The notes beneath the pieces were generated by a model that saw only the letters and a program-made list of their open reading frames with translations, did not search any database and had not been told where the DNA came from. From an uncultured Actinomycetota bacterium (GTDB lineage: Bacteria; Actinomycetota; Humimicrobiia; Humimicrobiales; Humimicrobiaceae): a stretch of DNA of 64,000 nucleotides. Shown in pieces: positions 1 through 64,000 of the stretch. The translations under genes were made by a program, and so were the position numbers. Where the stretch lies: assembly GCA_964610315.1 (NCBI GenBank), contig CAZSVM010000013.1, positions 7,014 through 71,013 on the forward strand, read 5' to 3'. How positions within the stretch are numbered: the stretch's first letter is position 1; the number at the start of each line of letters is the position of its first letter.

Positions 1-62
1 ACTCTAAATATAGTTTTTAATTTTAAAAATTAAAGCTTTTTAAAAGCGAGGTGGTTTAAGTT

Positions 63-1211
63 ATAAATAGAACAATCATTATTTTTCTGATATGTTTGTT
101 CTTAGTTTCTACAGTAAGTTGCAGAAAAGAAGTTGTAGAAGAACCGGTTATCGAGAAACCAGAAGAAAAGCTTACCGTTGAAGAGCCAGTAGAAGAAGAG
201 TCAGTTGAAGAGGATCAGGCTATTGTTGAGGAACCTGTTAAAGAAGAGGTTGTGGCAGAGGAGCCAGTTGAGGAAGCCGAACCATTACTAAATGGGATTA
301 TTGTTGAAAATCTGAGTATTGCTCTTACAAAAATAAAAAGAAAACAGGACTACTGGGATTCAAAAATAGATCACATATGTTTAGATTTTACTCTTCGTAA
401 AATAAAAACATCGGGGGAATCCAATCTTAAATTTTCTTTTGAAATTATTGATGATCATGGAAATATTTATGATGAAAATAATATGAGCCTCTTTTATGGC
501 CCCGACTCTGGCGAAACTAAAATTGGCCCAAACCTTGGACGGTATGACGACACTTATTGTCAGGATGCTAATATAGACATCGATAAAGCCCCTATTGGAT
601 TCACATGGACTGTCCCTCTCCGTTCTTTTGAAATACCTAGTAGTGCTCCTTTAACAAAACTTAAAATATATTACCAAAAAGGATACCGAGACGAAAAAAA
701 AGAATTAACCACCATAGATCTTTCCAACTTTAAACCTTCACCGGTTGAAGATTTTTATTCTCAATTAAAAGATGAAAACCTTCTTTTCCTACCATATACT
801 TTTAAAAAAGAATATTTGTCAATGACTATACAAAAAATGCAAATTAAAGAAGGAAAAGAAATACAAGAAGGAGTATCTCAACCAATGGATGAACGAGAAG
901 CCTTCATAATCCCGATTACTTTTATAAACGATGATTATAATTCTATTAATTTTAGTTTAGAAGGCATTGGAATCCAAAATCCAAATGGTGCAATCCTATG
1001 GGGATATTATACTGGATACGAAGGCGGCACACTGCCAGGAGATGGGGGTTTCACAGCTTCAATTCCAGAATTAAGCCAAAAGACAACTGAATTTCATATA
1101 ATAAGATTTTCAGATGAAGGGACGCCAAAAGCAATTCTATTTTATTCATTACCTGGGAAAGCCTCTGACAATATTACCATTTTGAAGATTTCTCCTGAAA
1201 ATTTTGAATAA
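63..1211 (+). CDS. hypothetical secreted protein or lipoprotein with N-terminal acidic Glu/Pro/Val-rich repeats
   Basis: ORF track 96..1211 (TTG start). The in-frame extension back to ATA at 63-65, preceded 9 nt by GAGGTGG, yields a textbook signal peptide MNRTIIIFLICLFLVSTVSC. About six EEPV-like repeats lie at nt ~130-290. No catalytic motif recognised. Confidence 0.45.
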   Translation: MNRTIIIFLICLFLVSTVSCRKEVVEEPVIEKPEEKLTVEEPVEEESVEEDQAIVEEPVKEEVVAEEPVEEAEPLLNGIIVENLSIALTKIKRKQDYWDSKIDHICLDFTLRKIKTSGESNLKFSFEIIDDHGNIYDENNMSLFYGPDSGETKIGPNLGRYDDTYCQDANIDIDKAPIGFTWTVPLRSFEIPSSAPLTKLKIYYQKGYRDEKKELTTIDLSNFKPSPVEDFYSQLKDENLLFLPYTFKKEYLSMTIQKMQIKEGKEIQEGVSQPMDEREAFIIPITFINDDYNSINFSLEGIGIQNPNGAILWGYYTGYEGGTLPGDGGFTASIPELSQKTTEFHIIRFSDEGTPKAILFYSLPGKASDNITILKISPENFE

Positions 1212-1459
1212 ACTTTTTAATTTTTTATTTTTTCAACATTTTAGTATATTTTTTAAGTTTGATACAGAAAGATGCAGATAAAAAAACTCTAATTACTTTG
1301 AAAGATATAGAAAGATACTATTAAAAATTTTTATTTAATAAAGATAATAGATGGTATATAAACAAGATTTAAACGTTTAGATTAATAACAAATTCTTTTA
1401 TAAAATAATAGGCCTTAATTCAATAAGAGGCTTATTTTATTAATTTAATTGATAAATAT

Positions 1460-1489
1460 TTGACATATCTATTGTAAAACACTTAAAAT
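1460..1489 (+). promoter_or_regulatory. near-consensus sigma70-type promoter (TTGACA, 18-nt spacer, TAAAAT) firing rightward into the convergent-gene gap
   Basis: TTGACA at 1460-1465 and TAAAAT at 1484-1489, read directly from the sequence. No downstream ORF longer than 11 codons before the convergent gene that ends at 1735. Confidence 0.3.
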
Positions 1490-1734
1490 ATGGGGAGAAT
1501 TCTATACAAAAGGAGCAATTTTGTATAACTATTATATTGTTCTAGTAATTTTATAACTTTTATTAAAATAATGTCAAGACGTAAAGATCTCTCAAACCTT
1601 TTATAATCCCACATTTGACTGCAACTGCGCTACTTTTGGTTCTTTCTACCATCTATCAAACCTCCATACACCTATTTTGCCCGAAGGGCGAACCTTTTAT
1701 ACTGTGTTAGGCGACTGCTTTGCCTGGCGACATT

Positions 1735-2703
1735 TTATAATTTTCCATTTTTTAATGTATTCAAATCGAATTTTTCAACTGATAAAATATTTAAAATGGG
1801 TCTTATATCACCCTCCCAGTCAAAGAGTAGGTTGTTAAATCCAATATACAAAGGTTCACACTCGATTTTAAATGGAATACTTTTAATTTTTCCCTTATTT
1901 CTTCTCTTCCCCTCCACATATAAAGATTTTGGAAGATTATCTGCACTACCAATTGCTACTTTACTCAAAACTTTATCCCACACTTCATTATGAATTAATT
2001 TCCTCCAATAATTAGGCAATAGCCTTCCTAATTCAGGAGATAATTTAGAAACTTTTTGGTAATCTCTATAATTAATCTGCTTGTTTAAAGAATTACCTTT
2101 TTCGCCTTTATACCTCCAAAATGTAACCATTGTATCCTTCAGGAGTGATAGGTCTTCTGTTACTCTCTTAATTATCAACATACGTGAAACTTGGAACTTT
2201 TTTGAAAGTTCTTCAATCATATCTATTGAATTAGAACCTACTCTGTTAATTTCTAAAAAACTTTCTTTTATTAAATTGTCTGGAAGCAATAGGTATCTTG
2301 CCATGTCGTGACACCAATCCTCAGGTGAAACCATCTTAAGCTTAGGAACTAAAGATGTGCAATCATAAAATAATATATGAGCTAATTCATGGCAAATTGT
2401 TGATCGTATTCTTACATCAGAGAATTTTTTATCCTCAGTGTCTAATGTACCATATTTGATTATAAAACCTCCTTGGATCGGTACTAAAAAACCCTCATCA
2501 AAAGTTGAGATTTTTTTATCTGGTTCTATGATAATTTTTATTCCCCTCAGATCTTCAATAACTTTGCATAGTGTTTTTTCGCAGACTGGAGGGGTAATAA
2601 ATCTAGTTTTCTTTTCATACTCCCGAAGAATATCCTTTACCCATTTCTGGATAAAATCCTTCTTCCTAATGAAATTGTTAGAAGTGCTCAAATAGATATT
2701 CAT
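1735..2703 (-). CDS. IrrE/ImmA-family (COG2856, peptidase M78-like) zinc metallopeptidase with ~200-aa C-terminal sensor-like extension
   Basis: HEXXH motif ICHELAHILFYD at residues ~105-109 of 322 aa. The protein is longer than a minimal ImmA domain. Its ATG overlaps the upstream gene's stop codon (ATGA at 2700-2703). Confidence 0.7.
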   Translation of the reverse strand: MNIYLSTSNNFIRKKDFIQKWVKDILREYEKKTRFITPPVCEKTLCKVIEDLRGIKIIIEPDKKISTFDEGFLVPIQGGFIIKYGTLDTEDKKFSDVRIRSTICHELAHILFYDCTSLVPKLKMVSPEDWCHDMARYLLLPDNLIKESFLEINRVGSNSIDMIEELSKKFQVSRMLIIKRVTEDLSLLKDTMVTFWRYKGEKGNSLNKQINYRDYQKVSKLSPELGRLLPNYWRKLIHNEVWDKVLSKVAIGSADNLPKSLYVEGKRRNKGKIKSIPFKIECEPLYIGFNNLLFDWEGDIRPILNILSVEKFDLNTLKNGKL

Positions 2704-4583
2704 ATTGGTAATTCTTCCTGTTTATACCTGGCTTCTACTTTATTTTTTGCAGCTCTTACTATTTCTTCTACCCTATTATTCACAAGATCAAGCTTAAAAT
2801 GCTTTCCACTCCTTTCTCTTACTAAAACCTCCTCAATTGTAGATGGAATTTCCTGATATACTTCAGGTATTTGAGGTTTTGGAGTGGAGTTCTCTAATTC
2901 CTCGTATATCCTCCCGCTGACTTCATATTCATAGCTTTGATAGACATAATGATCAAAGATTGAATCACCTACTCCAATATCCTTTTTTAACTCTTCTTTA
3001 ATCACCTTACCATAAATAGGTATTAAAAGAGGATCAATAAATACATACAATTTCCACAAAGCCTTATATTGTTCCATAACATTTCTAACTCTATCAGCTA
3101 GGCTCTTATGACGTTCCTCTAAGCTTTTCAAACATGTTTCACTATTGAGTTTCTCAATAACTTCATTAGGATTACCGTTATTATCTATTTTTTCGTATGA
3201 AACTAGAGCTTCTGCTTCCTTTAATGCCATTTTACTAGTGGGGCAAAATATAAGTATAGAACCCACTGGTAAACCGAATTTCTTTTCTATTTTTTCTTCT
3301 AATTCAGATCGGTTTTGAGGAAATGAGTACTTTACTGATAAATCAATCTCATCTGGTTTTCTTTGTTTATAAGCAGGTATTATATGGAATCGTTTGTAAA
3401 ATCTTCTGCTTTTTAAAGAAACTAAGAGTCTTTTAGCACCACTAGCTCTACTTTCATATTTTGGATTTTTGCTCATCTTTTCTATCTTTTTCTCAAGTAA
3501 GCTTATAAAACCTTCATCTCCAATATTATATAACTCATCAGATTCTGTTAAATTACATAAGGATGCAATTTTACCCAACATTGCACTTGCTTCACATTTT
3601 GCATGGTGATAGATAACTGCCTCAGTAAGAGCATATCTTACGTTTAAAATACCAATAATTGCAGAAAGAACATCATGACGCCAGTCTCCTCTTTTAGTGA
3701 GTTTAATCACCATTCGAGTCTTCCCATAGGTATCTTTATTTTGCCTTAGTTCAATATAATCAAACAGCCGATACAAAAAACCAGGTTTCATTTCTATTCC
3801 AGTAAATTCCACATCTCTTAAGATATAGCTAAGAAGGTCAGCGGATATTGTATTTCCTATTATGTCTGAAATATAAAATCTATCGGGGTTTAAGAGATTT
3901 TTTTCAATTTTTTCCTGTATTTCAGCTCTTTCTTTCTCAGATAATTTTTTTCCTTTCTCATTCTCAGTTTTTTTATCTTTTCTCTCAATAAACTGTTTTA
4001 TTGAACCCTCGTCTGGAAAGGCAATTGTCCATAAAACTTTTCTTGCATCTTCTAAAAGTCCTTGGTCATTTTTAATTATTTTCTCAAACTCATCTTTTTC
4101 CTTAAATCCAAATAGAGTGTAGGGAGCTAATTCTGGGGATTTCTTTAACACTTCAAGCTCGTTATTTATTAAATTTATCATTTTATCAATTCTTTCACTC
4201 TTGTCTCCTTTTTCAAGGATACCATTTTCATCCTCTAATGTATGAGAATATGGAATATGCATTATATCATGTAACAGAGCCGCTACTCTTATAAGTGGGG
4301 TATCATCTTTTATCCGCTTTAAGAACTCCCCCTTCTCGTCTTTATTTATAGAGATTGAAAGTTCAATATTTTCCTTTAGAGCGTCTATAAAGCGTTGAGA
4401 CATGTCTAAACAATCCAAACAATGAGCTGCTCTTGTATGAGTAGCAAAAGGGTATACTCGGTCAGCTATTCCAAGTTGTTTTATGCTGTATAATCGTTGA
4501 AAACATTTGGTATTAATAAATAAAAGTTCATATCCTTCAATTTTAACATCCCTATTTGGAATCCTAAAATTCTTTCTTTTCAT
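2700..4583 (-). CDS. SAMHD1/dGTPase-like HD-domain dNTP triphosphohydrolase with ~250-aa C-terminal extension
   Basis: Motifs FQRLYSIKQLG, ATHTRAAHCL, LLHDIMHIPYSH and DLLSYILRDVEFTG match the dGTPase/SAMHD1 HD signature. Probable start MKRKNF at 4583, with GGAGGG 7 nt upstream (ORF track begins at 4619). Confidence 0.75.
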   Translation of the reverse strand: MKRKNFRIPNRDVKIEGYELLFINTKCFQRLYSIKQLGIADRVYPFATHTRAAHCLDCLDMSQRFIDALKENIELSISINKDEKGEFLKRIKDDTPLIRVAALLHDIMHIPYSHTLEDENGILEKGDKSERIDKMINLINNELEVLKKSPELAPYTLFGFKEKDEFEKIIKNDQGLLEDARKVLWTIAFPDEGSIKQFIERKDKKTENEKGKKLSEKERAEIQEKIEKNLLNPDRFYISDIIGNTISADLLSYILRDVEFTGIEMKPGFLYRLFDYIELRQNKDTYGKTRMVIKLTKRGDWRHDVLSAIIGILNVRYALTEAVIYHHAKCEASAMLGKIASLCNLTESDELYNIGDEGFISLLEKKIEKMSKNPKYESRASGAKRLLVSLKSRRFYKRFHIIPAYKQRKPDEIDLSVKYSFPQNRSELEEKIEKKFGLPVGSILIFCPTSKMALKEAEALVSYEKIDNNGNPNEVIEKLNSETCLKSLEERHKSLADRVRNVMEQYKALWKLYVFIDPLLIPIYGKVIKEELKKDIGVGDSIFDHYVYQSYEYEVSGRIYEELENSTPKPQIPEVYQEIPSTIEEVLVRERSGKHFKLDLVNNRVEEIVRAAKNKVEARYKQEELPI

Positions 4584-4883
4584 ATAGCTTCCCTCCATTT
4601 TCAGGAATAAAGTTGTCAATCAAAATGCCTTTTTTAACTTGTTTCTTTACGAAATATTTTATTTTTGCCTTAATAATATATATTATTTAAATTATAAATA
4701 TAATACACACAATATTCAATTATTTACTTTTTTTCAGTTCTAGACAAAAAGTATAGTCCTAATTTCCTCTGGTTTATTTTCATAAAACTCTATGCTAAAC
4801 TTCTAAAAGTAGGTAGTTTATGACGAATTTTTTAATAAGCTTCCTAAAACAGCTTACAAAACTTTCTCTTACGGAGACTGATA

Positions 4884-6371
4884 ATGGAAAACGAAAAAGC
4901 AGTTGGTATCTGGATCCGGGTCTCTACTGAAGACCAGGCCAAAGGTGAAAGCCCAGAGCATCATGAAAAAAGAGCCCGTCTTTATGCCGAGTCCAAGGGC
5001 TGGAAGGTAAAGGAAGTATATCACCTTGAGGCAGTAAGCGGAAAATCAGTAATGGGTCTTCCAGAAACAAAAAGGATGCTCGCGGATATAGAAAGTGGCT
5101 ACATTACTGCTCTAATCTTCTCCAAACTTGCAAGACTTGCCCGAAATACCAAAGAGCTTCTAGAATTTTCTGAAATCTTCAGGGAATACAATGCAGATTT
5201 AATCTCCCTCCAGGAATCCATCGATACTTCAACCCCAGCTGGAAGGCTTTTTTACACCATAATTGCTGCAATGGCCCAGTGGGAAAGAGAAGAAATCTCA
5301 GATAGAGTGGCTGCCTCTGTTCCAATTAGAGCTATGCTTGGAAAATCCATTGGTGGCAAGGCTTCCTTTGGTTACCACTGGAAAGACAACAAATTAGTTC
5401 CCGATCCAAAAGAGGTACCAGTCAGGAAGTTAATCTATGAGCTTTTTTTGGAGCACAAGCGTAAAAAAACAGTAGCCAGAGTTTTAAATGAAGCCGGGTA
5501 TAGAACCAGAAAGGGATCAAAGTTCTGTGATACAACCATCGGAAGGCTTCTCAGAGATCCTACTGCCAAGGGAGTTCACCGAGCTAATTACACTAAAACT
5601 CTTGGAGAGAATAAAAAATGGGTCCTAAAACCAAAAGAGGAATGGGTCTTTACCAAGGTAGAGCCCATTGTCTCTGAAGAGCTCTGGGACGAGTGTAATC
5701 AGATTTTAGATGAGCAAAAAAAGAAAAACAAAATCCCGACTAGAAAACCTGTCCATATTTTTACCGGAATTGCCTACTGCCACTGTGGAAATAAGATGTA
5801 CGTACCTTCCAATTCCCCTAAATATACCTGCTATAAATGCAGAAACAAAATAGGAAAAGATGATTTAGAAGAGGTCTTCCACCAACAGCTTAAAACCTTC
5901 TTTTTCTCATCTTCAGAGATCAGTGACTACTTAAATAAAGCAGATAATGTTATAAAAGAAAAAGAAGAGCTACTGGCTAGCTTAATAGATGAGGAGAAAA
6001 AAAATAATCAGGAAATGGATAAAATCTACAATCTATATTTTGATGATAAGATAACAAGTGATGAATTTGGAGTTCGCCACAAACCTTTTGAAGAAAGGTT
6101 TTTACAATTAAAAGATAAAATTCCTAAACTTCAAGGTGAAATTGATTTTTTAAAAATCCAGTATCTATCCAGTGATAGAATACTAAATGAAGCTAAAGAT
6201 CTCTATTCCAGATGGCCAGAACTAGAGACAGAAGAAAAAAGAAAGATTGTTGAAAATGTTGCTGAAAAAATAATAGTTGGAACTGAAGATGTGACTATAA
6301 ATCTATGTTACCTCCCGTCATCCCCTCCCAAAATAGCGACATCTTCGCAACGCAATCTCAGGGGTTGGTAG
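4884..6371 (+). CDS. large serine recombinase (integrase)
   Basis: N-terminal resolvase catalytic domain (GIWIRVSTEDQ, catalytic Ser), followed by a recombinase domain and a Cys-rich zinc ribbon (CHCGNKMY...CYKCRNK). GGAGA ribosome-binding site before ATG. Confidence 0.85.
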   Translation: MENEKAVGIWIRVSTEDQAKGESPEHHEKRARLYAESKGWKVKEVYHLEAVSGKSVMGLPETKRMLADIESGYITALIFSKLARLARNTKELLEFSEIFREYNADLISLQESIDTSTPAGRLFYTIIAAMAQWEREEISDRVAASVPIRAMLGKSIGGKASFGYHWKDNKLVPDPKEVPVRKLIYELFLEHKRKKTVARVLNEAGYRTRKGSKFCDTTIGRLLRDPTAKGVHRANYTKTLGENKKWVLKPKEEWVFTKVEPIVSEELWDECNQILDEQKKKNKIPTRKPVHIFTGIAYCHCGNKMYVPSNSPKYTCYKCRNKIGKDDLEEVFHQQLKTFFFSSSEISDYLNKADNVIKEKEELLASLIDEEKKNNQEMDKIYNLYFDDKITSDEFGVRHKPFEERFLQLKDKIPKLQGEIDFLKIQYLSSDRILNEAKDLYSRWPELETEEKRKIVENVAEKIIVGTEDVTINLCYLPSSPPKIATSSQRNLRGW

Positions 6372-7410
6372 CCACTATCAACATAAAATTACAGGGAAAA
6401 CTGTAAGAAAAATTATTTCTGGTAATAATTACCTCCTTATTTTCCAGGGGCTGCCTTAAATCCTCTATAAAATTTCTGGGGAATTGTGAAAATTCATCCA
6501 GGAACAATAAACCTTTATGCGTCAGACTGATTTCACCTGGTCTGGGACTGATACCTCCTCCAATAAGTCCTATCCTGCTTATAGTATGATGAGGGCTTCT
6601 AAAGGGCCTTTTTTGTATCAGGTTGCTGACATTCTTTTCACGTAAACTATAAATTTTGGTAACCTCTATACATTCCTGCATATTTAAATCAGGCATTATG
6701 GTAACCGCTCTTCTGGCAAGCATTGTCTTACCGCTGCCGGGAGGGCCTATAAGCATTACATTGTGCCTTCCTCCTACAGCTATCTCCAGAGCTCTTTTTG
6801 CCTTAAGCTGACCTTTTACATCCTTAAAGTCAAAGTTATAAGAGGTATGCTTTCTGGCAATATTATTATTGACCTTATATATAAACTTCTCCGTTCCCTC
6901 TTTACCGGAAAGAGCTTCTACTGCTTCTAATAGATTCCTGCAGGCAACTATTCTTACACCGGAAATAAAAGAAACCTGGTTGGCTATCCCATAGGGCACG
7001 AAAAAAAAGCTTTTTGAACCCTTCTGTGCTTCTTCTGCCATAGAAATTAAACCTCTCACCGGATTTATGCTTCCGTCCAGTGACAGTTCACCTACAAAAC
7101 AGGATTCCTTTGAAATACTACAATTAATTTGGCCGCTGGCGGAAAGAATGGAAAGAGCTATGGGTAAATCATAAAAAGAGCCGTCTTTTTTTATATCTGC
7201 CGGCGACAGATTTACAATTATTTTTTTTACCGGAAAATCAAAACCGCTGTTAATGACTGCAGATCTTACTCTCTGTCTGGATTCATTTACTGCCTTTCCC
7301 GGAAGGCCCACGATTATAAATTCAGGCAGACCTCTTGTTATATGAACCTCTACCGATACTCTTACCGCATCGACACCGGTTAATGTGAAGCTGTCTAACT
7401 TAAATAGCAT
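6358..7410 (-). pseudogene. comM: comM/yifB (Mg-chelatase-like AAA+ competence protein) 5' fragment, truncated after ...IVATNP by element insertion
   Basis: N-terminal ComM domain and AAA+ Walker A (GPPGSGKTMLA) are present. The protein stops right after the NP that precedes the CPCG motif in full-length ComM/YifB (~500 aa; here 350 aa). Confidence 0.8.
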
Positions 7411-7541
7411 GTACTAATTGTATATGTAAATACACATTTAGTCAATTATACATATAATGCGCTTATTTCTTTTTAATTTCTCCTAAGGCTAATTTTTTCA
7501 GGTAAGAAAAGAGTTATAATAGAGATCAGGACAACCCAGGA

Positions 7542-8780
7542 CTATGAATATGCTTCCAATCTTTTTTTATATTCGAGAAGAGCTGTTTTTTTTCTTTTTC
7601 TTTCATTGAACATAGATTTCATCAACAGCCGATAATATCTTATTCTTTTCGTTTTTCTATCAATTTGCCCCTTCATCTCTGCTGCTCGGATTCCAGGACG
7701 TTTCTGAAACATGTAAACCTCTACGTAGTCTAAGCTCACTTCATCCAGTAACCGGCAGGTATCCTTAAAGTCTTCTTCTGACTCGGTTGGGAAACCCACC
7801 ATGAGTTGACTCCGAATCATTATTTTTGGGAACTCTTTATTCATAATACGAATGGTCTCTTTAAAATTACTTATTGTATATCCCCGGTTCATGAGGCTTA
7901 AAATTCTATCATTCCCTGATTCCGCTGCCGTGGAAAGATAAGATATATTCCCGGTTTGGAAGATCTCGCGGAGCTCGGGCATCATCTCAATCAAAAATCG
8001 GGGTTGGATGTTTCGCAGTCTGATTTTGAAATCGCCCTTCATTTTAATTATTTCTCTGAGAAGAATAACCAGGTTTATTCCTAAATCTCTGCCATATGCC
8101 CCCACATTAGTTCCAATCAATCCAAATTCTTTATAATTTTTCTCTAGTCCCTTTTTGACTTCCTTTATGATGCTGTCGATGGATTTGCTCTTCAAATTTC
8201 CCCGGCTAAGTTTGACCGCACAATAAGAACAATTACTCAGGCAACCTGTAGATACTTTTATTAGGAAAATACCTGGCCCATAGACATTGATTGCCTGGTC
8301 AACAGAATACATTTTCATTAGTTTCAGAGGATTTACAAGGATTCTTCTAATCCTAGAATTTTTGGAATTTCTATTTTCCTCACCAAAGTGGAATAGTGGA
8401 ATTAAAAAATTCGCATGGATATTTTCTGCCTTTTTTTCAAAAGCAAACATTTCATCCACTCTTGTTAAATCATCCGAACCGAAGGTAATTCCCTGGTAAA
8501 TCTCCCGAATACAACTGTTATTGATTTTGGGAAGGCAGCCCCATACTATAAATTCAGTGGAGGGATTTTTTTTTGTCTTTAAATAATTAATAATGCTCAA
8601 GGATTCTTTTTCAGTTTCTTCTGTGAGCCCACATGCATTAAAAAATATGATGTCTGCCTTTCGAAAATCGCTGGTGATTTTCCAGCCATTTTTTCTGAAA
8701 AGCTTTACCATTCTTGCCGAATCGATTCGACTCTCAGGACAGCCATTGGCAGTCACATAGACGAAAGAATTAGATTTCAT
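7542..8780 (-). CDS. radical SAM methylthiotransferase, MiaB/RimO/MtaB family
   Basis: N-terminal MTTase domain (VYVTANGCPES...FFNACG) plus radical SAM CLSNCSYC motif. No obvious C-terminal TRAM domain. Confidence 0.75.
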   Translation of the reverse strand: MKSNSFVYVTANGCPESRIDSARMVKLFRKNGWKITSDFRKADIIFFNACGLTEETEKESLSIINYLKTKKNPSTEFIVWGCLPKINNSCIREIYQGITFGSDDLTRVDEMFAFEKKAENIHANFLIPLFHFGEENRNSKNSRIRRILVNPLKLMKMYSVDQAINVYGPGIFLIKVSTGCLSNCSYCAVKLSRGNLKSKSIDSIIKEVKKGLEKNYKEFGLIGTNVGAYGRDLGINLVILLREIIKMKGDFKIRLRNIQPRFLIEMMPELREIFQTGNISYLSTAAESGNDRILSLMNRGYTISNFKETIRIMNKEFPKIMIRSQLMVGFPTESEEDFKDTCRLLDEVSLDYVEVYMFQKRPGIRAAEMKGQIDRKTKRIRYYRLLMKSMFNERKRKKTALLEYKKRLEAYS

Positions 8781-8957
8781 TGTAATAGTCCCGGAAACCC
8801 TGACATTGTTGATAAACTATCAGAAAAAAAAACAGCTGTCAAGCTCGAAATGAAGGTCTATTTTTGTCTATATATAGGTTGGTTATCCAGAATTAAGTTC
8901 TTATAAATTCTTATAAATTTGGGTAGTGGGTCAATTTAACCATTAACACCTTCTATA

Positions 8958-9272
8958 TTATTTCTTTGATGCCAGTTTTTTAGCTGTCTCTACAGCCACT
9001 TCATAAGAGACCAGTGGAATAAGTTCGACCTCAATAAAGGGATACATTGGTGTTTGAGCTATTAATCCCTGGAGTTCTTCATTAGAGTCCACTTCAAATA
9101 TGGCATAGCTTCCTTTTCTACCAGCTATTATACCTCCCGCTAAAATTTTTCCTTTTTGTTTATAGCTATTAAGGATTTCAACCTGCTTTCCAGAAATTTC
9201 GAAAAACTGCTCGAGCGGAATTGATGGTAATCCTTTTACTTCACCTTTGAATAAAAACAACATAGTTATCAC
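8958..9272 (-). CDS. small hypothetical protein, possibly muconolactone-isomerase/YciI-like alpha+beta fold
   Basis: 104-aa ORF. Weak resemblance (YAIFEVDSNEELQGLIAQTPMYPFIEVELIPL) to muconolactone isomerase-like proteins. Confidence 0.35.
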   Translation of the reverse strand: MITMLFLFKGEVKGLPSIPLEQFFEISGKQVEILNSYKQKGKILAGGIIAGRKGSYAIFEVDSNEELQGLIAQTPMYPFIEVELIPLVSYEVAVETAKKLASKK

Positions 9273-9461
9273 CTCCTTTTCTTTTTATTTTGGCAGTTCA
9301 TTACTAGTGCAAACTCCTTTAGTCCGTAATCCATCTTGTTTTATCATGGCCTTCTTTCAAGTACTATTTTCAACCTGACAAAACATTTAGCTTTTAAAAG
9401 TAAGCAGTGCTATATCAATATATTCATTTAAAATATTTTTTAGGCACCTTTATATTAATAC

Positions 9462-9692
9462 TTAGAAAGAAAGGCCTCTTCTTCTGGCAGCTGCGGCAAG
9501 TTTGGCGATGGGTTTCCCTGCTGCCGCACGGGAACGAATAAGTGACAACAGCTCCCTATCTGACAATCTATTAGTTTGTTCACAATTAAGTGCATGCAAT
9601 AAAGAATTGGTAGTACCGGTATAACCTCTGGCTTCCAGTTCTTTTATGCGTTTCCTCAGTTCCTTATCAGACAGATGTGAATATAATGACAT
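9462..9692 (-). CDS. small basic protein with two Rho_N/SAP-like LSD(K/R)EL motifs and Ala/Arg-rich tail
   Basis: 76-aa ORF. Locally GC-rich DNA in an AT-rich context. No canonical domain assignable from sequence alone. Confidence 0.35.
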   Translation of the reverse strand: MSLYSHLSDKELRKRIKELEARGYTGTTNSLLHALNCEQTNRLSDRELLSLIRSRAAAGKPIAKLAAAARRRGLSF

Positions 9693-9709
9693 ATTATCTT
9701 CTTAAAAAA

Positions 9710-12106
9710 TTAATCAAATTTAAATCCCTGCCGGATAACAATTTTGACGCAGGTATCCACTACTCCAGGGTCATATAATTTACCCTTGTTTTCTTTTATT
9801 TCATCAATTGCTTTTTTTAAGCCAAGAGCAGGACGGTAGGGTCTGTATGAGGACATGGCTTCCACTATATCGGCCACTGTCAATATTTTAGCTTCCAGCA
9901 TTATATCTTTTCCTTTCAAACCCCTGGGATATCCCGAACCATCCAGTTTCTCGTGGTGCTGGAGTATAATTTCGGCAACAGGCGTCGGAAATTCTATTTC
10001 TTTAACCATCTCATATCCCACCTGGGGATGAGTTTTAATCAAATTATATTCTATATCGGTCAATCTTCCCGGCTTGGTTAAAATTGAAGCAGGTATATTT
10101 ATCTTTCCTATATCATGAATTTTTGCCGCCGTTTCTATACATTCAATCATTTCCTGGCTAAGATTAAGTTCTTTTGAAATAGCCACTGCCAGTTTGGTAA
10201 CTCTTTTTTGGTGGCCGGAAGTATAAGGATCCCTGGTTTCCACTATTGCCGCCAGCGCATTTATGGTACCCTGCAGGGTTTTCTGTAGTTTATTATAACT
10301 TTCTTTTAAATCATTCTCCATCAATTTACGGTCAGTTACGTCAAACCAGGTTATTATCCGGTATGTCAATTTTTTATTACTGAATACCAATTTGGAATTA
10401 ACTTCAACCCAGAATTCCTCTCCCATTTTATCAATAAAAAGATACTCGAGGTTGCTGCGACTCTCGTTTAAGCCGTTATCGAACTCCTTCTTATATCTCC
10501 TCCTCAACTTCTCAGGCCACCAGGGATAAGGCGGTTTCTTACCCAGAATCTCATTCGATTTCAATCCTACCCGGCTTTCCAATGCCGAGTTTACATATTT
10601 TATGGAGGAATCCGCATCGATTACCAGAATAGGATTGGGAGAATTTTCCATCAGGCTGGAACTAAACTTTTCACTATCCCTCAAAGATTCTTCTGCCTGT
10701 TTTTGCCTGGTCAGATCATCATAAACGGCTACTATCTCTCCTGAAGGCAGTTTATAAATATAATTACGCCTCCAGCCTGAAATTCTACTATCTTTATAAA
10801 AAGCAATGGGATATTTCTCAGGTTTACCTGTCTGGTATACTCTTTTAAAAACATCAAAAATGCCGAAATTTTTTACTCCCGGAAAAATCTTTAAAACACT
10901 TTTTCCGATAATGGCTTCTCTTTTAACTTTTTCTATTCTTTCTGCCGCCTTATTAAAATCTCTTATTATAAAGTCACTCCCATTATCTACGGCTTCATAT
11001 ACGGCTACACCACTGCTCATATTATCAAAAAGCTCTTTAAATCTATTTTCGTTTGTTTTTACTTCCTCGAAAGCTTTTTTTTGTAAGGTGATATCTTTAA
11101 AACATTCAATGATTCCAATTATTTCTCCCTTTTTGTTCCTGATAGGACTTGAATTCAAAATACAGAGAATTTTTTTACCGTATATATTTTCTCTTGGCAC
11201 TTCAGCATCAATAATTTTTTCACCACCGATAGTCCTTCTAAGTATGCAGTTTTTGGTATGACAATCAGATCCATAAAATACCTCAAAACACTTCCTGCCC
11301 ACAATTTTATCTCTGCTCAGACCAAATAAATCAGTAAATGCTTTATTTATTTTCATAATAATATAATCTATGCTTATAATTCTCATCGCATCCACCGAAA
11401 CATTAAAGACCTGATCCAGTTCTTCATATGCATCTTTTAGGGTATCTTCTATTTTCTTTCTTTTTATGGCTGCAACCAATTGTTCCGAAATAATATTGAT
11501 TCTTTCCAAATCGAAGGCAGTGAAAGGTTTCCGCCCAGATATATCCATTAATCCTATAACATCACCGTTTGAAATGAGAGGGACAACCATAATTGATTTT
11601 ATATTCAGAATTTTATAAATTTGCGGTATAAATTTTATAATGGTGTTTTTTAATAATTTTTTCTCTTTAGGTAAAACCCCCACAAATTCCATAATTAATT
11701 TTTCTATTTCGACAGCATCATTTATAATGACCGGCTTTTTTTCTTTAAGTATTTTAAAATAGCAACTTAATTCCTTTATTGGAATTTTTACTTCCGGTAC
11801 TTTGATTTTTATTAATTGCTCGATTTTCTTTCTCTGAGCTGCGGACAGATTAAGTCCCTGCATTATAAGGTATTTTCCATCATCGCTGAGTAAATACACT
11901 GCTATACCCGAACCTGAAAACAATTTTTTGGTTTTTACGGATATAAGCTTGATTATTTTTTCCAGACTCTCACCGCGATTTACGGCAACGTTTACGGAAT
12001 TTACCAGTTCCAGATCTTCCAGTTTCTGCAGCATTTCATCCGTATTCAATATTTTTCCACTTTTTCTTTTCTGGGAATCTTTTACCGGTTTCATTTCCTT
12101 TCTCAT
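9710..12106 (-). CDS. multi-sensor (GAF + PAS) HD-GYP domain c-di-GMP phosphodiesterase
   Basis: C-terminal HDIGKI...HHEKLDGSGYP (HD-GYP). GAF-like and two PAS-like regions lie upstream in the 798-aa protein. Confidence 0.8.
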   Translation of the reverse strand: MRKEMKPVKDSQKRKSGKILNTDEMLQKLEDLELVNSVNVAVNRGESLEKIIKLISVKTKKLFSGSGIAVYLLSDDGKYLIMQGLNLSAAQRKKIEQLIKIKVPEVKIPIKELSCYFKILKEKKPVIINDAVEIEKLIMEFVGVLPKEKKLLKNTIIKFIPQIYKILNIKSIMVVPLISNGDVIGLMDISGRKPFTAFDLERINIISEQLVAAIKRKKIEDTLKDAYEELDQVFNVSVDAMRIISIDYIIMKINKAFTDLFGLSRDKIVGRKCFEVFYGSDCHTKNCILRRTIGGEKIIDAEVPRENIYGKKILCILNSSPIRNKKGEIIGIIECFKDITLQKKAFEEVKTNENRFKELFDNMSSGVAVYEAVDNGSDFIIRDFNKAAERIEKVKREAIIGKSVLKIFPGVKNFGIFDVFKRVYQTGKPEKYPIAFYKDSRISGWRRNYIYKLPSGEIVAVYDDLTRQKQAEESLRDSEKFSSSLMENSPNPILVIDADSSIKYVNSALESRVGLKSNEILGKKPPYPWWPEKLRRRYKKEFDNGLNESRSNLEYLFIDKMGEEFWVEVNSKLVFSNKKLTYRIITWFDVTDRKLMENDLKESYNKLQKTLQGTINALAAIVETRDPYTSGHQKRVTKLAVAISKELNLSQEMIECIETAAKIHDIGKINIPASILTKPGRLTDIEYNLIKTHPQVGYEMVKEIEFPTPVAEIILQHHEKLDGSGYPRGLKGKDIMLEAKILTVADIVEAMSSYRPYRPALGLKKAIDEIKENKGKLYDPGVVDTCVKIVIRQGFKFD

Positions 12107-12244
12107 TTAATTAGTAAATAATTATTTGAATCAGGAATTAACCTGTCATATTAAAAAAATACTATACACTACATGGTTGCATTATATTATATTATATTTT
12201 TGTACTTTTTTACGTCAATTGTTATATCTTTTTTATTCAATTTA

Positions 12245-12660
12245 TTAGAAGGCATTTTCTATATGCTCAATTTTTATATCTCCATTATCTTTTAAAACAT
12301 CTGGTCGGATTATTTTTAAAAAAGAATTTTTATCTTTCAACGCTTCTTTGACCAAACTGCTGCTTATGGTTATGGATATAACATTAAAATGGGGGTCGAA
12401 TGTTAAAAGCTTATTCCTGGTTATATATAAACCGGCGATTTTCCTTATTCTGATAATTTTTGATTTATTAACGGCTTCCAGCGGATCCCCATATTCAAGA
12501 CTGGTTCTGGTCTTGACTTCTATAAAAAATAAATTTCTACCTTTTCTGGCTATTATATCTATCTCGCCGCATTTATTTCTATAATTTTTTTCTAATATAA
12601 GATACCCTTCTTTTTCCAGATGCCTGCAGGCAATTAATTCTCCCAGTTCACCTATAAATT
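12245..12660 (-). CDS. yraN: YraN/UPF0102 family endonuclease-like protein (missed by ORF track; no ATG/GTG/TTG start)
   Basis: Manual minus-strand translation gives KKFIGELGELIACRHLEKEGYLILEKNYRNKCGEIDIIARKG...FIEVKTR, the YraN signature. It lies immediately downstream of rnhB, as in many genomes. The frame opens only 11 codons upstream and contains only ATC/ATA as possible starts. Confidence 0.55.
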
Positions 12661-12675
12661 TTTTACTTAAGATTA

Positions 12676-13299
12676 CTAACTTAAAACACCCCTGTAAGAT
12701 ACTCTATGAATAATTGAAGGACCGTACTTTTGAAGTGACATTAAATGCTTTCTGGTGCCATAACCTTTGTTATGATCAAACCCATATTCCGGATAGTATC
12801 TGGAAAACTTAAGCATTATCTGATCTCTAATTACTTTCGCAATTATGGAAGCGGCAGCAATGGAAACACTGAGCTGGTCACCTTTAATAACCGGCAAACA
12901 TTTTACGCCTAAATTTACAGTAATAAAATCCGTCAAAGTAATATCCGGCTTTATTTTTAAACTGTTTATGGCCATTTTAAAGGCAATGGCATTTGCTTTG
13001 GTTATAGATAACCGATCAATTTCACCGGAAGGAATTTTTATTACGGACCAGCACAGACAATTTTTGATTATTTTTTTAAAGATGAATTTTCTTTTGAATT
13101 CGGTCAGTCTTTTACAATCATCTATGTCTTCTATCATCAATTTCTTTTTATCCAGAATAACAGCCGCCGCCACCAGAGGACCGGCAAGTGAACCCCTTCC
13201 CGACTCATCGACCCCGGCTATTTTTTCATAGCCTGATATATACAGTTCATTCTCATATCTACACAAGTTTAAAAGTCTTTTTGTTTCCCTAAATTCCAT
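12676..13299 (-). CDS. rnhB: ribonuclease HII
   Basis: GVDESGRGSLAGPLVAAAV active-site motif; 207 aa. Confidence 0.9.
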   Translation of the reverse strand: MEFRETKRLLNLCRYENELYISGYEKIAGVDESGRGSLAGPLVAAAVILDKKKLMIEDIDDCKRLTEFKRKFIFKKIIKNCLCWSVIKIPSGEIDRLSITKANAIAFKMAINSLKIKPDITLTDFITVNLGVKCLPVIKGDQLSVSIAAASIIAKVIRDQIMLKFSRYYPEYGFDHNKGYGTRKHLMSLQKYGPSIIHRVSYRGVLS

Positions 13300-13314
13300 T
13301 CTGCCATTAAAAAA

Positions 13315-13860
13315 TTACCATCTGGATGGAGGCCAATAAATTATGACAAATTTCCCAAAAATGTCATCTTCCGAAATTGTCCCAAAAAATCTGCTGTCAA
13401 AACTGTTATTCCGATTATCTCCCATTACAAAAACTTCATTTTCCCCAACAGCTATGGTCTGATTTATATAAGATATATTTTCATCTTTCGGCAAATAATT
13501 TTCAACAATTTTTTCACCGTTAATATAAATTTCACCTTCACTGGTCAAAGTAACTTCGTCTCCTTCTACGGCAATAACTCTCTTAACCAGATCCTTTTTT
13601 TCTATAGGTGAATGGAAGGCTACAATATCTCCTCTTTTAACCGGGCCGAATTTATAGGCGAGTTTATTGATTAAGACTTTATCTCCTACTTCTAATTTTG
13701 GCTCCATCGAAGGCGTGGGGACAATAAAAGGCTCCAGAATAAAGATTCTAATCAAAGTAGCCGATGTTACTGCAATCAACACGATAAAAGCATAAATTAG
13801 AAATTCTTTAAAAATCCTTCTTCTTTTGGTGGTAGCTACCTCTTTATTTTCTAAAGGCAT
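13315..13860 (-). CDS. lepB: signal peptidase I
   Basis: N-terminal transmembrane helix; SPase I boxes (PSMEP, GDN...SFDSR). Confidence 0.85.
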   Translation of the reverse strand: MPLENKEVATTKRRRIFKEFLIYAFIVLIAVTSATLIRIFILEPFIVPTPSMEPKLEVGDKVLINKLAYKFGPVKRGDIVAFHSPIEKKDLVKRVIAVEGDEVTLTSEGEIYINGEKIVENYLPKDENISYINQTIAVGENEVFVMGDNRNNSFDSRFFGTISEDDIFGKFVIIYWPPSRW

Positions 13861-13887
13861 TAATATAAAAAGATAAGTGATTATATT

Positions 13888-14229
13888 TTACTTAAACCTG
13901 ATTCTGGAATTTTTACCAATTTTATCTCTAAGATAATATAATTTGGCTCTTCTTACCAATCCTTCTCCAACCTTTTCCACAGATTGGATTATTGGTGAAT
14001 TAACAAGAAAGGTTCTTTCAACACCTATATTATTAAAAGAGATTTTTCTCACCGTAAATGTTTTATTTATTCCCGAACCTTTGACTCTAATGACAATCCC
14101 TTCAAAAACCTGAATTCTATCTTTATTCTCTTCACTGATTTTTATTTTAACTTTTATTTTGTCACCCGATTTGAATTCAGGTATATCCGTCCTTATATAT
14201 TTACTCTCAATTTTATCTAATTTATTCAC
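13888..14229 (-). CDS. rplS: 50S ribosomal protein L19
   Basis: FKSGDKIKV...VFEGIVI motif; 113 aa. Confidence 0.95.
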   Translation of the reverse strand: MNKLDKIESKYIRTDIPEFKSGDKIKVKIKISEENKDRIQVFEGIVIRVKGSGINKTFTVRKISFNNIGVERTFLVNSPIIQSVEKVGEGLVRRAKLYYLRDKIGKNSRIRFK

Positions 14230-14284
14230 TTCATTCTCCGGCTTATCTCTTTTATACTAATGAAACCAAACAAATATAATTAAT

Positions 14285-15001
14285 TTAACCTTCTTTGTCA
14301 AATAAATCCGGCCTTTTTATTCTGGTTATTCTTTCCGACTTTTCTTTTCTCCACTCCTTAATACTTTTATGATTTCCACTTAAAAGAATTTCAGGAACAG
14401 CCATTCCTTTAAAAACCGGAGGTCTTGTATATTGCGGATAATCAAGCAGGTTCTTCTCAAAAGATTCAACTTTTAAGGACTCTTCTTTTCCCACTACTCC
14501 AGGCAGTAATCTTATTACCCCATCAATTATAATCATTGCCGGAATCTCACCACCGGTTAATATGTAATCTCCTACGGAAATCTCGAAATCCACTAACAGA
14601 TCCACTATTCTCTGGTCTACACCCTCATATCTTCCGCAAATAAGTATTATATTTTCAAGTTTTGACATATATTTTAATTTATCCTGGTCCAGCTTATCTC
14701 CAGCCGGTGAAAGCAGTATTATCTTTTGCTTCTCCTTTTTTTTAATTTTATTCTTTTTTTTAATGAAGGTGACAGCATTATCTATTGGCTCCGGCATCAG
14801 TATCATACCGGGACCCCCTCCATAAGGTCTGTCATCAACCTGTTCATGCTTAAAACCGGAAAAATTCCTTAAATTATATATATTGAGCCGGCAGATATTT
14901 TTTTTGAAAGCTTCCTTTATAACTCCGAACTCCGTAATACTTTCAAACATGCCCGGAAAAATAGTAACTACATCTATTGTAAGCATTCTTGTTGTAAGCA
15001 T
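14285..15001 (-). CDS. trmD: tRNA (guanine37-N1)-methyltransferase
   Basis: TrmD fold motifs (IDVVTIFPGMF, GRYEGVDQR). Confidence 0.9.
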   Translation of the reverse strand: MLTTRMLTIDVVTIFPGMFESITEFGVIKEAFKKNICRLNIYNLRNFSGFKHEQVDDRPYGGGPGMILMPEPIDNAVTFIKKKNKIKKKEKQKIILLSPAGDKLDQDKLKYMSKLENIILICGRYEGVDQRIVDLLVDFEISVGDYILTGGEIPAMIIIDGVIRLLPGVVGKEESLKVESFEKNLLDYPQYTRPPVFKGMAVPEILLSGNHKSIKEWRKEKSERITRIKRPDLFDKEG

Positions 15002-15052
15002 CTTAAAATAAAAAATATAAAAATATAAAAGAAAATAATAATTTTAGAAATT

Positions 15053-15595
15053 CTATATATATTCCGGAATTCTTTTCAATATTATCTTTTTATCTTTAAG
15101 ATCTATATCATGGATGTAATCTTCAATAACCGGAATATAAAAAATATTATTTTTAACAGGCAGTATATTTAAGTTCTCGTTCTCTATTTTCACCACCAAA
15201 TTATCATTAGCGGCAAATTTTTCTATATCCACGACTGTTCCCACCGGAATATTGCTTTTAATGTAAACCATACAGCCTATTATATCATCCGTCCAAAATT
15301 GATTTTCTTTAAGTGAGGGGCTGTTTTTTATGCTCCGAAAAATATTGATGCTCTTTAGGCTCTCAGCACAATTTTTGCTATCTATGCCTTTAAATTTAAT
15401 TACCAAAAAGCTGGCATTCTCTTTTACTTTCAGGAGCTTAACATTCTCGACTTCCGCTTTTCTGGTACATTTTTCATCAAAAAAGAGTATATCTCCTATT
15501 TTAATAGTTTTGGGATAATCAGTAAGCAACATTACCACTACTTCTCCTTTTATTCCATGCGGCTTACTAATTATCCCAATTAATCTTGCATCCAC
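15053..15595 (-). CDS. rimM: 16S rRNA processing protein RimM
   Basis: RimM N-terminus (IGIISKPHGIKGEV) and PRC barrel; sits in the conserved rpsP-khpA-rimM-trmD-rplS order. Confidence 0.85.
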   Translation of the reverse strand: MDARLIGIISKPHGIKGEVVVMLLTDYPKTIKIGDILFFDEKCTRKAEVENVKLLKVKENASFLVIKFKGIDSKNCAESLKSINIFRSIKNSPSLKENQFWTDDIIGCMVYIKSNIPVGTVVDIEKFAANDNLVVKIENENLNILPVKNNIFYIPVIEDYIHDIDLKDKKIILKRIPEYI

Positions 15596-15662
15596 GTTTA
15601 ATTCTTACATTTACCGGTACTTATTTTAAATAAGTCTATCTATATTTATATATTATAAATTA

Positions 15663-15896
15663 TCAATCCATAATTTTTACAATAGAGGATTTACCCCTCT
15701 TAGCAGATGCAGCTCTCATTATAACCCTCAAAGCATTTGCGGTTCTTCCTTTTTTCCCGATTACTTTCCCCAGATCCTCTTCAGCTACTTTGAGCTTGAA
15801 AATTACTGTTTTATCATCTTCCTCCTCTTCTGTAATATCAACATTATCCGGGCTGTCAACCAGCTCTTTTACCATGTACTCTAGTAGTTCTTTCAC
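15663..15896 (-). CDS. khpA: KH-domain RNA-binding protein (YlqC/KhpA-like)
   Basis: 77 aa with KH motif VIGKKGRTANALR; conserved position after rpsP. Confidence 0.7.
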   Translation of the reverse strand: MKELLEYMVKELVDSPDNVDITEEEEDDKTVIFKLKVAEEDLGKVIGKKGRTANALRVIMRAASAKRGKSSIVKIMD

Positions 15897-15924
15897 TATT
15901 TACCTCCAGTTTAAATTGTAATAA

Positions 15925-16170
15925 CTACTTCTTTAAATCAATTTTATCAAAAAGTTTCTGAACCGTATCTGTAGGTTTTGCACCTTTCTTCATCCAATCA
16001 AGAGCCTTATCTTTATTAACCTCTATTTTGGATGGATCACTTTTAGGATCGTATATACCTATTTTTTCAATGAACCTCCCATCTCTAGGGGATCTGGTAT
16101 CTGCTACCACAATTCTGTAAAAGGGCTGCTTTTTCGAGCCCATCCTCGTCAACCTGATCTTTACGCTCAA
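15925..16170 (-). CDS. rpsP: 30S ribosomal protein S16
   Basis: [25 protein letters not shown]-terminus. Confidence 0.95.
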
Positions 16171-16256
16171 TCCATAACCTCCAAATATTCATATAGATAG
16201 CTTTATGCTCTCATAATTATATATTTTTCTATAAAACTTGCAAAATATTTTTTTAA

Positions 16257-17585
16257 CTAAAAATTACTAAAAGGTAAATTAAACTTCCCCTTTAATCCCG
16301 AAAACTGCTTTAACATTTGTTTTGTTTTGCTAAATTGTTTTAACAGTTTATTAACCTCCGACACCGAACAACCGCATCCTCTTGCTATCCTTTTTTTTCT
16401 GCTGCCGTTTATTATATGCGGTTTTCTTCTCTCTTCCACTGTCATAGAATTGATTATAGCCTCTATCCGGGTAAGATAAGAGTCATCTAAATTTACTTTT
16501 TTAAATATCTTATTTTTATTGGTAATGGGCATCATAGAAAATATTTTATCCAGGGATCCTATTTTCTTTATGCTCTTAAGCTGACTAACGAAATCTTCGA
16601 AATTCAACTCATTTCTGTAAATCTTTTCTTCAATTTTTTTTGCCTCTTTTTCACTTACTACTTTCTCCGTTTTTTCAACCAGAGTCAGGATGTCTCCCAT
16701 ACCCAGTATCCTAGAAGCTATCCTTTCAGGATAAAAAATATCAAAATCCTCGATTTTTTCTCCATTGGATATGAACTTTACCGGTTTTTTTACTATATAA
16801 TAGACCGATAGTGCTGCGCCTCCTCTGGTATCACTATCCAGCTTGGTTAGAATTATCCCATCAAATTCAACCTTCTGGTTGAAACCATAAGCGATATTTA
16901 CAGCCTCCTGACCGGTCATGGCATCCAGAACCAGGTATATCCAGTGGGGATTAACTTTCTTTCTTATATTAACGATTTCGTTCATCATATCCTGGTTAAC
17001 CTGCAATCTGCCGGCAGTATCGATTATAATCACGTCACTTCCGGCTTTCTTGAATAATTCCACTCCTCTTACCGATATTTTTACCGGATCTGAATTACTC
17101 TCGGAAAATACTTCTATATCAATGCTCTTTGCCATGTCCTCAAGCTGAAGCACTGCAGCCGGCCGGTATACATCTGCAGCAACGATAGAAACTTTTTTCT
17201 GAAACCTGGTTTTTATAAAATTAGCCAGTTTTATAACCGAAGAAGTTTTTCCAGAGCCCTGCAGTCCTACCATCATAATAATTGTGGGACCCCCCGAGGT
17301 AAAATTAATACCGCCGCTGCCCGAACCAAGCATTTTAACGATTTCTTCATTTACTATCTTTATTATCTGCTGATAGGGAGTTAAACTTTCCAGTACTTTT
17401 TCACCAGTTGCTTTTACTCTGACATTTTCTAGAAATTCCTTGACTACTTTAAAATTTACATCAGCTTCCAGTAAAGCAAGCTTAATCTCCCTTAAGGCAA
17501 CATCCATATCACCGGGGCTTAATTTACCCTTGTTTCTTATTTTATAGAATAAATCCTCGAATTTAGCGGTTAAGTTATCAAACAT
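16257..17585 (-). CDS. ffh: signal recognition particle protein Ffh
   Basis: N-terminal and GTPase domains (GLQGSGKTS, DTAGR, TKLD) plus the methionine-rich domain. Confidence 0.95.
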   Translation of the reverse strand: MFDNLTAKFEDLFYKIRNKGKLSPGDMDVALREIKLALLEADVNFKVVKEFLENVRVKATGEKVLESLTPYQQIIKIVNEEIVKMLGSGSGGINFTSGGPTIIMMVGLQGSGKTSSVIKLANFIKTRFQKKVSIVAADVYRPAAVLQLEDMAKSIDIEVFSESNSDPVKISVRGVELFKKAGSDVIIIDTAGRLQVNQDMMNEIVNIRKKVNPHWIYLVLDAMTGQEAVNIAYGFNQKVEFDGIILTKLDSDTRGGAALSVYYIVKKPVKFISNGEKIEDFDIFYPERIASRILGMGDILTLVEKTEKVVSEKEAKKIEEKIYRNELNFEDFVSQLKSIKKIGSLDKIFSMMPITNKNKIFKKVNLDDSYLTRIEAIINSMTVEERRKPHIINGSRKKRIARGCGCSVSEVNKLLKQFSKTKQMLKQFSGLKGKFNLPFSNF

Positions 17586-17611
17586 TTAAAAACCTGCCTT
17601 CAAAATTTTAA

Positions 17612-18484
17612 TCAAGAAAATAACAAGTCAGTAAACTTTACCGGATCAAAATAATATATATTCTCCAATCTTTCACCGTCGGTAACTATCTTTACCGGTA
17701 TATTAAGGTCATTCTTTATGGTAAGTACTATTCCCCCTTTTGAAGTACTGTCGGTTTTAGTGAGAATTATTCCGGTCAGGCCCAATGAATTATTAAATAA
17801 TTCCGCCTGATTCTTTGCATTCTGACCGGTGGTAGAGTCCACAACCAACAATATCTCGTCAACATCCCGGTTAATCTTTCTATTTATCACTTTTTTTATC
17901 TTTTTCAGTTCCTCCATAAGATTATAAGAAGTCTGCATTCTCCCGGCAGTATCGATTATAATCAGATCGATCCCCCTTGCCATTGCTTTTTCCAGACTAT
18001 CATATACTACTGCACCTGGATCGGAGAATTTCTGATGATAAACCATATCCAATTTCAATTTCTGTGCATAATGCTGTATCTGTTCCACGGCAGCTGCTCG
18101 ATAGGTATCAGCAGCCGATATTAATACCTTCTTCCCATTTTTCTTAAACAAATTAGCCAGCTTGGCTACAGAAGTGGTTTTTCCTGACCCGTTTACCCCT
18201 ACTATTAAAAATACCGTAGGCGGTGCGGACGATATATTTAATTCATTATTTTTATTGATTTCAAGAATTTCAATAATCTGATCCTTTATTAAGGATTTTA
18301 TTTTTTCCGGATCATTTATGTTTTCACTGTAGGCACACTTTTTAACTTCATCCAATATTCTGACCACCGTATTGATACTTATATCACTGGCCACCATCTG
18401 CTCCTCAAGCTCATCCCAGAATAATTTGCGGTTATTTTTAAATTTATTCCATATATAATTCAGATTCTTAATTAATTTCTGCAT
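17612..18484 (-). CDS. ftsY: SRP receptor FtsY (short form, N-terminal + GTPase domains only)
   Basis: GVNGSGKTT, DTAGR, TKTD motifs; 290 aa with no acidic A domain. Confidence 0.9.
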   Translation of the reverse strand: MQKLIKNLNYIWNKFKNNRKLFWDELEEQMVASDISINTVVRILDEVKKCAYSENINDPEKIKSLIKDQIIEILEINKNNELNISSAPPTVFLIVGVNGSGKTTSVAKLANLFKKNGKKVLISAADTYRAAAVEQIQHYAQKLKLDMVYHQKFSDPGAVVYDSLEKAMARGIDLIIIDTAGRMQTSYNLMEELKKIKKVINRKINRDVDEILLVVDSTTGQNAKNQAELFNNSLGLTGIILTKTDSTSKGGIVLTIKNDLNIPVKIVTDGERLENIYYFDPVKFTDLLFS

Positions 18485-20798
18485 ACTTCTTTCCCATTTT
18501 TTCGGAAATTATCTTTGAAATTCCATTGGGCTGCATGGTTACTCCGTAAATAGTATCGGCAATTTCCATTGTTCTTTTCTGGTGAGTAATTATGATTATC
18601 TGTTGTTTTTCCGAAAATTTTTGTATCAGGGTCAGAAATCGGTTGATATTCACATCATCCAGAGCAGCATCCACTTCATCAAAAACATAAAAGGGAGAGG
18701 GATTTATGGAATAAATGGAGAAAAGAAAAGCTATTGAAACCAGAGATTTCTCCCCTCCCGATAGAAGGGAGAGGTTGACGAACTTATTATTGCCAATATC
18801 TACCTTCAGGTCTACACCTACTTCATCATTACCATTCTCACGGCTGATATTATTATTCTTTTCAAGCTGCATTTCGCCTTCGCCCAGAGGAAATAAAATC
18901 TTGAAATAACTTCTAAAACACTTCTTAATCTCATCGAATTTTTTATAGAAAAAGTCGGCAATCCGTTTGTTTATATCTCCAATCAACTCTTCCAGACTTT
19001 TTTTACTTTCGATAAGATCGCTTCTCTGAGCAGCTAAAAAATCGAATCTCTTTTTGATCCTGTCATATTCGATGGCCGCATTTGGATTTACATTTCCGTA
19101 ACTCTTTATTTCATTTTTTAATTTTCTTACCTTGATTTCCGACTGTTTTATATCGGTGCTGGGGCTATAGCTTTTTAAAGCATATTCAATGGATATATTA
19201 TAATTATCTACCATATTTTCGGTAATGGCTTCCACTCTTTCTCTTATCTGTTCTTTCTTAAGATCACTCTTATATAAGTTATTTTCCAGCTTCGACTTGT
19301 ATGAATTCAATTGATTTATCTGATCTTCCAGATTATTTATTTTATCCCGGTTTTCCGAAATTAAATTATTTCTTTTTTCAAATTCCGGGTAAAGCTTTCT
19401 TTTTATATCCTCTGAAACCGATAAAAAATTCTTCGAAATCGAATGCAGTTTTTCGGATCTTTCCAGATTAATGGTACAAATTTTCTTTAAACTTTCTATT
19501 TGTTTTAATCTTCCTTCAATATTATGGATACTTTTTTTATCTTCCTTATCCGATTTTTCCACCATACCTGCCTCTTTGCTCCGCTTCCTGTCTTCAATTA
19601 TCTTAACTATTTTTTTTATCTCTCCTATAATTAATTTAATTTCATTTCTAATATAATTTGCAGCACTATCATCTTTTACTTTTCCCTTTAGGTTATCCAG
19701 AAATTTTAATAAAAGATTTATAATTTCATCCAGTTTGATAGAAATATTTCCTGGCAAAGGTATACCCATATTATTTTTATCTTTTTCCAATAAATTCCGG
19801 GATTCTTCTTTACCCTCTATATAGCGATTAAACTCCAGATCGAACATATTACCCAGCGTTTTAAAGAGGTTTTTTTTACTTTCAATCAGGGATATAAAAT
19901 TTTTTAAATCATTTATTTCCAGGTTAAATCGGTCAATTTCATTCTTCCATAACTGGTACTCATCCTGTTCTGTACCCACCACTTTCATAAGGCTATTTTT
20001 CTTACTCTCCATATTTGGAATTTTACTTTTAATCTCTTCTAACTTACTGTCATTTTCTTTATAAGAATCATTCTCCCTTTCCCATTCACCGTTCAAACGA
20101 TCTAGTTGCGCCATAAAAAGAGAAATTTCTTCATTCTTTAACAAATTAAAAATTTCCGAATATTTCCGGGCCCTTTTTGCTTCTATCTCAAGAGGGTCCA
20201 TGGTCCTTTTTATCTCTTCCATCAGGTCATCTATTCTATCGATGTCATTTTTTACTTTCTGGAGCTTGATCAGTGATTTATCTCTCCTGTTTTTATGTTT
20301 CGATATTCCCAGTACTTCGTCTATTATGGCTTTTCTTTCCAAAGGCTTAAGTACTGCAATTTCATTAATCTGTCCCTGATTTATAATTATATGAAGACCC
20401 TTCCCAATTCCGCTATCAGCAGTTAGCTCCTGTATATCTATCAGCCGGCAGGGTGAAGAATTAATAAAATACTCACTTCCTCCTTTGGAAAAAACCCTGC
20501 GGGTAAACTTGACATCTCTAAACTCGGTATTAAATAATTTGTTGGAATTATCAAATACCAGGGAAACTTCTGCAATTCCCATCTCTTCATTTTTGCTCCT
20601 GAAAATTACGTCTGCCATCGAGTTTCCCCTCAGCGTTTTGGGGCTCTGTTCCCCTAAAACCCAGGATATGGCATCTGCTACATTACTTTTACCACTTCCA
20701 TTGGGCCCTACGATTACACTGATTCCAGGTTCAAAAAACAATTGACTTTTATCTTTAAAAGATTTAAAACCCCGAAGTGTTATGTTCTTTAAGTACAA
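18468..20798 (-). CDS. smc: chromosome segregation SMC-like ATPase, unusually short (776 aa) with no recognisable hinge
   Basis: SMC head N-terminus (GFKSFKDK...GPNGSGKSN) and C-terminus ([22 protein letters not shown]). The middle ~440 aa is coiled-coil-like with no hinge Gly motifs and no CxxC hook. Canonical rnc-smc-ftsY context. Confidence 0.75.
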
Positions 20799-20819
20799 CT
20801 TTAACTTCCAAAATAAATA

Positions 20820-21542
20820 TTATAAATCCAAATTATATAACTTTTTTAAAGTATTTCTGGCAGCATTCTGCTCAGAATTCTTTTTACTTTTACCCTTGCC
20901 CCTGCCCACTACTTTATGATCAATCATTACCACCGAATAAAATGACTTATTGTGGTCGGGACCTTCCGACTTAACCAGTTTATATCTTGCCAGCCTGGAG
21001 TAATCTGCCTGGATAACTTCCTGAAGATAAGTTTTATAATCTATAATTTCAGGAGTTTTAATATGCTCGTCGATTTTCTCTTTATATCTTTTCAGAACCC
21101 AGCCAGAAGCAAATTTTATCCCTTTATCCATATAAATAGCCCCAATCAACGCTTCTAAGCTATCGGCTAAAATGGACGCCTTTTTTCTGCCCCTGCACGA
21201 TTCTTCATTTTCACTTAAAAGTATCTGCTGATCTATTTTAATTTCCTTGGCTATTTTTAATAGAGTTTTTCTATTAATTAACACAGATCTTATTCTGGCC
21301 ATTTTCCCTTCCGAAAAACTACTGTATTTTTTATATAAATAAGATGTGATTATAAAAGAAAGTACGCTATCGCCCAGAAATTCCAGTTGCTCGTTGCCTC
21401 TTGACTGGATATTTTCCTGATGAGCATAAGATCTGTGAGTTAGACTTTGTATGTAAATTTTTAAATTCGCAGCATCGATTCCAAGACTCTTCAGCCAACC
21501 TCTTACTCTTTTTTCCAGAACTTCTTCATCATCGTTTATCAA
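20820..21542 (-). CDS. rnc: ribonuclease III
   Basis: EQLEFLGDSVL catalytic signature and C-terminal double-stranded RNA-binding domain. Confidence 0.9.
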   Translation of the reverse strand: MINDDEEVLEKRVRGWLKSLGIDAANLKIYIQSLTHRSYAHQENIQSRGNEQLEFLGDSVLSFIITSYLYKKYSSFSEGKMARIRSVLINRKTLLKIAKEIKIDQQILLSENEESCRGRKKASILADSLEALIGAIYMDKGIKFASGWVLKRYKEKIDEHIKTPEIIDYKTYLQEVIQADYSRLARYKLVKSEGPDHNKSFYSVVMIDHKVVGRGKGKSKKNSEQNAARNTLKKLYNLDL

Positions 21543-21595
21543 AAGAATTTCGCCACCTTGTAAACTTAAGTAGATTTTCCCGGTAATTTCTAAAA

Positions 21596-21832
21596 TTATT
21601 TTTTGGAATGGGCATCAATATAATCCAGAGCATCCTTTACAGTAATGATTTTTTCGGCATCTTCATCACTTATTTCTATCCCGAATTTATCCTCAAATGC
21701 CATAATGAGTTCCACCAGATCCAGCGAATCAGCTCCCAGATCGTCAACAAACTTACTTTCAGCTTTAATATCCTCCTCCTTAGCACCAAGTACTTCAATC
21801 AGAACTTCTTTAAGTTTGTCAAAATTTTCCAT
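21596..21832 (-). CDS. acpP: acyl carrier protein
   Basis: [12 protein letters not shown] phosphopantetheine attachment motif. Confidence 0.9.
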
Positions 21833-21890
21833 TATTACTCCTTTTGCCGTTTTTTACCCTTATTATTGTTGGATTTACTTTTTTATTAAT

Positions 21891-22904
21891 TCAATTATTA
21901 ATTTCCCTGCCAATCTTACTAACAAGATTCGATTCCACACTTTCCATGGCCACTTTTACCGCATTCTTAATTGCTTTCGATTTCGAGCTTCCATGCGAAA
22001 TTATTACCAGTCCGTTAAGTCCTAAAAGCTGTGCCCCTCCGTACTCTTCATAATCAAATCTTTTTTTCATTTCCTTAAAAGAACCCTTAATGCCTAAAGC
22101 TGAAAGTTTTGCCAGTAGACTTGAAGTTAAAATTTGTTTTATTTCGCCAAAAAAGAAATCCGCCATACCCTCAACCAGTTTTAATATTACATTTCCTACA
22201 AATCCGTCGCAAACAGCCACATCAGTTGTACCTCCGAACAGTTCTCTGCCTTCTATATTTCCGATGAAATTAATATTGGAGCATTCTTTAAGTAATTTAT
22301 AACTCTCCACTGCCAGTTCATTACCTTTCTTTTCTTCTTCTCCTATATTAATCAAAGCCACTCTGGGATCTTTTACCCCTAAAATATTTTCGGAATATAT
22401 TTTTCCCATAATGGCAAACTGCTTCAAATACAGCGGTTTACAATCAGCATTGGCCCCGGCATCGATTAATACGAACTTTCTGTAACCCAGAGGTATTACC
22501 ACTGCAATGGCCGGTCTGGCTATACTTTCTATTCTTTTTATATTAAAAAGAGAGCAGGCCATTACTGCACCGGTATTTCCGGCAGAAATAAAAACGTCAC
22601 CACCTCCAGCAGATACAAATTGTGAGCCAATAAAAATTGATGAATTTCTTTTTTTCTTTAATACTTCGGAAGGAGATTCATTCATACTTACTTCCTGCCA
22701 GCTGGGGATAATCTCTATACCATCCAGGCTCATCTGGTTTAATTCTGCTACCTCTTTTATTTTATCTACGTTTCCTACCAGTTTAATATTTACCCCAAAA
22801 GCTTCTTTTGCTTCTATGGAGCCCTTTATAATTTCCTCAGGAGCGAAATCCCCTCCCATCGCATCTATAATAATTGAATAGTGATTTGAACTGAGCTCTG
22901 CCAT
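21891..22904 (-). CDS. plsX: phosphate acyltransferase PlsX
   Basis: IIIDAMGGDFAP N-terminus; 337 aa. Confidence 0.9.
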   Translation of the reverse strand: MAELSSNHYSIIIDAMGGDFAPEEIIKGSIEAKEAFGVNIKLVGNVDKIKEVAELNQMSLDGIEIIPSWQEVSMNESPSEVLKKKRNSSIFIGSQFVSAGGGDVFISAGNTGAVMACSLFNIKRIESIARPAIAVVIPLGYRKFVLIDAGANADCKPLYLKQFAIMGKIYSENILGVKDPRVALINIGEEEKKGNELAVESYKLLKECSNINFIGNIEGRELFGGTTDVAVCDGFVGNVILKLVEGMADFFFGEIKQILTSSLLAKLSALGIKGSFKEMKKRFDYEEYGGAQLLGLNGLVIISHGSSKSKAIKNAVKVAMESVESNLVSKIGREINN

Positions 22905-22922
22905 AATCGATTTCGGATTTAA

Positions 22923-23987
22923 TTATTTTTTTGATATTTCCAGTAACCTGTTTATATCTATATATTCCCTGACTACTTCAATTATTTTATCAATCTTTTT
23001 AATCTCGTGGAATCTTACATGGCCGATAATCTCTCCCACTCTTTCCACCGCAGTTAAAGTATCATAATTAACCAGAATCATAGGTACACCTAATTCTTCA
23101 GCTCTTCCCAGTACCACGGTGCTAGGCTGAAAATTACCGGTAAGTATCAGGCACTTAGTAGGAGTTTCCAGGGCAGCAAGTTGGACATCTGCTCTGTCTC
23201 CGCCGGTTATTACTGCTTTATTGGTTTTCCTCCGGAAAAATTTTAGAGCCTGTTCCTGTCCCATAGCTCCAACCATAAATGTCTCTACCAGTTCATCGAT
23301 TTTATCTCCGGCACAGATAATCTGCCCTCCCAGGAGCTCGGACATTTCCTTTATACTTACCGATGATAATATTTTATCCGAAGCGACATATCCCAGAACC
23401 TCAATTTTATTCTTGGTTAAAAATGGAACTACCAGTTCCTCCAGATAATCCATCTGACTTCTTGGAACCCAATTCACAATTACTCCCGCCAGGCAATCTT
23501 TTAAAAATTCTTTGGAATAAAGGATCTGATCCACAATTTCAGAGCTGTATTTTACTACCATAATTACTTTTGCACCTAATTTGTCGCAAATTTTAGGGGC
23601 AGATATTCCCAGAAAATAACCATCTTCTATGCTCTTTGCACCCTCCAGGATCACAATGTCTTTGCCCTTCTGAATTCTGCTATACGCTTTGGCAATTAAA
23701 TCTATAAATCCTTTGGAGAAATTCTCATCTTTTAAACCTTCCCTGTTGTATTGCTGGGTCAATACAATTGGACATATATCTTCAAGTTCTTCTTTTACGT
23801 CCAGAATATTCGATATATACTGGGCATCCTCATCCGTGGTAATCCCCCCTACCCGGGTGGGCAATGTTCCTACCGGTTTCATGTATCCAACTTTTAAGCC
23901 CTTTTCACCGAATAGCTTTCCTACACCCACACACATTGAACTTTTACCGGAAAAAGGTTGGTTTGAAATAAAAAATAACGGAACCAT
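22923..23987 (-). CDS. phosphotransacetylase N-terminal-domain-like protein (BioD/AAA-like + DRTGG domains)
   Basis: P-loop-like SGKSSMCVGVGK at the N-terminus and GGDRADVQLAAL (DRTGG) at the C-terminus. No Pta catalytic domain. Confidence 0.6.
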   Translation of the reverse strand: MVPLFFISNQPFSGKSSMCVGVGKLFGEKGLKVGYMKPVGTLPTRVGGITTDEDAQYISNILDVKEELEDICPIVLTQQYNREGLKDENFSKGFIDLIAKAYSRIQKGKDIVILEGAKSIEDGYFLGISAPKICDKLGAKVIMVVKYSSEIVDQILYSKEFLKDCLAGVIVNWVPRSQMDYLEELVVPFLTKNKIEVLGYVASDKILSSVSIKEMSELLGGQIICAGDKIDELVETFMVGAMGQEQALKFFRRKTNKAVITGGDRADVQLAALETPTKCLILTGNFQPSTVVLGRAEELGVPMILVNYDTLTAVERVGEIIGHVRFHEIKKIDKIIEVVREYIDINRLLEISKK

Positions 23988-23988
23988 T

Positions 23989-26106
23989 CTAACCTCCTAT
24001 TCTTATTCTTACATCACCGGCTATAGATCCTTCTCCCCGTTTCTTTACAAATAACGGGTTTATATCCATTTCCATTATTCCCGGAAAGTCCGTAACCAGC
24101 TGGGAAACTCTGAGTATAATTTCGACTATACTGTCGATATCGGAAGGATCTTCACCCCTGGTGCCTTCCAGCAGTTTAATAGCTTTAATTTCGTTTATCA
24201 TTTCACAGGCAACCTGCCTGCTTATCGGAGCAATCCTGAAAGAAACATCTTTCAGGGTTTCAACATATATCCCTCCCAGTCCGAACATAATCATAGGGCC
24301 AAACTGGGGATCTTCGTTTACTCCTATAATAGTTTCTTTTTTATCTCTGATAAATTCCTGAACCAAAACTCCTCTTATGTTAGCATCGGGCATATATTTT
24401 TTCACACTAAAAAAAATCTGGTCATAATTTTCTTCTAATTCTTTCTCATTATTTATCCCAACTTTTACCCCGCCAACATCGGTTTTGTGTAAAATATTAG
24501 GAGATACAATTTTCAGTACCAGCGGATACCCAATTTTCTTTGCAATTTCTTTCGCTTCACCTATATCGCGGGCAAGTTCAGCTTCAGGTATTCTTATTCC
24601 GTACGCCTCCAGAATTTTCCTTGACTCCATTTCTCCCAGCTCTAATCTGTCTTCGAAACGGCACCGGTCAAATATTTTTTCAACCTTTTCCCTGTCAACA
24701 TCAAAACTCTCTATGGGAGGACTTTTTTTGGATTTCCAATCAGTATATTCCATCATTACTCTTAATGTATCTATTGCTTCCTCCGGAATATTAAAATTTG
24801 GGATGTTTTTTTCAGCTAAAAATTCTACTGCTTTTTCGATTTCTGCGCCTCCTATAAAACTGGTCAGTATTGGTATTTCTTTTCCACTACTCTCCCTAAC
24901 TTCCACAATTGCCCTGGCTGTTTCCAGAGGCTGGGTCATTGCCTGGGGAGTAAGCAGCACTACCACTGCATTAACACCGCTATCCTTTGCCACTACCTCC
25001 AGGGCTTTTTTATATCTATCCGCTAACGCATCTCCCAATAAATCTATTGGGTTATAAAAATTTGCTGCTTCCGGTAAAAATTTTTTTAACTTTTCTATGG
25101 TTTCTTTTTCCGGATTTGCCAGCATTATATTATTTTTTTCACAGGCATCAGTGGCCATTATACCGGGACCGCCTGCATTTGTTATTATGGCAACTTTTTC
25201 ACCTTTAGGCAATGGTTGATATGAAAAAGCTGTTGCATAATTAAAAAAATCTTTTATGGTATCGGCCCTTATTATTCCTGCCTGTTTGAAAGCCGCTTCA
25301 TAGGCTCTGGCTGAGCCGGCAAGGGTACCGGTATGAGAAGATACTGCTCTGGCTCCGGCATCCGTATTACCTGATTTTATAATAATTATGGGCTTTTTTT
25401 TGGAAACCCGGGAAGATATTTTAATAAAATCTCTCCCATTTTTTACCCCTTCAAGATAAGCAGTTATAACCATAGTGTTTTTTTCATTTTCCCATTCATT
25501 AAATAAATCATTCTCTGCAATATCGGCTTTATTACCCAGTGAAACAAATTTGGAGAACCCGATATTGCCAGTTTTTGCCCAATCCAGAACGGAAGTACCC
25601 AGCGCTCCCGATTGAGATAAAAAACCAATATTTCCCCTAGGGGGCATACTGGTTGAAAATGAAGCATTCAACGGACAGGTGGTATCTATTACTCCCAGGC
25701 AGTTGGGGCCCAGTATTCTAATCCCATGTTTTTTTGCTACCTCAATCAACTGGCTTTCCCTTTTTACGCCCTCAATTCCTATTTCTTTGAAACCCGCGGA
25801 AATGACAATAGACCACTTTGTATTTTTTTTTGAACACTCTTCTAGAACTTGACATACATATGGTGCAGGAATAGCTATTATGGCCAGATCAATGTCTATT
25901 GGAATATTTAAAACCGAGGGATAACATTTTATATCATGTATTTTTTCTGCGTAAGGATTAACCGGGAATAATTTCCCTTTAAATCCGGAGTTTACTATAT
26001 TATCCAGTATTACATGACCAACTTTTTCTTCTTCTCTGGCTGCTCCTATTACTGCCACAGAATGGGGACAAAAAAAATTTCCTAAACCCAAAATACAAAC
26101 CTCCAA
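23989..26106 (-). CDS. acetyl-CoA synthetase (ADP-forming), fused alpha/beta (CoA-binding + ligase-CoA + ATP-grasp)
   Basis: N-terminal CoA-binding Rossmann (SVAVIGAAREEEKVGH), a succinyl-CoA-synthetase-like flavodoxin domain and a C-terminal ATP-grasp; 705 aa. Confidence 0.75.
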   Translation of the reverse strand: MEVCILGLGNFFCPHSVAVIGAAREEEKVGHVILDNIVNSGFKGKLFPVNPYAEKIHDIKCYPSVLNIPIDIDLAIIAIPAPYVCQVLEECSKKNTKWSIVISAGFKEIGIEGVKRESQLIEVAKKHGIRILGPNCLGVIDTTCPLNASFSTSMPPRGNIGFLSQSGALGTSVLDWAKTGNIGFSKFVSLGNKADIAENDLFNEWENEKNTMVITAYLEGVKNGRDFIKISSRVSKKKPIIIIKSGNTDAGARAVSSHTGTLAGSARAYEAAFKQAGIIRADTIKDFFNYATAFSYQPLPKGEKVAIITNAGGPGIMATDACEKNNIMLANPEKETIEKLKKFLPEAANFYNPIDLLGDALADRYKKALEVVAKDSGVNAVVVLLTPQAMTQPLETARAIVEVRESSGKEIPILTSFIGGAEIEKAVEFLAEKNIPNFNIPEEAIDTLRVMMEYTDWKSKKSPPIESFDVDREKVEKIFDRCRFEDRLELGEMESRKILEAYGIRIPEAELARDIGEAKEIAKKIGYPLVLKIVSPNILHKTDVGGVKVGINNEKELEENYDQIFFSVKKYMPDANIRGVLVQEFIRDKKETIIGVNEDPQFGPMIMFGLGGIYVETLKDVSFRIAPISRQVACEMINEIKAIKLLEGTRGEDPSDIDSIVEIILRVSQLVTDFPGIMEMDINPLFVKKRGEGSIAGDVRIRIGG

Positions 26107-26125
26107 TTTTGGCTATAACAAATTT

Positions 26126-26341
26126 CTATTTACTCGCTTCCTTTTTTTCCTTCTTTTTGCCCTTCTCTTCAAATGTTATTATCTCGTTTTCAGAATAATA
26201 TCCGCAATTCTCACAAACCCTATGGGATATTTTTTTGCTATGACATCTGGGACATTCCACTATATTTAACATCTGCAACCGCTGGTGAGTTCTTCGTTTA
26301 TCTCTTTTTGATTTTGATGTTTTACTTTTTGGAACAGCCAA
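26126..26341 (-). CDS. rpmF: 50S ribosomal protein L32
   Basis: MAVPKSKTSKSKRDKRRTH N-terminus and CxxC...CxxC zinc ribbon. Confidence 0.9.
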   Translation of the reverse strand: MAVPKSKTSKSKRDKRRTHQRLQMLNIVECPRCHSKKISHRVCENCGYYSENEIITFEEKGKKKEKKEASK

Positions 26342-26462
26342 TTCTATTTCCTCCTAATGAATAATTTGTTACAAACTTGTTATAAATAAGCACAAGTACA
26401 TAAATATAGCATAAAAAGATTAATATTCAACAAATACTGCATACCCTGCCCATCTATAAATA

Positions 26463-26936
26463 TTATTTATCTCCCGTACCTACGGCACCTCTAAACTGCT
26501 CTCTTCCTTTCTCAATAGCATTCAGCAATTTATGCAGCACTGCTTCCAGATTAGCTAATTTTTCATCGGCATAATCTTCAGCCTCGAGTCTTATGGTCCT
26601 TGCTCTGGCCTCTACTGCGGTCATTAATTCTTCTGCTTTTCTATTGGCATTTTTGAGTACCTCGGTCTCACTTACCAGAATCTCTGCTTTTTCTTTTGCT
26701 TCCCTTATAATTTTTTCGGAGTATCTCTTAGCTTCCTCTATCATGTTTTCTCTCTCTTTTACGATCCATCTGGATTGCTTGAATTCTTCCGGAAGTATAT
26801 TCCTTAGCTCATCCAATAAATCATATACCTCGCTTTCATTAACCATCACATTGGATGAAAAAGGAATTCTTTTACTTTTATCTAAAAGCCCTTCAATACG
26901 ATCGACAATTTCAAATGCATCCATGTTATTCTCCAT
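26463..26936 (-). CDS. hypothetical coiled-coil protein (charged, Glu/Lys/Arg-rich)
   Basis: 157-aa ORF between coaD and rpmF. Not YceD/DUF177, since it lacks Cys motifs. Confidence 0.4.
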   Translation of the reverse strand: MENNMDAFEIVDRIEGLLDKSKRIPFSSNVMVNESEVYDLLDELRNILPEEFKQSRWIVKERENMIEEAKRYSEKIIREAKEKAEILVSETEVLKNANRKAEELMTAVEARARTIRLEAEDYADEKLANLEAVLHKLLNAIEKGREQFRGAVGTGDK

Positions 26937-26947
26937 ATCTATTCTTT

Positions 26948-27442
26948 TTATTTAAAATTATTTTTATTAAAACTTTCAATTATATCTTTTTCTATTTCTT
27001 CCGGAACCAGACCTTTTATGCAGCCTTTAAACATAGCTACCTCCTTCACCGCGCTGGAACTAAGGTAGGCAAATCTGGGATTGGTTACCATAAACATGGT
27101 TTCTACTTCCGGATTTAATTTTTTATTTATCTGCGCCATTTGAAATTCATACTCAAAATCCGATATAGCTCTTAAGCCCTTGACTATAACCACCGCCTTC
27201 ATTTTTTTGGCCAGCTCCACCAGTAATCCATCAAAGGTAATTACCTCCACATTTTTCATATCATCCAGCGCTCTCTTTACAAAATCAACTCTTTTTCCTA
27301 CAGAGTAAAGAGGTTTTTTCCTGGGGCTTCTTGATATGGCTACTATCACTTTAGAGAAAATCCTGGAACACCTGTCGATTATATCCTTGTGCCCCTCAGT
27401 TAGAGGATCGTAAGTTCCGGGACATAATGCTATCTTTTCCAT
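26948..27442 (-). CDS. coaD: phosphopantetheine adenylyltransferase
   Basis: ALCPGTYDPLTEGHKDII (the T/HxGH nucleotidyltransferase motif). Confidence 0.9.
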   Translation of the reverse strand: MEKIALCPGTYDPLTEGHKDIIDRCSRIFSKVIVAISRSPRKKPLYSVGKRVDFVKRALDDMKNVEVITFDGLLVELAKKMKAVVIVKGLRAISDFEYEFQMAQINKKLNPEVETMFMVTNPRFAYLSSSAVKEVAMFKGCIKGLVPEEIEKDIIESFNKNNFK

Positions 27443-27465
27443 AATTTAAATCCTATCTTCCGATT

Positions 27466-28020
27466 TTAATAAGGAGAAAGGTAAATTACTTTTTTATCTC
27501 CAAAATGTGATTCTTTGATCACCTTTAATTTTTCTATCTCTTTTCCAATATCTCTTTTAAAAAAATATTCATAGATTATCAGAGTATCCGCTCCGCCAAT
27601 TCCTTTTTCCGGTATAATATCGAATATTTCCCTCATTATATCATCCTCAATCCTGTATGGCGGATCCAGAAAAATTATATCCCACTTTAAACCATTATGA
27701 AACTTAAGGAATTTCAAAACATCACTTCTCACTATTTTATACTTTTCACCGCTAATTTTTAAGCTTCTGATATTATATTCTATCAAACCAATAGACTCAA
27801 AGCTTTTATCTACAAAATACACCAGATTACAGTTTCTACTTAGGGATTCTATTCCCAGTGATCCCGTTCCAGCAAATAAATCAAGGACATTTGCTCCTTC
27901 TATTCTTCGGCCAAGGACATTGAAAATACTCTCTTTAACACTATCTAAAGTAGGTCTGATTTTATAATCCGGGGGAGATTTTAATCTTTTACCTTTAAAT
28001 TTACCTGAAATAACCCTAAT
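27466..28020 (-). CDS. rsmD: 16S rRNA (guanine966-N2)-methyltransferase RsmD, probable ATT start
   Basis: ORF track gives only the C-terminal 118 aa (GTG start, 27822). The same frame extends upstream to IRVISGKFKGKRLKSPPDYKIRPTLDSVKESIFNVLG...LDLFAGTGSLGIES, the canonical RsmD N-terminus. TGA TGA lie immediately upstream, so the only available start is ATT at 28018-28020, with GGTGA 6 nt upstream. The FLDPPY motif is present. Confidence 0.75.
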   Translation of the reverse strand: MRVISGKFKGKRLKSPPDYKIRPTLDSVKESIFNVLGRRIEGANVLDLFAGTGSLGIESLSRNCNLVYFVDKSFESIGLIEYNIRSLKISGEKYKIVRSDVLKFLKFHNGLKWDIIFLDPPYRIEDDIMREIFDIIPEKGIGGADTLIIYEYFFKRDIGKEIEKLKVIKESHFGDKKVIYLSPY

Positions 28021-28042
28021 AGTTCATCACCGTATAGTAGAA

Positions 28043-29776
28043 TTATTCTATTGAAAATATGTAAGGATATAAAGGCTGCTCGCCTTTATGTATTTCTATA
28101 TCTATTTTAGGAAAATACTTTTTAATCTTTTTCTTAATATTATCAGTATCTTCCGGTCTGGCATCTTTTCCAGTATAAAAAGTAATAACTTCTTCTGTCG
28201 GGGAGGCAATATCCCTTATCAGATCTACTACCGCATCCACTACATTATCCGAAATCACCCTGACCTTGCCGTTGGACAGTCCGATATACTCCCCTTTCTT
28301 TATTTCACCAACCATAAGGTTTGCATTTCTTACTGCCTGGGTTACCTCCCCGTCTTTGGTTTTTTGGGCCGATTCTTCCATATTGTATATATTCTCTTCT
28401 ATCCCCGTATCGGGGTTGTAACTTAGAATCGCAGATATTCCCGCCGGTATGCTTCTGGTTGGTACCACATAAATACTTTTTTTCTTTATAATTTTTTTGG
28501 CTTGATTGGCAGTAAGTATAATATTTTTATTGTTGGGGAATATGATAATCTCGGAAGCCTCGGAGTTGTTTACGGCCTTTACTATATCGTATGTTGAAGG
28601 ATTCATACTCTGCCCGCCGCTCACTATAATATCGGTACCTATGCTTTTGAATATCCCCTCCAATCCATCTCCGTTAGCTATTGCCAGCAGGGCTCTTTTT
28701 GTTTCTATTCTTTCTTCTTCCAATTTTTTCCCTCCTGCTGCTTCCTGTCTTTGATCCTCCATATTATTAATCTGGATATCGTGCAGGGTACCTTCCTTTA
28801 ATGCTCTTCTTAAAACTTTATAGGGATGGTTGGTATGTACATGTATCTTGACCAGATTTTCGTTTCCTACTACCATGGCACTATCGCCAAAACTCTCGAT
28901 TCGTTCTCTAAGTCTTTCTATATCTATCCCGCTGCCCTTCACCATAAGTTCCGTACAATAAGTATATTTAATATCATAGGTGCGTTTTACTTCTTTCAAA
29001 CTTTCTTTTTCAACCGGTGCAGTATCCGATTTATTACTGGCATTATTTTTTCCTTTTGGTTTTCCGCCACCGCTTTTATTACCACTACTGCCCTGCAGGG
29101 ACAGTATTTTTTGAGGCTCTTTAAAATTTTTCTCCAGTTCCCTATCTGCACCATCGATCCCATTCAAAGCTTTTCTGGTTCCAATCAGTATATCCAGAAT
29201 ACCCTGCGCACCGGCATCTACCACATCTGCCTTTTTTAAAACCGGCAGGAGAAAAGTGGTTCGCTCTACGGATTTCTCGGTTTCGAAAATAATCTTATCC
29301 AGAAAATCCATAATTTTTATCTTATGAGTATTGCTGGTTAAATTTTCGACAAAATCACAGATATCCTTTATAGTGGTAAGCATGGTTCCTTCGGTTGGAT
29401 TCTGTACGGAGCTGTATGCTAGATCTCTTGATGATTTTAAGGCTTCCTTAATTATATCCAGATCAAAATCGTTGCTTTTTATTATTATATCAAAAAAACC
29501 CTTAAGTATCTGGGATAATATTACACCTGAATTTCCTCTGGCTCCCATTAATGCTCCGAATGAAGCTTTTTCCAGCACACTTTTTATGGTAAAATTCCTC
29601 AGCTTCGAAAGCTCCTCTTTAATCGAATTCAAAGTCAACAGCATATTGGTGCCGGTATCTCCGTCCGGAACCGGAAATACATTCAAATCGTTGATTTTTC
29701 CTTCATTTACCTTAAAATTTTCTATTATAACATCGATTACTTTTTTTAAATCCTGTTCGTTTACTTCATTAATCAT
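28043..29776 (-). CDS. fakA: DAK2-domain fatty-acid kinase subunit FakA (YloV-like)
   Basis: N-terminal DhaL/Dak2 (PDGDTGTNM) and C-terminal DegV-like half; 577 aa. Confidence 0.8.
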   Translation of the reverse strand: MINEVNEQDLKKVIDVIIENFKVNEGKINDLNVFPVPDGDTGTNMLLTLNSIKEELSKLRNFTIKSVLEKASFGALMGARGNSGVILSQILKGFFDIIIKSNDFDLDIIKEALKSSRDLAYSSVQNPTEGTMLTTIKDICDFVENLTSNTHKIKIMDFLDKIIFETEKSVERTTFLLPVLKKADVVDAGAQGILDILIGTRKALNGIDGADRELEKNFKEPQKILSLQGSSGNKSGGGKPKGKNNASNKSDTAPVEKESLKEVKRTYDIKYTYCTELMVKGSGIDIERLRERIESFGDSAMVVGNENLVKIHVHTNHPYKVLRRALKEGTLHDIQINNMEDQRQEAAGGKKLEEERIETKRALLAIANGDGLEGIFKSIGTDIIVSGGQSMNPSTYDIVKAVNNSEASEIIIFPNNKNIILTANQAKKIIKKKSIYVVPTRSIPAGISAILSYNPDTGIEENIYNMEESAQKTKDGEVTQAVRNANLMVGEIKKGEYIGLSNGKVRVISDNVVDAVVDLIRDIASPTEEVITFYTGKDARPEDTDNIKKKIKKYFPKIDIEIHKGEQPLYPYIFSIE

Positions 29777-29957
29777 GTTATGATACCGCCTGCTTTAATT
29801 TAAAATTATCAGGCATTCTGTACCGTTTGCTACTCTATTATACCAAAATCCTTTTTATTTCTGCCAAAATAAAAATCTTTTTTCTACCAGTGCTTTTCTA
29901 CATTGCTTAAGACTTTATTAAATAAAAATTGTTTCTATCAATATTCATTTACCTTTT

Positions 29958-30143
29958 GGTAATGGGTCAATTTGGAAAATATTAGTTATAGACAGAAAGG
30001 AGTTTTTATAGAATAATTAGACTATGCAAAAGCGGTCAAGCAAAAAACATAAGCAAAGACTTAAATGCTATAGCTTTTCGTATAGTCAAACAAGCTACTA
30101 GTGAGCATGTCAAAAATCCTGCTGCAGTTGCTCTAGGCAGGCT
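29958..30143 (+). repeat. copy A of ~187-bp inverted duplication (promoter/RBS + first ~40 codons of small basic-protein gene), with frameshifted 25-codon remnant ORF 30024..30101
   Basis: Near-identical to the reverse complement of 35432..35619. It differs by an A-run of 6 versus 8 and by about 5 substitutions upstream of the ATG. Similarity ends exactly at ...ctaggcaggct. Confidence 0.85.
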
Positions 30144-30160
30144 GCAGATAAAATTAAATA

Positions 30161-31366
30161 TTATTTTTCTCTGCCGCGGGTTGCAACATCGAATACCACA
30201 GCTGCAGCAAGTACACCGGCTCTGACGATATACTGGTAAGCTATGTCCATACCCATAAGATTCATACCGTTCGTAAGTGACGACATAACCAGTGCGCCGA
30301 TAATGGATCCCGAAACCTTGCCAACACCACCGGACATGGATGCACCGCCGACAAAAGCGGCCGCGATTGCATCAAGTTCGAATAACTGTCCCGCTGTAGT
30401 TGTAGCAGACTGCAGACGGGATGCAAAAAGGATACCTGACAGGCCGGAAAGCATACCCATTGAAGCAAAAACCACTAAAGTTATTTTCTTTACGCTGATA
30501 CCACTCAGCTCAGCCGCTTCGGGATTTCCGCCCACGGCATAAATGTGCCTGCCGAGCAGAGTCTGGGTGGTAATAAAATTATAGATCACAAATACAATCA
30601 GTACCACTACCGCGGTCCACGAGAGGCCTCTGTATCCAGCCAGAATCCAGGTAATACCGCCGATTAAAATCGATACGAATACCAATTTAAGAATGTAGAA
30701 ATTCAATGGTAATACTTTGAAATCATAAGCCCGGGTTTTTCTGCGGTCACTGTTCGATCTTATGATGAAATATATAATGACCATTATACCAAGGATAAGA
30801 GTTACTTTATTTACCCCTGGTAGAAAATTAATGCCTGGAATATCCGGAACATAGCCATTACCTATGGCATTAAAAGCTTTATTAGGAATAATTATGGTGC
30901 CGGTGCTTATGGTTGCAAGCTGGAGCGCTCCCCTGTAACCCAGCCATCCGGCGAGAGTTGCCACAAATGCCGGGATTCTCATCTGAGCTACCAGAAAACC
31001 GGTAAAGATTCCTGCCAGAATTCCAAATCCCAGTATAAGCAGTATGGTTACAGATGAAGGCAGGTGCCAGGATACCATTGAAATGGCCGCTACTGCACCC
31101 AGAAAGCCGGACAGATAGCCAACTGACAGATCTATATGCCTTATGATAATTACCAGTGTCATGCCGACTGCCAGTACTGCTATATAGCCGGTTTGATTTA
31201 TAAGGTTGCTTATATTTCTTGATGAAATGAAAATACCTTTAGTGGCGATAGAGAAAAAAACTACGATAACAAATAAGGCGATGTACATACCAAATTCACG
31301 GACATTCTCCTGTAGCAAATCCTTTGCGTCGCTTAGGAATGATTTCTTAAATCTCGTTAATTCCAT
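30161..31366 (-). CDS. sugar ABC transporter permease (CUT2/BPD_transp_2 family, ribose/xylose/fructose type)
   Basis: 401 aa with ~10 transmembrane helices and the family's conserved C-terminal region. DNA visibly GC-rich. Confidence 0.85.
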   Translation of the reverse strand: MELTRFKKSFLSDAKDLLQENVREFGMYIALFVIVVFFSIATKGIFISSRNISNLINQTGYIAVLAVGMTLVIIIRHIDLSVGYLSGFLGAVAAISMVSWHLPSSVTILLILGFGILAGIFTGFLVAQMRIPAFVATLAGWLGYRGALQLATISTGTIIIPNKAFNAIGNGYVPDIPGINFLPGVNKVTLILGIMVIIYFIIRSNSDRRKTRAYDFKVLPLNFYILKLVFVSILIGGITWILAGYRGLSWTAVVVLIVFVIYNFITTQTLLGRHIYAVGGNPEAAELSGISVKKITLVVFASMGMLSGLSGILFASRLQSATTTAGQLFELDAIAAAFVGGASMSGGVGKVSGSIIGALVMSSLTNGMNLMGMDIAYQYIVRAGVLAAAVVFDVATRGREK

Positions 31367-31368
31367 AA

Positions 31369-32160
31369 TTAATTTCCCTCCTGATGACTATTAGCAAAAT
31401 CATCACGAGCGCCAATTATATAGGCCACAACCTGCTCGCGGAAAGTATCAAGGTCACCGATTACGGGAGTTTCACGCACTTTGCGCCCATGACGCAGCAC
31501 CATCATCCGGTCGCTTACCTGGTAAATATCTTCCAGGCGGTGACTGATGATAATAATCGAATTACCCTGCGCTTTAAGTTCCCGTACCAGGTCAAGTACC
31601 TTGCTGATGGCTGAGACGCTTAGAGCCGCAGTGGGTTCGTCCATTATGGTAACCTTGTTGTTGAAACCAGTTGCACGGGCGATTGCTATTGCCTGGCGCT
31701 GGCCTCCCGATAATCTCTCTACCCTGGAACGTACCGAGGAGACATTAATTTTGAGGCGATCCAGGAGTCGCTGTGTCTCCTGTTCCATATAATGTTTGTC
31801 CATTACACTAATTGGGCCCAGTCTTGTACTTACGGCTTCATGTCCCATAAAAACGTTGGCTGCCACATCAAGATTATCGGCAAGGGCCAGATCCTGATAT
31901 ACCATTTCAATGCCCAGCTGGCGTGCATCCCAGGGACTGGTGATATGTACCTTTTTACCTTCGATAAAAATTTCCCCTGCATCGGGCATATATGCGCCGC
32001 TTAGAACCTTCATCAGGGTAGATTTACCAGCGGCGTTGTCGCCTACCAATCCCAGTACTTCATTATAGTATAGTGTCAGGTCAACTCCGCGCAATGCCTG
32101 TACACCGCCAAAATTCTTCCTAATATTCCGCATTTCTACGATAGGAGTAGCTTTTGCCAT
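31369..32160 (-). CDS. sugar ABC transporter ATP-binding protein, single ABC domain (FrcA-like)
   Basis: Walker [10 protein letters not shown], signature LSGGQRQ, Walker B IMDEPT, H-loop ISHRL. Only 263 aa. Confidence 0.85.
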
Positions 32161-32316
32161 GAACTCTTCCTCCTTTCTTAGGAAAATATAAAATTATAAA
32201 CATGCTGGAAAGAACTAAATTTTATAATGCCGAATGAAGTGAGGTACTCCTTCTCTGATTAAGATAACTTTCACTTCGCTTGAGTTTTTCACTTTTTGTA
32301 ACAGTTGCAGATATTA

Positions 32317-32356
32317 TACAGGAATAGTGATGTATTAGTCTATCACTATTCCTGTA
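32317..32356 (-). promoter_or_regulatory. perfect 15-bp inverted repeat (tacaggaatagtgat-N10-atcactattcctgta) between substrate-binding-protein and ATPase genes; intercistronic stem-loop or operator
   Basis: Read directly from the sequence. No downstream U-tract, so not a classic terminator. Confidence 0.4.
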
Positions 32357-32386
32357 TTGGTTAACTGTTATTTCTTCCGCTATTTT

Positions 32387-33523
32387 TTACTGCGGTAAAT
32401 TTTCCAATCCAGTAAAATCGCTAGCTGGCCAGTAGCCAGAGTCGATTATAGCGGATACGAGATTACTCTGATCTACAGCAATAATTGCGGACGGTTTTGC
32501 AGGTACGTCGATAACACCATTGTTGTAGGTGGTAGTTTCTGAAGGAGTTCCACCACTGAGATAAGCTACAGCTGCGTTAATGGCATCGTCAACCAGTGTT
32601 CGAACGTCCTTCAATACAGTCATTGACTGTTTGCCGTCGATGATGTACTGTACGGAAGCTTCTTCAGCATCCTGGCCGGTGACCACGTAGCTGGTAACAT
32701 CACTGTCAGCTGCAAATGCGTCGGCAATAGCACGGGCTGTGCCGTCGTTGGGAGCGAGTATAAATACATCGCCTTTATCGGCAGCGGTGGCAACGGTCAG
32801 GTTAGCTTCTGCCAGGCTCTTGGCATCATCAAAATCCCAGTTGGTGGTAACCTGGCCAATGATCTTGCCCATTTCATCACGGGTAAGCGTAGCTTTGTCC
32901 TGCAGAGCAACAGCTTCACTGGAGTTTACGATATAAAAGGTTCCGTCAGCAATCTTGGGTTGCAGAACGTTCCAGGCGCCCTCGAAGAACAGGAAAGCGT
33001 TGTTATCAGTTGCTGCGCCGGCATACAGATAAAGCGGGTTGCCAGTACCAGTAGCATGATCAACCAGGTACTGACCCTGGGCTTCACCAACGGCAATGCT
33101 GTCAAAGGTCACATAGTAATCAACAGCATCAGTGTCACGGATCAGGCGGTCATAGGAGATAACCTTTACACCTGCATCCCTGGCTTCTTCTGCAGCGGCA
33201 GCGGCAGCGGTAGCGTCCTGGGGGCAGATTATTAGAACCTGGATGCCTTTGGTGATCAGAGATTCAACATTCTCCTTTTCTTTGGCAGAAGATGCCTGGC
33301 TGAATAGAATCTCTACATCATAGCCAGCAGCACTGAGCGCATCATTGAAGCGGGTTTCATCCTGTATCCATCTCGGTTCATCCTTGGTTGGAAGAACAAT
33401 ACCCACAGAACCACTAACTGCTGCTCCTCCAGCTGCTGCTTCTCCTCCTTTACATCCACTACCAATGAATAATAACGATATTATAAAAACTACTGAAAGT
33501 AGCAACACTAATATTCTTTTCAA
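32387..33523 (-). CDS. sugar ABC transporter periplasmic substrate-binding lipoprotein
   Basis: TTG start with AAGGAGG ribosome-binding site. Lipoprotein signal LLFIGSGC. Periplasmic-binding-protein type I fold motifs. GC-rich. Confidence 0.85.
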   Translation of the reverse strand: MKRILVLLLSVVFIISLLFIGSGCKGGEAAAGGAAVSGSVGIVLPTKDEPRWIQDETRFNDALSAAGYDVEILFSQASSAKEKENVESLITKGIQVLIICPQDATAAAAAAEEARDAGVKVISYDRLIRDTDAVDYYVTFDSIAVGEAQGQYLVDHATGTGNPLYLYAGAATDNNAFLFFEGAWNVLQPKIADGTFYIVNSSEAVALQDKATLTRDEMGKIIGQVTTNWDFDDAKSLAEANLTVATAADKGDVFILAPNDGTARAIADAFAADSDVTSYVVTGQDAEEASVQYIIDGKQSMTVLKDVRTLVDDAINAAVAYLSGGTPSETTTYNNGVIDVPAKPSAIIAVDQSNLVSAIIDSGYWPASDFTGLENLPQ

Positions 33524-33677
33524 TTTAACCTCCTTATTAATCTTTATCCTTTGATTAATTAGACATAGTTATAAAGAGTTTATTTCTTGCCTGGGATACA
33601 CCTCCTTTCTAATTAAATAAAATTTCTGCTGTATATAATAACCACCTCCTTTTAGTATTTACATTCTTTATTTTTTT

Positions 33678-34949
33678 TCAAGATGATGTCTCTTGATCCA
33701 TCCTGTAGGGGAACTCATGTATAAGTATAGATTCAATTGCATTAAATGAAGCACCTCTTATGCATGTATCTTCTCCAAGTGAAGATACTTTAATCTCTGG
33801 AATAACGAAAGGTATAGAACTTTTAATTTTTTTTGTAATTGGCTTGATAAATAATTTACTTACTTCGGGCAAGTTAAATATATCACCGCCCAAGACCACT
33901 AACTGTGGATCTACAATTAAAATTAGATTGATTATCCCTACAGATAATAATTCGGCTATGTTAGTTATAATGTCATTCGCAAGCCTATCACCTTTTATTG
34001 CTGCTTTGCATACTAAGAAGGGAGTTATTCTTTTAATATTATTTTTTGCCATGTCTGTGATTATAGTTTTTTTACCCTTTTGGATTTCTGCTATAGTCCT
34101 TTCCCTGATACTTCTTATTGAGGAATGTTCTTCCAGAAATCCTCTGTCTTTTACTTTAAAAGCTAGTTTTTTAGAATCGGATATTGTGAACCCTATCTCA
34201 CCTGCAGAGCCATTGGAACCTCTGACTAGTTTGTTGTCGACGATAACTCCTGCCCCAATTCCATTACTTACCTCTACAAATATAATAGTTTTGTATTTTT
34301 GCCCCTCTCCATAATGCTTCTCTCCTATAGCAGATAGATTGGCATCGTTTTCCATCAATACAGGTATATTAAATTCATTAGTGATAATGTTTTTTAAATT
34401 AAGGTCTTTCCATTCCCAATCTTTATAATGGTTGGTACTTAATACTCTCTCAGTTTTTATATTGACAGCTGCCGGTACTCCTATGCATATAGCCTCAATT
34501 TTATACAGTTTTGAATTCTTACCAGTGGTGTATTTTTTTATAAACTCTTCTATTTCAGTAACAATTCTTTTTATTGCTCTTTTATTCTTTAAAATTACAG
34601 AGCCTTTAAATTTCTCGACTATTTCACCCCTCAAATTAACTAAGGCAATTTTTAATCTTTCTTTTCCCAGGTCCATTCCTATTACAAAGAATTTATTTTT
34701 ATTAATTACCAGCGGTGTTGGCCTTTTCCCCATTTTTGTTTTAATTCTTTCGGTTTCAATCACATAACATTTTTCTATAAGTTTTTCTACTGCTCTGGAA
34801 ACTGCTGGTGCGCTGATACCTAAATCTTTAGATATTTCAGCTCTTGAAATAGGATTTTTTGCACGCAGATGATTAAAAATTATTGACATATTAATCTTTT
34901 GTTGCAATCTTGGATTAGCAGCATTCAAAAATTTAAATGAGCTTCTCAT
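33678..34949 (-). CDS. ROK-family transcriptional repressor (NagC/XylR-like) with N-terminal winged helix-turn-helix (HTH) domain
   Basis: HTH ISRAEISKDLGISAPAVSRAVEKL; ROK sugar-kinase-like domain with Gly-rich ATP-fold motifs. AT-rich like the host. Confidence 0.8.
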   Translation of the reverse strand: MRSSFKFLNAANPRLQQKINMSIIFNHLRAKNPISRAEISKDLGISAPAVSRAVEKLIEKCYVIETERIKTKMGKRPTPLVINKNKFFVIGMDLGKERLKIALVNLRGEIVEKFKGSVILKNKRAIKRIVTEIEEFIKKYTTGKNSKLYKIEAICIGVPAAVNIKTERVLSTNHYKDWEWKDLNLKNIITNEFNIPVLMENDANLSAIGEKHYGEGQKYKTIIFVEVSNGIGAGVIVDNKLVRGSNGSAGEIGFTISDSKKLAFKVKDRGFLEEHSSIRSIRERTIAEIQKGKKTIITDMAKNNIKRITPFLVCKAAIKGDRLANDIITNIAELLSVGIINLILIVDPQLVVLGGDIFNLPEVSKLFIKPITKKIKSSIPFVIPEIKVSSLGEDTCIRGASFNAIESILIHEFPYRMDQETSS

Positions 34950-35331
34950 ATAAGTTACTTACTTACTTAATGTTACTAAGTGTAAGCTAAAATTATAACA
35001 GAAAGAATTTATTAGTCAATAGATCGAATTGTCCAGTGTGGATCAATTTGAATCAATTAATCTTACAATTTCCTCAATTGTCCAAATATGATCCTCTATC
35101 CCTGTTGCCGTTGCAGGTGTTTGGGATAAGGATTAGACAAAGATTTACGAACACGAGTAAAATTATAATACATAAAATGTAAGGCAACAGCATATTCCAA
35201 ATTTTTTATCTTCTTTGAAATAACTATATAATATTGAATTACTATAAGACAAAGAAAAGAAATCTACAATCAATATTTGATTATCAAAGAGTTATTAATT
35301 CAATATCGGTTAAGAAACAATTTAGAAATTA

Positions 35332-35553
35332 TTATTTGCTCCAACGTTCTTTTGCGGCTTTTTGGGCAATCTCTTTTCTTCTTTTAGCACTGAGTTTTTC
35401 TGCTCTTGCTTTACCGCCCTTTAAACCGCCTAGCCTGCCTAGAGCAACTGCAGCAGGATTTTTGACATGCTCACTAGTAGCTTGTTTGACTATACGAAAA
35501 GCTATAGCATTTAAGTCTTTGCTTATGTTTTTTTTGCTTGACCGCTTTTGCAT
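35332..35553 (-). CDS. small basic protein with C-terminal GGKARAEKLSAKRRKEIAQKAAKERW motif (function unknown, putative nucleic-acid binding)
   Basis: 73 aa with GAAAGGAG ribosome-binding site. Its 5' end and promoter are duplicated at 29958..30143. Preferred over the overlapping plus-strand ORF 35234..35560. Confidence 0.5.
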   Translation of the reverse strand: MQKRSSKKNISKDLNAIAFRIVKQATSEHVKNPAAVALGRLGGLKGGKARAEKLSAKRRKEIAQKAAKERWSK

Positions 35554-35619
35554 AGTTTAATTATTCCATAAAAACTCCTTTCTATCTATAATTAATATTT
35601 TCCAAATTGACCCACTACC
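35432..35619 (-). repeat. copy B of ~187-bp inverted duplication (intact copy, contains start of gene 35332..35553)
   Basis: See copy A at 29958..30143. Confidence 0.85.
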
Positions 35620-35751
35620 TACCTTTTATTTACCTTGAAAAGTAAGTAATAAAATGCTAATATTCCTTCCTGACTTATTTATATTAATTTTATATAACCG
35701 CTGAAATTAGAAATATAAAAAAATAAATTTTTAAGATATAGGGGAGAAAAA

Positions 35752-35943
35752 ATGTCTAAAGTATGTGAAATCTGCGGTAAAAAGACTACTTTTGGAAATA
35801 ATGTAAGCCATTCACATAAAAAAACCAAAAGAAACTTCAAGCCCAACGTTCATAAAGCAAAGGTAGAGTATAAAGGTCAGGTTAAGACTATAAATATATG
35901 CGCCAGCTGCTTAACCTCGGGTAAGGTTAAAAAAGTAATTTAA
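35752..35943 (+). CDS. rpmB: 50S ribosomal protein L28
   Basis: [11 protein letters not shown]...SHSHKKTKR; 63 aa. Confidence 0.9.
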
Positions 35944-36410
35944 AGCTCTACTTCCAGATAGGAATCATTTATTTTATATCCCATCTTCTCATATAATCCA
36001 CGGCCAAACCGGGAAGTGTTAAGTCCGATCTTTCTTACTCCCATACTCCGGGCATATTCATGCAGATACTCCATAATTTTTCTGGCAAAACCCTTGCCCC
36101 GATACATGGGGTCTACGTAAATGTTTAAAATATAGGCATACAGGTTTATCTTATGTTTGGGACTGGGCGGTCTATCTTCCAGCAGTATGGTTCCGCACCC
36201 CACTGCAGTTCCGCTTATATACGCAATAACACTGTAATGGTTCCTGTTATTTATATCATTAAGGTAATACCGGGTGTATTCACCGATAATTTCGGTTTTT
36301 CTTTCCTCCAGATTATCATCCGGGAATACCTCATCGAACATTTTAAAGCGGTACTCAGCCAGCTTAACAGCATCTTTTCTTTCTGCTTCTTTAAAAGATA
36401 ATTCATTCAT
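35940..36410 (-). CDS. GNAT family N-acetyltransferase
   Basis: Acetyl-CoA binding motif [10 protein letters not shown]; 156 aa. Confidence 0.8.
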
Positions 36411-36562
36411 TTGTTACCATTTATGCCGCGTTACCATTTAACTTGTAGTAATATTACTATTTTACATTTTTTTTTGAAAGGTAACAGGCTATAAACCAAT
36501 ACTACAATAATGGGTAATAAGAGAATGAGTTCACGACTGATGTATAATTTGCCGGGTTGCTA

Positions 36563-38581
36563 TCACTCCGGCATATTATTCCCAATGGTCTTCCAGATAA
36601 TAATAGAGCCTTCACCGCCACCGGAAGCAAAAGAGCCGCCATCAGGAGAAAAAACTGCAGTATTTAAAAAGTCATGACTTCTTGGAATATTTAAATTCTC
36701 TCCCGTCAGTGCGTCCCGGAGAAGAATGTTATTATCCGCTCCAGCAGAGAGAATATATTTGCCGTCCGGCGAGAAATCCACACTATGCACTAAATCTGAG
36801 TGATCCTGAAGAGTATTTTGTACTTCTCCGGTAGACACATCCCACAGGATGATATTTTGATCTTCCGATCCCGAAGCAAGAGTAGTACCATCCGGGGAAA
36901 AAGAAACACTGGTTACCGGACCAACATGACCTTCCAAAGTACGTATTGATTCCCCTGATACTGGATCCCACAGAACAATAGTATTGTCTTGCAAACCGGA
37001 AGCAAGCATTCTACCATCCGGTGAGAAATCGATACTGTTAATACCCATAGCCTCTCCCTCAAGAGTGCCTATAACATTGCCAGTAACAACATCCCATAAT
37101 AAAATTGTGTTTAATCTATCACCGGAAGCGAGCATTTTACTGTCCGGTGAGAAAGCAATGCTAATTACGCCGCCAATCTGCTCTTCAAGCAGATAAATAA
37201 GCGCACCATCTGCAGCATCTCTTAAAATAATAATATTATCCTCGGAACAAGAAGCGAAATACTTACCATCCGGTGAGAAAGCAACATCACTGATACTGTA
37301 GGTATGATCATCAAAGGTGTGAAGAAGTTCACCTTCAGATAAGTCCCAGACCAATACAGAGTGCCAGTATGGTACAATATCAGGATAGTCACTATAAGTA
37401 CCTGCAACAAGAATCCCGCCATCTGGCGAGAAAGCCAAGCTTCCTACATTCGCGCTCTGCCCCGGAATGGTATATAGGTTTTCACCGGTTTCTATATCCC
37501 ATAGTCTTACAGAGCTGTCGTATGATACCGAAACAAGGATATTACCCTCCGGAGAAAACGCAGCATCAGTCACATTATTTTCATGACCTTCCAGAGTGCG
37601 AATTATATTACCGGTAACTACATCCCAAAGAATAACAGTTTTATCCTCTGATGATGAAGCAAGCATTGTACCGTCAGTGGAGAAAGTAACACTAATTACT
37701 AGACCATTATGTCCATCCAATCTTTTTAAGATTTCACCGGTAGCCGCGTCCCATAAAATTACCAATCCATCTACTCCGGCAGAAGCAATTACTCTGCCAT
37801 CTGGAGAGTAGGTTACTCCGTTAACCCAAAAAGTGTGACCTCTAAGTGTATCTAGAAGAGCTCCTGATTCTACATCCCAGAGTTTGATGGTGCGGTCCCA
37901 TGAAGCTGATGCAATAGTTTTTCCATCAGGAGAGAATGATACGCCACGTACCCAGTCACTGTGTCCTTCCAGAATTTTAAGCTCTTCACCAGTAGCCGTA
38001 TCCCACAATCGTACCGTATTATCCCTGGAACAGGAAGCTATAATTTTACCATCTGGAGAGAATGCCACATTGCTTACCCAGTAGGTATGTCCCTCCAGAA
38101 CACGAAGAATTTCCCCGGTCGCTGCATCCCATAAAACGATAGTATTATCATCACTTACAGTAGCCAGGATGGTGTTATCCGGAGAGAAGGCTGTCTTTGA
38201 CGTCCAGAGAGGGGTAGCTTTTCCCCATACTTTTTCAAGTGCATTATCTTTATATTCGTAGACAACCACTCCCGTACTTCCCGTAACCGCCACATATTTT
38301 CCATCGGAGGAAAAATCCACTCCATTCAGCCAGCCTCTACCCAGCCGCATCAAAGCTCCTTCCGGTATCGGGCCGGTCCATTCCGATGTAATCTCTGATG
38401 TAACAATTTCGGATACATCGGTATTAGTTGTTGCTTCGATTTCTGATATATCTATATCAGTTGTTACCTCAGCTGGAGGTATTTCAGCCTTTGAACAGCT
38501 AAGATTAAAGATTAAGGTACTAATACAAAATAAAAAAGTAATAATCAATATAGCAACTACTTTTCCCGGTCTATTAACCAT
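36563..38581 (-). CDS. secreted protein or lipoprotein with ~14 WD40 repeats (two beta-propellers)
   Basis: Signal peptide and Cys (FNLSCS), then repeated GH...SPDG...S.D.T..LWD units throughout the 672-aa protein. DNA moderately GC-enriched. Confidence 0.85.
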   Translation of the reverse strand: MVNRPGKVVAILIITFLFCISTLIFNLSCSKAEIPPAEVTTDIDISEIEATTNTDVSEIVTSEITSEWTGPIPEGALMRLGRGWLNGVDFSSDGKYVAVTGSTGVVVYEYKDNALEKVWGKATPLWTSKTAFSPDNTILATVSDDNTIVLWDAATGEILRVLEGHTYWVSNVAFSPDGKIIASCSRDNTVRLWDTATGEELKILEGHSDWVRGVSFSPDGKTIASASWDRTIKLWDVESGALLDTLRGHTFWVNGVTYSPDGRVIASAGVDGLVILWDAATGEILKRLDGHNGLVISVTFSTDGTMLASSSEDKTVILWDVVTGNIIRTLEGHENNVTDAAFSPEGNILVSVSYDSSVRLWDIETGENLYTIPGQSANVGSLAFSPDGGILVAGTYSDYPDIVPYWHSVLVWDLSEGELLHTFDDHTYSISDVAFSPDGKYFASCSEDNIIILRDAADGALIYLLEEQIGGVISIAFSPDSKMLASGDRLNTILLWDVVTGNVIGTLEGEAMGINSIDFSPDGRMLASGLQDNTIVLWDPVSGESIRTLEGHVGPVTSVSFSPDGTTLASGSEDQNIILWDVSTGEVQNTLQDHSDLVHSVDFSPDGKYILSAGADNNILLRDALTGENLNIPRSHDFLNTAVFSPDGGSFASGGGEGSIIIWKTIGNNMPE

Positions 38582-38743
38582 AACAAATCCTTCCTTTAAT
38601 TCTAATTTAAAGTTTATTTATCATTTAAAGCAGTACCTATAACATATGGAAAAAATAATGTCGTCAGACTATTTATGGACTCTAAAAAGTAGGACTTTCT
38701 TAGTGATAATAAGAAAAAAGAGGATGAATAAAAGAAAACAGTA

Positions 38744-39877
38744 TTACTTGATGTTTTTATTATTCTTCCAGGCAGTAGGAGTTACACCAGTGTATTGTTT
38801 AAATATTCTATTAAAGACCGATTTGCTGTTAAATCCGGCAGAAAAAAGTATTTCCAGAACCGTTTTATCTTTTGCCTTTTGTAAAAGATATTTTGATTTT
38901 TCAATTCTATAACTATTAATAAAATCAAAGAAATTTTTATGGTACACTGTATTTATTACTTCAGAAAGTGAACTGGGAGGTATGCCCACTTTATCAGCCA
39001 GCCTTTTTAAAGTTAAATCAGGATCCAGATAAGGTTCACTGCTATCCATATATTTTTCTAACCTGCGGGCATATTGTTCAGTAATATTCTCCGATAGATT
39101 CCTCCTCTTGAAATTTACCTCAACTGCCGAAAAGATTTCCGGTTGTTTTAGTCCTTTGTAAATAATAACAACCATAAAAATATACTGACTTATAAGTAAA
39201 AAAAACGTTAAAACCTGACTGAAATATCCTGTCAAATGAAAAATATAATGTTTGGTAATACCTATAATTCTTATAGTCAGAATACCTATTATTATAGTTC
39301 GCAGCCATGATAGGTTTACCCGTTCTATTGAAGAAAAAGTATTTTTAATCTGCGAGCCGTATGTTTTTATGACATATAACGAAGCAGCTAAATAAACTAT
39401 AAATTGAGTATCAAAAATTATATCACGAATTAATCGCTCATCAGAGCCAAAAAAGCTGTAATAATAAAACATATTACTGATGAAAACAGAACTTTTAGAA
39501 AAATACCTGATGGTAAGCTGTAAGAAATCAATAAGGAAAGGAGCCAGATGAAAAAGATAAATTTTTTTAAGTTTAAAATCCCGGTAGGTAAGTGAAATTG
39601 TATACAAGAAAAATAGAGGAGGAATTAAAAAATGGATCGAATTATCGGATATTAAAAGAGGATATATATAACGGAACACAATAACCCTGGAATTGATAAA
39701 AAACCAGGCAGCCAGACCCCATCCATTAAAAAGCATAAAAACTGCAAATAATCTATTACTGATTAATCTGCCTTTCCTCTGGTTGAACAGAAAAAAAGAA
39801 AAGAAAAGATATTGAAATGCAATAACAACCAGTATTATATTTTCAGGATCTTTCAGGTGATTTATCAGTAAGTTCAT
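38744..39877 (-). CDS. AraC-family transcriptional regulator with N-terminal multi-pass membrane sensor domain
   Basis: About 6-7 hydrophobic helices in the first 230 aa. C-terminal AraC HTH (ILFSAGFNSKSVFNRIFKQYTGVTPTAWK). Confidence 0.75.
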   Translation of the reverse strand: MNLLINHLKDPENIILVVIAFQYLFFSFFLFNQRKGRLISNRLFAVFMLFNGWGLAAWFFINSRVIVFRYIYPLLISDNSIHFLIPPLFFLYTISLTYRDFKLKKIYLFHLAPFLIDFLQLTIRYFSKSSVFISNMFYYYSFFGSDERLIRDIIFDTQFIVYLAASLYVIKTYGSQIKNTFSSIERVNLSWLRTIIIGILTIRIIGITKHYIFHLTGYFSQVLTFFLLISQYIFMVVIIYKGLKQPEIFSAVEVNFKRRNLSENITEQYARRLEKYMDSSEPYLDPDLTLKRLADKVGIPPSSLSEVINTVYHKNFFDFINSYRIEKSKYLLQKAKDKTVLEILFSAGFNSKSVFNRIFKQYTGVTPTAWKNNKNIK

Positions 39878-40052
39878 GTTAATTCCATTTTCTATAGTTT
39901 ATAATCATTCTACTGGATTCCATTTACAGGCAAATTTTATATCCAGCTTTCCTAAAAATTATATAGAATATCAATTTATTTTATCGGGCTTAGAACAATT
40001 CTATAATTCTTAAATAAATATAATCCTGGAGTCTATATAATTAATAATTTAT

Positions 40053-41621
40053 TCAACTATTTTTTATAAGGCTGCAGACAAAGCCGGCCTCACTCTCAAA
40101 GTAATAGGGCATAATCTCCAGGCAGGTTTTCTTATCTGGATCTATAATTTCTTTTTTTAAATTTAAAATTGACATTAACTCATCAGGAATATCCGATTTT
40201 ACAATTGTATATTTTCCTTTAAATTCTTCTAAAAACCGGTTTATTACCTGCTGATTTTCGATAGGTGAAAGGGTACAGGTATAAAAAATCAATTTCCCTC
40301 CTGCTTTTAAATACCGGCCGCTATTTACCATCATCATGTAAGACATCGCGGAAAGCCTTATTATATCATCCATGGTCTTATTATATTTTACATCCGGATT
40401 CTTGGAAATGGTTCCAAAAGCGCTGCAGGGAGCATCAATTAAGATTTTATCAAAGTACCGGTTATAACTGTTTGGTATTTTTTTGCTCTCAAAATCCTTT
40501 CCTTTTCTCACCTCTCTGCCTTTTTCCAGAAAATCAGATTCAGCGGCATTCGCCTCTATAACTCTTACGTTCTTTATGTTCAGCCTTTCCATATTATCCT
40601 GCAATAACTTCAATCTCTTTCTGCTGATATCAACCGATACAACCTCTGCTTTATCCTCAGTCAGTTCAGCAATATAGGCGGTTTTCCCACCGGGAGCGGC
40701 ACACAGGTCAAGTATCTTTTCACCTTTCCGGGGCCTTAAAAAATATTTTACCGCAATCTGGGATGAAATATCCTGAACCGAGACCATCCCCTTCCTGTAT
40801 ACATTTGTACCTGAAATATCCTGAACACTGGAAACTTCTATGGCATCCTCCAGTACACCTTCATGTGATATAAATTGTTTATAATTATCACTCCCGGCTT
40901 CAATATCTGATAAAGGTTCATATATCCTTTTAGCGTCCAAGCTGCCGGATTTTCTATTAATTAATTCCCTTGACCCTGCATTTAACTCTTTTAATAACTT
41001 TTTTCTGGTAATTTTATTTTTATTGAGTCTCAAATAAGTATGGGGACTTTGATTAAGTGATCTGCAGATTAAAACCGTCTTTTCTTTTCCATACCAGGTG
41101 GTCCAATATTTTACCAACCAGCCAGGGTAAGAATAATTTATACTAATTCTTTCCGCTTCATCTTCCGACAGTTCTTCAGTCTTTTCTCCCATAAACAAAT
41201 TTAAATCGGAAACCGAGCTTATCCTGCGAAGTATTGCATTCACAAACTTCGAAGAGGATACAGAAGCATTTCTCTTGGCCAGTTCAACACTCTCGTTAAC
41301 CGACGAATAATCCGGAACCTTATCCATATACATCAATTGATAAATTCCCATGCGGAGAATATTGAGCACCTTAAAATCGATACTTTTAATTTCCTTATCG
41401 GAAAATAATGAAATTACGAAATCAATTTTCAGATAACATCTCACCGTACCTTTGACTATATTAAAGATAAAACGCTTATCCAGTTCCGAAAGTTTATAAT
41501 CCATAAAGCAACTATTTATTATATCCTTGAGGGATTTTCTTTTCTTAAAATAGCGGATTAAAATAAGAAGGGCAATTTTACGGGGACTGGTCCTACTTCT
41601 CTTTTCATTCAAAATTCTCAC
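40053..41621 (-). CDS. rsmB: 16S rRNA (cytosine967-C5)-methyltransferase RsmB/Sun
   Basis: NusB-like N-terminus. S-adenosylmethionine (SAM) methyltransferase motifs DLCAAPGGKT and IDAPCS, plus catalytic Cys. Confidence 0.85.
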   Translation of the reverse strand: MRILNEKRSRTSPRKIALLILIRYFKKRKSLKDIINSCFMDYKLSELDKRFIFNIVKGTVRCYLKIDFVISLFSDKEIKSIDFKVLNILRMGIYQLMYMDKVPDYSSVNESVELAKRNASVSSSKFVNAILRRISSVSDLNLFMGEKTEELSEDEAERISINYSYPGWLVKYWTTWYGKEKTVLICRSLNQSPHTYLRLNKNKITRKKLLKELNAGSRELINRKSGSLDAKRIYEPLSDIEAGSDNYKQFISHEGVLEDAIEVSSVQDISGTNVYRKGMVSVQDISSQIAVKYFLRPRKGEKILDLCAAPGGKTAYIAELTEDKAEVVSVDISRKRLKLLQDNMERLNIKNVRVIEANAAESDFLEKGREVRKGKDFESKKIPNSYNRYFDKILIDAPCSAFGTISKNPDVKYNKTMDDIIRLSAMSYMMMVNSGRYLKAGGKLIFYTCTLSPIENQQVINRFLEEFKGKYTIVKSDIPDELMSILNLKKEIIDPDKKTCLEIMPYYFESEAGFVCSLIKNS

Positions 41622-42573
41622 CGGCCTTTAACCCGTACCCATTAATAAAATCAACCGCAGACATCACTTTCCTGTCCTGAGGCTGCAGCAGTTTAATTCT
41701 TACTATTTCACTTGTGTTACATATGACCAGAATACCCGTATTTTTATCAGCTTTTATTATAAAACCATTTCCTGCACTTTTATCAGCCTTTAATCCGGTA
41801 AAACACGAATCGTTAACAAATTTTTTAAAGATATCTGCTTCCAGTATTTTAATTCTCGAACTTTTCCATAAGCAATAGGCACCGGGGTCCGGGCTGAAAG
41901 CCCTGATTTTATTGACTATTTCTAGCGCACTACTTTCCCAGTTGATTTTTAAATCTTCTTTGGTAATTTTACGGCTATAAACCACATTCTTATTGCTCTG
42001 GGGATAGGGTTTAAGGCTGTTACTTTCCACCAGTTCCAGTACGGTCATCAACATCGACTTTCCAAATTTTATCACTTTCTGCTCATATCTATGGCGGTTA
42101 TCATTTTCTTCGATTTTAAATTTTACCTGAGCATATATATCGCCGGCATCCACTTCCGGTACCACCTCTATTATGCTTACACCACCTGTTTTATCGCCAT
42201 TCAGCAGAGCACTTATGGTAGGAGTGGGACCTCTATATCTGGGGAGCAGTGAAGGATGGACATTCAGCCATCTGGCGGAGGCCAGTTCAAATATCTTTTC
42301 AGGAAGTATTTTCCCAAAAGAAACTACTACTGCCGTATCAAATTTTAACTTTTTAAACATATCAAAAAAATTACTATCGAACTTTTCAATTTGAATAAAA
42401 TCGATTCCTAATTCAATAGCTTTACTTTTTACTATATTGGGAATAACTTTCCTTCCCCTTCCTGCCGGTTTGTCTGTGGAGGTTACCACCAGAGATACAC
42501 TATGTCCGGATCTGGATAATTCTTCCAAAAAAGGAACCGAAAGTTCCGAAGAGCCAATAAACAGGATTTTCAA
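41605..42573 (-). CDS. fmt: methionyl-tRNA formyltransferase
   Basis: N-terminal formyltransferase fold (NVHPSLLPRYRG); 322 aa. Confidence 0.9.
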   Translation of the reverse strand: MKILFIGSSELSVPFLEELSRSGHSVSLVVTSTDKPAGRGRKVIPNIVKSKAIELGIDFIQIEKFDSNFFDMFKKLKFDTAVVVSFGKILPEKIFELASARWLNVHPSLLPRYRGPTPTISALLNGDKTGGVSIIEVVPEVDAGDIYAQVKFKIEENDNRHRYEQKVIKFGKSMLMTVLELVESNSLKPYPQSNKNVVYSRKITKEDLKINWESSALEIVNKIRAFSPDPGAYCLWKSSRIKILEADIFKKFVNDSCFTGLKADKSAGNGFIIKADKNTGILVICNTSEIVRIKLLQPQDRKVMSAVDFINGYGLKAGENFE

Positions 42574-42588
42574 TTCAAACTCCCTAAT

Positions 42589-43086
42589 CTAAGTGTTCAA
42601 TTTTATTTCATTAATCATAGCCAGCAGTTCCCTTCTGGATTTGCGATCCAGACGGTCAATATATAATACTCCGTTTAGGTGATCAATTTCATGCTGGAAT
42701 ATCCTGGCCAGTAAATCCTCTGCTGTTAGAACTATATTTTTACCTTTTAAATCTTTTGCTCTTACTTCGATTTTATCGAATCTTTTGACGCAGAAATCTT
42801 TTATGGAGTAAATGCTCAGACATCCTTCATTGGACTCGGCCTGCTTCCTATTTAAAGCTCTAATTTCCGGATTTACAAACACCTTTATCTCTTCTCCCAG
42901 ATTAACAATAATTACTCTTCTGGTTACTCCTATCTGGGGTGCAGCCAAACCAACACCACCTGCTTCTTTTAAAGTATCTATCATATCGCCAACAAGATTT
43001 TCAAGTTTATCATCTATTTTTTCTATAACCTTACTTTTTTCTCTCAAAACCGGATCACCGATTTTTCTGATTTCCCTAACCGCCAT
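42589..43086 (-). CDS. def: peptide deformylase
   Basis: GVGLAAPQIG, EGCLS, HEIDHLNG motifs. Confidence 0.95.
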   Translation of the reverse strand: MAVREIRKIGDPVLREKSKVIEKIDDKLENLVGDMIDTLKEAGGVGLAAPQIGVTRRVIIVNLGEEIKVFVNPEIRALNRKQAESNEGCLSIYSIKDFCVKRFDKIEVRAKDLKGKNIVLTAEDLLARIFQHEIDHLNGVLYIDRLDRKSRRELLAMINEIKLNT

Positions 43087-43104
43087 TATAAACCTCCATT
43101 AAAT

Positions 43105-45369
43105 TTATAAAATCCATACTGGATCCACATCAACTATTATCTTATTTTCATTAAATTTTTTAAATCTCTTCAGTATTTCAGTAATTGCCCCGCTTAAATA
43201 ACTTATATTTTTAGCTTTTATCATTATATGCCACCTGTAAAATAAATTTATCCTGCTAAAAGGTGCGGGAGCAGGGCCCAGTATACTGCTTTCACCCTTT
43301 ATAATTTTACTTAATTGTAGAAATAGATCCCTTATATTTTTTTCTACTTTAACTCTATCTTTCCCGGAAATAATAATATTTATTAAATTGGAAAAAGGGG
43401 GATAACTGAGCTCTCTTCTGCTTTCCAGTTCCTCCCGGTAAAACGACTCATAATCGTTTTCCATTATACTTTCTATAACTTTGCCCTGGGGATTGTAGGT
43501 CTGGATTATTACCCTTCCTTTTTTTCTCTTCCTTCCCGCTCTTCCGGACACCTGGGTGATAAGCTGATATACTCTTTCGTTCATGTGATAATCAGGAAGT
43601 CCCAGCATACTGTCACAGTTAATAACTCCCACCAGAGTAACGTCTTCGATATCCAGCCCTTTGGTTATCATCTGGGTACCGATAAGAATGGACCCTCCCG
43701 GAGAAACAAATTTTTCCAGTATTTCCTGATGCGATTTCTTCTTTACAGTTATATCCGAATCCATTCTAAGAACTGGTACGTCTTTAAATCTTGTTTGAAG
43801 TTTTGACTGTACCCTCTGAACTCCGGTCCCATACAGAAATACGCTATCCGACCCGCAGGCAGAGCATCTGCCGGTATAATTTTTTTCCCTACCGCAATGG
43901 TGGCACATCAACTTTTTGGTATCACTGTGGTAACTATAAGAGAGATCACAGGCAGGACATTTTGGCACATTGCCGCAATTATTACAAATTATAAAATTAC
44001 TGTATCCTCTTCTGTTTAAGAAAATAATCACTTTATTATTTTTCTCCAGTTCACTCTTTATTGCCCTGAACAATTTAGCGGTAATGGTTATATCTTCTCT
44101 GCGGCGGTCTATCTTTTTTAAATCGATCACATCCATTTCAAGAGGACTACTGCTTTGGGCTTTAACGGGAATCCTGACGAGGGTAAAATCTTTTTCTTTT
44201 TCGGATCTGTACCTGGTAACTATGCTGGGAGTGGCACTACCTAAAACAATGGGGATATTCAATATCTCTCCCATCTTTATACACACATCCTGGGTATTAT
44301 ATCTTACTCCCGTTCCTTCCTTATAGGAGGGGTCATGCTCTTCATCAAGTATTATTATACCCAGATTATCCAGGGGGGTAAAAACAGAAGACCGGGTCCC
44401 TATTATTATGTCAAAATTGCCCTCCCATATATCCAGCCACCTCTCATATCTTTCCGCTTCATTCATATTGGAATGATATACACAAACCTTTGGTCCAAAC
44501 TCAGATTCGAATCTTGAGAATAACTGTGGTATCAGTGAAATCTCAGGGGTAAGGATAAGCGCCTTTTTTTTATTTTCCAGAACCTTTCTGCAAGCAGCTA
44601 TATAAATATCGGTTTTACCACTGCCAGTAACCCCTTCGATTAAAAACTTATGAAAAATATTTTTACCTAAAACATTTTCTATACTTGACAGTGCCGCCTT
44701 TTGATATGAATTTAAAATTATCTTCGTTTTACCCTGATTTTTATTATGCCGGTACTGGTACCTGAAGTCTCTTTTTTGTCTTTTCTTCACCATGAAGATT
44801 ATATTTCTATCTAGAAGGCTGGTAAGACTCGCATAACCGGATCCGGTATCTTTTATCAATTTCTCCTTTAAAACCTCGCCATGGAGGATCAGGTAATCAA
44901 TTATTCTTTTTTGTGAATAATTTCTTTCCCAGTTTATTTTATCCTTTAACTGGCGGTATTTATCCTTGTTTAAAAATATATAATCTTTAAACTTTAACCT
45001 AATCCCGGTACCGGCAGCAGTTTTTTGGGATTTTGCCCCCGGGGGGATAAAAAATTTTATAACTCTACCCACCGGCTGGATATAATACTGACTTATCCAG
45101 TTAATAAGCTCCAATTTTTTGGGGTCAAAAACAGGCTTCTTATCTATTATTTTCAGGATATTTTTTATCTCATTGTCTTCTAATTCCGATTTGTTCTTGG
45201 TTCTTACCACATAGCCGGCTTCTATTCTGTTTTTAAAAGGGACCTGAACCATTATACCGGTATGAATATGCGGGGATAAATGAGGGGGTATTTGATAATC
45301 AAAAGGATGATCAATATTAAGAGTTTTTATATCTACATAAACCTCTGCATATTTATTACTTGTATCCAT
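43105..45369 (-). CDS. priA: primosomal protein N' (PriA helicase)
   Basis: DEAH helicase motifs (GVTGSGKT, DEEHD), Cys-rich zinc-binding region (CNNCGN...CPAC...CHHCG) and C-terminal domain. Confidence 0.9.
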   Translation of the reverse strand: MDTSNKYAEVYVDIKTLNIDHPFDYQIPPHLSPHIHTGIMVQVPFKNRIEAGYVVRTKNKSELEDNEIKNILKIIDKKPVFDPKKLELINWISQYYIQPVGRVIKFFIPPGAKSQKTAAGTGIRLKFKDYIFLNKDKYRQLKDKINWERNYSQKRIIDYLILHGEVLKEKLIKDTGSGYASLTSLLDRNIIFMVKKRQKRDFRYQYRHNKNQGKTKIILNSYQKAALSSIENVLGKNIFHKFLIEGVTGSGKTDIYIAACRKVLENKKKALILTPEISLIPQLFSRFESEFGPKVCVYHSNMNEAERYERWLDIWEGNFDIIIGTRSSVFTPLDNLGIIILDEEHDPSYKEGTGVRYNTQDVCIKMGEILNIPIVLGSATPSIVTRYRSEKEKDFTLVRIPVKAQSSSPLEMDVIDLKKIDRRREDITITAKLFRAIKSELEKNNKVIIFLNRRGYSNFIICNNCGNVPKCPACDLSYSYHSDTKKLMCHHCGREKNYTGRCSACGSDSVFLYGTGVQRVQSKLQTRFKDVPVLRMDSDITVKKKSHQEILEKFVSPGGSILIGTQMITKGLDIEDVTLVGVINCDSMLGLPDYHMNERVYQLITQVSGRAGRKRKKGRVIIQTYNPQGKVIESIMENDYESFYREELESRRELSYPPFSNLINIIISGKDRVKVEKNIRDLFLQLSKIIKGESSILGPAPAPFSRINLFYRWHIMIKAKNISYLSGAITEILKRFKKFNENKIIVDVDPVWIL

Positions 45370-45385
45370 TTAAAACAAAGTAATT

Positions 45386-46603
45386 TTATTTAAGGCCCAA
45401 AAAACTCTTGATTTCGTCAACTTTATCAAGTTTTTCCCAGGTAAAATCCCGGTCATGTCTTCCAAAATGACCGTAAGCTGCTGTTTTTTTATAAATTGGT
45501 CTTAATAAATTAAGGTTTTTGATTATCGCTGCCGGCCTTAAATCAAATATTTCCTTTACAGCTCGCTGGATTTTCTTGATATCTACTTTTTCGGTACCAA
45601 ATGTTTCTATCATAACCGATACCGGATGTGCCACTCCTATGGCATAAGCAATTTCTATTTCCAGTTTATCAGCAGCTCCGCTGGCTACCAGATTTTTAGC
45701 CACATGCCTGGCAGCATAGGCAGCTGACCGATCAACTTTAGAGGGATCTTTTCCCGAAAAGCATCCCCCGCCGTGCCTTGCCATCCCACCATAAGTATCT
45801 ATTATTATTTTTCTGCCGGTCATTCCGGTATCGCCCATAGGGCCGCCAATGGTAAATTCTCCGGTAGGATTAACAAACAGTCTTAAATCCTTGCTCAGAT
45901 ATTCCGGGGGGATAATTGGTTTTATTACAAATTCCTTCATATCCGGTTTTATCTGGGATTCTATATCTATGCGGGGAGCATGCTGTGTAGCTATTACAAT
46001 AGTTTCCACCGAAACCGGCCTGTCATTCTCATATTTTACAGTTACCTGCGATTTACCATCGGGCCTAAGATAAGGCAAAATCCCTGCCTTTCTAACTTCA
46101 GACAGGCGGTGGGCTAATTTATGAGCAAGTTGAATGGGAAGAGGCATCAATTCCTCGGTTTCATTACAGGCATAGCCAAACATCATTCCCTGGTCTCCGG
46201 CACCCTGCGTATCGAATTCATTTTCATATCCGTTTCCCACTCTGGCTTCATAAGCATTATTGACACCCTGTGCTATGTTGGAGGACTGTTTTCCAATAGA
46301 AGTAATAATCCCGCAGGTCTCATAATCAAATCCGTATTTTGCTCTGGTATATCCAATATTTTTCACCACTTCTCTTACAATATCCGGTATTTCCACATAA
46401 GTAGAAGTGGTAACTTCACCGGCCACTATTACTATTCCGGTTTTAAGTAAAGTCTCAATAGCAGTTCTGCATCTGGGATCATCAGCTATCATAGCATCAA
46501 GAACAGCATCAGAGATTTGATCGGCCATTTTATCCGGATGGCCTTCGGTAACTGATTCCGAAGTAAACAAGAAATCTTTTTTCTTTATCATTGCTCCTCC
46601 CAT
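45386..46603 (-). CDS. metK: S-adenosylmethionine synthetase
   Basis: [28 protein letters not shown]-like motifs. The true start is probably the internal M ([12 protein letters not shown]) at 46591. Confidence 0.95.
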
Positions 46604-46622
46604 TAATCCTCCTATTAATTCC

Positions 46623-47843
46623 TTACTCAGGTAAACTTTTTATAATTTCATCCCAGATTCCTCTGGCAATAATTCTTTTTCTATCCCTGGCCAGCTTTCT
46701 TACCGATCCATCCTGCTTTATTATATCAACTTCATTAAAATCGCTTTCCATCCCTATACCCTCTCTGGATATATCATTGGCCACCATCATATCTACACTT
46801 TTATCCTTGAATTTTTCCATAATATCCCGGCTGCTGTAACCACTCTCCGCCGCAAAACCAACCAGGTATTGGCTCTTTTCCTTTTTTCCGGTTAGAAATT
46901 TAAGAATATCTTCATTTTCTTTAAAGCTTATGCTGGATAATATATCATTTTTCTTCTTTAACTTAAAATCATATTTTTTAATAGGAATTATATCGCTTAC
47001 AGCCGCGGCCATAATTATAATATCGCCGGCTTTGAAATGTTTGATCAGGGACTTCTTCATATCTTCGGTACTCTCAACATATTCAACATCAATCCCATAA
47101 GGTGGAGGGAGACTTTTAGTGGTACTTATAAGTATTACCTTCCGGGCTCCTCTGAAATAAGCTTCCTCAGCCAGGGCATAGCCCATTTTACCGCTGGATC
47201 TATTGGAAATATATCTTACCGTATCCATAAATTCCCTGGTTCCACCGGCAGTAACTATAACATTTTTATCTGTAAGATCTTTCCTATAACTTAGAAGCTC
47301 CGCTAACCTCTCTATTATAATGTCCTCATTTTCAAGTTTTCCCAGTCCTTCTTCACCACAGGCCAGTTTACCGCTCTCCGGCCCTATAAAGAAATATTTC
47401 CCGCTTTCCTTGAGCCTTTGGATATTTTTTTGAATTAAGGGGTCAAGATACATGCTCTCATTCATAGCCGGTGCAACAAGTACCGGACAGGTTGCTGATA
47501 TAGCCGATGTAGTCAGGAAATTGTCTCCAATACCGTAAGATAATTTTGAAATAATATCGGCTGAAGCTGGTGCAATCAAAAAAACATCCGCACTGTGAGA
47601 AAGTGATATATGATAAATTTTTTTCTGATTTTCAAACTGATCTATAATGGTTTTATTACCGGAAATTGAACTGAAGGTTAAAGGAGATATAAAATTCAGG
47701 GCATTAGGCGTCATCACCGGAACCACATTCGCCCCCATACCACTCAATCTGCTGCAAATGGAAGCTGCCTTATAGGCAGCAATAGAGGCAGTAATTCCAA
47801 GGACTATCTTTTTTTTTAAGAATATTGATTTATTTAAAGTCAA
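46623..47843 (-). CDS. coaBC: bifunctional phosphopantothenoylcysteine decarboxylase / phosphopantothenate-cysteine ligase
   Basis: N-terminal flavoprotein domain and C-terminal DFP ligase domain; 406 aa. Confidence 0.9.
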
Positions 47844-47845
47844 AC

Positions 47846-48088
47846 TTATGCAGATTCCTTTTTCTTCTTTTCAAAAATTACTTTTCCATCTTTTATTTCA
47901 TTAAAGGCAATCTCCAGCGGATCATGTGACTCCACATCAACCAGCGGTTTTACTACACTAATCCTCTCCATGTTTTTCTGTGCCGATAGGTATTCACCAA
48001 GCTCCCTGGCTCTTTTGGCTGCCGCTATACATAATTTATATTTGCTGTCTGTGCTTTCCTTGTACTCATCAAGATACTGTACTTTCAT
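47846..48088 (-). CDS. rpoZ: DNA-directed RNA polymerase subunit omega
   Basis: KYKLCIAAAKRAREL motif; position between gmk and coaBC. Confidence 0.8.
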   Translation of the reverse strand: MKVQYLDEYKESTDSKYKLCIAAAKRARELGEYLSAQKNMERISVVKPLVDVESHDPLEIAFNEIKDGKVIFEKKKKESA

Positions 48089-48112
48089 TTTAGATTAATT
48101 CCTCCCCTTTTT

Positions 48113-48667
48113 TTAAGCATTCAGAACTTTCTTTAATTTAAGCAAGGCTTCATTATAATTATTATTTACAATTATGCAATCATAATATTTCTCATATTTC
48201 AATTCTTTCCCAGCAATCTTCAGCCTTCTTTCTATCTCCTCCTTGCTTTCGGCTCCCCTTTTCCTGATCCTTTTTTTTAACTCCTCGAATGAAGAAGTGG
48301 TAATAAAAATAAGATAGACCTCTTTTATTTTCTTTACCACCTGCATGGCACCCTGAACCTCAATGGTTAAAATAACGTTTTTACCCTTTTTTAAATTTTC
48401 TATTACGAATTCTTTTGGGGTACCATATAAATATCCTGCGTAAGAAGCCCATTCCAGTAACCTGTCTTCTTCTATAAGTTCATCGAATTCTTTTTTGCTT
48501 ATAAAATGGTAATGACTGCCGGAGGCTTCACTTTCTCTTTTGGGTCTGTTAGTAACCGAGATGGATCTTACAAAATTATCTGACTGCTTTACTATGTCAT
48601 CAACCAGGCTGCTTTTACCTGAACCGGACGGCCCGGAAATAATAAACAATTTTCCTCTAGCTGCCAT
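48113..48667 (-). CDS. gmk: guanylate kinase
   Basis: GPSGSGKSSL P-loop; NMP-binding and lid regions. Confidence 0.9.
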   Translation of the reverse strand: MAARGKLFIISGPSGSGKSSLVDDIVKQSDNFVRSISVTNRPKRESEASGSHYHFISKKEFDELIEEDRLLEWASYAGYLYGTPKEFVIENLKKGKNVILTIEVQGAMQVVKKIKEVYLIFITTSSFEELKKRIRKRGAESKEEIERRLKIAGKELKYEKYYDCIIVNNNYNEALLKLKKVLNA

Positions 48668-48690
48668 AAAAATATATAAAATCCATCAGT

Positions 48691-49011
48691 TTATTTAATC
48701 TTGAAAAACTGATAAAAACTATTTTTTTGATTCTTGCCCAGCCCTCCTACTTTTTTGTTGGGGCTTATTTTTAAATTTTTTAAAATCTTTAAAGCATTTA
48801 CTCTTCCATTTCCGGGGAGTGCACCTACCAGATCTAAAACCTTCATATTGTTTAAGTATTTTTCAAAGAGCTCTTTATCTTTAAAAAGCTTCTGTATATT
48901 CGTTTTACCCTGCTTCAATAAATCTTTTATCTCTGCCCTTTTCTTTCTTATCAGTCTGGCTTTTTCCAGCCCTTTTTTCCTATCGCTTTCACTTAAATTA
49001 TTTAAAGTCAT
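48691..49011 (-). CDS. mihF: integration host factor, actinobacterial mIHF/sIHF-type
   Basis: 106 aa, alignable to mIHF (R.AEIKD.LK.G...MKVLDLVGALPGNGRVNALKIL...GLGKNQ). Conserved mihF-gmk-rpoZ arrangement. Confidence 0.7.
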   Translation of the reverse strand: MTLNNLSESDRKKGLEKARLIRKKRAEIKDLLKQGKTNIQKLFKDKELFEKYLNNMKVLDLVGALPGNGRVNALKILKNLKISPNKKVGGLGKNQKNSFYQFFKIK

Positions 49012-49094
49012 GCAGCTCCCTTTGTAATGAAAAAATTAGACACATTAGAGTATACAAATATATATATTTAATATCAACTTTTTTCAGCCATTGA

Positions 49095-49703
49095 TTACTT
49101 ATATTTTTTTCTGCTGCCGGGATATTGCAGAGGGAAATTTTCCATGCAGAGCTTACACCGGGAAGGTTGATAATTATCGATATCCAGTTTGATTAAATAG
49201 TAATAAGGACATTCAAACTTTAGACCTGCCGAGCGGTCCACGATGCTGACCACTGCTCTTACCCTGGCGCCATGCTTCACACATATATCTATCACTTCTT
49301 TTACCGAACCCCCGGTAGTAATAACATCTTCGGCAATAATAATTTCCTCATTCTTTTTTATTTCAAATCCGCGCTGCAGTTCCATATTTTTATTTTTTCG
49401 TTCGGTAAAAATCATCCTGCAGCCTACTGCATAAGCAAGCATATAACCCCATAATATCCCCCCTATTGCCGGTGATACTATGGTATTTATCTTTTTTATA
49501 TCAATTTCTTCTCCTACTAAATCCAGAGCTTTACCGGCAAGTCTGAAGGTAATATCGGGATACTGGAGCAGTCTGGCACACTGGAGATAATAATTACTGT
49601 GATATCCCGAACTTAACTCAAAATGGCCTTCCATAATGGAACCGGTATCCTGCAGTATTTTAAATAGGTCCAATCCTTCAACCTGCCTGACTACTTTAAG
49701 CAT
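49095..49703 (-). CDS. pyrE: orotate phosphoribosyltransferase
   Basis: PRPP-binding IIIAEDVITTGGS; GHFELSSG motif. Confidence 0.9.
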   Translation of the reverse strand: MLKVVRQVEGLDLFKILQDTGSIMEGHFELSSGYHSNYYLQCARLLQYPDITFRLAGKALDLVGEEIDIKKINTIVSPAIGGILWGYMLAYAVGCRMIFTERKNKNMELQRGFEIKKNEEIIIAEDVITTGGSVKEVIDICVKHGARVRAVVSIVDRSAGLKFECPYYYLIKLDIDNYQPSRCKLCMENFPLQYPGSRKKYK

Positions 49704-49705
49704 AT

Positions 49706-50440
49706 TTATATACTCCTTTCCATTTCCTCCAGATAGGAGTCTACCGCACCGGCCACATCATTTTTAGTAGTTATGGGACGGCCCACGATTATAAAATCAG
49801 CTCCTTTGGCTATTGCCTGCCGGGGGGTGTTTATCCTTTTCTGGTCGCCGGCTGCATCCTCAGGAAGCCTGATTCCGGGAGTGGCAATATAGAACCCGCT
49901 GCCCAGTTTTTTTCTTAATAGCTCCACTTCATTAGGCGAACACACTACTCCATCCATTCCCGACTCTATGGCAATTTTTGATAAATTTAAAACCGAATGA
50001 GTAAAATCCTCTTTAAACCCCAGGATTTTAAGATCGGCATCATCCAGACTGGTAAGAATAGTTACTCCCAGAAGAAGCGGTTTTAACCCGACTTTTATTT
50101 TTGACTGTTTCTCTATAACCTCCCGTGCGTCCAGGAGCATTCGCTTTCCGCCAAGAGTATGTATGGTCACGGCACTTACACCAAGTTTGGCTATAGCCGC
50201 AGCGGCACCGCTTACGGTATTGGGAATGTCCAGAAGTTTTGCATCAAGCATTACTTTATAGCCAAAACTTTTTATGGTACCAATTATATTTAATCCCACA
50301 CTGTATATTAATTCCAGTCCTATTTTTATAGTGGACACCTTACCGGCCATCCTCTTACACAGACCTATAACCTCGCTTCTGGTACTGGTATCCAAACTTA
50401 TAATTAATCTATCCTTTAAAGGTAATTGACTGCCTTTCAA
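49706..50440 (-). CDS. pyrF: orotidine 5'-phosphate decarboxylase
   Basis: LIISLD...K motifs; 244 aa. Confidence 0.9.
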   Translation of the reverse strand: MKGSQLPLKDRLIISLDTSTRSEVIGLCKRMAGKVSTIKIGLELIYSVGLNIIGTIKSFGYKVMLDAKLLDIPNTVSGAAAAIAKLGVSAVTIHTLGGKRMLLDAREVIEKQSKIKVGLKPLLLGVTILTSLDDADLKILGFKEDFTHSVLNLSKIAIESGMDGVVCSPNEVELLRKKLGSGFYIATPGIRLPEDAAGDQKRINTPRQAIAKGADFIIVGRPITTKNDVAGAVDSYLEEMERSI

Positions 50441-51402
50441 ATTCTCAGCCTCCCTATTATTTCATTAACGTCATAAATTCTCCTATTTTCAAGGTAGGTT
50501 CTCAGGCTATCTATTATCTTTTTGCCTATGTCGTACCGAACAAAATTTGCGGTACCGATACCCACCGCACTGGCACCGGCTACCAGAAATTCCAGAGCAT
50601 CTTCGAGATTAAAAATACCGCCCATTCCTATGACCGGAAGAATTTTTTCCCTTGATAAAGAGTATACTTTTGCCAGAGCAATAGGTTTTATTGCCGGTCC
50701 CGAAAGCCCTCCGGTTATAGTGGCCAGCCGTGGCCTGAATGTTTCTACATCTATGGCCATACCCACTACTGTATTAACAATGGATACTGCCTCGGCCCCC
50801 CCTCTTTTTGCCGCAATTGCGGCTTCCATCAGATTGTGCTGATTTGGACTCAGCTTGGCTATTACCGGAATTTTTAAAATATTTACAACCGACTGCACTA
50901 TTTTTTTTACTTCAGGAGGTACAGCACTGAAAGCTATTCCTCCTCTTTTAACATTGGGACAGGAAAGATTGAGTTCCACTGCTATAATTTTTTCCTTGAT
51001 TCCCGAAACCTTATGGGCTAACTGACTAAATTCTTCCATATCCTGGCCGAATATGCTAAGAATAAGTTTTATCCCCATCTTTTCAGCCTGCGGCAGGTGT
51101 TTCTTTAAAAATTCGGCTATGCCGTCATTTTGAAGTCCGATAGAATTCAATACCCCGCCGGTAGTCTCACAAATCCTTGGGGGCGGATTCCCTTCCCTGG
51201 GTTTTAATGAATAACTTTTGGTGGTAACTGCTCCCAGCAGGGCGGTATCATAAAACTGACCATATTCCAATCCATAGTTAAACGTTCCGGAACACATAAT
51301 CACCGGATTATCCAGTTTTATTCTTCCCAGCTTTACTGAAAGGTTTACATCGCTGCTGCCGGTATCCCTTTCATATAAAAACAGGCTGTTCTGCTCAATC
51401 AA
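50437..51402 (-). CDS. pyrD: dihydroorotate dehydrogenase 1B catalytic subunit
   Basis: FMN-binding TIM barrel motifs; paired with pyrK. Confidence 0.9.
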   Translation of the reverse strand: MIEQNSLFLYERDTGSSDVNLSVKLGRIKLDNPVIMCSGTFNYGLEYGQFYDTALLGAVTTKSYSLKPREGNPPPRICETTGGVLNSIGLQNDGIAEFLKKHLPQAEKMGIKLILSIFGQDMEEFSQLAHKVSGIKEKIIAVELNLSCPNVKRGGIAFSAVPPEVKKIVQSVVNILKIPVIAKLSPNQHNLMEAAIAAKRGGAEAVSIVNTVVGMAIDVETFRPRLATITGGLSGPAIKPIALAKVYSLSREKILPVIGMGGIFNLEDALEFLVAGASAVGIGTANFVRYDIGKKIIDSLRTYLENRRIYDVNEIIGRLRI

Positions 51403-52192
51403 ATATTACCTCCTTCAGATTAAATGCCGGACCATCCTGACATATCTTTTTGTAAGAAAAGTTTCTCTTGCCCTTCTTTATTTTTACCACACAGCTATTA
51501 CAGACTCCTGCCCCGCAGCCCATCCTCTCCTCTAGAAGTGCCGTTATTTTATTATCTCTATCCCTATAAATATTCTTTAATGTTTTTAACATATTCCTGG
51601 GCCCGCAGCAGTAAATATCATAATCTGCAAATAATTTTATATTGTTCTGGATATAATCCGAAACCAGGCCTTTCTCTCCCCAGGAACCGTCTTCGGTAAG
51701 TACCACATAATTTGACTTGAGCTCAATTAAATCTTTTTCCAATCTAAGATAATTTTTATCCCTGAATCCTGCCGCCAGAAAAACATTTTTTTTGGCTCTA
51801 CTGGCCTGCCTGGCTATAAGATATAATGGAGCAATACCAATTCCTCCGGCAATTAAAAGGACATTATTTTTAATCCCACCTAGATCCAGACCTTTGCCTA
51901 TAGGACCGGCAAAATCCAGAACATCGCCTTTCCTGAGATCGGAGAGAAATTTTGTACCTCTCCCTATAATCCGGTACAACAAAGAAAAAACATTGAATTT
52001 TTCTTCTATATCAAAAATACCAAACGGACGTCTGAGCAGAGGGTCCAGTATATTTTTGGGTGAACATTTTACATTAATGAACTGACCCGGCCGGGTTTCT
52101 TTACATATATAAGGTGAAAAAACTCCCATCTTGCACAGGTGATCATTATATTTTTCATTAGAAATTATTTCTCCGTTTAATAGTTTCATCAA
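51395..52192 (-). CDS. pyrK: dihydroorotate dehydrogenase electron-transfer subunit
   Basis: FAD/NAD-binding domain and C-terminal 2Fe-2S Cys cluster (CGAGVCNSC). Confidence 0.85.
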
Positions 52193-55100
52193 TATTCCTG
52201 TATAGGTTTAACCTTAACTTTAGAGTTGTTCTTTATTTCCTTTATCCCCTGAACCACCGCCGAAGCTCCCGATATAGTGGTAATAGAAGGTACATTATGA
52301 AGAACCGCTGCAGTTCTAAGATAATATCCATCACTTCTGGCAATGCTGCCTTCTGGAGTATTTATAATCAGATTAATTTCCCCGTTTTTTATCATATCCA
52401 AAACATTTGGCCGGCCTTCCCTCATTTTTAAAACCTTATGGCATTTTATACCTTTCTTTTCCAGAGTCTCACCGGTTCCTATGGTAGAAATTATATTAAA
52501 GCCAAGTTTGGATAACTCACTGGCTATATCTATTATGGCATCCTTGTCCTTATCATTCACACTTATAAATACCGAACCGGAAGTAGGAAACACCTGATTT
52601 GTAGAAATCTGCGTTTTCGCAAAGGCAATTCCGAAACTACTGTCTATACCCATAACTTCGCCGGTTGATTTCATTTCCGGTCCCAGTATGGTATCCACAC
52701 CAGGAAATCTATTAAAAGGCAGTACCGCTTCTTTGATGCTATAGTAATTAAGTGAAGTGGAATCAACCCTCTTAAAATCTATATCTTTTAATTTTTTGCC
52801 GGTCATTGCCAGAGCGGCTATCTTTGCCAGGGGAATACCAATGGATTTACTCACAAAAGGAACCGTACGGGAAGCTCTGGGGTTTGCTTCCAGCACATAA
52901 ACTATGGAATCCTTTACCGCATATTGAATATTGATAAGCCCCTTTACTCTAAGTTTTTTTGCCATTTTGTAGGTATAATCCTTAATAATTCCAATTATTT
53001 CTTTACTGAGGTTAAAAGGGGGTATCACGCAGGCACTGTCACCGGAATGTATTCCGGCCTCTTCTATATGCTCCATAATTCCACCGATAAAGAGTTCATC
53101 TCCGTCATAAATAGCATCAACATCAACTTCTATGGCCCGCTCCAGAAATTTATCTATAAGTATTGGTCTGTCATTGGATACCACAGCCGCATTCTTAACA
53201 TAGTCAATAAGGCTTTCCTCGTTATAAACTATACTCATCGCTCTTCCTCCCAGCACATAGGAAGGTCTTACCAGTACCGGGTAACCTATTTTTTTAGCTA
53301 TCCTTTTTGCCTTATCAACATCCATAGCTGTTCCGTTTTCAGCCTGAGGGATATTTAATCTTTTAAGCATGGAACCGAATCTTTTCCGGTCCTCGGCCAG
53401 ATCAATACTATCGGGAGATGTTCCCAGAATATTTACACCGGCATCCTGAAGCCTCAAAGCCAGTTTCAGCGGAGTTTGTCCGCCAAATTGCACTATTACC
53501 CCAGAGGGCTTTTCCGCTTCCACGATATTTAAGACATCCTCGAAAGTCAGGGGTTCAAAATACAAACGGTCCGAAGTATCATAATCGGTACTTACGGTTT
53601 CAGGATTACAGTTAACCATTATGGTTTCAAAGCCAGCATCATGAAGAGCAAAGGAAGCATGCACACAGCAGTAATCGAATTCTATTCCCTGCCCGATGCG
53701 ATTGGGGCCGCTGCCCAAAATTACAATCTTCTTCCTGGCTGCTGGCAAAATCTCGTTTTCGGATTCATAAGTGGAATAATAATAAGGCGTATAAGCCTCG
53801 AATTCTGCGGCACAGGTATCAACGGTTTTAAAAGTGGCAATTACCCGCATCTTTTTCCGCAGCGCTCTTACCTCATCCTCGCTGCAGCCGCATAAATAAC
53901 TTATCTGCCTGTCCGAGTAACCGTATCTCTTGGCTTCGTACAAAAGCTTTTTGGTAATATTGGCCAGACTGCAATTTTTAAAAGTACTTTCAAATTCAAC
54001 CAGCTGTTTTATATTATTAAGGAACCATGGATCTATTCTGGTAAATCGGTATATATCATCAATACCTTTTCCCAATTCAAAGGCAAGTTTTATGTAAAAC
54101 ACTCGATCCTGATTGGGAATGGAAAGTTTCTTATTCAATAATTCCTCGGTTATATTATCCATTCCATCCGATCCCAGTCCGTAGCGGTCAATTTCCAGAG
54201 ACCTTATCGATTTTTGGAGGGCTTCTTTAAAAGTTCTTCCGATAGCCATAGCCTCGCCAACCGATTTCATTCTGGTAGTAAGACTTATGTCCGTTCCCGG
54301 GAATTTTTCAAAAGCCCATCTGGGAAATTTTACCACCACATAATCAATGGATGGTTCGAAACAGGCCGGTGTTTTTTTGGTAATATCATTGGGAATTTCA
54401 TCAAGTGTATATCCTATGGCCAATTTAGTAGCAATCTTGGCAATGGGAAATCCGGTTGCCTTGGAAGCCAGGGCACTGCTTCTGGAAACTCTGGGATTCA
54501 TTTCGATTACGGCCATTTTTCCGTTCTCAGGATTTATGGCAAACTGAATATTGGACCCACCGGTTTCGACCCCGACTTCCCTTATCACCGCCATGGCCGC
54601 ATTTCTCATTTTCTGATATTCATCATCCGACAAGGTTTGAGCTGGCGCTACCGTAATACTATCTCCGGTATGTACTCCCATAGGATCGAAATTCTCGATG
54701 GAACACACTATAACCACATTATCATTTTTATCTCTCATAACCTCAAGCTCATATTCCTTCCAGCCTGCTACCGATTTTTCTACCAGTACTTCGGATATGG
54801 GAGACAAATCCAATCCCCGGGTAACAATATCGGTAAATTCCTCTTTATTGAAAGCCACTCCGCCTCCCAGACCTCCCAGAGTGAAGCTGGGTCTTACCAC
54901 CAGGGGAAATTTTAATCTGCGGCTGAATTCAAGGGCTTCGCTTAAACTGTGAGCATAACCGCTGGGAGGAACATACAAGCCTATATTAGCCATGGCCTCT
55001 TTAAATTTCTCTCTGTCCTCAGCTTTATTTATAGCTTCTACATTTGCTCCTATAAGCTCTACACTATATCTGGAGAGAATATTCTCCCTTGCCAGCATAA

Positions 55101-55398
55101 CTGCAATATTTAAGCCCGTTTGCCCTCCCAAAGTTGGGAGAATAGCATCCGGCCTTTCCCTCTTTATAATCTTTTCTACGAATTCAAAACTGAGTGGTTC
55201 GATATAAGTTTTATCCGCAAATTCCGGATCAGTCATAATAGTGGCCGGATTACTGTTAACCAAAATCACTTTGTAGCCCTCATCCTTCAGTACCTTACAT
55301 CCCTGTGTTCCGGAATAATCGAACTCACAGGCCTGTCCTATGACTATAGGGCCGGATCCTATTATCATTACTTTTTTTATATCTTTTCTTTTAGGCAC
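52189..55398 (-). CDS. carB: carbamoyl-phosphate synthase large subunit
   Basis: 1069 aa; duplicated ATP-grasp halves and MGS-like C-terminus. Confidence 0.95.
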
Positions 55399-55414
55399 GA
55401 ATCTTCTTCCTGTT

Positions 55415-56518
55415 TTAACTAAAATTATTAATCATATCTGCAAATCTTCGGAATATGTATCTGGCATCATGAGGTCCCGGTCCTGCCTCGGGGTGGTGCT
55501 GTACGGTAAGAGCATTTATTTCCGGATATTCGATTCCTTCTATGGTTCCATCATTCAAATTTATATGAGTTACTTTATGACCGGTAATATTAATTCTTTT
55601 AAGAGAATCCATATCCACTGAAAATCCGTGGTTTTGAGTGGTTACCTCCACTTCGCCGGTATCCAGGTTCTTGACCGGATGATTGGCACCGTGATGGCCA
55701 AATTTTAATTTATAAGTAGTGGCTCCCAGGGCAAGAGCTAAAAGTTGATGGCCCAGACAGATCCCGAATATTGGTTTTTTCCCGATCAGTTTCTTTATAT
55801 TGGAAATGGCATAATCAACCGCTGCCGGGTCTCCGGGGCCGTTGGATAAAAGAATACTGTCAGTGTCCATAGCCAGAACCTCAGCAGGATCGGTAAAAGC
55901 AGGGACCACCTTTACTTTGAATCCGGCATTGGCCAGACATCTCAAAATATTTAATTTGACTCCGTAGTCATAGGCAGCCACCGAGTACTTACAATTTCTG
56001 CTGTGAGGATTGAAAGTATAGGTTTTTCTGCAGGTAACAAAATCAACCAGGTTTCTTCCAACCATATCCGGAAAATTTCCCAGTTTCTGCAGCAAACTAT
56101 TCTTATTAAAATCAGAGGTGGATATTACACCTTTCATAGCTCCCTGTTCTCTTATGTGCTTGGTAAGTTGTCTGGTATCTATTTCCGAAATCCCGATAAT
56201 CTTATAATCCTTAAGATACCGGCCAAGGCTGGCTTCGGCCCTCCAGTTGCTGTAATTATCCTGATATTCTCTAACAATAAAGCCTCTGACCTGAACCCTA
56301 TCTGATTCTATGTCCCGACTGTTTATTCCGTAATTTCCAATTTGAGTATAGGTCATGGTAACAATCTGTTCACAGTAGGAAGGGTCAGTTAAAATTTCCT
56401 GATATCCGGTCATGGAGGTATTAAAAACCACTTCTCCCAGCACTTCCCCGGAGCAGCCGAAATTTTTACCTTCAAATATTTCTCCGTCTTCAAGCATAAG
56501 TATTGCTTTCAAAATCAC
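55415..56518 (-). CDS. carA: carbamoyl-phosphate synthase small subunit (glutamine amidotransferase)
   Basis: Class I glutamine amidotransferase triad (GICLGHQ); 367 aa. Confidence 0.95.
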
Positions 56519-57813
56519 TCACTCCCGTAAACTAGTTTACCCCTGCTGATAGTATATTTTATCTTCCCTTTAAGTTTTTGACCTATAAAGATACTGTTTT
56601 TACTTTTGGAGGCGATATTTTCCCTTTTTATTTCTTCCTCTTTTTCCCTGTCTATAACTGTAATGTTAGCAATTTTTCCCACTTCTATTTTCCCGGCATC
56701 AATACCCAGAATCTTTGCCGGCGCAGTGGTAATAAGGCTTATAAATTTAGGCAGGCTGACTTTTTCTTCAACACATAATTTACTAAAAGCGGCGCTGAAA
56801 AATGTTTCCAGACCTATAGTCCCAAAACTGGCAAGCCTGAAAGTGGTATTTTTTTCTATATCCAGATGAGGTGCGTGGTCACTGGCTATAGCGTCGATAA
56901 CTCCCTCTTTTATTCCTTCAATCAATGCCAGTCTGTCCTCCTCGCTCCTTATGGGCGGTTTTACCTTAAAGTTGGTATTAAAAGAGGTAAGACAGCTGTC
57001 ATTAAAGAAAAGATGGTGAGGAGTTACGTCACAGGTTATATTAACTCCTTCTTCCTTTGCTTTTTTTATCATTTCCACACTGCTTCTTGTACTCAAATGA
57101 GTTATATGAATTCTGGCGCCGCTTCTTTTGGCCAGAATTATATCCCTTGCTATCATTAAATCATCACTCAAACTGGATATTCCTTCCAATCCCAGCATTG
57201 TAGAATAGTAACCCTGGTGGGCAAGCCCCTCGCCGGAAATGAAATTGTCTTCTTCATGCAGTATCAGAGGAAGGTTAAATTGTTTAGAATACCGCATAAT
57301 CTCGTACATAAGTCTGCTGTCATTTACACTTTTTCCATCATCGGAAAAACCAATGGCTCCCGCCTCCGCCAGGAGTCCCATTTCGGTGATATTCTTTCCC
57401 TTAAGCCCGGCAGTCATAGCTGCTACCGGCAATACGGTGCAGGCTGCATTCTCCGATTTTTCCAAAATGTATTCTACCAGAGACTGATTATCTATAACCG
57501 GTCTGGTATTGGGCATACAGGCAACCGCAGTCACTCCTCCCTTGACTGCCGCCAGTGCTCCGGTTTCAATTGTTTCCTCGTCTTCAAATCCGGGATCTCT
57601 CAGGTGCACATGCATATCCACAAATCCCGGGGATATTATGCAGCCCTCTGCATTAATTTTAATTACGTCATTCTGTGCAATTTTAATATTCTCTTTTATT
57701 TCGGATACCACACCCTCCTTAATATAAATATCGGAGGCGAACTCTTTACCCTGCTGCAGATCAATTATGGTGCCTGATTTTACAAGAATATTTTTTTTCT
57801 TATTATCTTCCAT
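56515..57813 (-). CDS. pyrC: dihydroorotase
   Basis: DMHVHLRDPG metal-binding motif; 432 aa. Confidence 0.9.
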   Translation of the reverse strand: MEDNKKKNILVKSGTIIDLQQGKEFASDIYIKEGVVSEIKENIKIAQNDVIKINAEGCIISPGFVDMHVHLRDPGFEDEETIETGALAAVKGGVTAVACMPNTRPVIDNQSLVEYILEKSENAACTVLPVAAMTAGLKGKNITEMGLLAEAGAIGFSDDGKSVNDSRLMYEIMRYSKQFNLPLILHEEDNFISGEGLAHQGYYSTMLGLEGISSLSDDLMIARDIILAKRSGARIHITHLSTRSSVEMIKKAKEEGVNITCDVTPHHLFFNDSCLTSFNTNFKVKPPIRSEEDRLALIEGIKEGVIDAIASDHAPHLDIEKNTTFRLASFGTIGLETFFSAAFSKLCVEEKVSLPKFISLITTAPAKILGIDAGKIEVGKIANITVIDREKEEEIKRENIASKSKNSIFIGQKLKGKIKYTISRGKLVYGSE

Positions 57814-57819
57814 AATAAT

Positions 57820-58740
57820 TTAACCTAATATTAAATAAAGTAATGCCATTCGCACTGCCACTCCGTAGGTTACCTGCTGGTCTATGGCAATTTTTTCTCC
57901 CAGCTTACCGTCCATATCCATGACTTCATCACTAATTTCTATTCCTCTGTTTACCGGTCCAGGATGCATGATAATAGAATCCTGCTTCATCCTGCTAAGT
58001 CTCTCTACATTAAGACTCAAAAACCGGTTATATTCCATCACGGAGGGGTAAAATTTCCTGTCCTGTCTTTCGAACTGCATTCTAAGAACATATATAATAT
58101 CTGACTTATCTATAACCTCATCAATACAGTGTTTTACATTTATTTTCGAAAAATCTTCAGGAAGCAGCATAGTGGGCGAAACTATGGTTACTTCCATACC
58201 CATTCTTTCAAATAAGTTTATATTGGATCTTGCCACTCTGCTGTTTATGAAATCGCCGATAATTGCTACCTTAAGACCCTCGAACTTTCCAAACCTTTTC
58301 TTTATGGTATACAAGTCCAGCAGAGCCTGAGTAGGATGCTGATACTTTCCGTCACCGGCGTTTATTACCGGAACATTTACAAACCTGTCCACTATTTTAA
58401 CCGTTCCGCTGTCACTGTGCCTTATGACAATAAGATCGACTTTCATGGAAAGTATGGTTTTTAGAGTATCGATAATAGACTCGCCTTTCCTGATGCTGCT
58501 GGTGGATGAAGAAAAATTAATTATGTCCGCACTAAGTCTTTTAGCAGCGATCTCGAATGAGGTTTTGGTTCTGGTACTGGGTTCGAAAAATAAATTGATT
58601 ATGGTTTTACCCCTGAGGGTTGGAACTTTTTTAACATCCCTTCCTGATATTTCAAGAAAGGAATCGGCATTGGAAAGTATTAATTTTATATCTTCCAGAC
58701 TAAGACTATCCGTATCTATTATACTTTTTTTCCTTAGCAT
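57820..58740 (-). CDS. pyrB: aspartate carbamoyltransferase catalytic subunit
   Basis: STRTR and HPxQ motifs; 306 aa. Confidence 0.95.
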   Translation of the reverse strand: MLRKKSIIDTDSLSLEDIKLILSNADSFLEISGRDVKKVPTLRGKTIINLFFEPSTRTKTSFEIAAKRLSADIINFSSSTSSIRKGESIIDTLKTILSMKVDLIVIRHSDSGTVKIVDRFVNVPVINAGDGKYQHPTQALLDLYTIKKRFGKFEGLKVAIIGDFINSRVARSNINLFERMGMEVTIVSPTMLLPEDFSKINVKHCIDEVIDKSDIIYVLRMQFERQDRKFYPSVMEYNRFLSLNVERLSRMKQDSIIMHPGPVNRGIEISDEVMDMDGKLGEKIAIDQQVTYGVAVRMALLYLILG

Positions 58741-58742
58741 AC

Positions 58743-59279
58743 TTATTCCTTCTTTACTACTATGACACTGTCCATATCATCGGTTTCCTTTAAGTTAACC
58801 TCTACCGATTCGTTATGGGAGGTGGGAAGGTTTTTCCCCACATAGTCAGCCCTTATAGGAAGTTCCCGGTGTCCCCGGTCAATTAAAACCACCAATTGTA
58901 TCGATTTCGGCCTTCCAAAATCAATCAAAGCATCCATAGCTGCCCTTACCGTTCTTCCGGTATACAGCACGTCATCAACCAGAATTACATTTTTACCCTC
59001 TATATCAAAAGATATATCGGTTATCTGGGCTGTAGGCTTTATATTCTGTCCTATATCGTCACGGTAAAAAGTTATGTCAAGCTTGCCTGTCTTGATTTTT
59101 ATTCCCTCAAACTTTTCGATATTTTCCGCTATTCTTTTTGCCAGGGGAACTCCTCTTTTTTGAAGCCCTATAAAAACCAGATTCTCCGGTCCCTTATTTC
59201 TTTCCAGTATCTCATGTGAAATTCTTCTGATCACTCTGTCTATATCGTTTTCGTTTAATATATTTGCTCTTTCTATCAT
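58743..59279 (-). CDS. pyrR: bifunctional pyr mRNA-binding attenuation protein / uracil phosphoribosyltransferase PyrR
   Basis: PRTase motif VILVDDVLYTGRT; first gene of the pyr operon. Confidence 0.9.
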   Translation of the reverse strand: MIERANILNENDIDRVIRRISHEILERNKGPENLVFIGLQKRGVPLAKRIAENIEKFEGIKIKTGKLDITFYRDDIGQNIKPTAQITDISFDIEGKNVILVDDVLYTGRTVRAAMDALIDFGRPKSIQLVVLIDRGHRELPIRADYVGKNLPTSHNESVEVNLKETDDMDSVIVVKKE

Positions 59280-59293
59280 AATTTTTCTCCAAA

Positions 59294-59405
59294 TAAAAAA
59301 ACCTCCTTACCATAAAGGTAAGAAGGTCAAAATATTTTCTTTATTAGAATATTTTATTAATATTTTATTCATTCCTTTTTAGCCTCTCCGGACTATTTTA
59401 AAGGT
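59294..59405 (-). promoter_or_regulatory. PyrR-dependent transcription attenuator (PyrR binding loop + terminator hairpin with U-tract just upstream of pyrR)
   Basis: On the minus-strand RNA, AGUCCGGAGAGGCUAAAAAGG (plus 59380-59400) matches the PyrR binding-loop consensus. The CCUUCUUACC-UUUAU-GGUAAGGAGG stem plus UUUUUUU (plus 59294-59326) sits ~15 nt before the pyrR ATG. Confidence 0.7.
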
Positions 59406-59486
59406 AATAATATTTTAATTTTGTACTCTGTTCATCAGATACTATAGGGGATTGCAGACAAAAAAACAAGCATAAATTTAAAAAAC

Positions 59487-59837
59487 TTATCCGATGTTTT
59501 TTCTTAACTGTCTCAATTTGTAGTTCAAATCACCCTTGCCGCCTTCTCTCTTATAGCCGTAACCGCCTTCTCTGGAGTTGAAGTTTCCTTTATTCTGAGT
59601 TCTGGCTTCATTGACTACAATAGTTCTTCCTTTGAATTCACTCTTGTTAAGCTTTTCTATTGCTGCTTTTGCCTGCTCTTCGTTTTCCATCTCTACGAAT
59701 CCAAAACCTCTTGATTTTCCATCCATTCTGGTGATTACTTTAGAGTAGGTAACAGTACCCTCCTGAGCAAATAATTCCTCCAGTTCTTTATCAGTAGTAC
59801 CGTAGTCCAGATTTCCTACATACATTCTCTTATTCAC
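59487..59837 (-). CDS. RRM-type glycine-rich RNA-binding protein
   Basis: RNP-2 MYVGNL and RNP-1 RGFGFVEM; C-terminal Gly/Arg/Tyr tail. Confidence 0.85.
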   Translation of the reverse strand: MNKRMYVGNLDYGTTDKELEELFAQEGTVTYSKVITRMDGKSRGFGFVEMENEEQAKAAIEKLNKSEFKGRTIVVNEARTQNKGNFNSREGGYGYKREGGKGDLNYKLRQLRKNIG

Positions 59838-60096
59838 TTAAAAATACCTTTCTTCAAATTACTTTTTTTATATATAAAAGAGAAGTAGAAATATATTATT
59901 TGAAATATGGATTAAATGAAATAAGAAGATATTGATAAAAGTAGACTTACTTCTATTTTATTTATTTACTTCTAATAAAAAATCCCTACTACTCTAATTT
60001 AAAATTTAAAACTATTTAAGCAACATCAACATATTATATAATATATTTTAAATTTGTCCAAAGATTATTTTTTCCGTTATAAATTATAAAATAAGT

Positions 60097-60133
60097 AAAA
60101 AATAAGCCGCTAGTGGCAGCGGCTTATTTTTTT
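60097..60133 (-). terminator. bidirectional rho-independent terminator downstream of serpin gene
   Basis: AGCCGCT-agtggc-AGCGGCT stem (60105-60124), flanked by T-runs on both strands. Confidence 0.75.
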
Positions 60134-60214
60134 ATTGAAACTTACTTATTAAATACTATATTATGGCGATAATATCCAATTTAAATGCTTCCTATATACC
60201 AATATATTATTATC

Positions 60215-61489
60215 TTACGGTTCCACAACTTTTCCCATGAATAAAATACTCCCGGTCCGATCATCAGCAATTACGAAGAAGAAAGGCCTGTTTACTATAA
60301 ATTCCGTTATTTCCTCGATAGGCATTGCCGCTTCCATAATTTCCACTACTGTTGCAGCAGCAGCTTTACTTCCTTTTTCGTTCACCTCTATAACTGCTTT
60401 GTGAAGCACTCTTGATATCCAGGGACTTTCGCCAGGTTCACGGTAGAAAATACCACTAAAATCTGCTAGACGCCAGTCAAAGGCAATTCCCATTCCCAAT
60501 TTAATGAGCGCATCATTTAAAAGCTTTATACCGTACTCCAATTTATACCTGGGCATAACCACATGAACCTTACTACCATAAAATGAATCTTTAATCTCAT
60601 TCCATTTCTCTTCATCCAGGGATTCGATTACAGTATCGACACTTATACCTTCATCGGGGAGGATTATATACATAGCCATCTTTTCCTGACCATAAGGAAG
60701 CTTAACACCCGAAAAGTTATCCCCTTTATAGTAGCCAAAATTTTCCTCCTGGGACATCATGGGAACTTTTTTGGTGGTTCCGTCACTGAGGTAAAAATCA
60801 TCATCTGTGGTCAAATTCTCATCAAATGGATAAGTCCAGTTTCCCTTAAAATATATGGCGTTTATAAGATACATGACTGCGTCGTCTGGTATTACCGAAA
60901 TCATCTTGTCAATCTTTCCTTTAGTTGCTTCCTCAATCCAGCCGTTTATGGTATCAACTGCATCCGGGGCAAAAAAATCAATTTCATTAATTTCTGAATT
61001 AAAATATTTGTTGTTCCTCTCAATAAAATCCTCTTTAACTTTATCACCTAGTCTATACCAGATAGAATTGGCAATAGCCAGATCTATATCGCTGTCCGCA
61101 TTTTCGATACTGGCCAGAAGATCACGAAATCCGGAATTCAGCTCTTCCAGATCGAAACCCTTAAACTGCAATGCTTCAGCCATTGCCAGATTGGTATCGC
61201 CAACCGCCCCATTATAGGTCATAGCCAGAGCCAGGAGTATGGAGAGAGGAGATATGAATATATTCTGATCACTGTCTTCCGAAATAAGTTCCTTAAAGAT
61301 ATTTAATCCAAAACGGGTGTTGGCGCTGATAAGATTTTTATCTACTGAAGCTGCCATTTCATCCGATTGCTTGCCGGTAACTTTTCCCCCGAACTTTTCC
61401 TTTGAGCATTGGGTAAATAAAGCAGCATTGGATAAGAGCATAATAATAATTAAAACCAGCGGAATCAAAAACAGCTTGCTCCTCTTCAT
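60215..61489 (-). CDS. secreted serpin (serine protease inhibitor), inhibitory-type reactive-centre loop
   Basis: Signal peptide. Serpin motifs (FSPLSILLALAMTYNGA, NAIYFKGNW), hinge GSKAAAATVV and FIVNRPFFFVI near the C-terminus. Confidence 0.85.
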   Translation of the reverse strand: MKRSKLFLIPLVLIIIMLLSNAALFTQCSKEKFGGKVTGKQSDEMAASVDKNLISANTRFGLNIFKELISEDSDQNIFISPLSILLALAMTYNGAVGDTNLAMAEALQFKGFDLEELNSGFRDLLASIENADSDIDLAIANSIWYRLGDKVKEDFIERNNKYFNSEINEIDFFAPDAVDTINGWIEEATKGKIDKMISVIPDDAVMYLINAIYFKGNWTYPFDENLTTDDDFYLSDGTTKKVPMMSQEENFGYYKGDNFSGVKLPYGQEKMAMYIILPDEGISVDTVIESLDEEKWNEIKDSFYGSKVHVVMPRYKLEYGIKLLNDALIKLGMGIAFDWRLADFSGIFYREPGESPWISRVLHKAVIEVNEKGSKAAAATVVEIMEAAMPIEEITEFIVNRPFFFVIADDRTGSILFMGKVVEP

Positions 61490-61685
61490 AAAAACTCCTT
61501 TAATTGTGTTTATAAATCCATAATATATATACGATAGATATTAACCGGTAATTAAGGTCGAATTATACAATGAATAATTACTTACCAACAAATACTAAAC
61601 AATATTGGAAAATTTTTAGGGAGGATTTAATTACGGATAATATAAATCAAGAAATCAAAGTAATAAATCCGGGTATTATTTTAAT

Positions 61686-62312
61686 TTACCTGTAAATTCC
61701 TTCTTTAATTATTTGGAGGTACTCCTTAACTTCGGCATTAATTTTCTTATATAACTTGATTGATTCCGATGCAGTACATTTTTTAAAAATCTCTATATGC
61801 CTGTTCAGGTAACCTTCTAGAAATAAAGTTATAACCTCTACCGCTTTTTTAATATCAATACCCTCCCTGAATTTTGAGGTGTCTATACCTTTATATATAC
61901 TTGATTTACTCTCTGAGGTAAATTTTAAATAACTTTTATATATCTCTCCTTTAAGGTGATCAGGTGCGCTTATAACCGATTTATAGATAATTTCATACAA
62001 TAGTGGCTCTTCCATGGCTATTTTTAGCTTAAGCAACCCACTTTGTTCAAGCCTCTCAAAAATATCGGGAGATAAACTAATATTTTCTTCCCTGAATCTA
62101 TTCAGGAATTTGCTTGTGGTATAATCCAGAATATATAAATATAATCGTTTCTTATTTCCAAAAAAATAGAAAAGCGTCCCCTTGGGTATCCCTGCTTTTC
62201 TTACAATGGCATTGGTTGAAGCCTGCTGGTACCCTTTTGCAAATTCTTCCAGACAGGCATTGATAATTTTGTTTTTTTTATCCTGCGATATTTTTTCAAA
62301 ATTCCTGTACAA
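61686..62312 (-). CDS. TetR-family transcriptional regulator
   Basis: N-terminal HTH (TNAIVRKAGIPKGTLFYFFGNKK); 208 aa. Confidence 0.8.
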   Translation of the reverse strand: MYRNFEKISQDKKNKIINACLEEFAKGYQQASTNAIVRKAGIPKGTLFYFFGNKKRLYLYILDYTTSKFLNRFREENISLSPDIFERLEQSGLLKLKIAMEEPLLYEIIYKSVISAPDHLKGEIYKSYLKFTSESKSSIYKGIDTSKFREGIDIKKAVEVITLFLEGYLNRHIEIFKKCTASESIKLYKKINAEVKEYLQIIKEGIYR

Positions 62313-62376
62313 GATTCAATTTCACCATCTCTTTATGGTAAGTTTTATTATTTTTGTGATTATCGGCCATCTACAA

Positions 62377-63177
62377 TCAGCTATGCATATCTTTTTTATG
62401 ATAAAAAATATAGGTACCGGCTACCGACAGACATACGATTGAAACCATAATAATTATATATTTATAATCAATTCTGGCCCTGGTTATTATATCAGCAGCG
62501 TTTACATATTCAAAAGGTGAGATATATTTAAGAACATCGAATTTGTCCGATAGCGATGATATTATCCCTAAAAAATATGTGCCTATAACCATACCCAGTG
62601 ATATGGACATTAATGCCCTGGCCCTGGTAATAAATACGGAAATAAGAAGACCCACCGAAGCAAAAGTAAGGTGCAGCAGAAATGCACCCCCTGAAAGCCA
62701 TAAATATATTTTCATATCAAATCCATTTGATTTAAATGCTTCTATCAACCCCAGATCCGCAATAAACAAACCCATATTAAAAGCGAATATATATGACAAT
62801 ACGGACAATGCCTTTGAAGTTACAATTTTTTCTCTGGATACCGGTTTTGCCAGGAGAAATTCTATGGTTTTATCATCTTCTTCTTTGGAGATTATACCGG
62901 ACCCCAGTATCATTGAATAAATACTGCCCAGCAGGGTAATAAATAAAAAAATTTCCAGCCCAAAAAAATCAAGGATATTGGTTAGATTCAGCTTATCTAT
63001 ACCAAAGATTTTGATAAAAGCATCCGGATAACTTTTAAGCAGCAGCTCAATATTTCCAGTCTGGCCGGCAAATGATGGATAAACAGAAAAAACAACTGCA
63101 TTTAGCACAATCAGAACAACAAACCAGATAAAAAAAGATTTTTTATTACCCGAAATTTCCCTTAAATAAATCGGCAT
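62377..63177 (-). CDS. ABC-2 type exporter permease
   Basis: Six predicted transmembrane helices. Probable start MPIYLRE at 63177 with GGAGG ribosome-binding site (ORF track extends to 63267, overlapping the ATPase gene). Confidence 0.7.
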   Translation of the reverse strand: MPIYLREISGNKKSFFIWFVVLIVLNAVVFSVYPSFAGQTGNIELLLKSYPDAFIKIFGIDKLNLTNILDFFGLEIFLFITLLGSIYSMILGSGIISKEEDDKTIEFLLAKPVSREKIVTSKALSVLSYIFAFNMGLFIADLGLIEAFKSNGFDMKIYLWLSGGAFLLHLTFASVGLLISVFITRARALMSISLGMVIGTYFLGIISSLSDKFDVLKYISPFEYVNAADIITRARIDYKYIIIMVSIVCLSVAGTYIFYHKKDMHS

Positions 63178-63178
63178 A

Positions 63179-64000
63179 TTATTTATCCTCCTTCCTGTAG
63201 TAATGCATAAATATCTCTTCCAGGGTAGGTTCCTCAATCCACAGATCGTTGATTTCTCTTTTAGCAAGTTCCTGTATTATTTTTTCAATTTCGCCAAAAT
63301 AAATAAATTCCATTAAGTTACCGGTTACTTTTTTATCTTTTATACCAGTAATATTTATCTGATTGTCTTCTGTAACTTTACCAGACAGGGTAACCCTGAT
63401 TTTTTTATATTTGCCCTTCCTAAGTTTATCAATCTCTTGTATATCAACTATATACCCCTCTTTTATAATAGCTGCTTTATTACAGATTTTCTGAACATCG
63501 CTTAATACATGAGATGAAAAAAATATGGTTACCCCCTTTTTATTTTCCTCTTTTAGTATGTTAAAGAATTCACTCTGGACCAGAGGATCCAGCCCACTTG
63601 TAGGCTCATCCATTATTAAAAGTTTGGGACCATGCATAATTGCCTGTATAATTGCCAGTTTCTTCTTGTTTCCGGATGAAAGTGAGCTTATTTTTAAATT
63701 TTGCTCCAGTCCAAGTATCCCGGCCAGTCCTTCCATTTTTACTCTACAGTCCTTGTGATACAGCCTAGCTGCATAATTTAGGAGATCTCTTACTCTTAAA
63801 TCCTCATAATAATTTACCTCGGCAGGTAAATAACCGACCATTTTTTTTATCTCTGAAGATTGCGAAACACAATCCATTCCGAATATTTTTGCACTTCCCC
63901 CCGTAGGATGTATCAAATTTAATAGAGTTCTTATAGTTGTCGTTTTACCAGCTCCGTTTGGGCCTATAAATCCAAAGATATCTCCGCTTTCGATTTTTAG
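63179..64000 (-). CDS. ABC transporter ATP-binding protein (5' end beyond window)
   Basis: Signature LSSGNKKKL, Walker B LLIMDEPT, H-loop SSHVL. Upstream in frame, 63917-64000 encodes the Walker A region (IGPNGAGKTT). Confidence 0.85.
   Translation of the reverse strand, partial: LKIESGDIFGFIGPNGAGKTTTIRTLLNLIHPTGGSAKIFGMDCVSQSSEIKKMVGYLPAEVNYYEDLRVRDLLNYAARLYHKDCRVKMEGLAGILGLEQNLKISSLSSGNKKKLAIIQAIMHGPKLLIMDEPTSGLDPLVQSEFFNILKEENKKGVTIFFSSHVLSDVQKICNKAAIIKEGYIVDIQEIDKLRKGKYKKIRVTLSGKVTEDNQINITGIKDKKVTGNLMEFIYFGEIEKIIQELAKREINDLWIEEPTLEEIFMHYYRKEDK

What the first reader, a model, noticed from the sequence alone, without database searches (positions are those of the whole stretch)
1..7410. 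Serine-recombinase integrative element inserted in comM; recombinase ORF reads across the junction
The comM/yifB reading frame (minus strand) has an intact N-terminus and AAA+ core but terminates at ...LIVATNP-stop at 6358. This is exactly before the conserved CPCG segment, and about 150 aa short of a normal ComM. The large serine recombinase gene ends at 6371, with its last codons (..RGW) on comM-derived DNA. This places the attachment-site crossover around 6355-6362. comM is a known hotspot for integrative islands. No comM 3' remnant occurs in 1-1734, so the element is more than 6.3 kb and continues left of the window.
Basis: partly seen in the sequence, partly recalled or inferred. Interest (0 to 1): 0.55.

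Follow-up and report, generated by a model that had tools for sequence, protein, structure and literature searches.

The report
Integrase gene split by own integration
A mobile element has inserted into the competence gene comM using a large serine recombinase, which is common, but its attachment site lies inside the recombinase gene, so each insertion cuts a DNA-binding domain off the enzyme and excision would put it back.

Summary
comM (6358-7410, minus strand) stops after Pro350, whereas relatives have 513-516 aa. A 495-aa large serine recombinase (LSR, 4884-6371) takes its last three codons and its stop from comM DNA.

The missing comM 3' part lies on other contigs from the same samples, followed by dprA, as at an uninterrupted site in a relative. 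Comparing the three sequences leaves a 2-bp crossover, TG (window 6359-6360).

LSR insertion into comM is already known. Durrant 2022 reports this gene as the target of 12.4% of predicted site-specific LSRs.

The new point concerns the circular form. When it is rebuilt, the LSR frame runs without a stop through the attachment site into a tandem XRE helix-turn-helix gene at the element's far end, giving 655 aa. Many natural proteins of 627-663 aa have this fused architecture. Their attP (GGCAACGC-N5-CA-N5-GCGTTGCC) sits in a linker predicted to be disordered. That linker is the strongest stretch of synonymous-site conservation in the gene.

Among 82 related loci, 50 are split next to comM at the same codon and 9 are fused.

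What the detached domain does is inferred, not shown. I found no published description of this arrangement for LSRs.

The parts
1..6358 (.). Right-hand part of the integrated element, the LSR-side arm. It continues left of the window.
   Evidence: Homology to the empty site L085 ends at 6359/6360. Logan contig L002 extends the same sequence 5,117 nt further left, and its contig a further 1,542 nt. That extension holds a Xer-like tyrosine recombinase, four hypothetical secreted or membrane proteins and a T4CP-like ATPase.
96..1211 (+). Cargo ORF of 371 aa with an acidic repeat at the N-terminus; no family match.
   Evidence: No Pfam, PHROG, NCBIfam or PADLOC hit.
1735..2703 (-). IrrE/ImmA-like M78 metallopeptidase, 322 aa (weak match).
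   Evidence: Pfam PF06114 E=1.7e-3, below cut-off. PHROG 2439 transcription regulator 3.8e-12. PADLOC capP/RmrA-like 5e-8. M78 genes also lie near the fused recombinase in L116 and L175.
2700..4619 (-). HD-domain protein, 639 aa; cargo, possibly defence-related.
   Evidence: Pfam HD E=2.9e-4, just below cut-off. PHROG 35128, unknown function, 2e-14. PADLOC dGTPase 3.4e-4, weak.
4884..6371 (+). Large serine recombinase in its integrated, truncated form (495 aa). The body is residues 1-491 and the tail R-G-W-stop is read from comM antisense DNA.
   Evidence: Pfam Resolvase 1.4e-30, Recombinase 3.7e-19, Zn_ribbon_recom 6e-4. The catalytic-serine motif IRVSTEDQ and four Cys are invariant in the family alignment. 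Fused full-length homologues are 627-663 aa.
6347..6358 (+). P' half-site of attP retained in attR: GCAACGC (6347-6353) plus the 5-nt spacer AATCT (6354-6358). It lies inside the LSR codons Q-R-N-L.
   Evidence: Consensus of 48 junctions. Matches one arm of the inverted repeat GGCAACGC-N5-CA-N5-GCGTTGCC found in all fused genes where the repeat was located.
6359..6360 (.). Crossover dinucleotide: CA on the + strand, which is TG of the comM Cys351 codon.
   Evidence: It is the only sequence shared by attR (window), attL (L087) and attB (L085) at the break. CA is invariant in 48 of 48 unique junctions.
6358..7410 (-). comM/yifB 5' fragment, 350 codons. Its stop TGA (6360-6358) is formed at the junction, TG from comM and A from the element.
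   Evidence: It is 85% aa and 81% nt identical to L085 1217-2263 and ends exactly there.
6361..6400 (.). B half-site of attB retained in attR: comM codons ...F-M-L-I-V-A-T-N-P, antisense.
   Evidence: Conserved GGG.TTCAT.GC.GC.AC.AGCATGAA across 48 junctions.

Best explanation
Window positions 1-6358 are one arm of a large integrative, plasmid-like and possibly conjugative element. Its large serine recombinase inserted it into comM, the competence helicase gene.

**Shown**
- Recombination took place at a 2-bp core, TG in comM sense (window 6359-6360), directly after the codon for Pro350 of the conserved ...NP|C.CG motif.
- The other junction lies on separate contigs from the same samples. There the comM 3' part is followed by dprA.
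- The element's attP lies inside an open reading frame. In the circular form the recombinase is a protein of about 650 aa: LSR core, then a linker of about 25 aa, then a tandem XRE-type helix-turn-helix domain. attP is GGCAACGC-N5-CA-N5-GCGTTGCC and is encoded by the linker codons Q-R-N-x | I-P-A-L-P.
- Integration therefore splits this gene. The LSR core stays at one end of the element with a short tail and a stop codon supplied by the host. The HTH domain ends up at the opposite end, at least about 27 kb away, with no ATG or GTG start before its domain.
- The same arrangement recurs across many phyla at the same comM codon.

**Inferred**
- Excision would rebuild both comM and the fusion gene.
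- The HTH domain is probably the element's own regulator, present only while the element is episomal. Integration would then switch the element's regulatory state, or the recombinase's directionality.
- Interrupting comM probably lowers the host's natural transformation. The literature proposes that this benefits mobile elements.
For: **The insertion**
- comM is truncated and its relatives are 513-516 aa.
- The empty site is L085.
- comM-C followed by dprA is found in the same samples.
- The two halves abut exactly at L085 2263|2264 and show similar divergence from it, 81% and 79% nt.
- Only TG is shared at the break.

**The fusion**
- The rebuilt attP form gives a single 655-aa ORF.
- Searching with it returned 48 natural proteins of at least 580 aa among the best 120. 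Most are 627-663 aa, cover 94-98% of the query and carry Resolvase, Recombinase and HTH_3 domains. The same search returned 72 split forms of 493-519 aa.
- At least 13 separate 50%-identity clusters match over the whole fusion, down to 33% identity.
- The linker peptide QRNxIPALPFCH is conserved.
- All fused genes in which the repeat could be located carry 8-bp inverted repeats placed symmetrically around the central dinucleotide: CA in eight, GA in L098.
- Synonymous-codon identity is 0.40 across the gene. The 12 highest 8-codon windows all fall on aa 481-501 and score 0.75-0.90.
- AlphaFold2 predicts residues 477-497 as disordered (pLDDT below 50), between a complete LSR and a confident tandem HTH.
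- The rebuilt fusion diverges from natural ones as natural ones diverge from each other: core 75-78% and HTH 46-58%, against a natural mean of 53%.

**The family**
- Of 82 loci, 50 are split with a convergent comM-N ending at the same codon, and 9 are fused.
- The tails of split forms (RDS*, RGSWQPPA* and similar) are comM antisense codons.

**Element type**
- It carries two T4CP/HerA-like ATPases, a DnaD-like initiator, RuvC-like genes and a Xer-like recombinase, and no virion genes.
- Fused loci show the same gene order as the circularly permuted window element.
Against: - **The two arms are not physically joined.** They lie on separate contigs with a gap of unknown size and no overlap. A single element is therefore inferred, not shown.
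- **The far-end half-site is degenerate here.** In L087 it reads GCACTACC against the consensus GCGTTGCC, 5 of 8. The differences are three synonymous changes, still encoding A-L-P. This copy may excise poorly or not at all.
- **Intact fusion genes sit on very long contigs.** These are 143-360 kb. That is hard to reconcile with a small episome and is unexplained.
- **Conjugation is not established.** No relaxase or mating-pore genes were seen in the parts read.
- **The role of the HTH domain is untested.** The orphan HTH has only a TTG inside a conserved motif as a possible start.
- **No circular junction was observed.** No read-level evidence of excision or of a circular junction for this element could be sought.
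Confidence: 0.8

Rival explanations
1. The insert is a temperate prophage using a serine integrase, like Listeria A118 in comK or Wolbachia sr1WO in its Mg-chelatase gene, rather than a plasmid-like or conjugative element.
For: - XRE repressor-like HTH, DnaD-like initiator, RuvC-like resolvases and an M78 peptidase all have PHROG matches.
- Phage WO sr1WO integrates into a magnesium chelatase gene by a serine recombinase (PMC9203015).
- Part of the element is unseen.
Against: - No capsid, portal, terminase or tail hit in about 21 kb read. The only weak 'terminase' hit lies within a T4CP/HerA-like ATPase.
- Two T4CP-like ATPases flank the recombinase region here and in fused relatives.
- Two scans of 2.9 million viral contigs found only two distant relatives (53-54% identity), neither with an HTH domain or comM detected nearby.
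Confidence: 0.1
2. This copy is a decaying, immobilised island. It arrived by the mechanism described but can no longer excise.
For: - The P half-site at the far junction matches the family repeat at only 5 of 8 positions.
- The same attL junction occurs in three samples and the window's attR junction in two, so the insertion looks fixed.
- The relative L083 keeps only the last 34 LSR codons next to comM-N, so decay does occur in this family.
Against: - The LSR ORF, the P' half-site and the HTH ORF are all intact.
- The three changes in the P arm are synonymous, and the linker and HTH diverge as in active-looking fused genes. That fits continued selection on the fused reading frame.
- LSR half-sites tolerate asymmetry (general knowledge).
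Confidence: 0.3
3. The DNA between the comM halves is composite: two or more different elements in tandem. The LSR end and the HTH end would then belong to different insertions.
For: - The arms are on different contigs with an unassembled gap.
- L139 shows a nested or tandem arrangement in this family.
- The element also carries a tyrosine recombinase.
Against: - The HTH end has exactly the divergence expected of the partner of this LSR.
- The reading frame is preserved across the rebuilt junction.
- Gene order on both arms matches single fused loci once circularly permuted.
Confidence: 0.12
4. ComM in this organism naturally ends at residue 350 and the recombinase is simply a neighbouring gene.
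For: Two other database proteins, P0001 and P0072, also end at ...ATNP at 349 aa.
Against: - Those two are themselves next to a convergent LSR tail.
- All other close relatives are 513-516 aa with the C-terminal domain.
- The Pfam AAA+ profile is cut at position 158 of 207.
- The missing part exists in the same samples in the expected synteny.
Confidence: 0.01

Closest known systems
Site-specific large serine recombinase elements that target the comM/yifB ('magnesium chelatase/ATP-dependent protease') gene (Durrant et al. 2022, PMC10083194; Wolbachia phage WO sr1WO, PMC9203015)
   Same: An LSR inserts a mobile element inside the coding sequence of this conserved competence-associated gene, and pieces of the gene flank the element. 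Durrant et al. report the gene as the target of 12.4% of predicted site-specific LSRs, with enrichment for DNA competence genes.
   Different: Those reports do not describe attP lying inside the recombinase ORF or a C-terminal XRE domain. The term 'helix-turn-helix' does not occur in the Durrant main text. The present family is not viral in IMG/VR. Whether the present family was in their data set was not tested.
SSV-type 'suicidal' tyrosine integrases of archaeal viruses and plasmids (SSV1, pT26-2; PMC7253208, PMC8371274)
   Same: The element's recombination site lies within the integrase open reading frame. Integration splits the gene and excision restores it.
   Different: Those are tyrosine recombinases in Archaea, and the split destroys the enzyme by leaving two inactive pseudogenes. 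Here the enzyme is a serine recombinase in Bacteria. The split falls in a linker after the complete catalytic and DNA-binding core, so the integrated copy keeps an intact LSR and loses only an accessory HTH domain.
Integration-dependent immunity of mycobacteriophages such as BPs and Brujita (PMC4557955, PMC3694055)
   Same: attP sits inside a regulatory gene, so integration changes the gene product and thereby the element's regulatory state.
   Different: There attP is within a separate repressor gene next to a tyrosine integrase, and integration removes a degradation tag to give a stable, active repressor. Here the XRE-type domain is fused to a serine recombinase, and integration detaches it from its promoter and start codon.
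Engineered serine integrase-RDF fusions (phiC31 Int-gp3; recalled from memory, not read here)
   Same: A polypeptide fused to the C-terminus of an LSR changes which pair of att sites it recombines. This gives a precedent for a C-terminal appendage controlling directionality.
   Different: Those fusions are artificial, and the appended protein is a known directionality factor. Nothing here shows that the XRE domain acts on directionality.

Membership tests
Large serine recombinase (serine integrase) | N-terminal resolvase-type catalytic domain with the serine nucleophile | tested here: met
   PF00239 E=1.4e-30, residues 9-145. The motif IRVSTEDQ has S14 nearly invariant in a 40-sequence alignment.
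Large serine recombinase (serine integrase) | Recombinase domain followed by a zinc-ribbon domain with an inserted coiled coil | tested here: met
   PF07508 E=3.7e-19. PF13408 scores 20.5 bits, below its 25.3 cut-off. Four Cys (C299, C301, C316, C319) are invariant. The AlphaFold2 model of the homologue P0132 shows long helices at 343-446 between beta strands.
Large serine recombinase (serine integrase) | Recombination at a 2-bp central dinucleotide between short attP and attB sites that share little other identity | tested here: met
   Only TG is shared by attL, attR and attB at the break. CA is invariant in 48 of 48 junctions. Actual cleavage chemistry cannot be tested here.
Large serine recombinase (serine integrase) | attP is an imperfect inverted repeat centred on the dinucleotide | tested here: met
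   GGCAACGC-N5-CA-N5-GCGTTGCC in fused relatives. In this element's rebuilt attP one arm is degenerate, 5 of 8.
Large serine recombinase (serine integrase) | A separate recombination directionality factor for excision | not testable with these tools
   No candidate was identified. RDFs have no common sequence signature.
ComM/YifB Mg-chelatase-like AAA+ ATPase (the target gene) | ChlI N-domain, complete Mg_chelatase AAA+ domain and Mg_chelatase_C domain in one polypeptide | tested here: not met
   The window ORF has ChlI and Mg_chelatase profile positions 1-158 of 207 only. The C-domain (PF13335) is on L087. Joined in silico, they give a 516-aa ComM.
Integrative conjugative element (ICE) | Integrase plus relaxase, coupling protein and mating-pore (T4SS) genes | tested here: inconclusive
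   Integrase is present. There are two T4CP/HerA-like ATPases: TrwB_AAD_bind and TraG-D_C, and TraD/VirD4-like hits below cut-off. No relaxase or pore genes were seen in about 21 kb read, and the middle of the element is missing.
Actinomycete-type integrative element (AICE) | Integrase, replication initiator and a single FtsK/TraB-like dsDNA translocase | tested here: inconclusive
   A DnaD/HTH_36-like initiator and DUF87/FtsK-HerA-like ATPases are present. Homology to TraB was not tested. The family also occurs far outside the Actinomycetota.
Temperate prophage | Virion structural and packaging genes | tested here: not met
   No structural PHROG hit among the ten element proteins scanned, chosen from both arms. 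The family is almost absent from IMG/VR. The gap is unseen.
SSV-type suicidal integrase | att site inside the integrase ORF | tested here: met
SSV-type suicidal integrase | Tyrosine recombinase whose catalytic domain is disrupted by integration | tested here: not met
   The enzyme is a serine recombinase. The integrated copy keeps residues 1-491, that is all LSR domains.

The most novel reading that the evidence does not exclude
The position of attP in the linker may be a built-in sensor of integration state. The recombinase would carry its XRE DNA-binding domain only while the element is circular and lose it once integrated. The two forms would then differ in regulation (an ImmR-like autorepressor present only in the episome) or in directionality. 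That would give a bidirectional serine-integrase switch needing no separate directionality factor. If so, this widespread bacterial family across several phyla would be a serine-recombinase counterpart of archaeal self-splitting integrases and of integration-dependent immunity. It would also be a natural template for state-dependent integrase tools.
Probability: 0.3. Interest if true: 0.8.

Novelty: new variant of a known kind. Interest (0 to 1): 0.62.

Why it matters
Serine integrases are leading tools for inserting large DNA into genomes, and how their direction is controlled is the central question in the field. Here a natural family spanning many phyla changes its own domain make-up with every integration and excision. 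That makes a testable case: do the 650-aa and 495-aa forms differ in activity, directionality or gene regulation?

The result also refines the picture of comM as a hotspot. One conserved codon, NP|C of the Cys-rich motif, is hit by a recombinase that is 64-78% identical across hosts whose ComM is only 42-57% identical. That pattern is at least consistent with spread of the element between distantly related hosts. The insertion interrupts a competence gene that sits next to dprA.

For annotation, recombinases of about 495 aa with odd host-derived tails, and orphan XRE genes at island ends, should be read as two halves of one gene.

Tried and rejected
- **Genome-collection scan wasted.** The ComM alignment gave back-translated patterns that were too generic.
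- **Walking left from L002 blocked.** The look-up accepts only window proteins or proteins returned by the search for homologous proteins. The gap between the two arms therefore stayed open, and the 76-kb NCBI contig could not be read.
- **P0122 not on record.** Its cluster mate P0127 worked.
- **Other candidate orphan comM-C proteins were uninformative.** P0121 is an intact comM cut by a contig end, and P0124 starts too far downstream. L087, L088 and L089 remain the only far-end junctions.
- **Viral-contig scans.** Essentially negative.
- **Promoter, terminator and repeat scans around the LSR start.** Counts were not clearly above the shuffled expectation in an AT-rich spacer, so no operator could be proposed.
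- **Rfam on 1-9000.** No hits.
- **PADLOC on the cargo.** Only weak hits, so no defence system is claimed.
- **Leptospira origin.** My first impression from the base composition was rejected.
- **Literature searches for an LSR-XRE fusion or an attP inside an LSR gene.** Nothing was found. The searchable library lacks most subscription-journal papers.

Full report
**1. The observation**

comM/yifB occupies 6358..7410 on the minus strand, 350 aa, ending ...LIVATNP*. A recombinase occupies 4884..6371 on the plus strand, 495 aa, ending ...QRNLRGW*. The two converge and overlap by 14 nt.

Pfam assigns ChlI and Mg_chelatase to the first, but the AAA+ profile is covered only to position 158 of 207 and there is no Mg_chelatase_C domain. 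The second has Resolvase, Recombinase and a weak zinc-ribbon hit, so it is a large serine recombinase (LSR).

The closest ComM relatives are 79-85% identical, 513-516 aa long, and carry the C-terminal domain. They come from Candidatus Humimicrobiaceae and other Actinomycetota MAGs. No comM 3' remnant exists in the window or in 5.1 kb further left.

**2. The empty site, the other junction and the crossover**

A relative carries an uninterrupted comM followed by dprA, a 140-aa gene, a Xer-like gene and rpsB-tsf-pyrH-frr (L085).

A search with the ComM C-terminus found an orphan Mg_chelatase_C protein. Its cluster mate lies on contigs from three runs, SRR14802572-74; two of them (SRR14802573 and -74) also hold the window's own sequence. 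There the comM 3' part is followed by dprA and the 140-aa gene, and preceded by element genes.

The window's comM-N equals L085 1217-2263 (81% nt). The orphan comM-C equals L085 2264-2748 (79% nt). The halves abut with no gap or overlap.

In comM sense the three sequences read as follows.

| Site | Source | Sequence |
|---|---|---|
| attR | window | ...ACCAACCCC TG AGATTGCGTTGCG... |
| attL | L087 | ...GTGCAGGAA TG TTATTGCGGATA... |
| attB | L085 | ...ACTAACCCC TG TTATTGCGGATA... |

Only TG is common at the break. A 2-bp core is what a serine recombinase leaves. Joining the halves in silico gives a 516-aa ComM.

**3. The recombinase gene contains attP**

I rebuilt the circular junction from window ...6358, then CA, then the reverse complement of the L087 element end. 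The LSR frame does not stop there. It runs through 27 linker codons into the XRE-type HTH gene at the far end of the element (L087 9432-9842), giving one ORF of 655 aa. By chance alone I estimated this at roughly 5-10% likely, so I tested it.

- **Natural fused proteins exist.** A search with the 655-aa sequence returned 48 natural proteins of at least 580 aa among the best 120. Most are 627-663 aa, cover 94-98% of the query at 58-74% identity, and carry Resolvase, Recombinase and HTH_3/HTH_19/HTH_31 domains. The same search returned 72 forms of 493-519 aa that stop where the window's does.
- **The architecture is old.** In the library clustered at 50% identity, at least 13 separate clusters match across the whole fusion, down to 33% identity.
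- **The linker peptide is conserved.** It reads QRN[FL]-IPALPFCH...YP..L.TLGDH.RKRRLDL.
- **The linker DNA is a symmetric site.** In every fused gene where the repeat could be located, the linker is GGCAACGC-N5-CA-N5-GCGTTGCC. These are 8-bp inverted repeats placed symmetrically around the central dinucleotide, which is CA in eight genes and GA in L098.
- **The constraint is on the DNA.** A codon alignment of eight fused genes gives a synonymous-codon identity of 0.40 overall. The twelve highest 8-codon windows all lie on aa 481-501 and score 0.75-0.90.
- **The linker is predicted to be disordered.** AlphaFold2 on P0132, with 44 family sequences, shows a complete LSR ending in strands at 460-475. 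Residues 477-497 have pLDDT below 50, and helices 519-632 form a confident tandem HTH.

A conserved peptide in a disordered linker, combined with fixed synonymous sites, is the signature of a DNA site embedded in an ORF.

The rebuilt protein also diverges from natural fusions in the normal way. Its core is 75-78% identical and its HTH 46-58%. Natural pairs at that core identity have a mean HTH identity of 53%. The L087 end is therefore the expected partner of the window's LSR.

**4. The family and its target**

I examined 82 related loci, 80 from metagenomes and 2 from viral contigs.

| Category | Loci |
|---|---|
| LSR of about 495 aa followed at once by a convergent comM-N ending at the same codon | 50 |
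| Intact fusion | 9 |
| Something else downstream | 12 |
| Too short to judge | 11 |

The central CA is invariant in 48 of 48 unique junctions. The varied tails of the split forms (RDS*, RGSWQPPA*, RDSWLQQA*) are simply comM's ...A-A-M-N-P codons read backwards.

The LSRs are 64-78% identical to the window's, while the adjacent ComMs are only 42-57% identical. Source names include Chloroflexi, Planctomycetes, Scalinduaceae, Aerophobetes and Patescibacteria.

**5. What the element is**

- **LSR arm** (window plus L002). After the LSR come an HD-domain protein, an M78/ImmA-like peptidase and a 371-aa unknown. Further left are a Xer-like tyrosine recombinase, four secreted or membrane proteins and a T4CP-like ATPase.
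- **HTH arm** (L087). It holds a PKD-repeat protein, a 680-aa T4CP/HerA-like ATPase with a nuclease-like tail, a 494-aa secreted protein, two RuvC-like genes, a DnaD/HTH_36-like initiator and an XRE gene.
- **No virion genes.** None was seen, and the family is nearly absent from IMG/VR.
- **Same order in fused loci.** L092, L116, L172 and L175 show the layout expected if the window element is circularly permuted. One or two large T4CP-like ATPase genes (two in L092) bracket variable cargo and the LSR-HTH gene. The cargo there includes ThsB-TIR, QueC/TGT/Ogg, SLATT, SMODS, a FokI-like nuclease and methyltransferases.

I conclude it is an integrative, self-replicating and possibly conjugative element with cargo slots beside the recombinase. 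The two arms are not joined by sequence.

**6. How it most likely works**

Shown: the site, the core, the split of comM, the split of the LSR-XRE gene, and their recurrence.

Inferred:
- LSR dimers on attP and attB exchange strands at CA/TG.
- Excision would restore both genes.
- The integrated LSR core stays under selection, because the split forms keep intact ORFs.
- The orphan HTH is probably silent. It has no ATG or GTG start, only a TTG inside the conserved KTLGDH motif, and it faces the antisense side of comM-C and dprA.

My preferred reading is that the XRE domain is the element's own regulator, available only in the episomal state. M78/ImmA-type peptidases, which in ICEBs1-like systems cleave XRE repressors (general knowledge), sit nearby in the window, in L116 and in L175. 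An effect on directionality is the more novel alternative. I put about 0.3 on a genuine state-dependent switch.

**7. Caveats**

- The far-end half-site of this copy is degenerate, GCACTACC against GCGTTGCC. The three differences are synonymous, so the protein reading is kept but the repeat is weakened. The copy may excise poorly.
- Intact fusions also occur on contigs of 143-360 kb. I cannot explain this.
- No relaxase was found.

**8. Comparison with what is known**

LSR insertion in the 'magnesium chelatase/ATP-dependent protease' gene is documented as the most enriched LSR target, accounting for 12.4% of predicted site-specific LSRs, with enrichment for competence genes (PMC10083194). It is also known for phage WO sr1WO (PMC9203015).

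An att site inside the integrase ORF is known for archaeal SSV-type tyrosine integrases, where the split kills the enzyme (PMC7253208). attP inside a regulator gene is known from mycobacteriophage integration-dependent immunity (PMC4557955). I found no description of a serine recombinase fused to an XRE domain with attP in the linker, within the limits of the library. I rate it a new variant of a known kind.

Noticed in passing
L141 3829-3915(-) and L143 8524-8610(-): In one subclade the same LSR 3' end is joined to the antisense strand of a tRNA-Ser(TGA) gene, confirmed by ARAGORN, instead of comM. The family has therefore retargeted at least once.
   Followed up: partly
L083 6119-6475(-), next to comM-N at 5083-6132: An Alba-like ORF is fused in frame to only the last 34 codons of the LSR (...GTEDVTINLCYLPSPPKVMTSKQRNFMDL*) at the usual comM junction. 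This may be an LSR-less remnant, or a hitch-hiking element that keeps just the P' half-site. The contig ends there.
   Followed up: no
L169 about 6630-6975: The LSR P' arm is followed by CA and then TGTCCTTGCGGC. That is the comM 3' part (C-P-C-G...) in the same orientation as the LSR, not the usual convergent comM 5' part. This polarity is not expected with a non-palindromic core.
   Followed up: no
L139 about 3078-3338: The LSR is followed by a partial linker (IPALPFCHVALQAPKPISPNYP), then a comM-N end (SFMLVAAMNP*), then an inverted P' arm (TGAGGTTGC). This could be a nested or tandem arrangement, or a chimeric assembly.
   Followed up: no
L151 about 1567-1700: The LSR P' arm is joined to the C-terminal part of a tyrosine recombinase gene (...GYDIRTVQELLGH...), a different target or a rearrangement.
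   Followed up: no
L098 4680-4735: This fused gene has symmetric repeats CAACAC-N-GTGTTG, but the central dinucleotide is GA rather than CA. That would predict a different target core.
   Followed up: no
L172 (contig Ga0172379_10000123, 206 kb), L116 (360 kb), L106 (144 kb): Intact LSR-XRE fusion genes with perfect attP repeats sit on very long contigs. In L172 a housekeeping-type gene (lgt) lies about 10 kb away. It is unclear whether these contigs are chromosomes, large episomes or misassemblies.
   Followed up: partly
L092 12034-16187; L172 12256-14444; L175 12291-14992: The slot just downstream of the fused recombinase holds defence-type cargo that differs in each element. It includes ThsB-TIR, QueC/TGT/Ogg (a 7-deazaguanine-type module), SLATT, DUF6602 with SMODS-AGS_C, and a FokI-like nuclease. 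The window's HD and M78 genes lie on the opposite, upstream side of the recombinase; the equivalent downstream position here is on the L087 arm (PKD-repeat protein).
   Followed up: partly
window 4751-5750 compared with 1-4750: The recombinase gene has a higher G+C content (0.40-0.42) than the cargo to its left (0.26-0.34). It resembles the host flank (0.35-0.41). This fits a conserved backbone gene sitting next to recently swapped cargo.
   Followed up: no
L087 9914-10420(+): At the far junction a GTG in element DNA opens a 168-aa frame (MQE-CYCGYFG...) that runs straight into the comM 3' part. A ComM C-terminal fragment could therefore in principle be translated.
   Followed up: no
L087 1610-2161 and 2189-2686: Two adjacent paralogous RuvC-like genes (183 and 165 aa) lie on the element next to a DnaD/HTH_36-like initiator.
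   Followed up: no

Follow-up and report, generated by a model that had tools for sequence, protein, structure and literature searches.

The window, a 64-kb stretch of DNA, carries on its minus strand a two-gene cassette of 2.85 kb. The upstream gene (2700..4583) encodes a protein of 627 aa, counted from the ATG, that we class as a long-form HD phosphohydrolase of the SAMHD1/EF1143 type, a predicted dNTP triphosphohydrolase and putative effector; an alternative TTG start at 4619, upstream of the ATG, would give 639 aa. The downstream gene (1735..2703) encodes a 322-aa CapP/IrrE-type (M78) zinc metallopeptidase that has no HTH domain and is a predicted regulator or sensor. The sequence reads ATGA at 2700..2703, where the TGA stop codon of the HD gene overlaps the ATG of the peptidase gene, and most related loci show an equivalent overlap or a gap of a few bases. 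The initial annotation had proposed a single operon, and the overlap supports the view that the two genes are one translationally coupled unit. On the same strand, a GGAGGG Shine-Dalgarno sequence is read 7 nt before the HD start codon (4591..4596), and a consensus scan gave a sigma-70-like promoter candidate for the operon, TTGAAT-17-TATAAT (4691..4719), whose 10 of 12 matches are barely above shuffle expectation in this AT-rich region. We considered whether the AT-rich spacer of 520 bp that follows the peptidase gene encodes a conserved RNA of the system, and rejected this (no Rfam match, an unremarkable fold with z = -1.4, no conservation in other loci).

The motifs reported earlier were all found in the two proteins: FQRLYSIKQLG (aa 28-38), LLHDIMHIPYSH (aa 103-114) and ADLLSYILRD (aa 248-257) in the HD protein, and ICHELAHILF (aa 103-112) in the peptidase. 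In the HD protein the complete metal-binding quartet H...HD...D is present as H54, H105, D106 and D249. The last three residues are invariant across 52 homologues, and H54 is found in all 50 ungapped sequences. The nucleotide-contacting motifs are also present (FQRL, the R of HxR, D..Y..RD and R...Y(Q/H)HK), and Q29, R30, R51, Y253, D257, R316, H326, H327 and K329 vary little or not at all among the homologues. The predicted fold is of the SAMHD1 type, including the C-terminal lobe, and is nearer to this type than to other HD branches. Thus the earlier description of a SAMHD1-like protein with a complete signature holds, and the active-site residues are intact. The resemblance to solved enzymes is distant: identity is about 15-22%, only about 400 of the 627 residues superpose on SAMHD1-type structures, the Pfam HD score is 21.6 bits against a curated cut-off of 22, and the protein has no full-length, above-cut-off match to the PADLOC dGTPase models or to TIGR01353 (Dgt-type). 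Judged by this homology, the enzyme most likely splits dNTPs into deoxynucleosides and triphosphate.

Compared with SAMHD1/EF1143-type dNTPases (human SAMHD1, Enterococcus faecalis EF1143, Aquifex 2hek and Bacteroides 2q14), the HD protein of the window is about 200 residues larger, lacks a SAM domain, and adds a helical insert, a C-terminal helical tail and a partner protease gene. The initial annotation had assigned it an extra C-terminal region of about 250 aa. Most of that region proved to be ordinary SAMHD1 C-terminal lobe, and the true extras are the insert (aa ~131-235) and the tail (aa ~525-627). The insert (codons ~131-235, 3879..4193, minus strand) is rich in lysine and glutamate, helical in the predicted model and specific to the long forms that are linked to a peptidase; HMM positions ~130-185 are missing from the short relatives without a peptidase. 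The acidic, helical tail (codons ~525-627, 2703..3011, minus strand) is likewise specific to long forms, since short relatives stop near position ~480 of the 579 in the HMM, and we regard it as a candidate regulatory or cleavable segment. The predicted model shows a dip in pLDDT within the tail, at aa 581-600, and past aa 532 the alignment has no invariant or near-invariant column. Both segments co-occur with the peptidase gene. Sequence conservation is poor in both, so no conserved site for cleavage can be recognised in the HD protein.

The peptidase had been assigned to the IrrE/ImmA family, and it is of the CapP/IrrE type. Its architecture, a peptidase domain followed by a helical linker and a GAF-like C-terminal domain, is that of the CapP/IrrE subtype, and CapP and IrrE are its structurally closest characterised proteases. 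The PADLOC capP model matches it with an E value of 4.9e-8. Its PF06114 (M78) score is 18.6 bits against a cut-off of 22, and precomputed PF06114 matches exist for the relatives P0143, P0145 and P0146. The HEXXH motif (H105, E106 and H109; 2377..2391, minus strand) is accompanied by E128 as the likely third zinc ligand. None of these four residues varies among 45 homologues with identities as low as 16%; L139 is also invariant, A135, R136 and P141 are nearly so, and the motif E..(A/C)..(F/I)A..LL.P is present. In CapP the zinc ligands are H96, H100 and E129, and E97 is catalytic (10.1101/2022.04.27.489752). The CapP/IrrE-type assignment and the invariance of these residues show that proteolysis is under selection. 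The alpha/beta C-terminal domain (codons ~190-322, 1738..2136, minus strand) is GAF/PAS-like and a candidate for signal sensing. Within the same peptidase clade, P0243 is fused to a TIR domain (TIR_2, E 1.3e-19) and other members carry HhH DNA-binding motifs.

The pair was described at first as cargo of an element integrated in comM, and the surroundings of the cassette agree with this. A large serine recombinase of 495 aa (4884..6371, plus strand), with Resolvase, Recombinase and Zn_ribbon_recom domains and CcrB- and XisF-like, serves as the integrase of the element and abuts a 5' fragment of comM/yifB (6358..7410, minus strand). This fragment matches positions 5-347 of the 499 of TIGR00368 and then stops, which places the integration site at about 6358-6371. 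A TraG/TrwB coupling protein is also encoded on the element. Neither the window nor an overlapping contig that reaches 6.66 kb further left (L009) contains the 3' part of comM, so the element must exceed 13 kb in length, with its left end beyond the window.

Co-occurrence of the two genes, a check that the initial annotation had called for, was counted in 70 related genome loci whose sequence extends far enough downstream, 49 with a long-form and 21 with a short-form HD gene. A homologous peptidase lay directly downstream of 32 of the 49 long-form genes but of only 1 of the 21 short-form genes (Fisher p = 1.5e-6), so the pairing is not due to chance. Five further long-form loci have an HEXXH ORF in the peptidase position, and about 10-12 of the 49 have no detectable peptidase adjacent. 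Complete close relatives have the peptidase immediately downstream of the HD gene in every case, and the cultured Tistlia consotensis USBA 355 (L051) has an HEXXH ORF after the HD gene in its deposited genome. The association is also seen from the peptidase side: nearly all matches of the peptidase profile lie on contigs with HD homologues, and three loci found in this way (L093, L094 and L096) have the HD gene upstream, even at a peptidase E value of 1e-9. All peptidase relatives whose context was looked up follow a SAMHD1-like HD gene, except at one locus, where an IS-type transposase gene lies upstream and no HD gene is detectable. Furthermore, the two proteins have diverged together, as their identities to the window proteins correlate over 16 pairs (Spearman 0.76). 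These comparative data strengthen the idea that the HD protein and the peptidase form a dedicated functional pair. A gene of about 250 aa follows the peptidase in two distant variants (L006 and L008); the two are mutually unrelated, and we rejected a conserved third gene.

The pair is conserved to about 20-30% identity in many bacterial phyla and in archaea, and it is rare and patchy: relatives number 265 in 185,579 species genomes, and only 68 peptidase clusters were found at E<=1e-30 among 1.84 billion representatives. Several close relatives lie in mobile or defence-related surroundings. One (L005) is on an element with a relaxase, a coupling protein and an integrase; two (L001 and L099) are beside Lamassu-like CTD7/MC3/LmuB_C genes and IS110; and another (L006) neighbours a DNA methylase, Vsr, DUF4928, DUF6119 and Replic_Relax. 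Other pairs (L093, L097 and L098) are found among housekeeping genes, the last as nothing but the two genes, inserted between gatB and aspS. Among 33 distant loci with 122 nearest neighbours, the lists of the top 25 families include five integrases, one relaxase and about half a dozen defence-type proteins, together with gyrase, ribonucleotide reductase and DnaE. As to the enrichment in defence islands that had been suggested as a check, close relatives are found on conjugative elements and beside genes of the Lamassu-like and restriction-modification kinds, and in distant relatives the defence context is real but modest. We rejected a phage-borne cassette: in phage and plasmid collections, what matched was the N-terminal domain alone, in other HD proteins that have no accompanying peptidase, and IMG/VR contained 2 relatives in 2.9 million contigs.

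No described system in PADLOC, NCBIfam or Pfam matches the pair, and no paper on it was found in the full-text literature, a body that mostly lacks subscription journals and in which several queries were noisy, so that absence is not proof; in these databases and the accessible literature, the initial view that the pair is undescribed stands. Its two halves have known counterparts. Dgt-family antiphage dGTPases (the dGTPase system of PADLOC/DefenseFinder, and Vdg) and Clover (CloA/CloB) follow the same nucleotide-depletion logic that we propose here. Vdg, a bacterial antiphage dGTPase, is octameric (PMC13519002), and Clover is an example of a defensive dNTPase that needs a second gene devoted to its regulation (PMC12265719). 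Both papers describe dNTPases as defence effectors that need dedicated regulation, and neither mentions a peptidase partner (PMC12265719, PMC13519002). Clover combines the Dgt-like CloA with the adjacent nucleotidyltransferase CloB, a definition that the present pair does not fit. On the protease side, CapP-CapH, IrrE/PprI-DdrO of Deinococcus and ImmA-ImmR of ICEBs1 and phages act via transcription, the protease cutting an adjacent HTH repressor. Characterised CapP/IrrE-type proteases are silent until a signal of the DNA-damage or ssDNA type arrives, and then make one site-specific cut in the partner, normally in its C-terminal oligomerisation helices. CapP, for example, is activated by ssDNA and cuts inside the first helix of the C-terminal dimerisation domain of CapH (10.1101/2022.04.27.489752). 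The present protease, in contrast, is accompanied by no CBASS genes and, in all loci examined, by no linked HTH gene; what stays constant beside it is an enzyme. In the 64-kb window neither side of the pair has an HTH ORF, HTH_3 occurs in only 2 of the 122 neighbours of related loci, and no HTH gene is consistently nearby, whereas the HD gene is the constant neighbour, so the earlier statement that a repressor partner is missing is confirmed here and in the related loci.

Bacterial gasdermin with its protease and the CalpL-type CRISPR-associated proteases are systems in which infection leads a neighbouring protease to remove or cut a regulatory part of its effector. Their protease and effector families are unrelated to those studied here, and cleavage is demonstrated there but hypothesised here; the logic is the one that we propose. 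The pair is a self-contained cassette that moves horizontally, and most likely a nucleotide-depletion defence module. The dNTPase would be produced in a restrained form, and infection or the replication of foreign DNA would provide the signal for the peptidase. The activated peptidase would then cut a lineage-specific segment of the HD protein, most likely the tail (aa ~525-627), and the cut would release dNTPase activity, so that the dNTP pool collapses and the replication of the invader halts. As a whole, this is the reading we prefer, with a confidence that falls a little short of even. The peptidase would act on the HD protein, its presumed substrate; that it would activate rather than inactivate the enzyme is a guess on our part, and the anti-phage role of the pair is likewise presumed.

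We then weighed a toxin-antitoxin module in the style of RosmerTA (RmrT/RmrA), in which the HD protein would be a constitutive dNTPase toxin neutralised, through binding or degradation, by the co-translated peptidase as antitoxin; shut-off of host expression by a phage, or a phage inhibitor of the peptidase, would then free the dNTPase. RosmerTA and the spr1629 antitoxins are likewise two-gene combinations of an effector with an M78-type peptidase protein. After capP, the best matches of our peptidase in the defence libraries are nine RmrA models (E 1e-7 to 1e-3), and its NCBIfam match is the spr1629 repressor/antitoxin family. Translational coupling and one-to-one co-inheritance are typical of such pairs, such modules insert alone between housekeeping genes as the cassette does, and addiction modules are common on conjugative elements, where the cassette is also found. 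However, the RmrA models align only from model positions ~184-214 onward (to ~300), corresponding to peptidase residue ~90 onward, so that the matches are confined to the peptidase part and the N-terminal HTH region of about 190 residues in RmrA and spr1629 is missing here. Moreover, no RmrT model matches the HD protein, CapP and IrrE are activated by a signal rather than constitutive, and an antitoxin that works by catalysis would need to be active at all times in all cells free of infection, something without precedent in the family. We consider this alternative unlikely.

Less probable again is a role outside defence, in which the pair would regulate dNTP pools in response to DNA damage: the protease would destroy the dNTPase upon damage or ssDNA, raising dNTP levels for repair, or for the element's own replication and transfer. 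It is in keeping with this that DNA damage elicits a response from IrrE, ImmA and CapP alike, that ribonucleotide reductase, DnaE or gyrase neighbours the pair at some distant loci, that several loci are in housekeeping neighbourhoods, and that short SAMHD1/EF1143-type enzymes are ordinary chromosomal genes. But a regulator of this kind would be expected to be common and vertically inherited, whereas the pair is rare, at 265 relatives and 68 clusters, and patchy over phyla; it is carried on mobile elements or found beside Lamassu-like and restriction-modification genes, and one protein of the peptidase clade has a fusion to TIR, a domain of immune effectors.

We hold in slightly lower esteem the idea that the HD enzyme, under the same control by the protease, is not a dNTPase and acts on NTPs, a signalling nucleotide or nucleic acid. 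The activity is assigned only from homology to solved enzymes at the low identity given above, and the family has an invariant signature of its own, SHTLEDE. The position that we take to be Lys312 of SAMHD1 is an invariant Leu250 in the family, and position 126 is variable, Gly in the window protein and His in 28 of the 52 homologues. SAMHD1 itself binds nucleic acids, and PDB entries with ssRNA and ssDNA are among the structure matches. Finally, that the two genes are unrelated cargo, the peptidase being an ImmA-like induction switch for a repressor elsewhere on the element and the HD protein an independent dNTPase, seems very improbable: integrative conjugative elements have ImmA-type peptidases among their standard regulators, a recombinase and a coupling protein are encoded on the present element, and a distant repressor could lie toward its left end outside the window, but the conservation data largely refute the idea, because the pair recurs without the surrounding element (L098, between gatB and aspS, and L093), keeps its gene order and overlap in unrelated elements and phyla, and belongs to a peptidase clade found almost only beside HD genes, with no HTH gene consistently near.

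Returning to the preferred reading, in which the peptidase frees the dNTPase, we tentatively extend it as follows, with clearly less confidence than in the reading itself: a CapP/IrrE-type protease may have been re-targeted from a repressor to a SAMHD1-type dNTPase, forming a zymogen-like switch thrown on sensing foreign or damaged DNA, which would have spread horizontally across bacteria and archaea and whose protease clade has also been wired to TIR effectors. If this zymogen-like reading is true, it would provide a post-translational switch for nucleotide-depletion immunity. A central open problem for SAMHD1-like enzymes and for bacterial dNTPase immunity is how an enzyme that destroys dNTPs is kept harmless until it is needed, and allosteric nucleotides and the signalling nucleotidyltransferase of Clover are the only solutions described so far. 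The cassette would then add a third, a protease dedicated to the task and switched on by a signal. The known substrates of ImmA/IrrE/CapP proteases would thereby reach past HTH repressors, and SAMHD1 would gain prokaryotic relatives of a long form in which regulatory segments are built in.

The two genes of the cassette, both on the minus strand, were found where the initial annotation had placed them: a gene for a SAMHD1-like HD protein at 2700..4583 (627 aa when read from its ATG, which a GGAGGG ribosome-binding site precedes by 7 nt) and a gene for a CapP/IrrE-type M78 zinc peptidase at 1735..2703 (322 aa), the HD stop codon overlapping the peptidase start codon in an ATGA at 2700-2703. Every motif quoted there was also present in the two proteins. 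A large serine recombinase gene (4884..6371, 495 aa) lies upstream of the pair and is divergent from it, and its 3' end abuts the reading frame of comM/yifB, which ends at model position 347 of 499. Thus, the cassette is carried as cargo at one edge of an element that has inserted into comM, as had been proposed. A public contig of the same organism (L009) reaches 6.66 kb past the left edge of the window and carries further element genes, including one for a TraG/TrwB-type coupling protein. The other half of comM was not found on this contig, including the 6.66 kb beyond the window. The element is >13 kb long and resembles integrative elements of the mobilisable or conjugative type.

Downstream of the peptidase gene is a 520-bp AT-rich spacer (1212-1734) with 11/12 sigma-70-like promoters on both strands (+1460-1489 and -1577-1548) and two plus-strand terminator-like hairpins (1676-1692 and 1705-1729), which could give a transcript of ~200 nt convergent with the peptidase gene; the spacer had no Rfam match and a fold z-score of -1.4, and was not conserved at other loci. 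A 371-aa ORF (96-1211, plus strand), whose N-terminal third is acidic and rich in repeats of the EEPV/EEPVEE type, had no match in Pfam or PHROG. On either side of it lie the two copies of an exact 25-bp inverted repeat, at 1503-1527 and at L009 14758-14782, the latter ~160-180 bp left of the window start. The chromosomal flank encodes a 798-aa GAF-PAS-PAS-HD(HD_5) signalling protein (9710-12106, minus strand), unrelated to the HD enzyme of the cassette. Nearly all large ORFs between 9.7 kb and 64 kb are on the minus strand. A long run of them at ~49-59 kb, which is preceded by a PyrR-binding leader (59293-59408, minus strand; Rfam RF00515, 61.3 bits), is probably a pyrimidine-biosynthesis operon, one of whose genes has the size of carB (~1069 aa).

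The HD protein alone scored 21.6 bits against Pfam HD (cut-off 22), 18 bits across 93 residues against PADLOC dGTPase and 16 bits against TIGR01353 (cut-off 152). Database searching gave 148 homologues with lengths of 540-655 aa; nearly all are metagenomic, and each is represented by one to a few sequences. A family profile was built from 52 of them. This profile matched SAMHD1, EF1143 and the uncharacterised 2q14 and 2hek proteins with E values of 1e-17 to 1e-20, whereas E. coli-type Dgt enzymes gave marginal scores only, and a Foldseek search was consistent with this result. The metal quartet (H54, H105, D106 and D249) and the FQRL, R51, Y253, D257, R316 and YHHxK positions were invariant or nearly so across the family. 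These data place the HD protein, a predicted dNTP triphosphohydrolase, in the SAMHD1/EF1143 branch of these enzymes and not in the Dgt branch, from which the established antiphage 'dGTPases' come.

About 400 of the 627 HD residues superpose on solved enzymes. A scan of 185,579 genomes (one per species) gave 265 relatives, and comparison with short ones from the same scan (420-475 aa) delimited two extra parts: a lysine/glutamate-rich helical insert at aa ~131-235 and an acidic helical tail at aa ~525-627. The 250-aa C-terminal extension described initially was thus wrong in detail, much of that region being the ordinary SAMHD1 C-lobe.

Library matches of the peptidase were weak and restricted to its catalytic part: 18.6 bits against Pfam M78 (cut-off 22), E 4.9e-8 against PADLOC capP, E 1e-7 to 1e-3 against nine RmrA models and E 1e-5 against the spr1629 antitoxin family. 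Residues H105, E106, H109 and E128 were invariant among 45 homologues, down to 16% identity, so the peptidase has been kept catalytically competent. Cys115, invariant in the close clade, lies on a hairpin just past the HEXXH helix that recalls the cysteine-switch loop of CapP. The peptidase lacks an HTH domain, and neither side of the pair in the window has an HTH gene; the usual repressor partner is indeed missing. The peptidase clade is small: an exhaustive search of 1.84 billion representatives recovered 68 clusters at a threshold of E<=1e-30 and 982 when this was relaxed to E<=1e-10. In one member of 722 aa (P0243), which scored 216 bits with the clade profile, the peptidase is joined to a TIR domain (TIR_2, E 1.3e-19) and an uncharacterised C-terminal region, and two others (P0239 and P0244) carry C-terminal helix-hairpin-helix DNA-binding motifs. 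These members are compatible with an immune, DNA-sensing role.

The strongest result is that the two genes form one unit. Close HD and peptidase homologues occur one-to-one on common contigs, and in contexts with HD identities of 68%, 56%, 36% and 33% the peptidase gene overlaps the HD stop codon, with HEXXH intact in all. The bacterial hosts of the relatives include Thermodesulfobacteriota, Nitrospirota, Acidobacteriota, Planctomycetota, Actinomycetota, Chloroflexota, Saccharibacteria and Alphaproteobacteria, among the last the cultured Tistlia consotensis USBA 355; the archaeal hosts include Hadarchaeota, Bathyarchaeia and Hydrothermarchaeales. Among the 70 loci with enough downstream sequence, an HMM-detectable peptidase lay directly downstream of 32 of 49 long-form HD genes, which have the insert and the tail, vs. 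1 of 21 short-form genes, which lack both (Fisher p = 1.5e-6). Five further long-form loci have a HEXXH ORF directly downstream, and two more have the peptidase divergently upstream. It is the insert and tail of the HD protein whose presence follows that of the peptidase.

Identities of the HD and peptidase homologues to the window copies co-vary (Spearman 0.76), the peptidase diverging faster. A peptidase profile search gave 104 matches, nearly all on contigs that also hold HD homologues. Four further peptidase loci were looked up, on contigs whose lengths corresponded to none of the listed HD matches; at three of them a SAMHD1-like HD gene lies immediately upstream, in one case an 895-aa version (peptidase E = 1e-9). 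The fourth (L095 983-5135), the only such homologue with no detectable HD gene upstream, has two uncharacterised ORFs there together with the gene of an rve-type (IS) transposase; insertion of an IS may account for loss of its HD gene. Taken together, the co-occurrence and co-variation indicate that this peptidase clade is dedicated to this HD clade.

Outside the window, the pair occurs on an element with integrase, relaxase and coupling protein (L005), amid transposases and an integrase (L008), next to amino-acid biosynthesis genes (L093 and L097) and, without further genes, inserted between gatB and aspS (L098). At L006 it is beside a DNA methylase, Vsr, DUF4928, DUF6119, a Ymh-type protein and a Replic_Relax gene; at L001-L004, L011 and L099 it is beside a three-gene Lamassu-like set (CTD7, MC3 and LmuB_C) and an IS110 transposase. 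At L001 1205-4841 and L099 4469-8105 this trio lies directly upstream of a 68%-identical pair with the transposase downstream, an arrangement found again in many samples. Among the matches listed for the two nearest genes per side of 33 distant loci (122 proteins) were five integrases, a TrwC relaxase, type III methyltransferases, AbiEi, PD-Lambda-2_B and two PDC candidates, and also gyrase, ribonucleotide reductase and DnaE. The association with defence genes and mobile elements appears real but modest, and the picture is of a rare, patchy, horizontally moving cassette that is essentially absent from phage genomes and IMG/VR.

Two distant variants have a gene of ~250 aa after that of the peptidase (L006 10490-11242 and L008 10532-11281); the two products are mutually unrelated, the latter with a trypsin-like G.SGS motif seen by eye and the former with a faint FlmR_OhkR_N match only. 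A 510-aa SAMHD1-like HD protein without peptidase (98 bits to the family profile) is encoded near the integrase gene at the start of the prophage record of Klebsiella phage ST11-VIM1phi8.3 (L091 2415-3947) and on Klebsiella plasmids (H8-H10), and may be a separate stand-alone dNTPase cargo gene. A giant-virus MAG (L101, IMG/VR GVMAG-S-3300013131-119) also encodes such a protein (96 bits), with no adjacent peptidase.

The cassette belongs to none of the named systems compared. It is not a member of the Dgt-type dGTPase system, and Clover uses a different dNTPase branch with an NTase partner (PMC12265719). CapH/CapP, IrrE/DdrO and ImmA/ImmR are excluded because the cassette lacks their HTH substrate, and RosmerTA because the peptidase lacks the HTH region of RmrA and no RmrT toxin is present. 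A 2026 survey of dGTPase architectures reports domain fusions only (PMC13519002). Neither this survey nor the other literature searched describes the pair, and PADLOC 2.0, NCBIfam, Pfam and PHROGs hold no model for it, in keeping with the initial view of an undescribed architecture. Conservation of the pair is solid; its function is predicted.

The main rival explanation is a toxin-antitoxin logic in which the peptidase would be the neutralising antitoxin. The peptidase does resemble RmrA, but without the N-terminal HTH region, and no RmrT-like toxin accompanies it. Second, a non-immune DNA-damage switch, in which the dNTPase would be destroyed and dNTPs raised, suits the biology of the protease family but is at odds with the rarity and mobility of the cassette. 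The notion that the peptidase does no more than act as ImmA for the element is contradicted by conservation of the pair where no element surrounds it.

Those CapP/IrrE/ImmA proteases that have been characterised are latent until a DNA-damage-type signal, ssDNA in the case of CapP, and then make a single cut in the C-terminal oligomerisation helices of their partner (10.1101/2022.04.27.489752). In this cassette there is no repressor to serve as partner, and the gene that constantly accompanies the peptidase instead encodes an enzyme bearing helical appendages specific to its lineage. We therefore favour a protease-gated dNTPase, a model in which we infer the substrate, that cleavage occurs, the direction of its effect and the role in the cell. 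The peptidase would sense infection or foreign-DNA replication and cut the tail or insert of the HD protein; this cut would switch on dNTP hydrolysis, which would starve the invader of dNTPs. The cassette would then work like known nucleotide-depletion defences, under a protease switch of a known kind.

Follow-up and report, generated by a model that had tools for sequence, protein, structure and literature searches.

A probable decayed composite transposon of an IS1-like family around a ROK/sugar-ABC operon in the fakA–rpmB spacer of a Humimicrobiia-like actinobacterium

Results

Gene content of the locus

The locus lies in a 64-kb window, by which we mean the whole stretch of DNA that was analyzed. 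Between fakA and rpmB it contains a 5,662-bp block (29958–35619) in which genes for a ROK regulator and a sugar ABC transporter are bracketed by two near-identical inverted arms, A and B, with an intact gene for a 73-aa basic protein (sm73) at arm B. The ORFs in and beside the block are all accounted for: FakA, the ABC transporter genes, ROK, sm73, L28, and GNAT. The features are as follows (TSD, target-site duplication).

8923..8941, + strand: solo family tip GGTAGTGGGTCAATTTAAC in an intergenic spacer (tip match)
29950..29957, no strand: left copy of the likely TSD, TACCTTTT, identical to 35620–35627; the family makes 8-bp TSDs
29958..30143, + strand: arm A, a second, inverted left end with promoter region and the first ~40 sm73 codons (alignment)
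29958–29976, + strand: arm A tip GGTAATGGGTCAATTTGGA, within arm A
30025–30102, + strand: arm A sm73 remnant, 25 codons, with the A6 frameshift (translation)
30144..35033, − strand: captured chromosomal segment (Pfam matches, DNA identity to native ROK–ABC loci, junction sequences)
30161–31366, − strand: permease (Pfam)
31369–32160, − strand: ATPase (Pfam)
32387–33523, − strand: sugar-binding protein (Pfam)
33678–34949, − strand: ROK regulator (Pfam)
35019–34992, − strand: predicted ROK promoter, TTGACT-16-TATAAT (promoter match)
35034..35052, + strand: the mini-element's inner right end (IRR), degenerate, CAGTGTGGATCAATTTGAA (agrees with the family tip at 14/19 positions)
35046..35218, − strand: transposase remnant, last ~58 residues, with one frameshift (tblastn with intact family transposases)
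35332..35553, − strand: sm73, the gene conserved at left ends of the IS family, here intact and encoding a 73-aa basic protein (ORF and homologues)
35432..35619, − strand: arm B, mini-element left end with promoter region and 5′ part of sm73, with A8 (alignment)
35601–35619, − strand: arm B tip GGTAGTGGGTCAATTTGGA, the outer 19 nt of the repeat
35620..35627, no strand: right copy of the likely TSD, TACCTTTT (sequence)

A gapped local alignment of the arms (29958–30143 on the + strand, 35619–35432 on the − strand) spans 188 columns. It contains one 2-nt indel, which corresponds to A6 in arm A versus A8 in arm B, and 5 mismatches, none of which lies downstream of the sm73 ATG or within it. BLASTN of the window against itself recovers the pair with E = 1e-83 and found no other long repeats in the 64 kb, and a repeat search of the window resolves it into two abutting inverted pairs, I1 (30042–30143/35432–35533; 102 nt, 100%) and I2 (29958–30047/35530–35619; 90 nt, 94%). 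These results bear out the near-identical 187-bp inverted duplication proposed in an earlier note on this DNA, along with its account of the two copies: copy B runs on into an intact 73-aa ORF, and copy A is frameshifted by A6 to a remnant that reads MQKRSSKKHKQRLKCYSFSYSQTSY followed by a stop. The ribosome-binding site that the same note assigned to sm73 did not survive, as 21 nt separate the RBS-like GAAAGGAG from the ATG downstream of it, too great a distance for a Shine–Dalgarno sequence.

The whole block occupies a spacer that is uninterrupted in relatives

Immediately outside each arm lies a copy of TACCTTTT, a perfect 8-bp direct repeat that encloses the block. In 12 related Humimicrobiia-like Actinomycetota species the fakA–rpmB spacer is uninterrupted (~300–670 bp, with rpmB directly divergent from fakA), none of them has sm73, ROK, or ABC genes in it, and the flanks of the block in the window (181 and 132 nt) align to it, one on each side of the insert. 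One TSD thus surrounds the entire unit, and the site is empty in relatives, although the spacer is itself natively repetitive. Specifically, it contains GTAAATAAAAG-like units, and at the homologous position one relative (L017) shows a pair of similar 8-mers separated by 4 nt, which makes the TSD reading strong rather than proven. As had been suspected, the arm pair is a footprint left by the block's arrival.

The segment between the arms matches the native ROK–ABC operon of relatives. Window positions 35022–30142 share 76–83% DNA identity with the native ROK–SBP–ATPase–permease loci of two relatives (L148 and L151); in relatives a BadFG-type kinase gene follows the operon and, in L148, a GGDEF gene precedes it. 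This homology reaches the inner right end on one side and halts at the boundary of arm A on the other, where arm similarity ends at 30143, 18 nt from the end of the permease ORF (30161). The ABC genes are GC-richer than their surroundings in the window, and the same contrast between ROK and the ABC genes is present in the operon of relatives; it is thus native to the operon and no marker of an insertion edge. The view that a GC-rich ABC "cassette" alone had been inserted was accordingly rejected: the inserted unit is the whole of 29958–35619, including ROK and the 73-aa gene. Arm A supplies an extra inward-facing promoter convergent on the permease gene, and antisense transcription from it is possible.

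A chimeric join or a mis-resolved repeat could also place such arms around an operon, in which case the inverted duplication would be present in no single genome. The source is a metagenome-assembled genome (MAG) contig, short k-mers cannot resolve the 102-bp identical core, and the GC step at the ABC genes might be taken for a join, but that step is shared with relatives, as described above, and both arm A junction paths were matched at 100% by Logan contigs from SRR14802573. Of these, L145 equals window 30071..19995 and covers the path from fakA through the TSD, tip, and A6 at the outer junction, and L144 equals 33753..30114 and covers the path from ROK through the permease to the arm at the inner junction. 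In a second run (SRR14802574), a comparison at the protein level identified contig L146 with an identical FakA protein at the same locus coordinates. Moreover, the exact TSD, family-typical tips, and right-end remnant are unlike the product of a chimera. Independent junction support pertains to arm A only, as the Logan contig carrying GNAT stops inside rpmB, and for the pairing of outer and inner arm halves the original assembly is the single source, since the k=31 Logan contigs break off within the 102-bp core. Collectively, these data make an artefact very improbable.

The arms are left ends of an IS1-like family

Sequence comparison identifies the outer 19 nt of the repeat (GGTAGTGGGTCAATTTGGA) as the terminal inverted repeat that bounds a large family of IS1-like transposons. 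The tip GGTAGTGGGTCA(A/G)TTT lies upstream of sm73 homologues in 74/104 unrelated metagenomic and viral contigs with enough upstream sequence, and 29 of those 74 also have an inverted second tip and a perfect 8-bp TSD, delimiting elements of 722–3,779 bp. Target duplications of 8 bp were present at all 29 tip-bounded elements inspected, at two plasmid copies, and in the window, and a full DDE transposase of ~275–300 aa is encoded by about 23 of the 29. The canonical order is a 19–21-bp terminal repeat, sm73, variable cargo, the DDE transposase, and a terminal repeat; further variable passenger genes can follow the transposase. The sm73-type gene, encoding a 70–90-aa basic protein, starts ~65 nt inside the left end; the transposase, where it is the last gene, ends ~9–27 nt from the element end. 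Canonical right and left ends have only 16–30 nt in common, and the minimal autonomous member (left end, sm73, transposase, right end) measures 1,365 bp.

The 187-bp inverted repeat is thus the sequence common to two outward-facing IS left ends. The 73-aa gene, previously taken for a partly duplicated resident gene, is the transposon's own left-end gene, and the boundary of the repeat does recur elsewhere, being an IS family's terminal inverted repeat. Its recurrence noted earlier at 8924–8938 was also found, at 8923–8939 with 2 mismatches in 17, where 0.14 matches are expected by chance. Beside this solo tip (8923–8941) there is no sm73 or transposase similarity, and it appears to be a relic of another insertion. 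Literature searches on the tip sequence, ISMhu11, and IS1-family passenger genes returned nothing relevant.

The best library match of the family transposase is NCBIfam transpos_IS1 (E = 9e-14); in Pfam, DDE_Tnp_IS1 and also DDE_Tnp_IS240 match. The scores nonetheless fall under the curated IS1 cut-offs (51.8 versus 100 bits for NCBIfam and 20.9–24.0 versus 24.1 bits for Pfam). Homologues with 51–60% identity, labelled "IS1 family transposase" by PGAP, are encoded on Mesorhizobium, Acidiphilium, and Hoeflea plasmids, and the Mesorhizobium and Acidiphilium copies, which were inspected, lie in elements that share the family tips and 8-bp TSDs and include an sm73 homologue. The transposase is encoded by an ORF of its own, with a separate start and an N-terminal HTH, and is often separated from sm73 by cargo genes.

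Homologues of sm73 are represented by 10,938 cluster representatives (50% identity) at E ≤ 0.001, labelled "hypothetical" or "histone H1." The protein has no match in Pfam or NCBIfam, its only match in PHROGs is phrog_2384 (unknown function), at the C-terminal motif, and a profile search of the PDB yielded nothing beyond weak, compositional similarity to designed HEAT-like alphaRep proteins. An AlphaFold2 model is all-helical and of low confidence (pLDDT 66, pTM 0.31), and a Foldseek search of the PDB with it returned nothing at E < 1. Thus, no function can be claimed for sm73 from its fold. A tblastn search with sm73 against the plasmids returned no matches although two of those plasmids encode homologues, a result that reflects BLAST filtering or composition rather than absence.

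A mini-element and a second left end flank the operon

At arm B, the left end, sm73, the last 58 transposase codons, and the degenerate right end together form a mini-element of 586 bp (35034–35619). The transposase remnant corresponds to about residues 229–286 of 290, the N-terminal ~228 codons being deleted, and was recovered by tblastn using 20 intact transposases of the family as queries (E as low as 1e-16). The inner right end, which matches the tip at 14/19 positions in right-end orientation, lies ~9 nt beyond the remnant stop. The cargo is thus flanked by two copies of one IS, the mini-element with both ends and the second, inverted left end. In a composite transposon, one or both of the flanking IS would also encode a working transposase; here there is only the frameshifted C-terminal remnant, and tblastn found no intact family transposase in the element or in the rest of the 64-kb window.

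Taken together, the data make it very probable that the block is a decayed composite transposon, in which two IS1-like copies around the ROK/sugar-ABC operon were inserted between fakA and rpmB. Besides the lack of an intact transposase, the repetitive spacer, and the arm pairing known from one assembly, two further observations count against this reading. The tip of arm A carries a G5-to-A change where nearly all of the listed family tips have G. In addition, the arm mismatches are unevenly spread, 5 in the outer 66 nt versus 0 in the inner 120 nt (Fisher p = 0.005), which simple decay of two copies does not explain.

This second pattern fits gene conversion or recombination between the arms, and thus bears on the idea that the block is an invertible segment whose arms recombine to flip the 5.3-kb interior. 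Such a flip would move the intact sm73 from one arm to the other and change the promoter that reads into the operon. The repeats are long enough for RecA-dependent recombination. However, no site-specific recombinase gene was found among the ORFs in or beside the block, a single orientation was assembled, and inversion would be a secondary property of transposon arms rather than an alternative origin. Inversion isomers are possible, but as an account of the locus an invertible segment is highly unlikely.

The block might instead derive from a single cargo-carrying IS in which a copy of the left end later took the place of the right end or was added to it. That canonical members hold passenger genes on both sides of the transposase, and that the window contains only one transposase remnant, would suit such an origin. 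Yet the degenerate right end follows the remnant stop as closely as in compact canonical members and native homology begins just outside it, which places ROK–ABC outside the first element, not inside. Moreover, there is no template for a 187-bp conversion, because canonical ends share so little sequence. We regard a single IS as improbable, and favor the composite transposon.

Discussion

We infer the following order of events for the composite transposon. Two IS1-like copies would have come to flank the ROK/sugar-ABC operon in a related genome, inverted so that each left end faced away from the operon. Upstream of ROK, the copy would have shrunk to the mini-element, with sm73 intact and the outer bases of the right end mutated. 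In the copy downstream of the permease, a deletion would have removed everything inward of sm73 codon 40, with a 2-nt (CT) microhomology where arm A now meets a point 19 nt beyond the permease stop. The inner ends being dead or gone, the outer left ends would have served as the transposon termini, and the unit would then have moved into the fakA–rpmB spacer, creating the 8-bp duplication. As neither the element nor the window holds an intact transposase, mobility at the time of insertion must be assumed, with transposase probably supplied in trans or before its own decay, and the element is presumably now immobile.

Composite transposons with inverted IS copies include the IS1-flanked Tn1681 and the IS10-flanked Tn10. 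The block resembles composite (compound) transposons, defined in general terms elsewhere (PMC5024762), in having two IS copies around non-transposition cargo, outer ends that serve as termini, and one TSD for the unit. It differs in that both IS copies are heavily decayed (586 and 186 bp) with no surviving transposase gene, and in that it carries, instead of a resistance or toxin gene, a housekeeping-type sugar-uptake operon that is native to its host lineage. Siguier et al. in 2009 reportedly described both cargo-carrying "transporter IS" (tIS) and nonautonomous mini-IS or MITE derivatives. Canonical members of the present family are likewise IS with passenger genes, and the mini-element resembles a 722-bp sm73-only derivative in locus L027; however, the cargo in the window lies outside the mini-element, between it and the second left end.

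In the IS1 family, an insA/insB′ pair gives an InsAB′ fusion by −1 frameshifting at an A6C motif, and InsA has a zinc finger and an HTH. In contrast, the family described here has a single-ORF transposase with its own HTH and no InsA–InsB′ fusion, its small protein has no detectable similarity to InsA, and most members examined here have passenger genes. The A-run is not an IS1-type frameshift site, since A8 lies at sm73 codons 7–9, the wrong place, and a −1 shift there meets an immediate stop. The family is nevertheless IS1-like in having a small basic gene just inside the left end followed by a DDE transposase with its best match to IS1, and in its 8-bp TSD, which falls within the 8–9 bp of IS1 elements. 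IS1 family ends begin GGnnnTG (PMC10425158). The ends of the present family start GGTAGTG; arm B and dozens of loci read GGTAGTGGGTCARTTTGAA, which fits this pattern, and arm A reads GGTAATG.

The subgroup is characterized by ends reading GGTAGTGGGTCARTTTGAA, an 8-bp TSD, a stand-alone HTH–DDE transposase, and, adjoining the left end, an obligatory small basic protein of 70–90 aa with the invariant core NPAAVALGRLGGLKGGKARA..L....R..IA..AA..RW. It could conceivably be an undescribed branch of the IS1 superfamily in which the sm73-type protein is a new IS-encoded accessory factor, for example an end-binding regulator replacing InsA, a reading that we put forward tentatively and consider somewhat doubtful. 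If true, it would explain the retention of sm73 even in nonautonomous mini-elements such as that in the window.

The sugar-transport operon at this locus is a transposed copy in a non-native context, which should be heeded when the locus is annotated. It offers a nucleotide-level example of an IS capturing and relocating its lineage's own sugar-uptake operon, regulator and promoter included, in an uncultured, low-GC, Humimicrobiia-like class for which little is known about mobile elements. Furthermore, sm73 and the 19-nt tip can be used to delimit IS1-like elements and their cargo in genomes and metagenomes.

Results

The inverted repeat and its two arms

The 187-bp inverted repeat consists of arm A (29958–30143, plus strand) and arm B (35432–35619, minus strand). 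A repeat search found two abutting pieces, 30042–30143/35432–35533 (102 nt, 100% identical) and 29958–30047/35530–35619 (90 nt, 94%), which merge in a gapped local alignment of the arms into 188 columns with five mismatches and one 2-nt indel. Self-BLASTN of the window matches the arms at E = 1e-83 and finds one other repeat only, a 32-bp pair near 17,000 (direct, 17001–17032 and 17933–17964, 30/32 identical). The near-identical duplication described in the earlier note, made from the sequence alone, is thus upheld, as are its details: the indel is A6 in copy A versus A8 in copy B, copy A is frameshifted to a frame of 25 codons, and copy B enters an intact ORF for a 73-aa basic protein (sm73; 35332–35553, minus strand). 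Copy A resembles copy B as far as 30143; the permease stop is 18 nt away. The five substitutions are all confined to the outermost 66 nt of the arms, before the ATG, whereas the inner 120 nt differ by the indel alone (Fisher p = 0.005); the clustering may reflect gene conversion between the two arms or else a recombinant origin.

The repeat is real. For run SRR14802573, independently assembled Logan contigs show 100% identity to the window: L145 (30071..19995) holds the fakA flank, the target-site duplication (TSD), the terminal tip of arm A, A6 and 30 nt of the identical core, and L144 (33753..30114) runs from the ROK 3′ end through the permease gene into 30 nt of arm A. Both stop exactly k-1 nt inside the 102-bp core, as expected because of the repeat there. 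A contig from a second run (L146, SRR14802574) agrees with L145 at the two levels compared, an identical FakA protein and the locus coordinates. Pairing of outer with inner arm halves lies beyond the reach of k=31 contigs; the alternative pairing would be an inversion isomer, and the assembled pairing is favored as the one that leaves sm73 intact.

The insertion between fakA and rpmB

Genes at the insertion site (Pfam assignments)
28043–29776, minus strand: FakA-like kinase (fakA)
30161–33523, minus strand: ABC permease, ATPase and sugar-binding protein
33678–34949, minus strand: ROK regulator
35752–35943, plus strand: ribosomal protein L28 (rpmB)
Neighboring gene: GNAT acetyltransferase

A FakA genome scan retrieved 17 related low-GC Actinomycetota MAGs (Hydromicrobium/Humimicrobiaceae type; 72–82% FakA identity). 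Upstream sequence is available for 12 of them, and in each of these rpmB and fakA are directly divergent across a spacer of ~300–670 bp from which sm73, ROK and ABC genes are absent, and the window flanks at 29777–29957 and 35620–35751 (181 and 132 nt) align to the relatives' spacer to the left and right of the insert. The 8-mer TACCTTTT (plus strand) stands directly outside both arms, at 29950–29957 and 35620–35627. The spacer is natively repetitive, and by itself the 8-mer pair is suggestive of a TSD; since the IS family described below makes 8-bp duplications, it is the expected TSD when the two are combined. The whole block between fakA and rpmB is an insertion, and the empty spacer in 12 relatives, together with the flanking 8-mer, supports the earlier view of the repeat pair as a footprint of the event that brought it in.

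Two other genes of the window have features of their own. For an RsmD-like ORF (27466–28042, minus strand), the called product has 118 aa and matches the Pfam profile at positions 68–180 only; upstream, its frame extends without a stop to '*TIRVISGKFKGKRLKSPP...', a stretch lacking ATG, GTG and TTG, and a non-canonical (Ile) start codon is therefore probable. The apparent ~220-nt gap recurs in 17/17 relatives. A 672-aa WD40-like repeat protein (36563–38581, minus strand) has repeat units that can be seen at the DNA level as direct repeats (families D1 and D2) spaced by 126 nt.

A widespread IS1-like family

Each arm is an end of an IS1-like transposon that is widespread and has sm73 as its left-end gene. 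Homologues of sm73 number more than 7,900, across phyla, in a word-indexed search and 10,938 50%-identity cluster representatives in a full HMMER scan (E <= 0.001); none has a Pfam domain, and their invariant core is NPAAVALGRLGGLKGGKARA..L....R..IA..AA..RW. We collected 122 homologue-encoding loci, drawn from metagenomes and IMG/VR. The 19-nt terminal inverted repeat, or tip (GGTAGTGGGTCA(A/G)TTT, counted at <=3 mismatches), was present in 74 of the 104 loci with >=260 nt upstream, typically 60–75 nt before the sm73 start. An inverted second tip followed downstream in 43 of these, 29 of which had a perfect 8-bp direct repeat just outside both tips and spanned 722–3,779 bp; the ends of tip-bounded elements have 16–30 nt in common, no more. 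A full 275–300-aa protein starting MNKLS.EKR.QI..ALVEGNSIRAT is encoded in ~23 of the 29, and fragments only in six.

This protein, the family transposase, matches NCBIfam 'IS1 family transposase' at E = 9e-14, with a score of 51.8 bits that falls short of the cut-off (100 bits), and Pfam DDE_Tnp_IS1 at 21–24 bits (cut-off 24.1); DDE_Tnp_IS240 also matched. IS1 hallmarks in ISfinder are ends starting GGnnnTG and 8–9-bp duplications (tabulated in PMC10425158). Plasmids of Mesorhizobium loti, Acidiphilium multivorum and Hoeflea encode homologues with 51–60% identity that are labeled 'IS1 family transposase', and the M. loti and Acidiphilium plasmid copies have identical-type tips, 8-bp TSDs (CGCTGGTG and AAGCCGAG) and one sm73 homologue each. 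The M. loti homologue (CP050295.1 470622–470831; L143 3078–3287) is labeled 'histone H1', presumably for its Lys/Ala-rich composition; tblastn of the window sm73 against the plasmid collection that contains it gave no match, a filtering artefact. In the gene map, a RES/Xre toxin-antitoxin pair lies directly past the right tip of the Acidiphilium element.

The smallest autonomous member (L109 8931–10295, 1,365 bp) comprises left end, sm73, transposase and right end. A 722-bp mini-derivative (L027 5371–6092) holds sm73 and the transposase tail only, and an apparent ~660-bp fragment bounded by tips (L073 997–1657) adjoins a full element; nonautonomous forms are therefore common in the family. The layout of two ORFs, with the one for the small basic protein adjoining the left end, parallels insA/insB of IS1. 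However, the IS1-like family has no frameshift fusion, and sm73 is without detectable similarity to InsA.

Anatomy of the element in the window

Parts of the element (minus strand from 35619) and of the second copy
35619–35601, minus strand: left-end tip, then promoter region
35553–35332, minus strand: sm73, then 113-nt spacer
35218–35046, minus strand: transposase remnant, last ~58 codons, one frameshift (matched to 20 intact family transposases, E down to 1e-16)
35034–35052, plus strand: inner right end CAGTGTGGATCAATTTGAA, 14/19 match to tip, right-end orientation
30143–29958, plus strand: arm A, outer 186 bp of second IS copy, inverted (junction sequence)

The inner right end lies ~9 nt beyond the stop of the transposase remnant, as in canonical members with the transposase as last gene, where ORF coordinates place its end ~9–27 nt from the element end. 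Thus, 35034–35619 is a complete, internally deleted mini-element of 586 bp, with the outermost bases of its right end mutated; ROK-locus homology to relatives starts directly outside it. On the permease side, native homology runs 19 nt beyond the stop (TATTTAATTTTATCTGCAG) and there gives way abruptly to sm73 in reverse complement, from codon ~40 (CCTGCCTAGAGC...), a junction that identifies arm A as the inverted outer end of a second IS copy. The CT dinucleotide common to both partners there is a signature of an illegitimate deletion junction.

The segment 35022–30142 has 76–83% DNA identity to native loci L148 (GCA_964610385.1) and L151 (GCA_964578625.1), where a BadFG-type kinase gene comes after the ROK–sugar-binding protein–ATPase–permease unit and, in L148, a GGDEF gene before it. 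A ROK promoter match, TTGACT-16-TATAAT, was carried along. The earlier note had taken a GC-rich cassette as the inserted piece; the GC step (ROK 0.30–0.32 versus ABC genes 0.43–0.50) is alike in the window and in both native loci, which rules it out as the insertion boundary. The closest named homologues of the binding protein (78–90% identity) are from Anaerolineae/Chloroflexota, suggesting that the ABC genes entered this actinobacterial lineage by an older inter-phylum transfer. The binding protein has 378 aa here, and many homologues 500–716 aa.

The arm A promoter region faces the 3′ end of the permease gene, and no terminator-like site was found between the two, so antisense transcription from this predicted promoter is possible. 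A promoter-like match with a TG extension, TAGATA-17-AATAAT, ends 6 nt before the sm73 ATG, and the mRNA may therefore be leaderless. The previously proposed ribosome-binding site GAAAGGAG, 21 nt upstream of the ATG, is unlikely to serve sm73.

Discussion

Collectively, these data make it very probable that the repeat represents two left ends, both facing outward, of a composite transposon of the IS1-like family, now decayed, and that this transposon carried a lineage-native sugar-uptake operon to the fakA–rpmB spacer. In the simplest history, the ROK-ABC operon of a related genome would have come to lie between two IS copies with their left ends outward. Through deletions, one copy would have lost its inner part and the other most of its transposase, and the inner right end that was left would have degenerated. 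With the two outer left ends serving as termini, the 5,662-bp unit would then have transposed into the spacer, creating the 8-bp duplication, with transposase supplied by a flanking copy still intact at the time or by another copy in the cell. The order of the deletions relative to transposition is one that we infer.

Profile libraries, a PDB sequence search, structure prediction and a fold search gave no usable lead on sm73 function. Because sm73 adjoins the left end, is kept in nonautonomous mini-elements (L027 and the window) and is basic and helical, the most economical guess, by analogy with InsA, is a predicted end- or promoter-binding regulator. Its C-terminal motif, GG.ARA..LS...R..IA..A...RW, may be a portable module; the motif is also N-terminal in larger proteins, namely a 349-aa ORF inside an element (L098 504–1553) and the 338-position profile phrog_2384. 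In the libraries and papers searched, neither this subgroup of IS nor the small protein conserved in it seems to be annotated.

The recurrence of the repeat's start near 8924–8938, noticed earlier, also holds: the tip is found at 8923–8939, where 0.14 matches are expected by chance. This solo tip (GGTAGTGGGTCAATTTAAC, 8923–8941, plus strand) lies in a spacer with a 104-aa gene on one side and a radical-SAM-type gene on the other, and its flanks have no similarity to sm73 or transposase. As a probable relic of a further insertion, it would mean that the IS1-like family came to this genome more than once.
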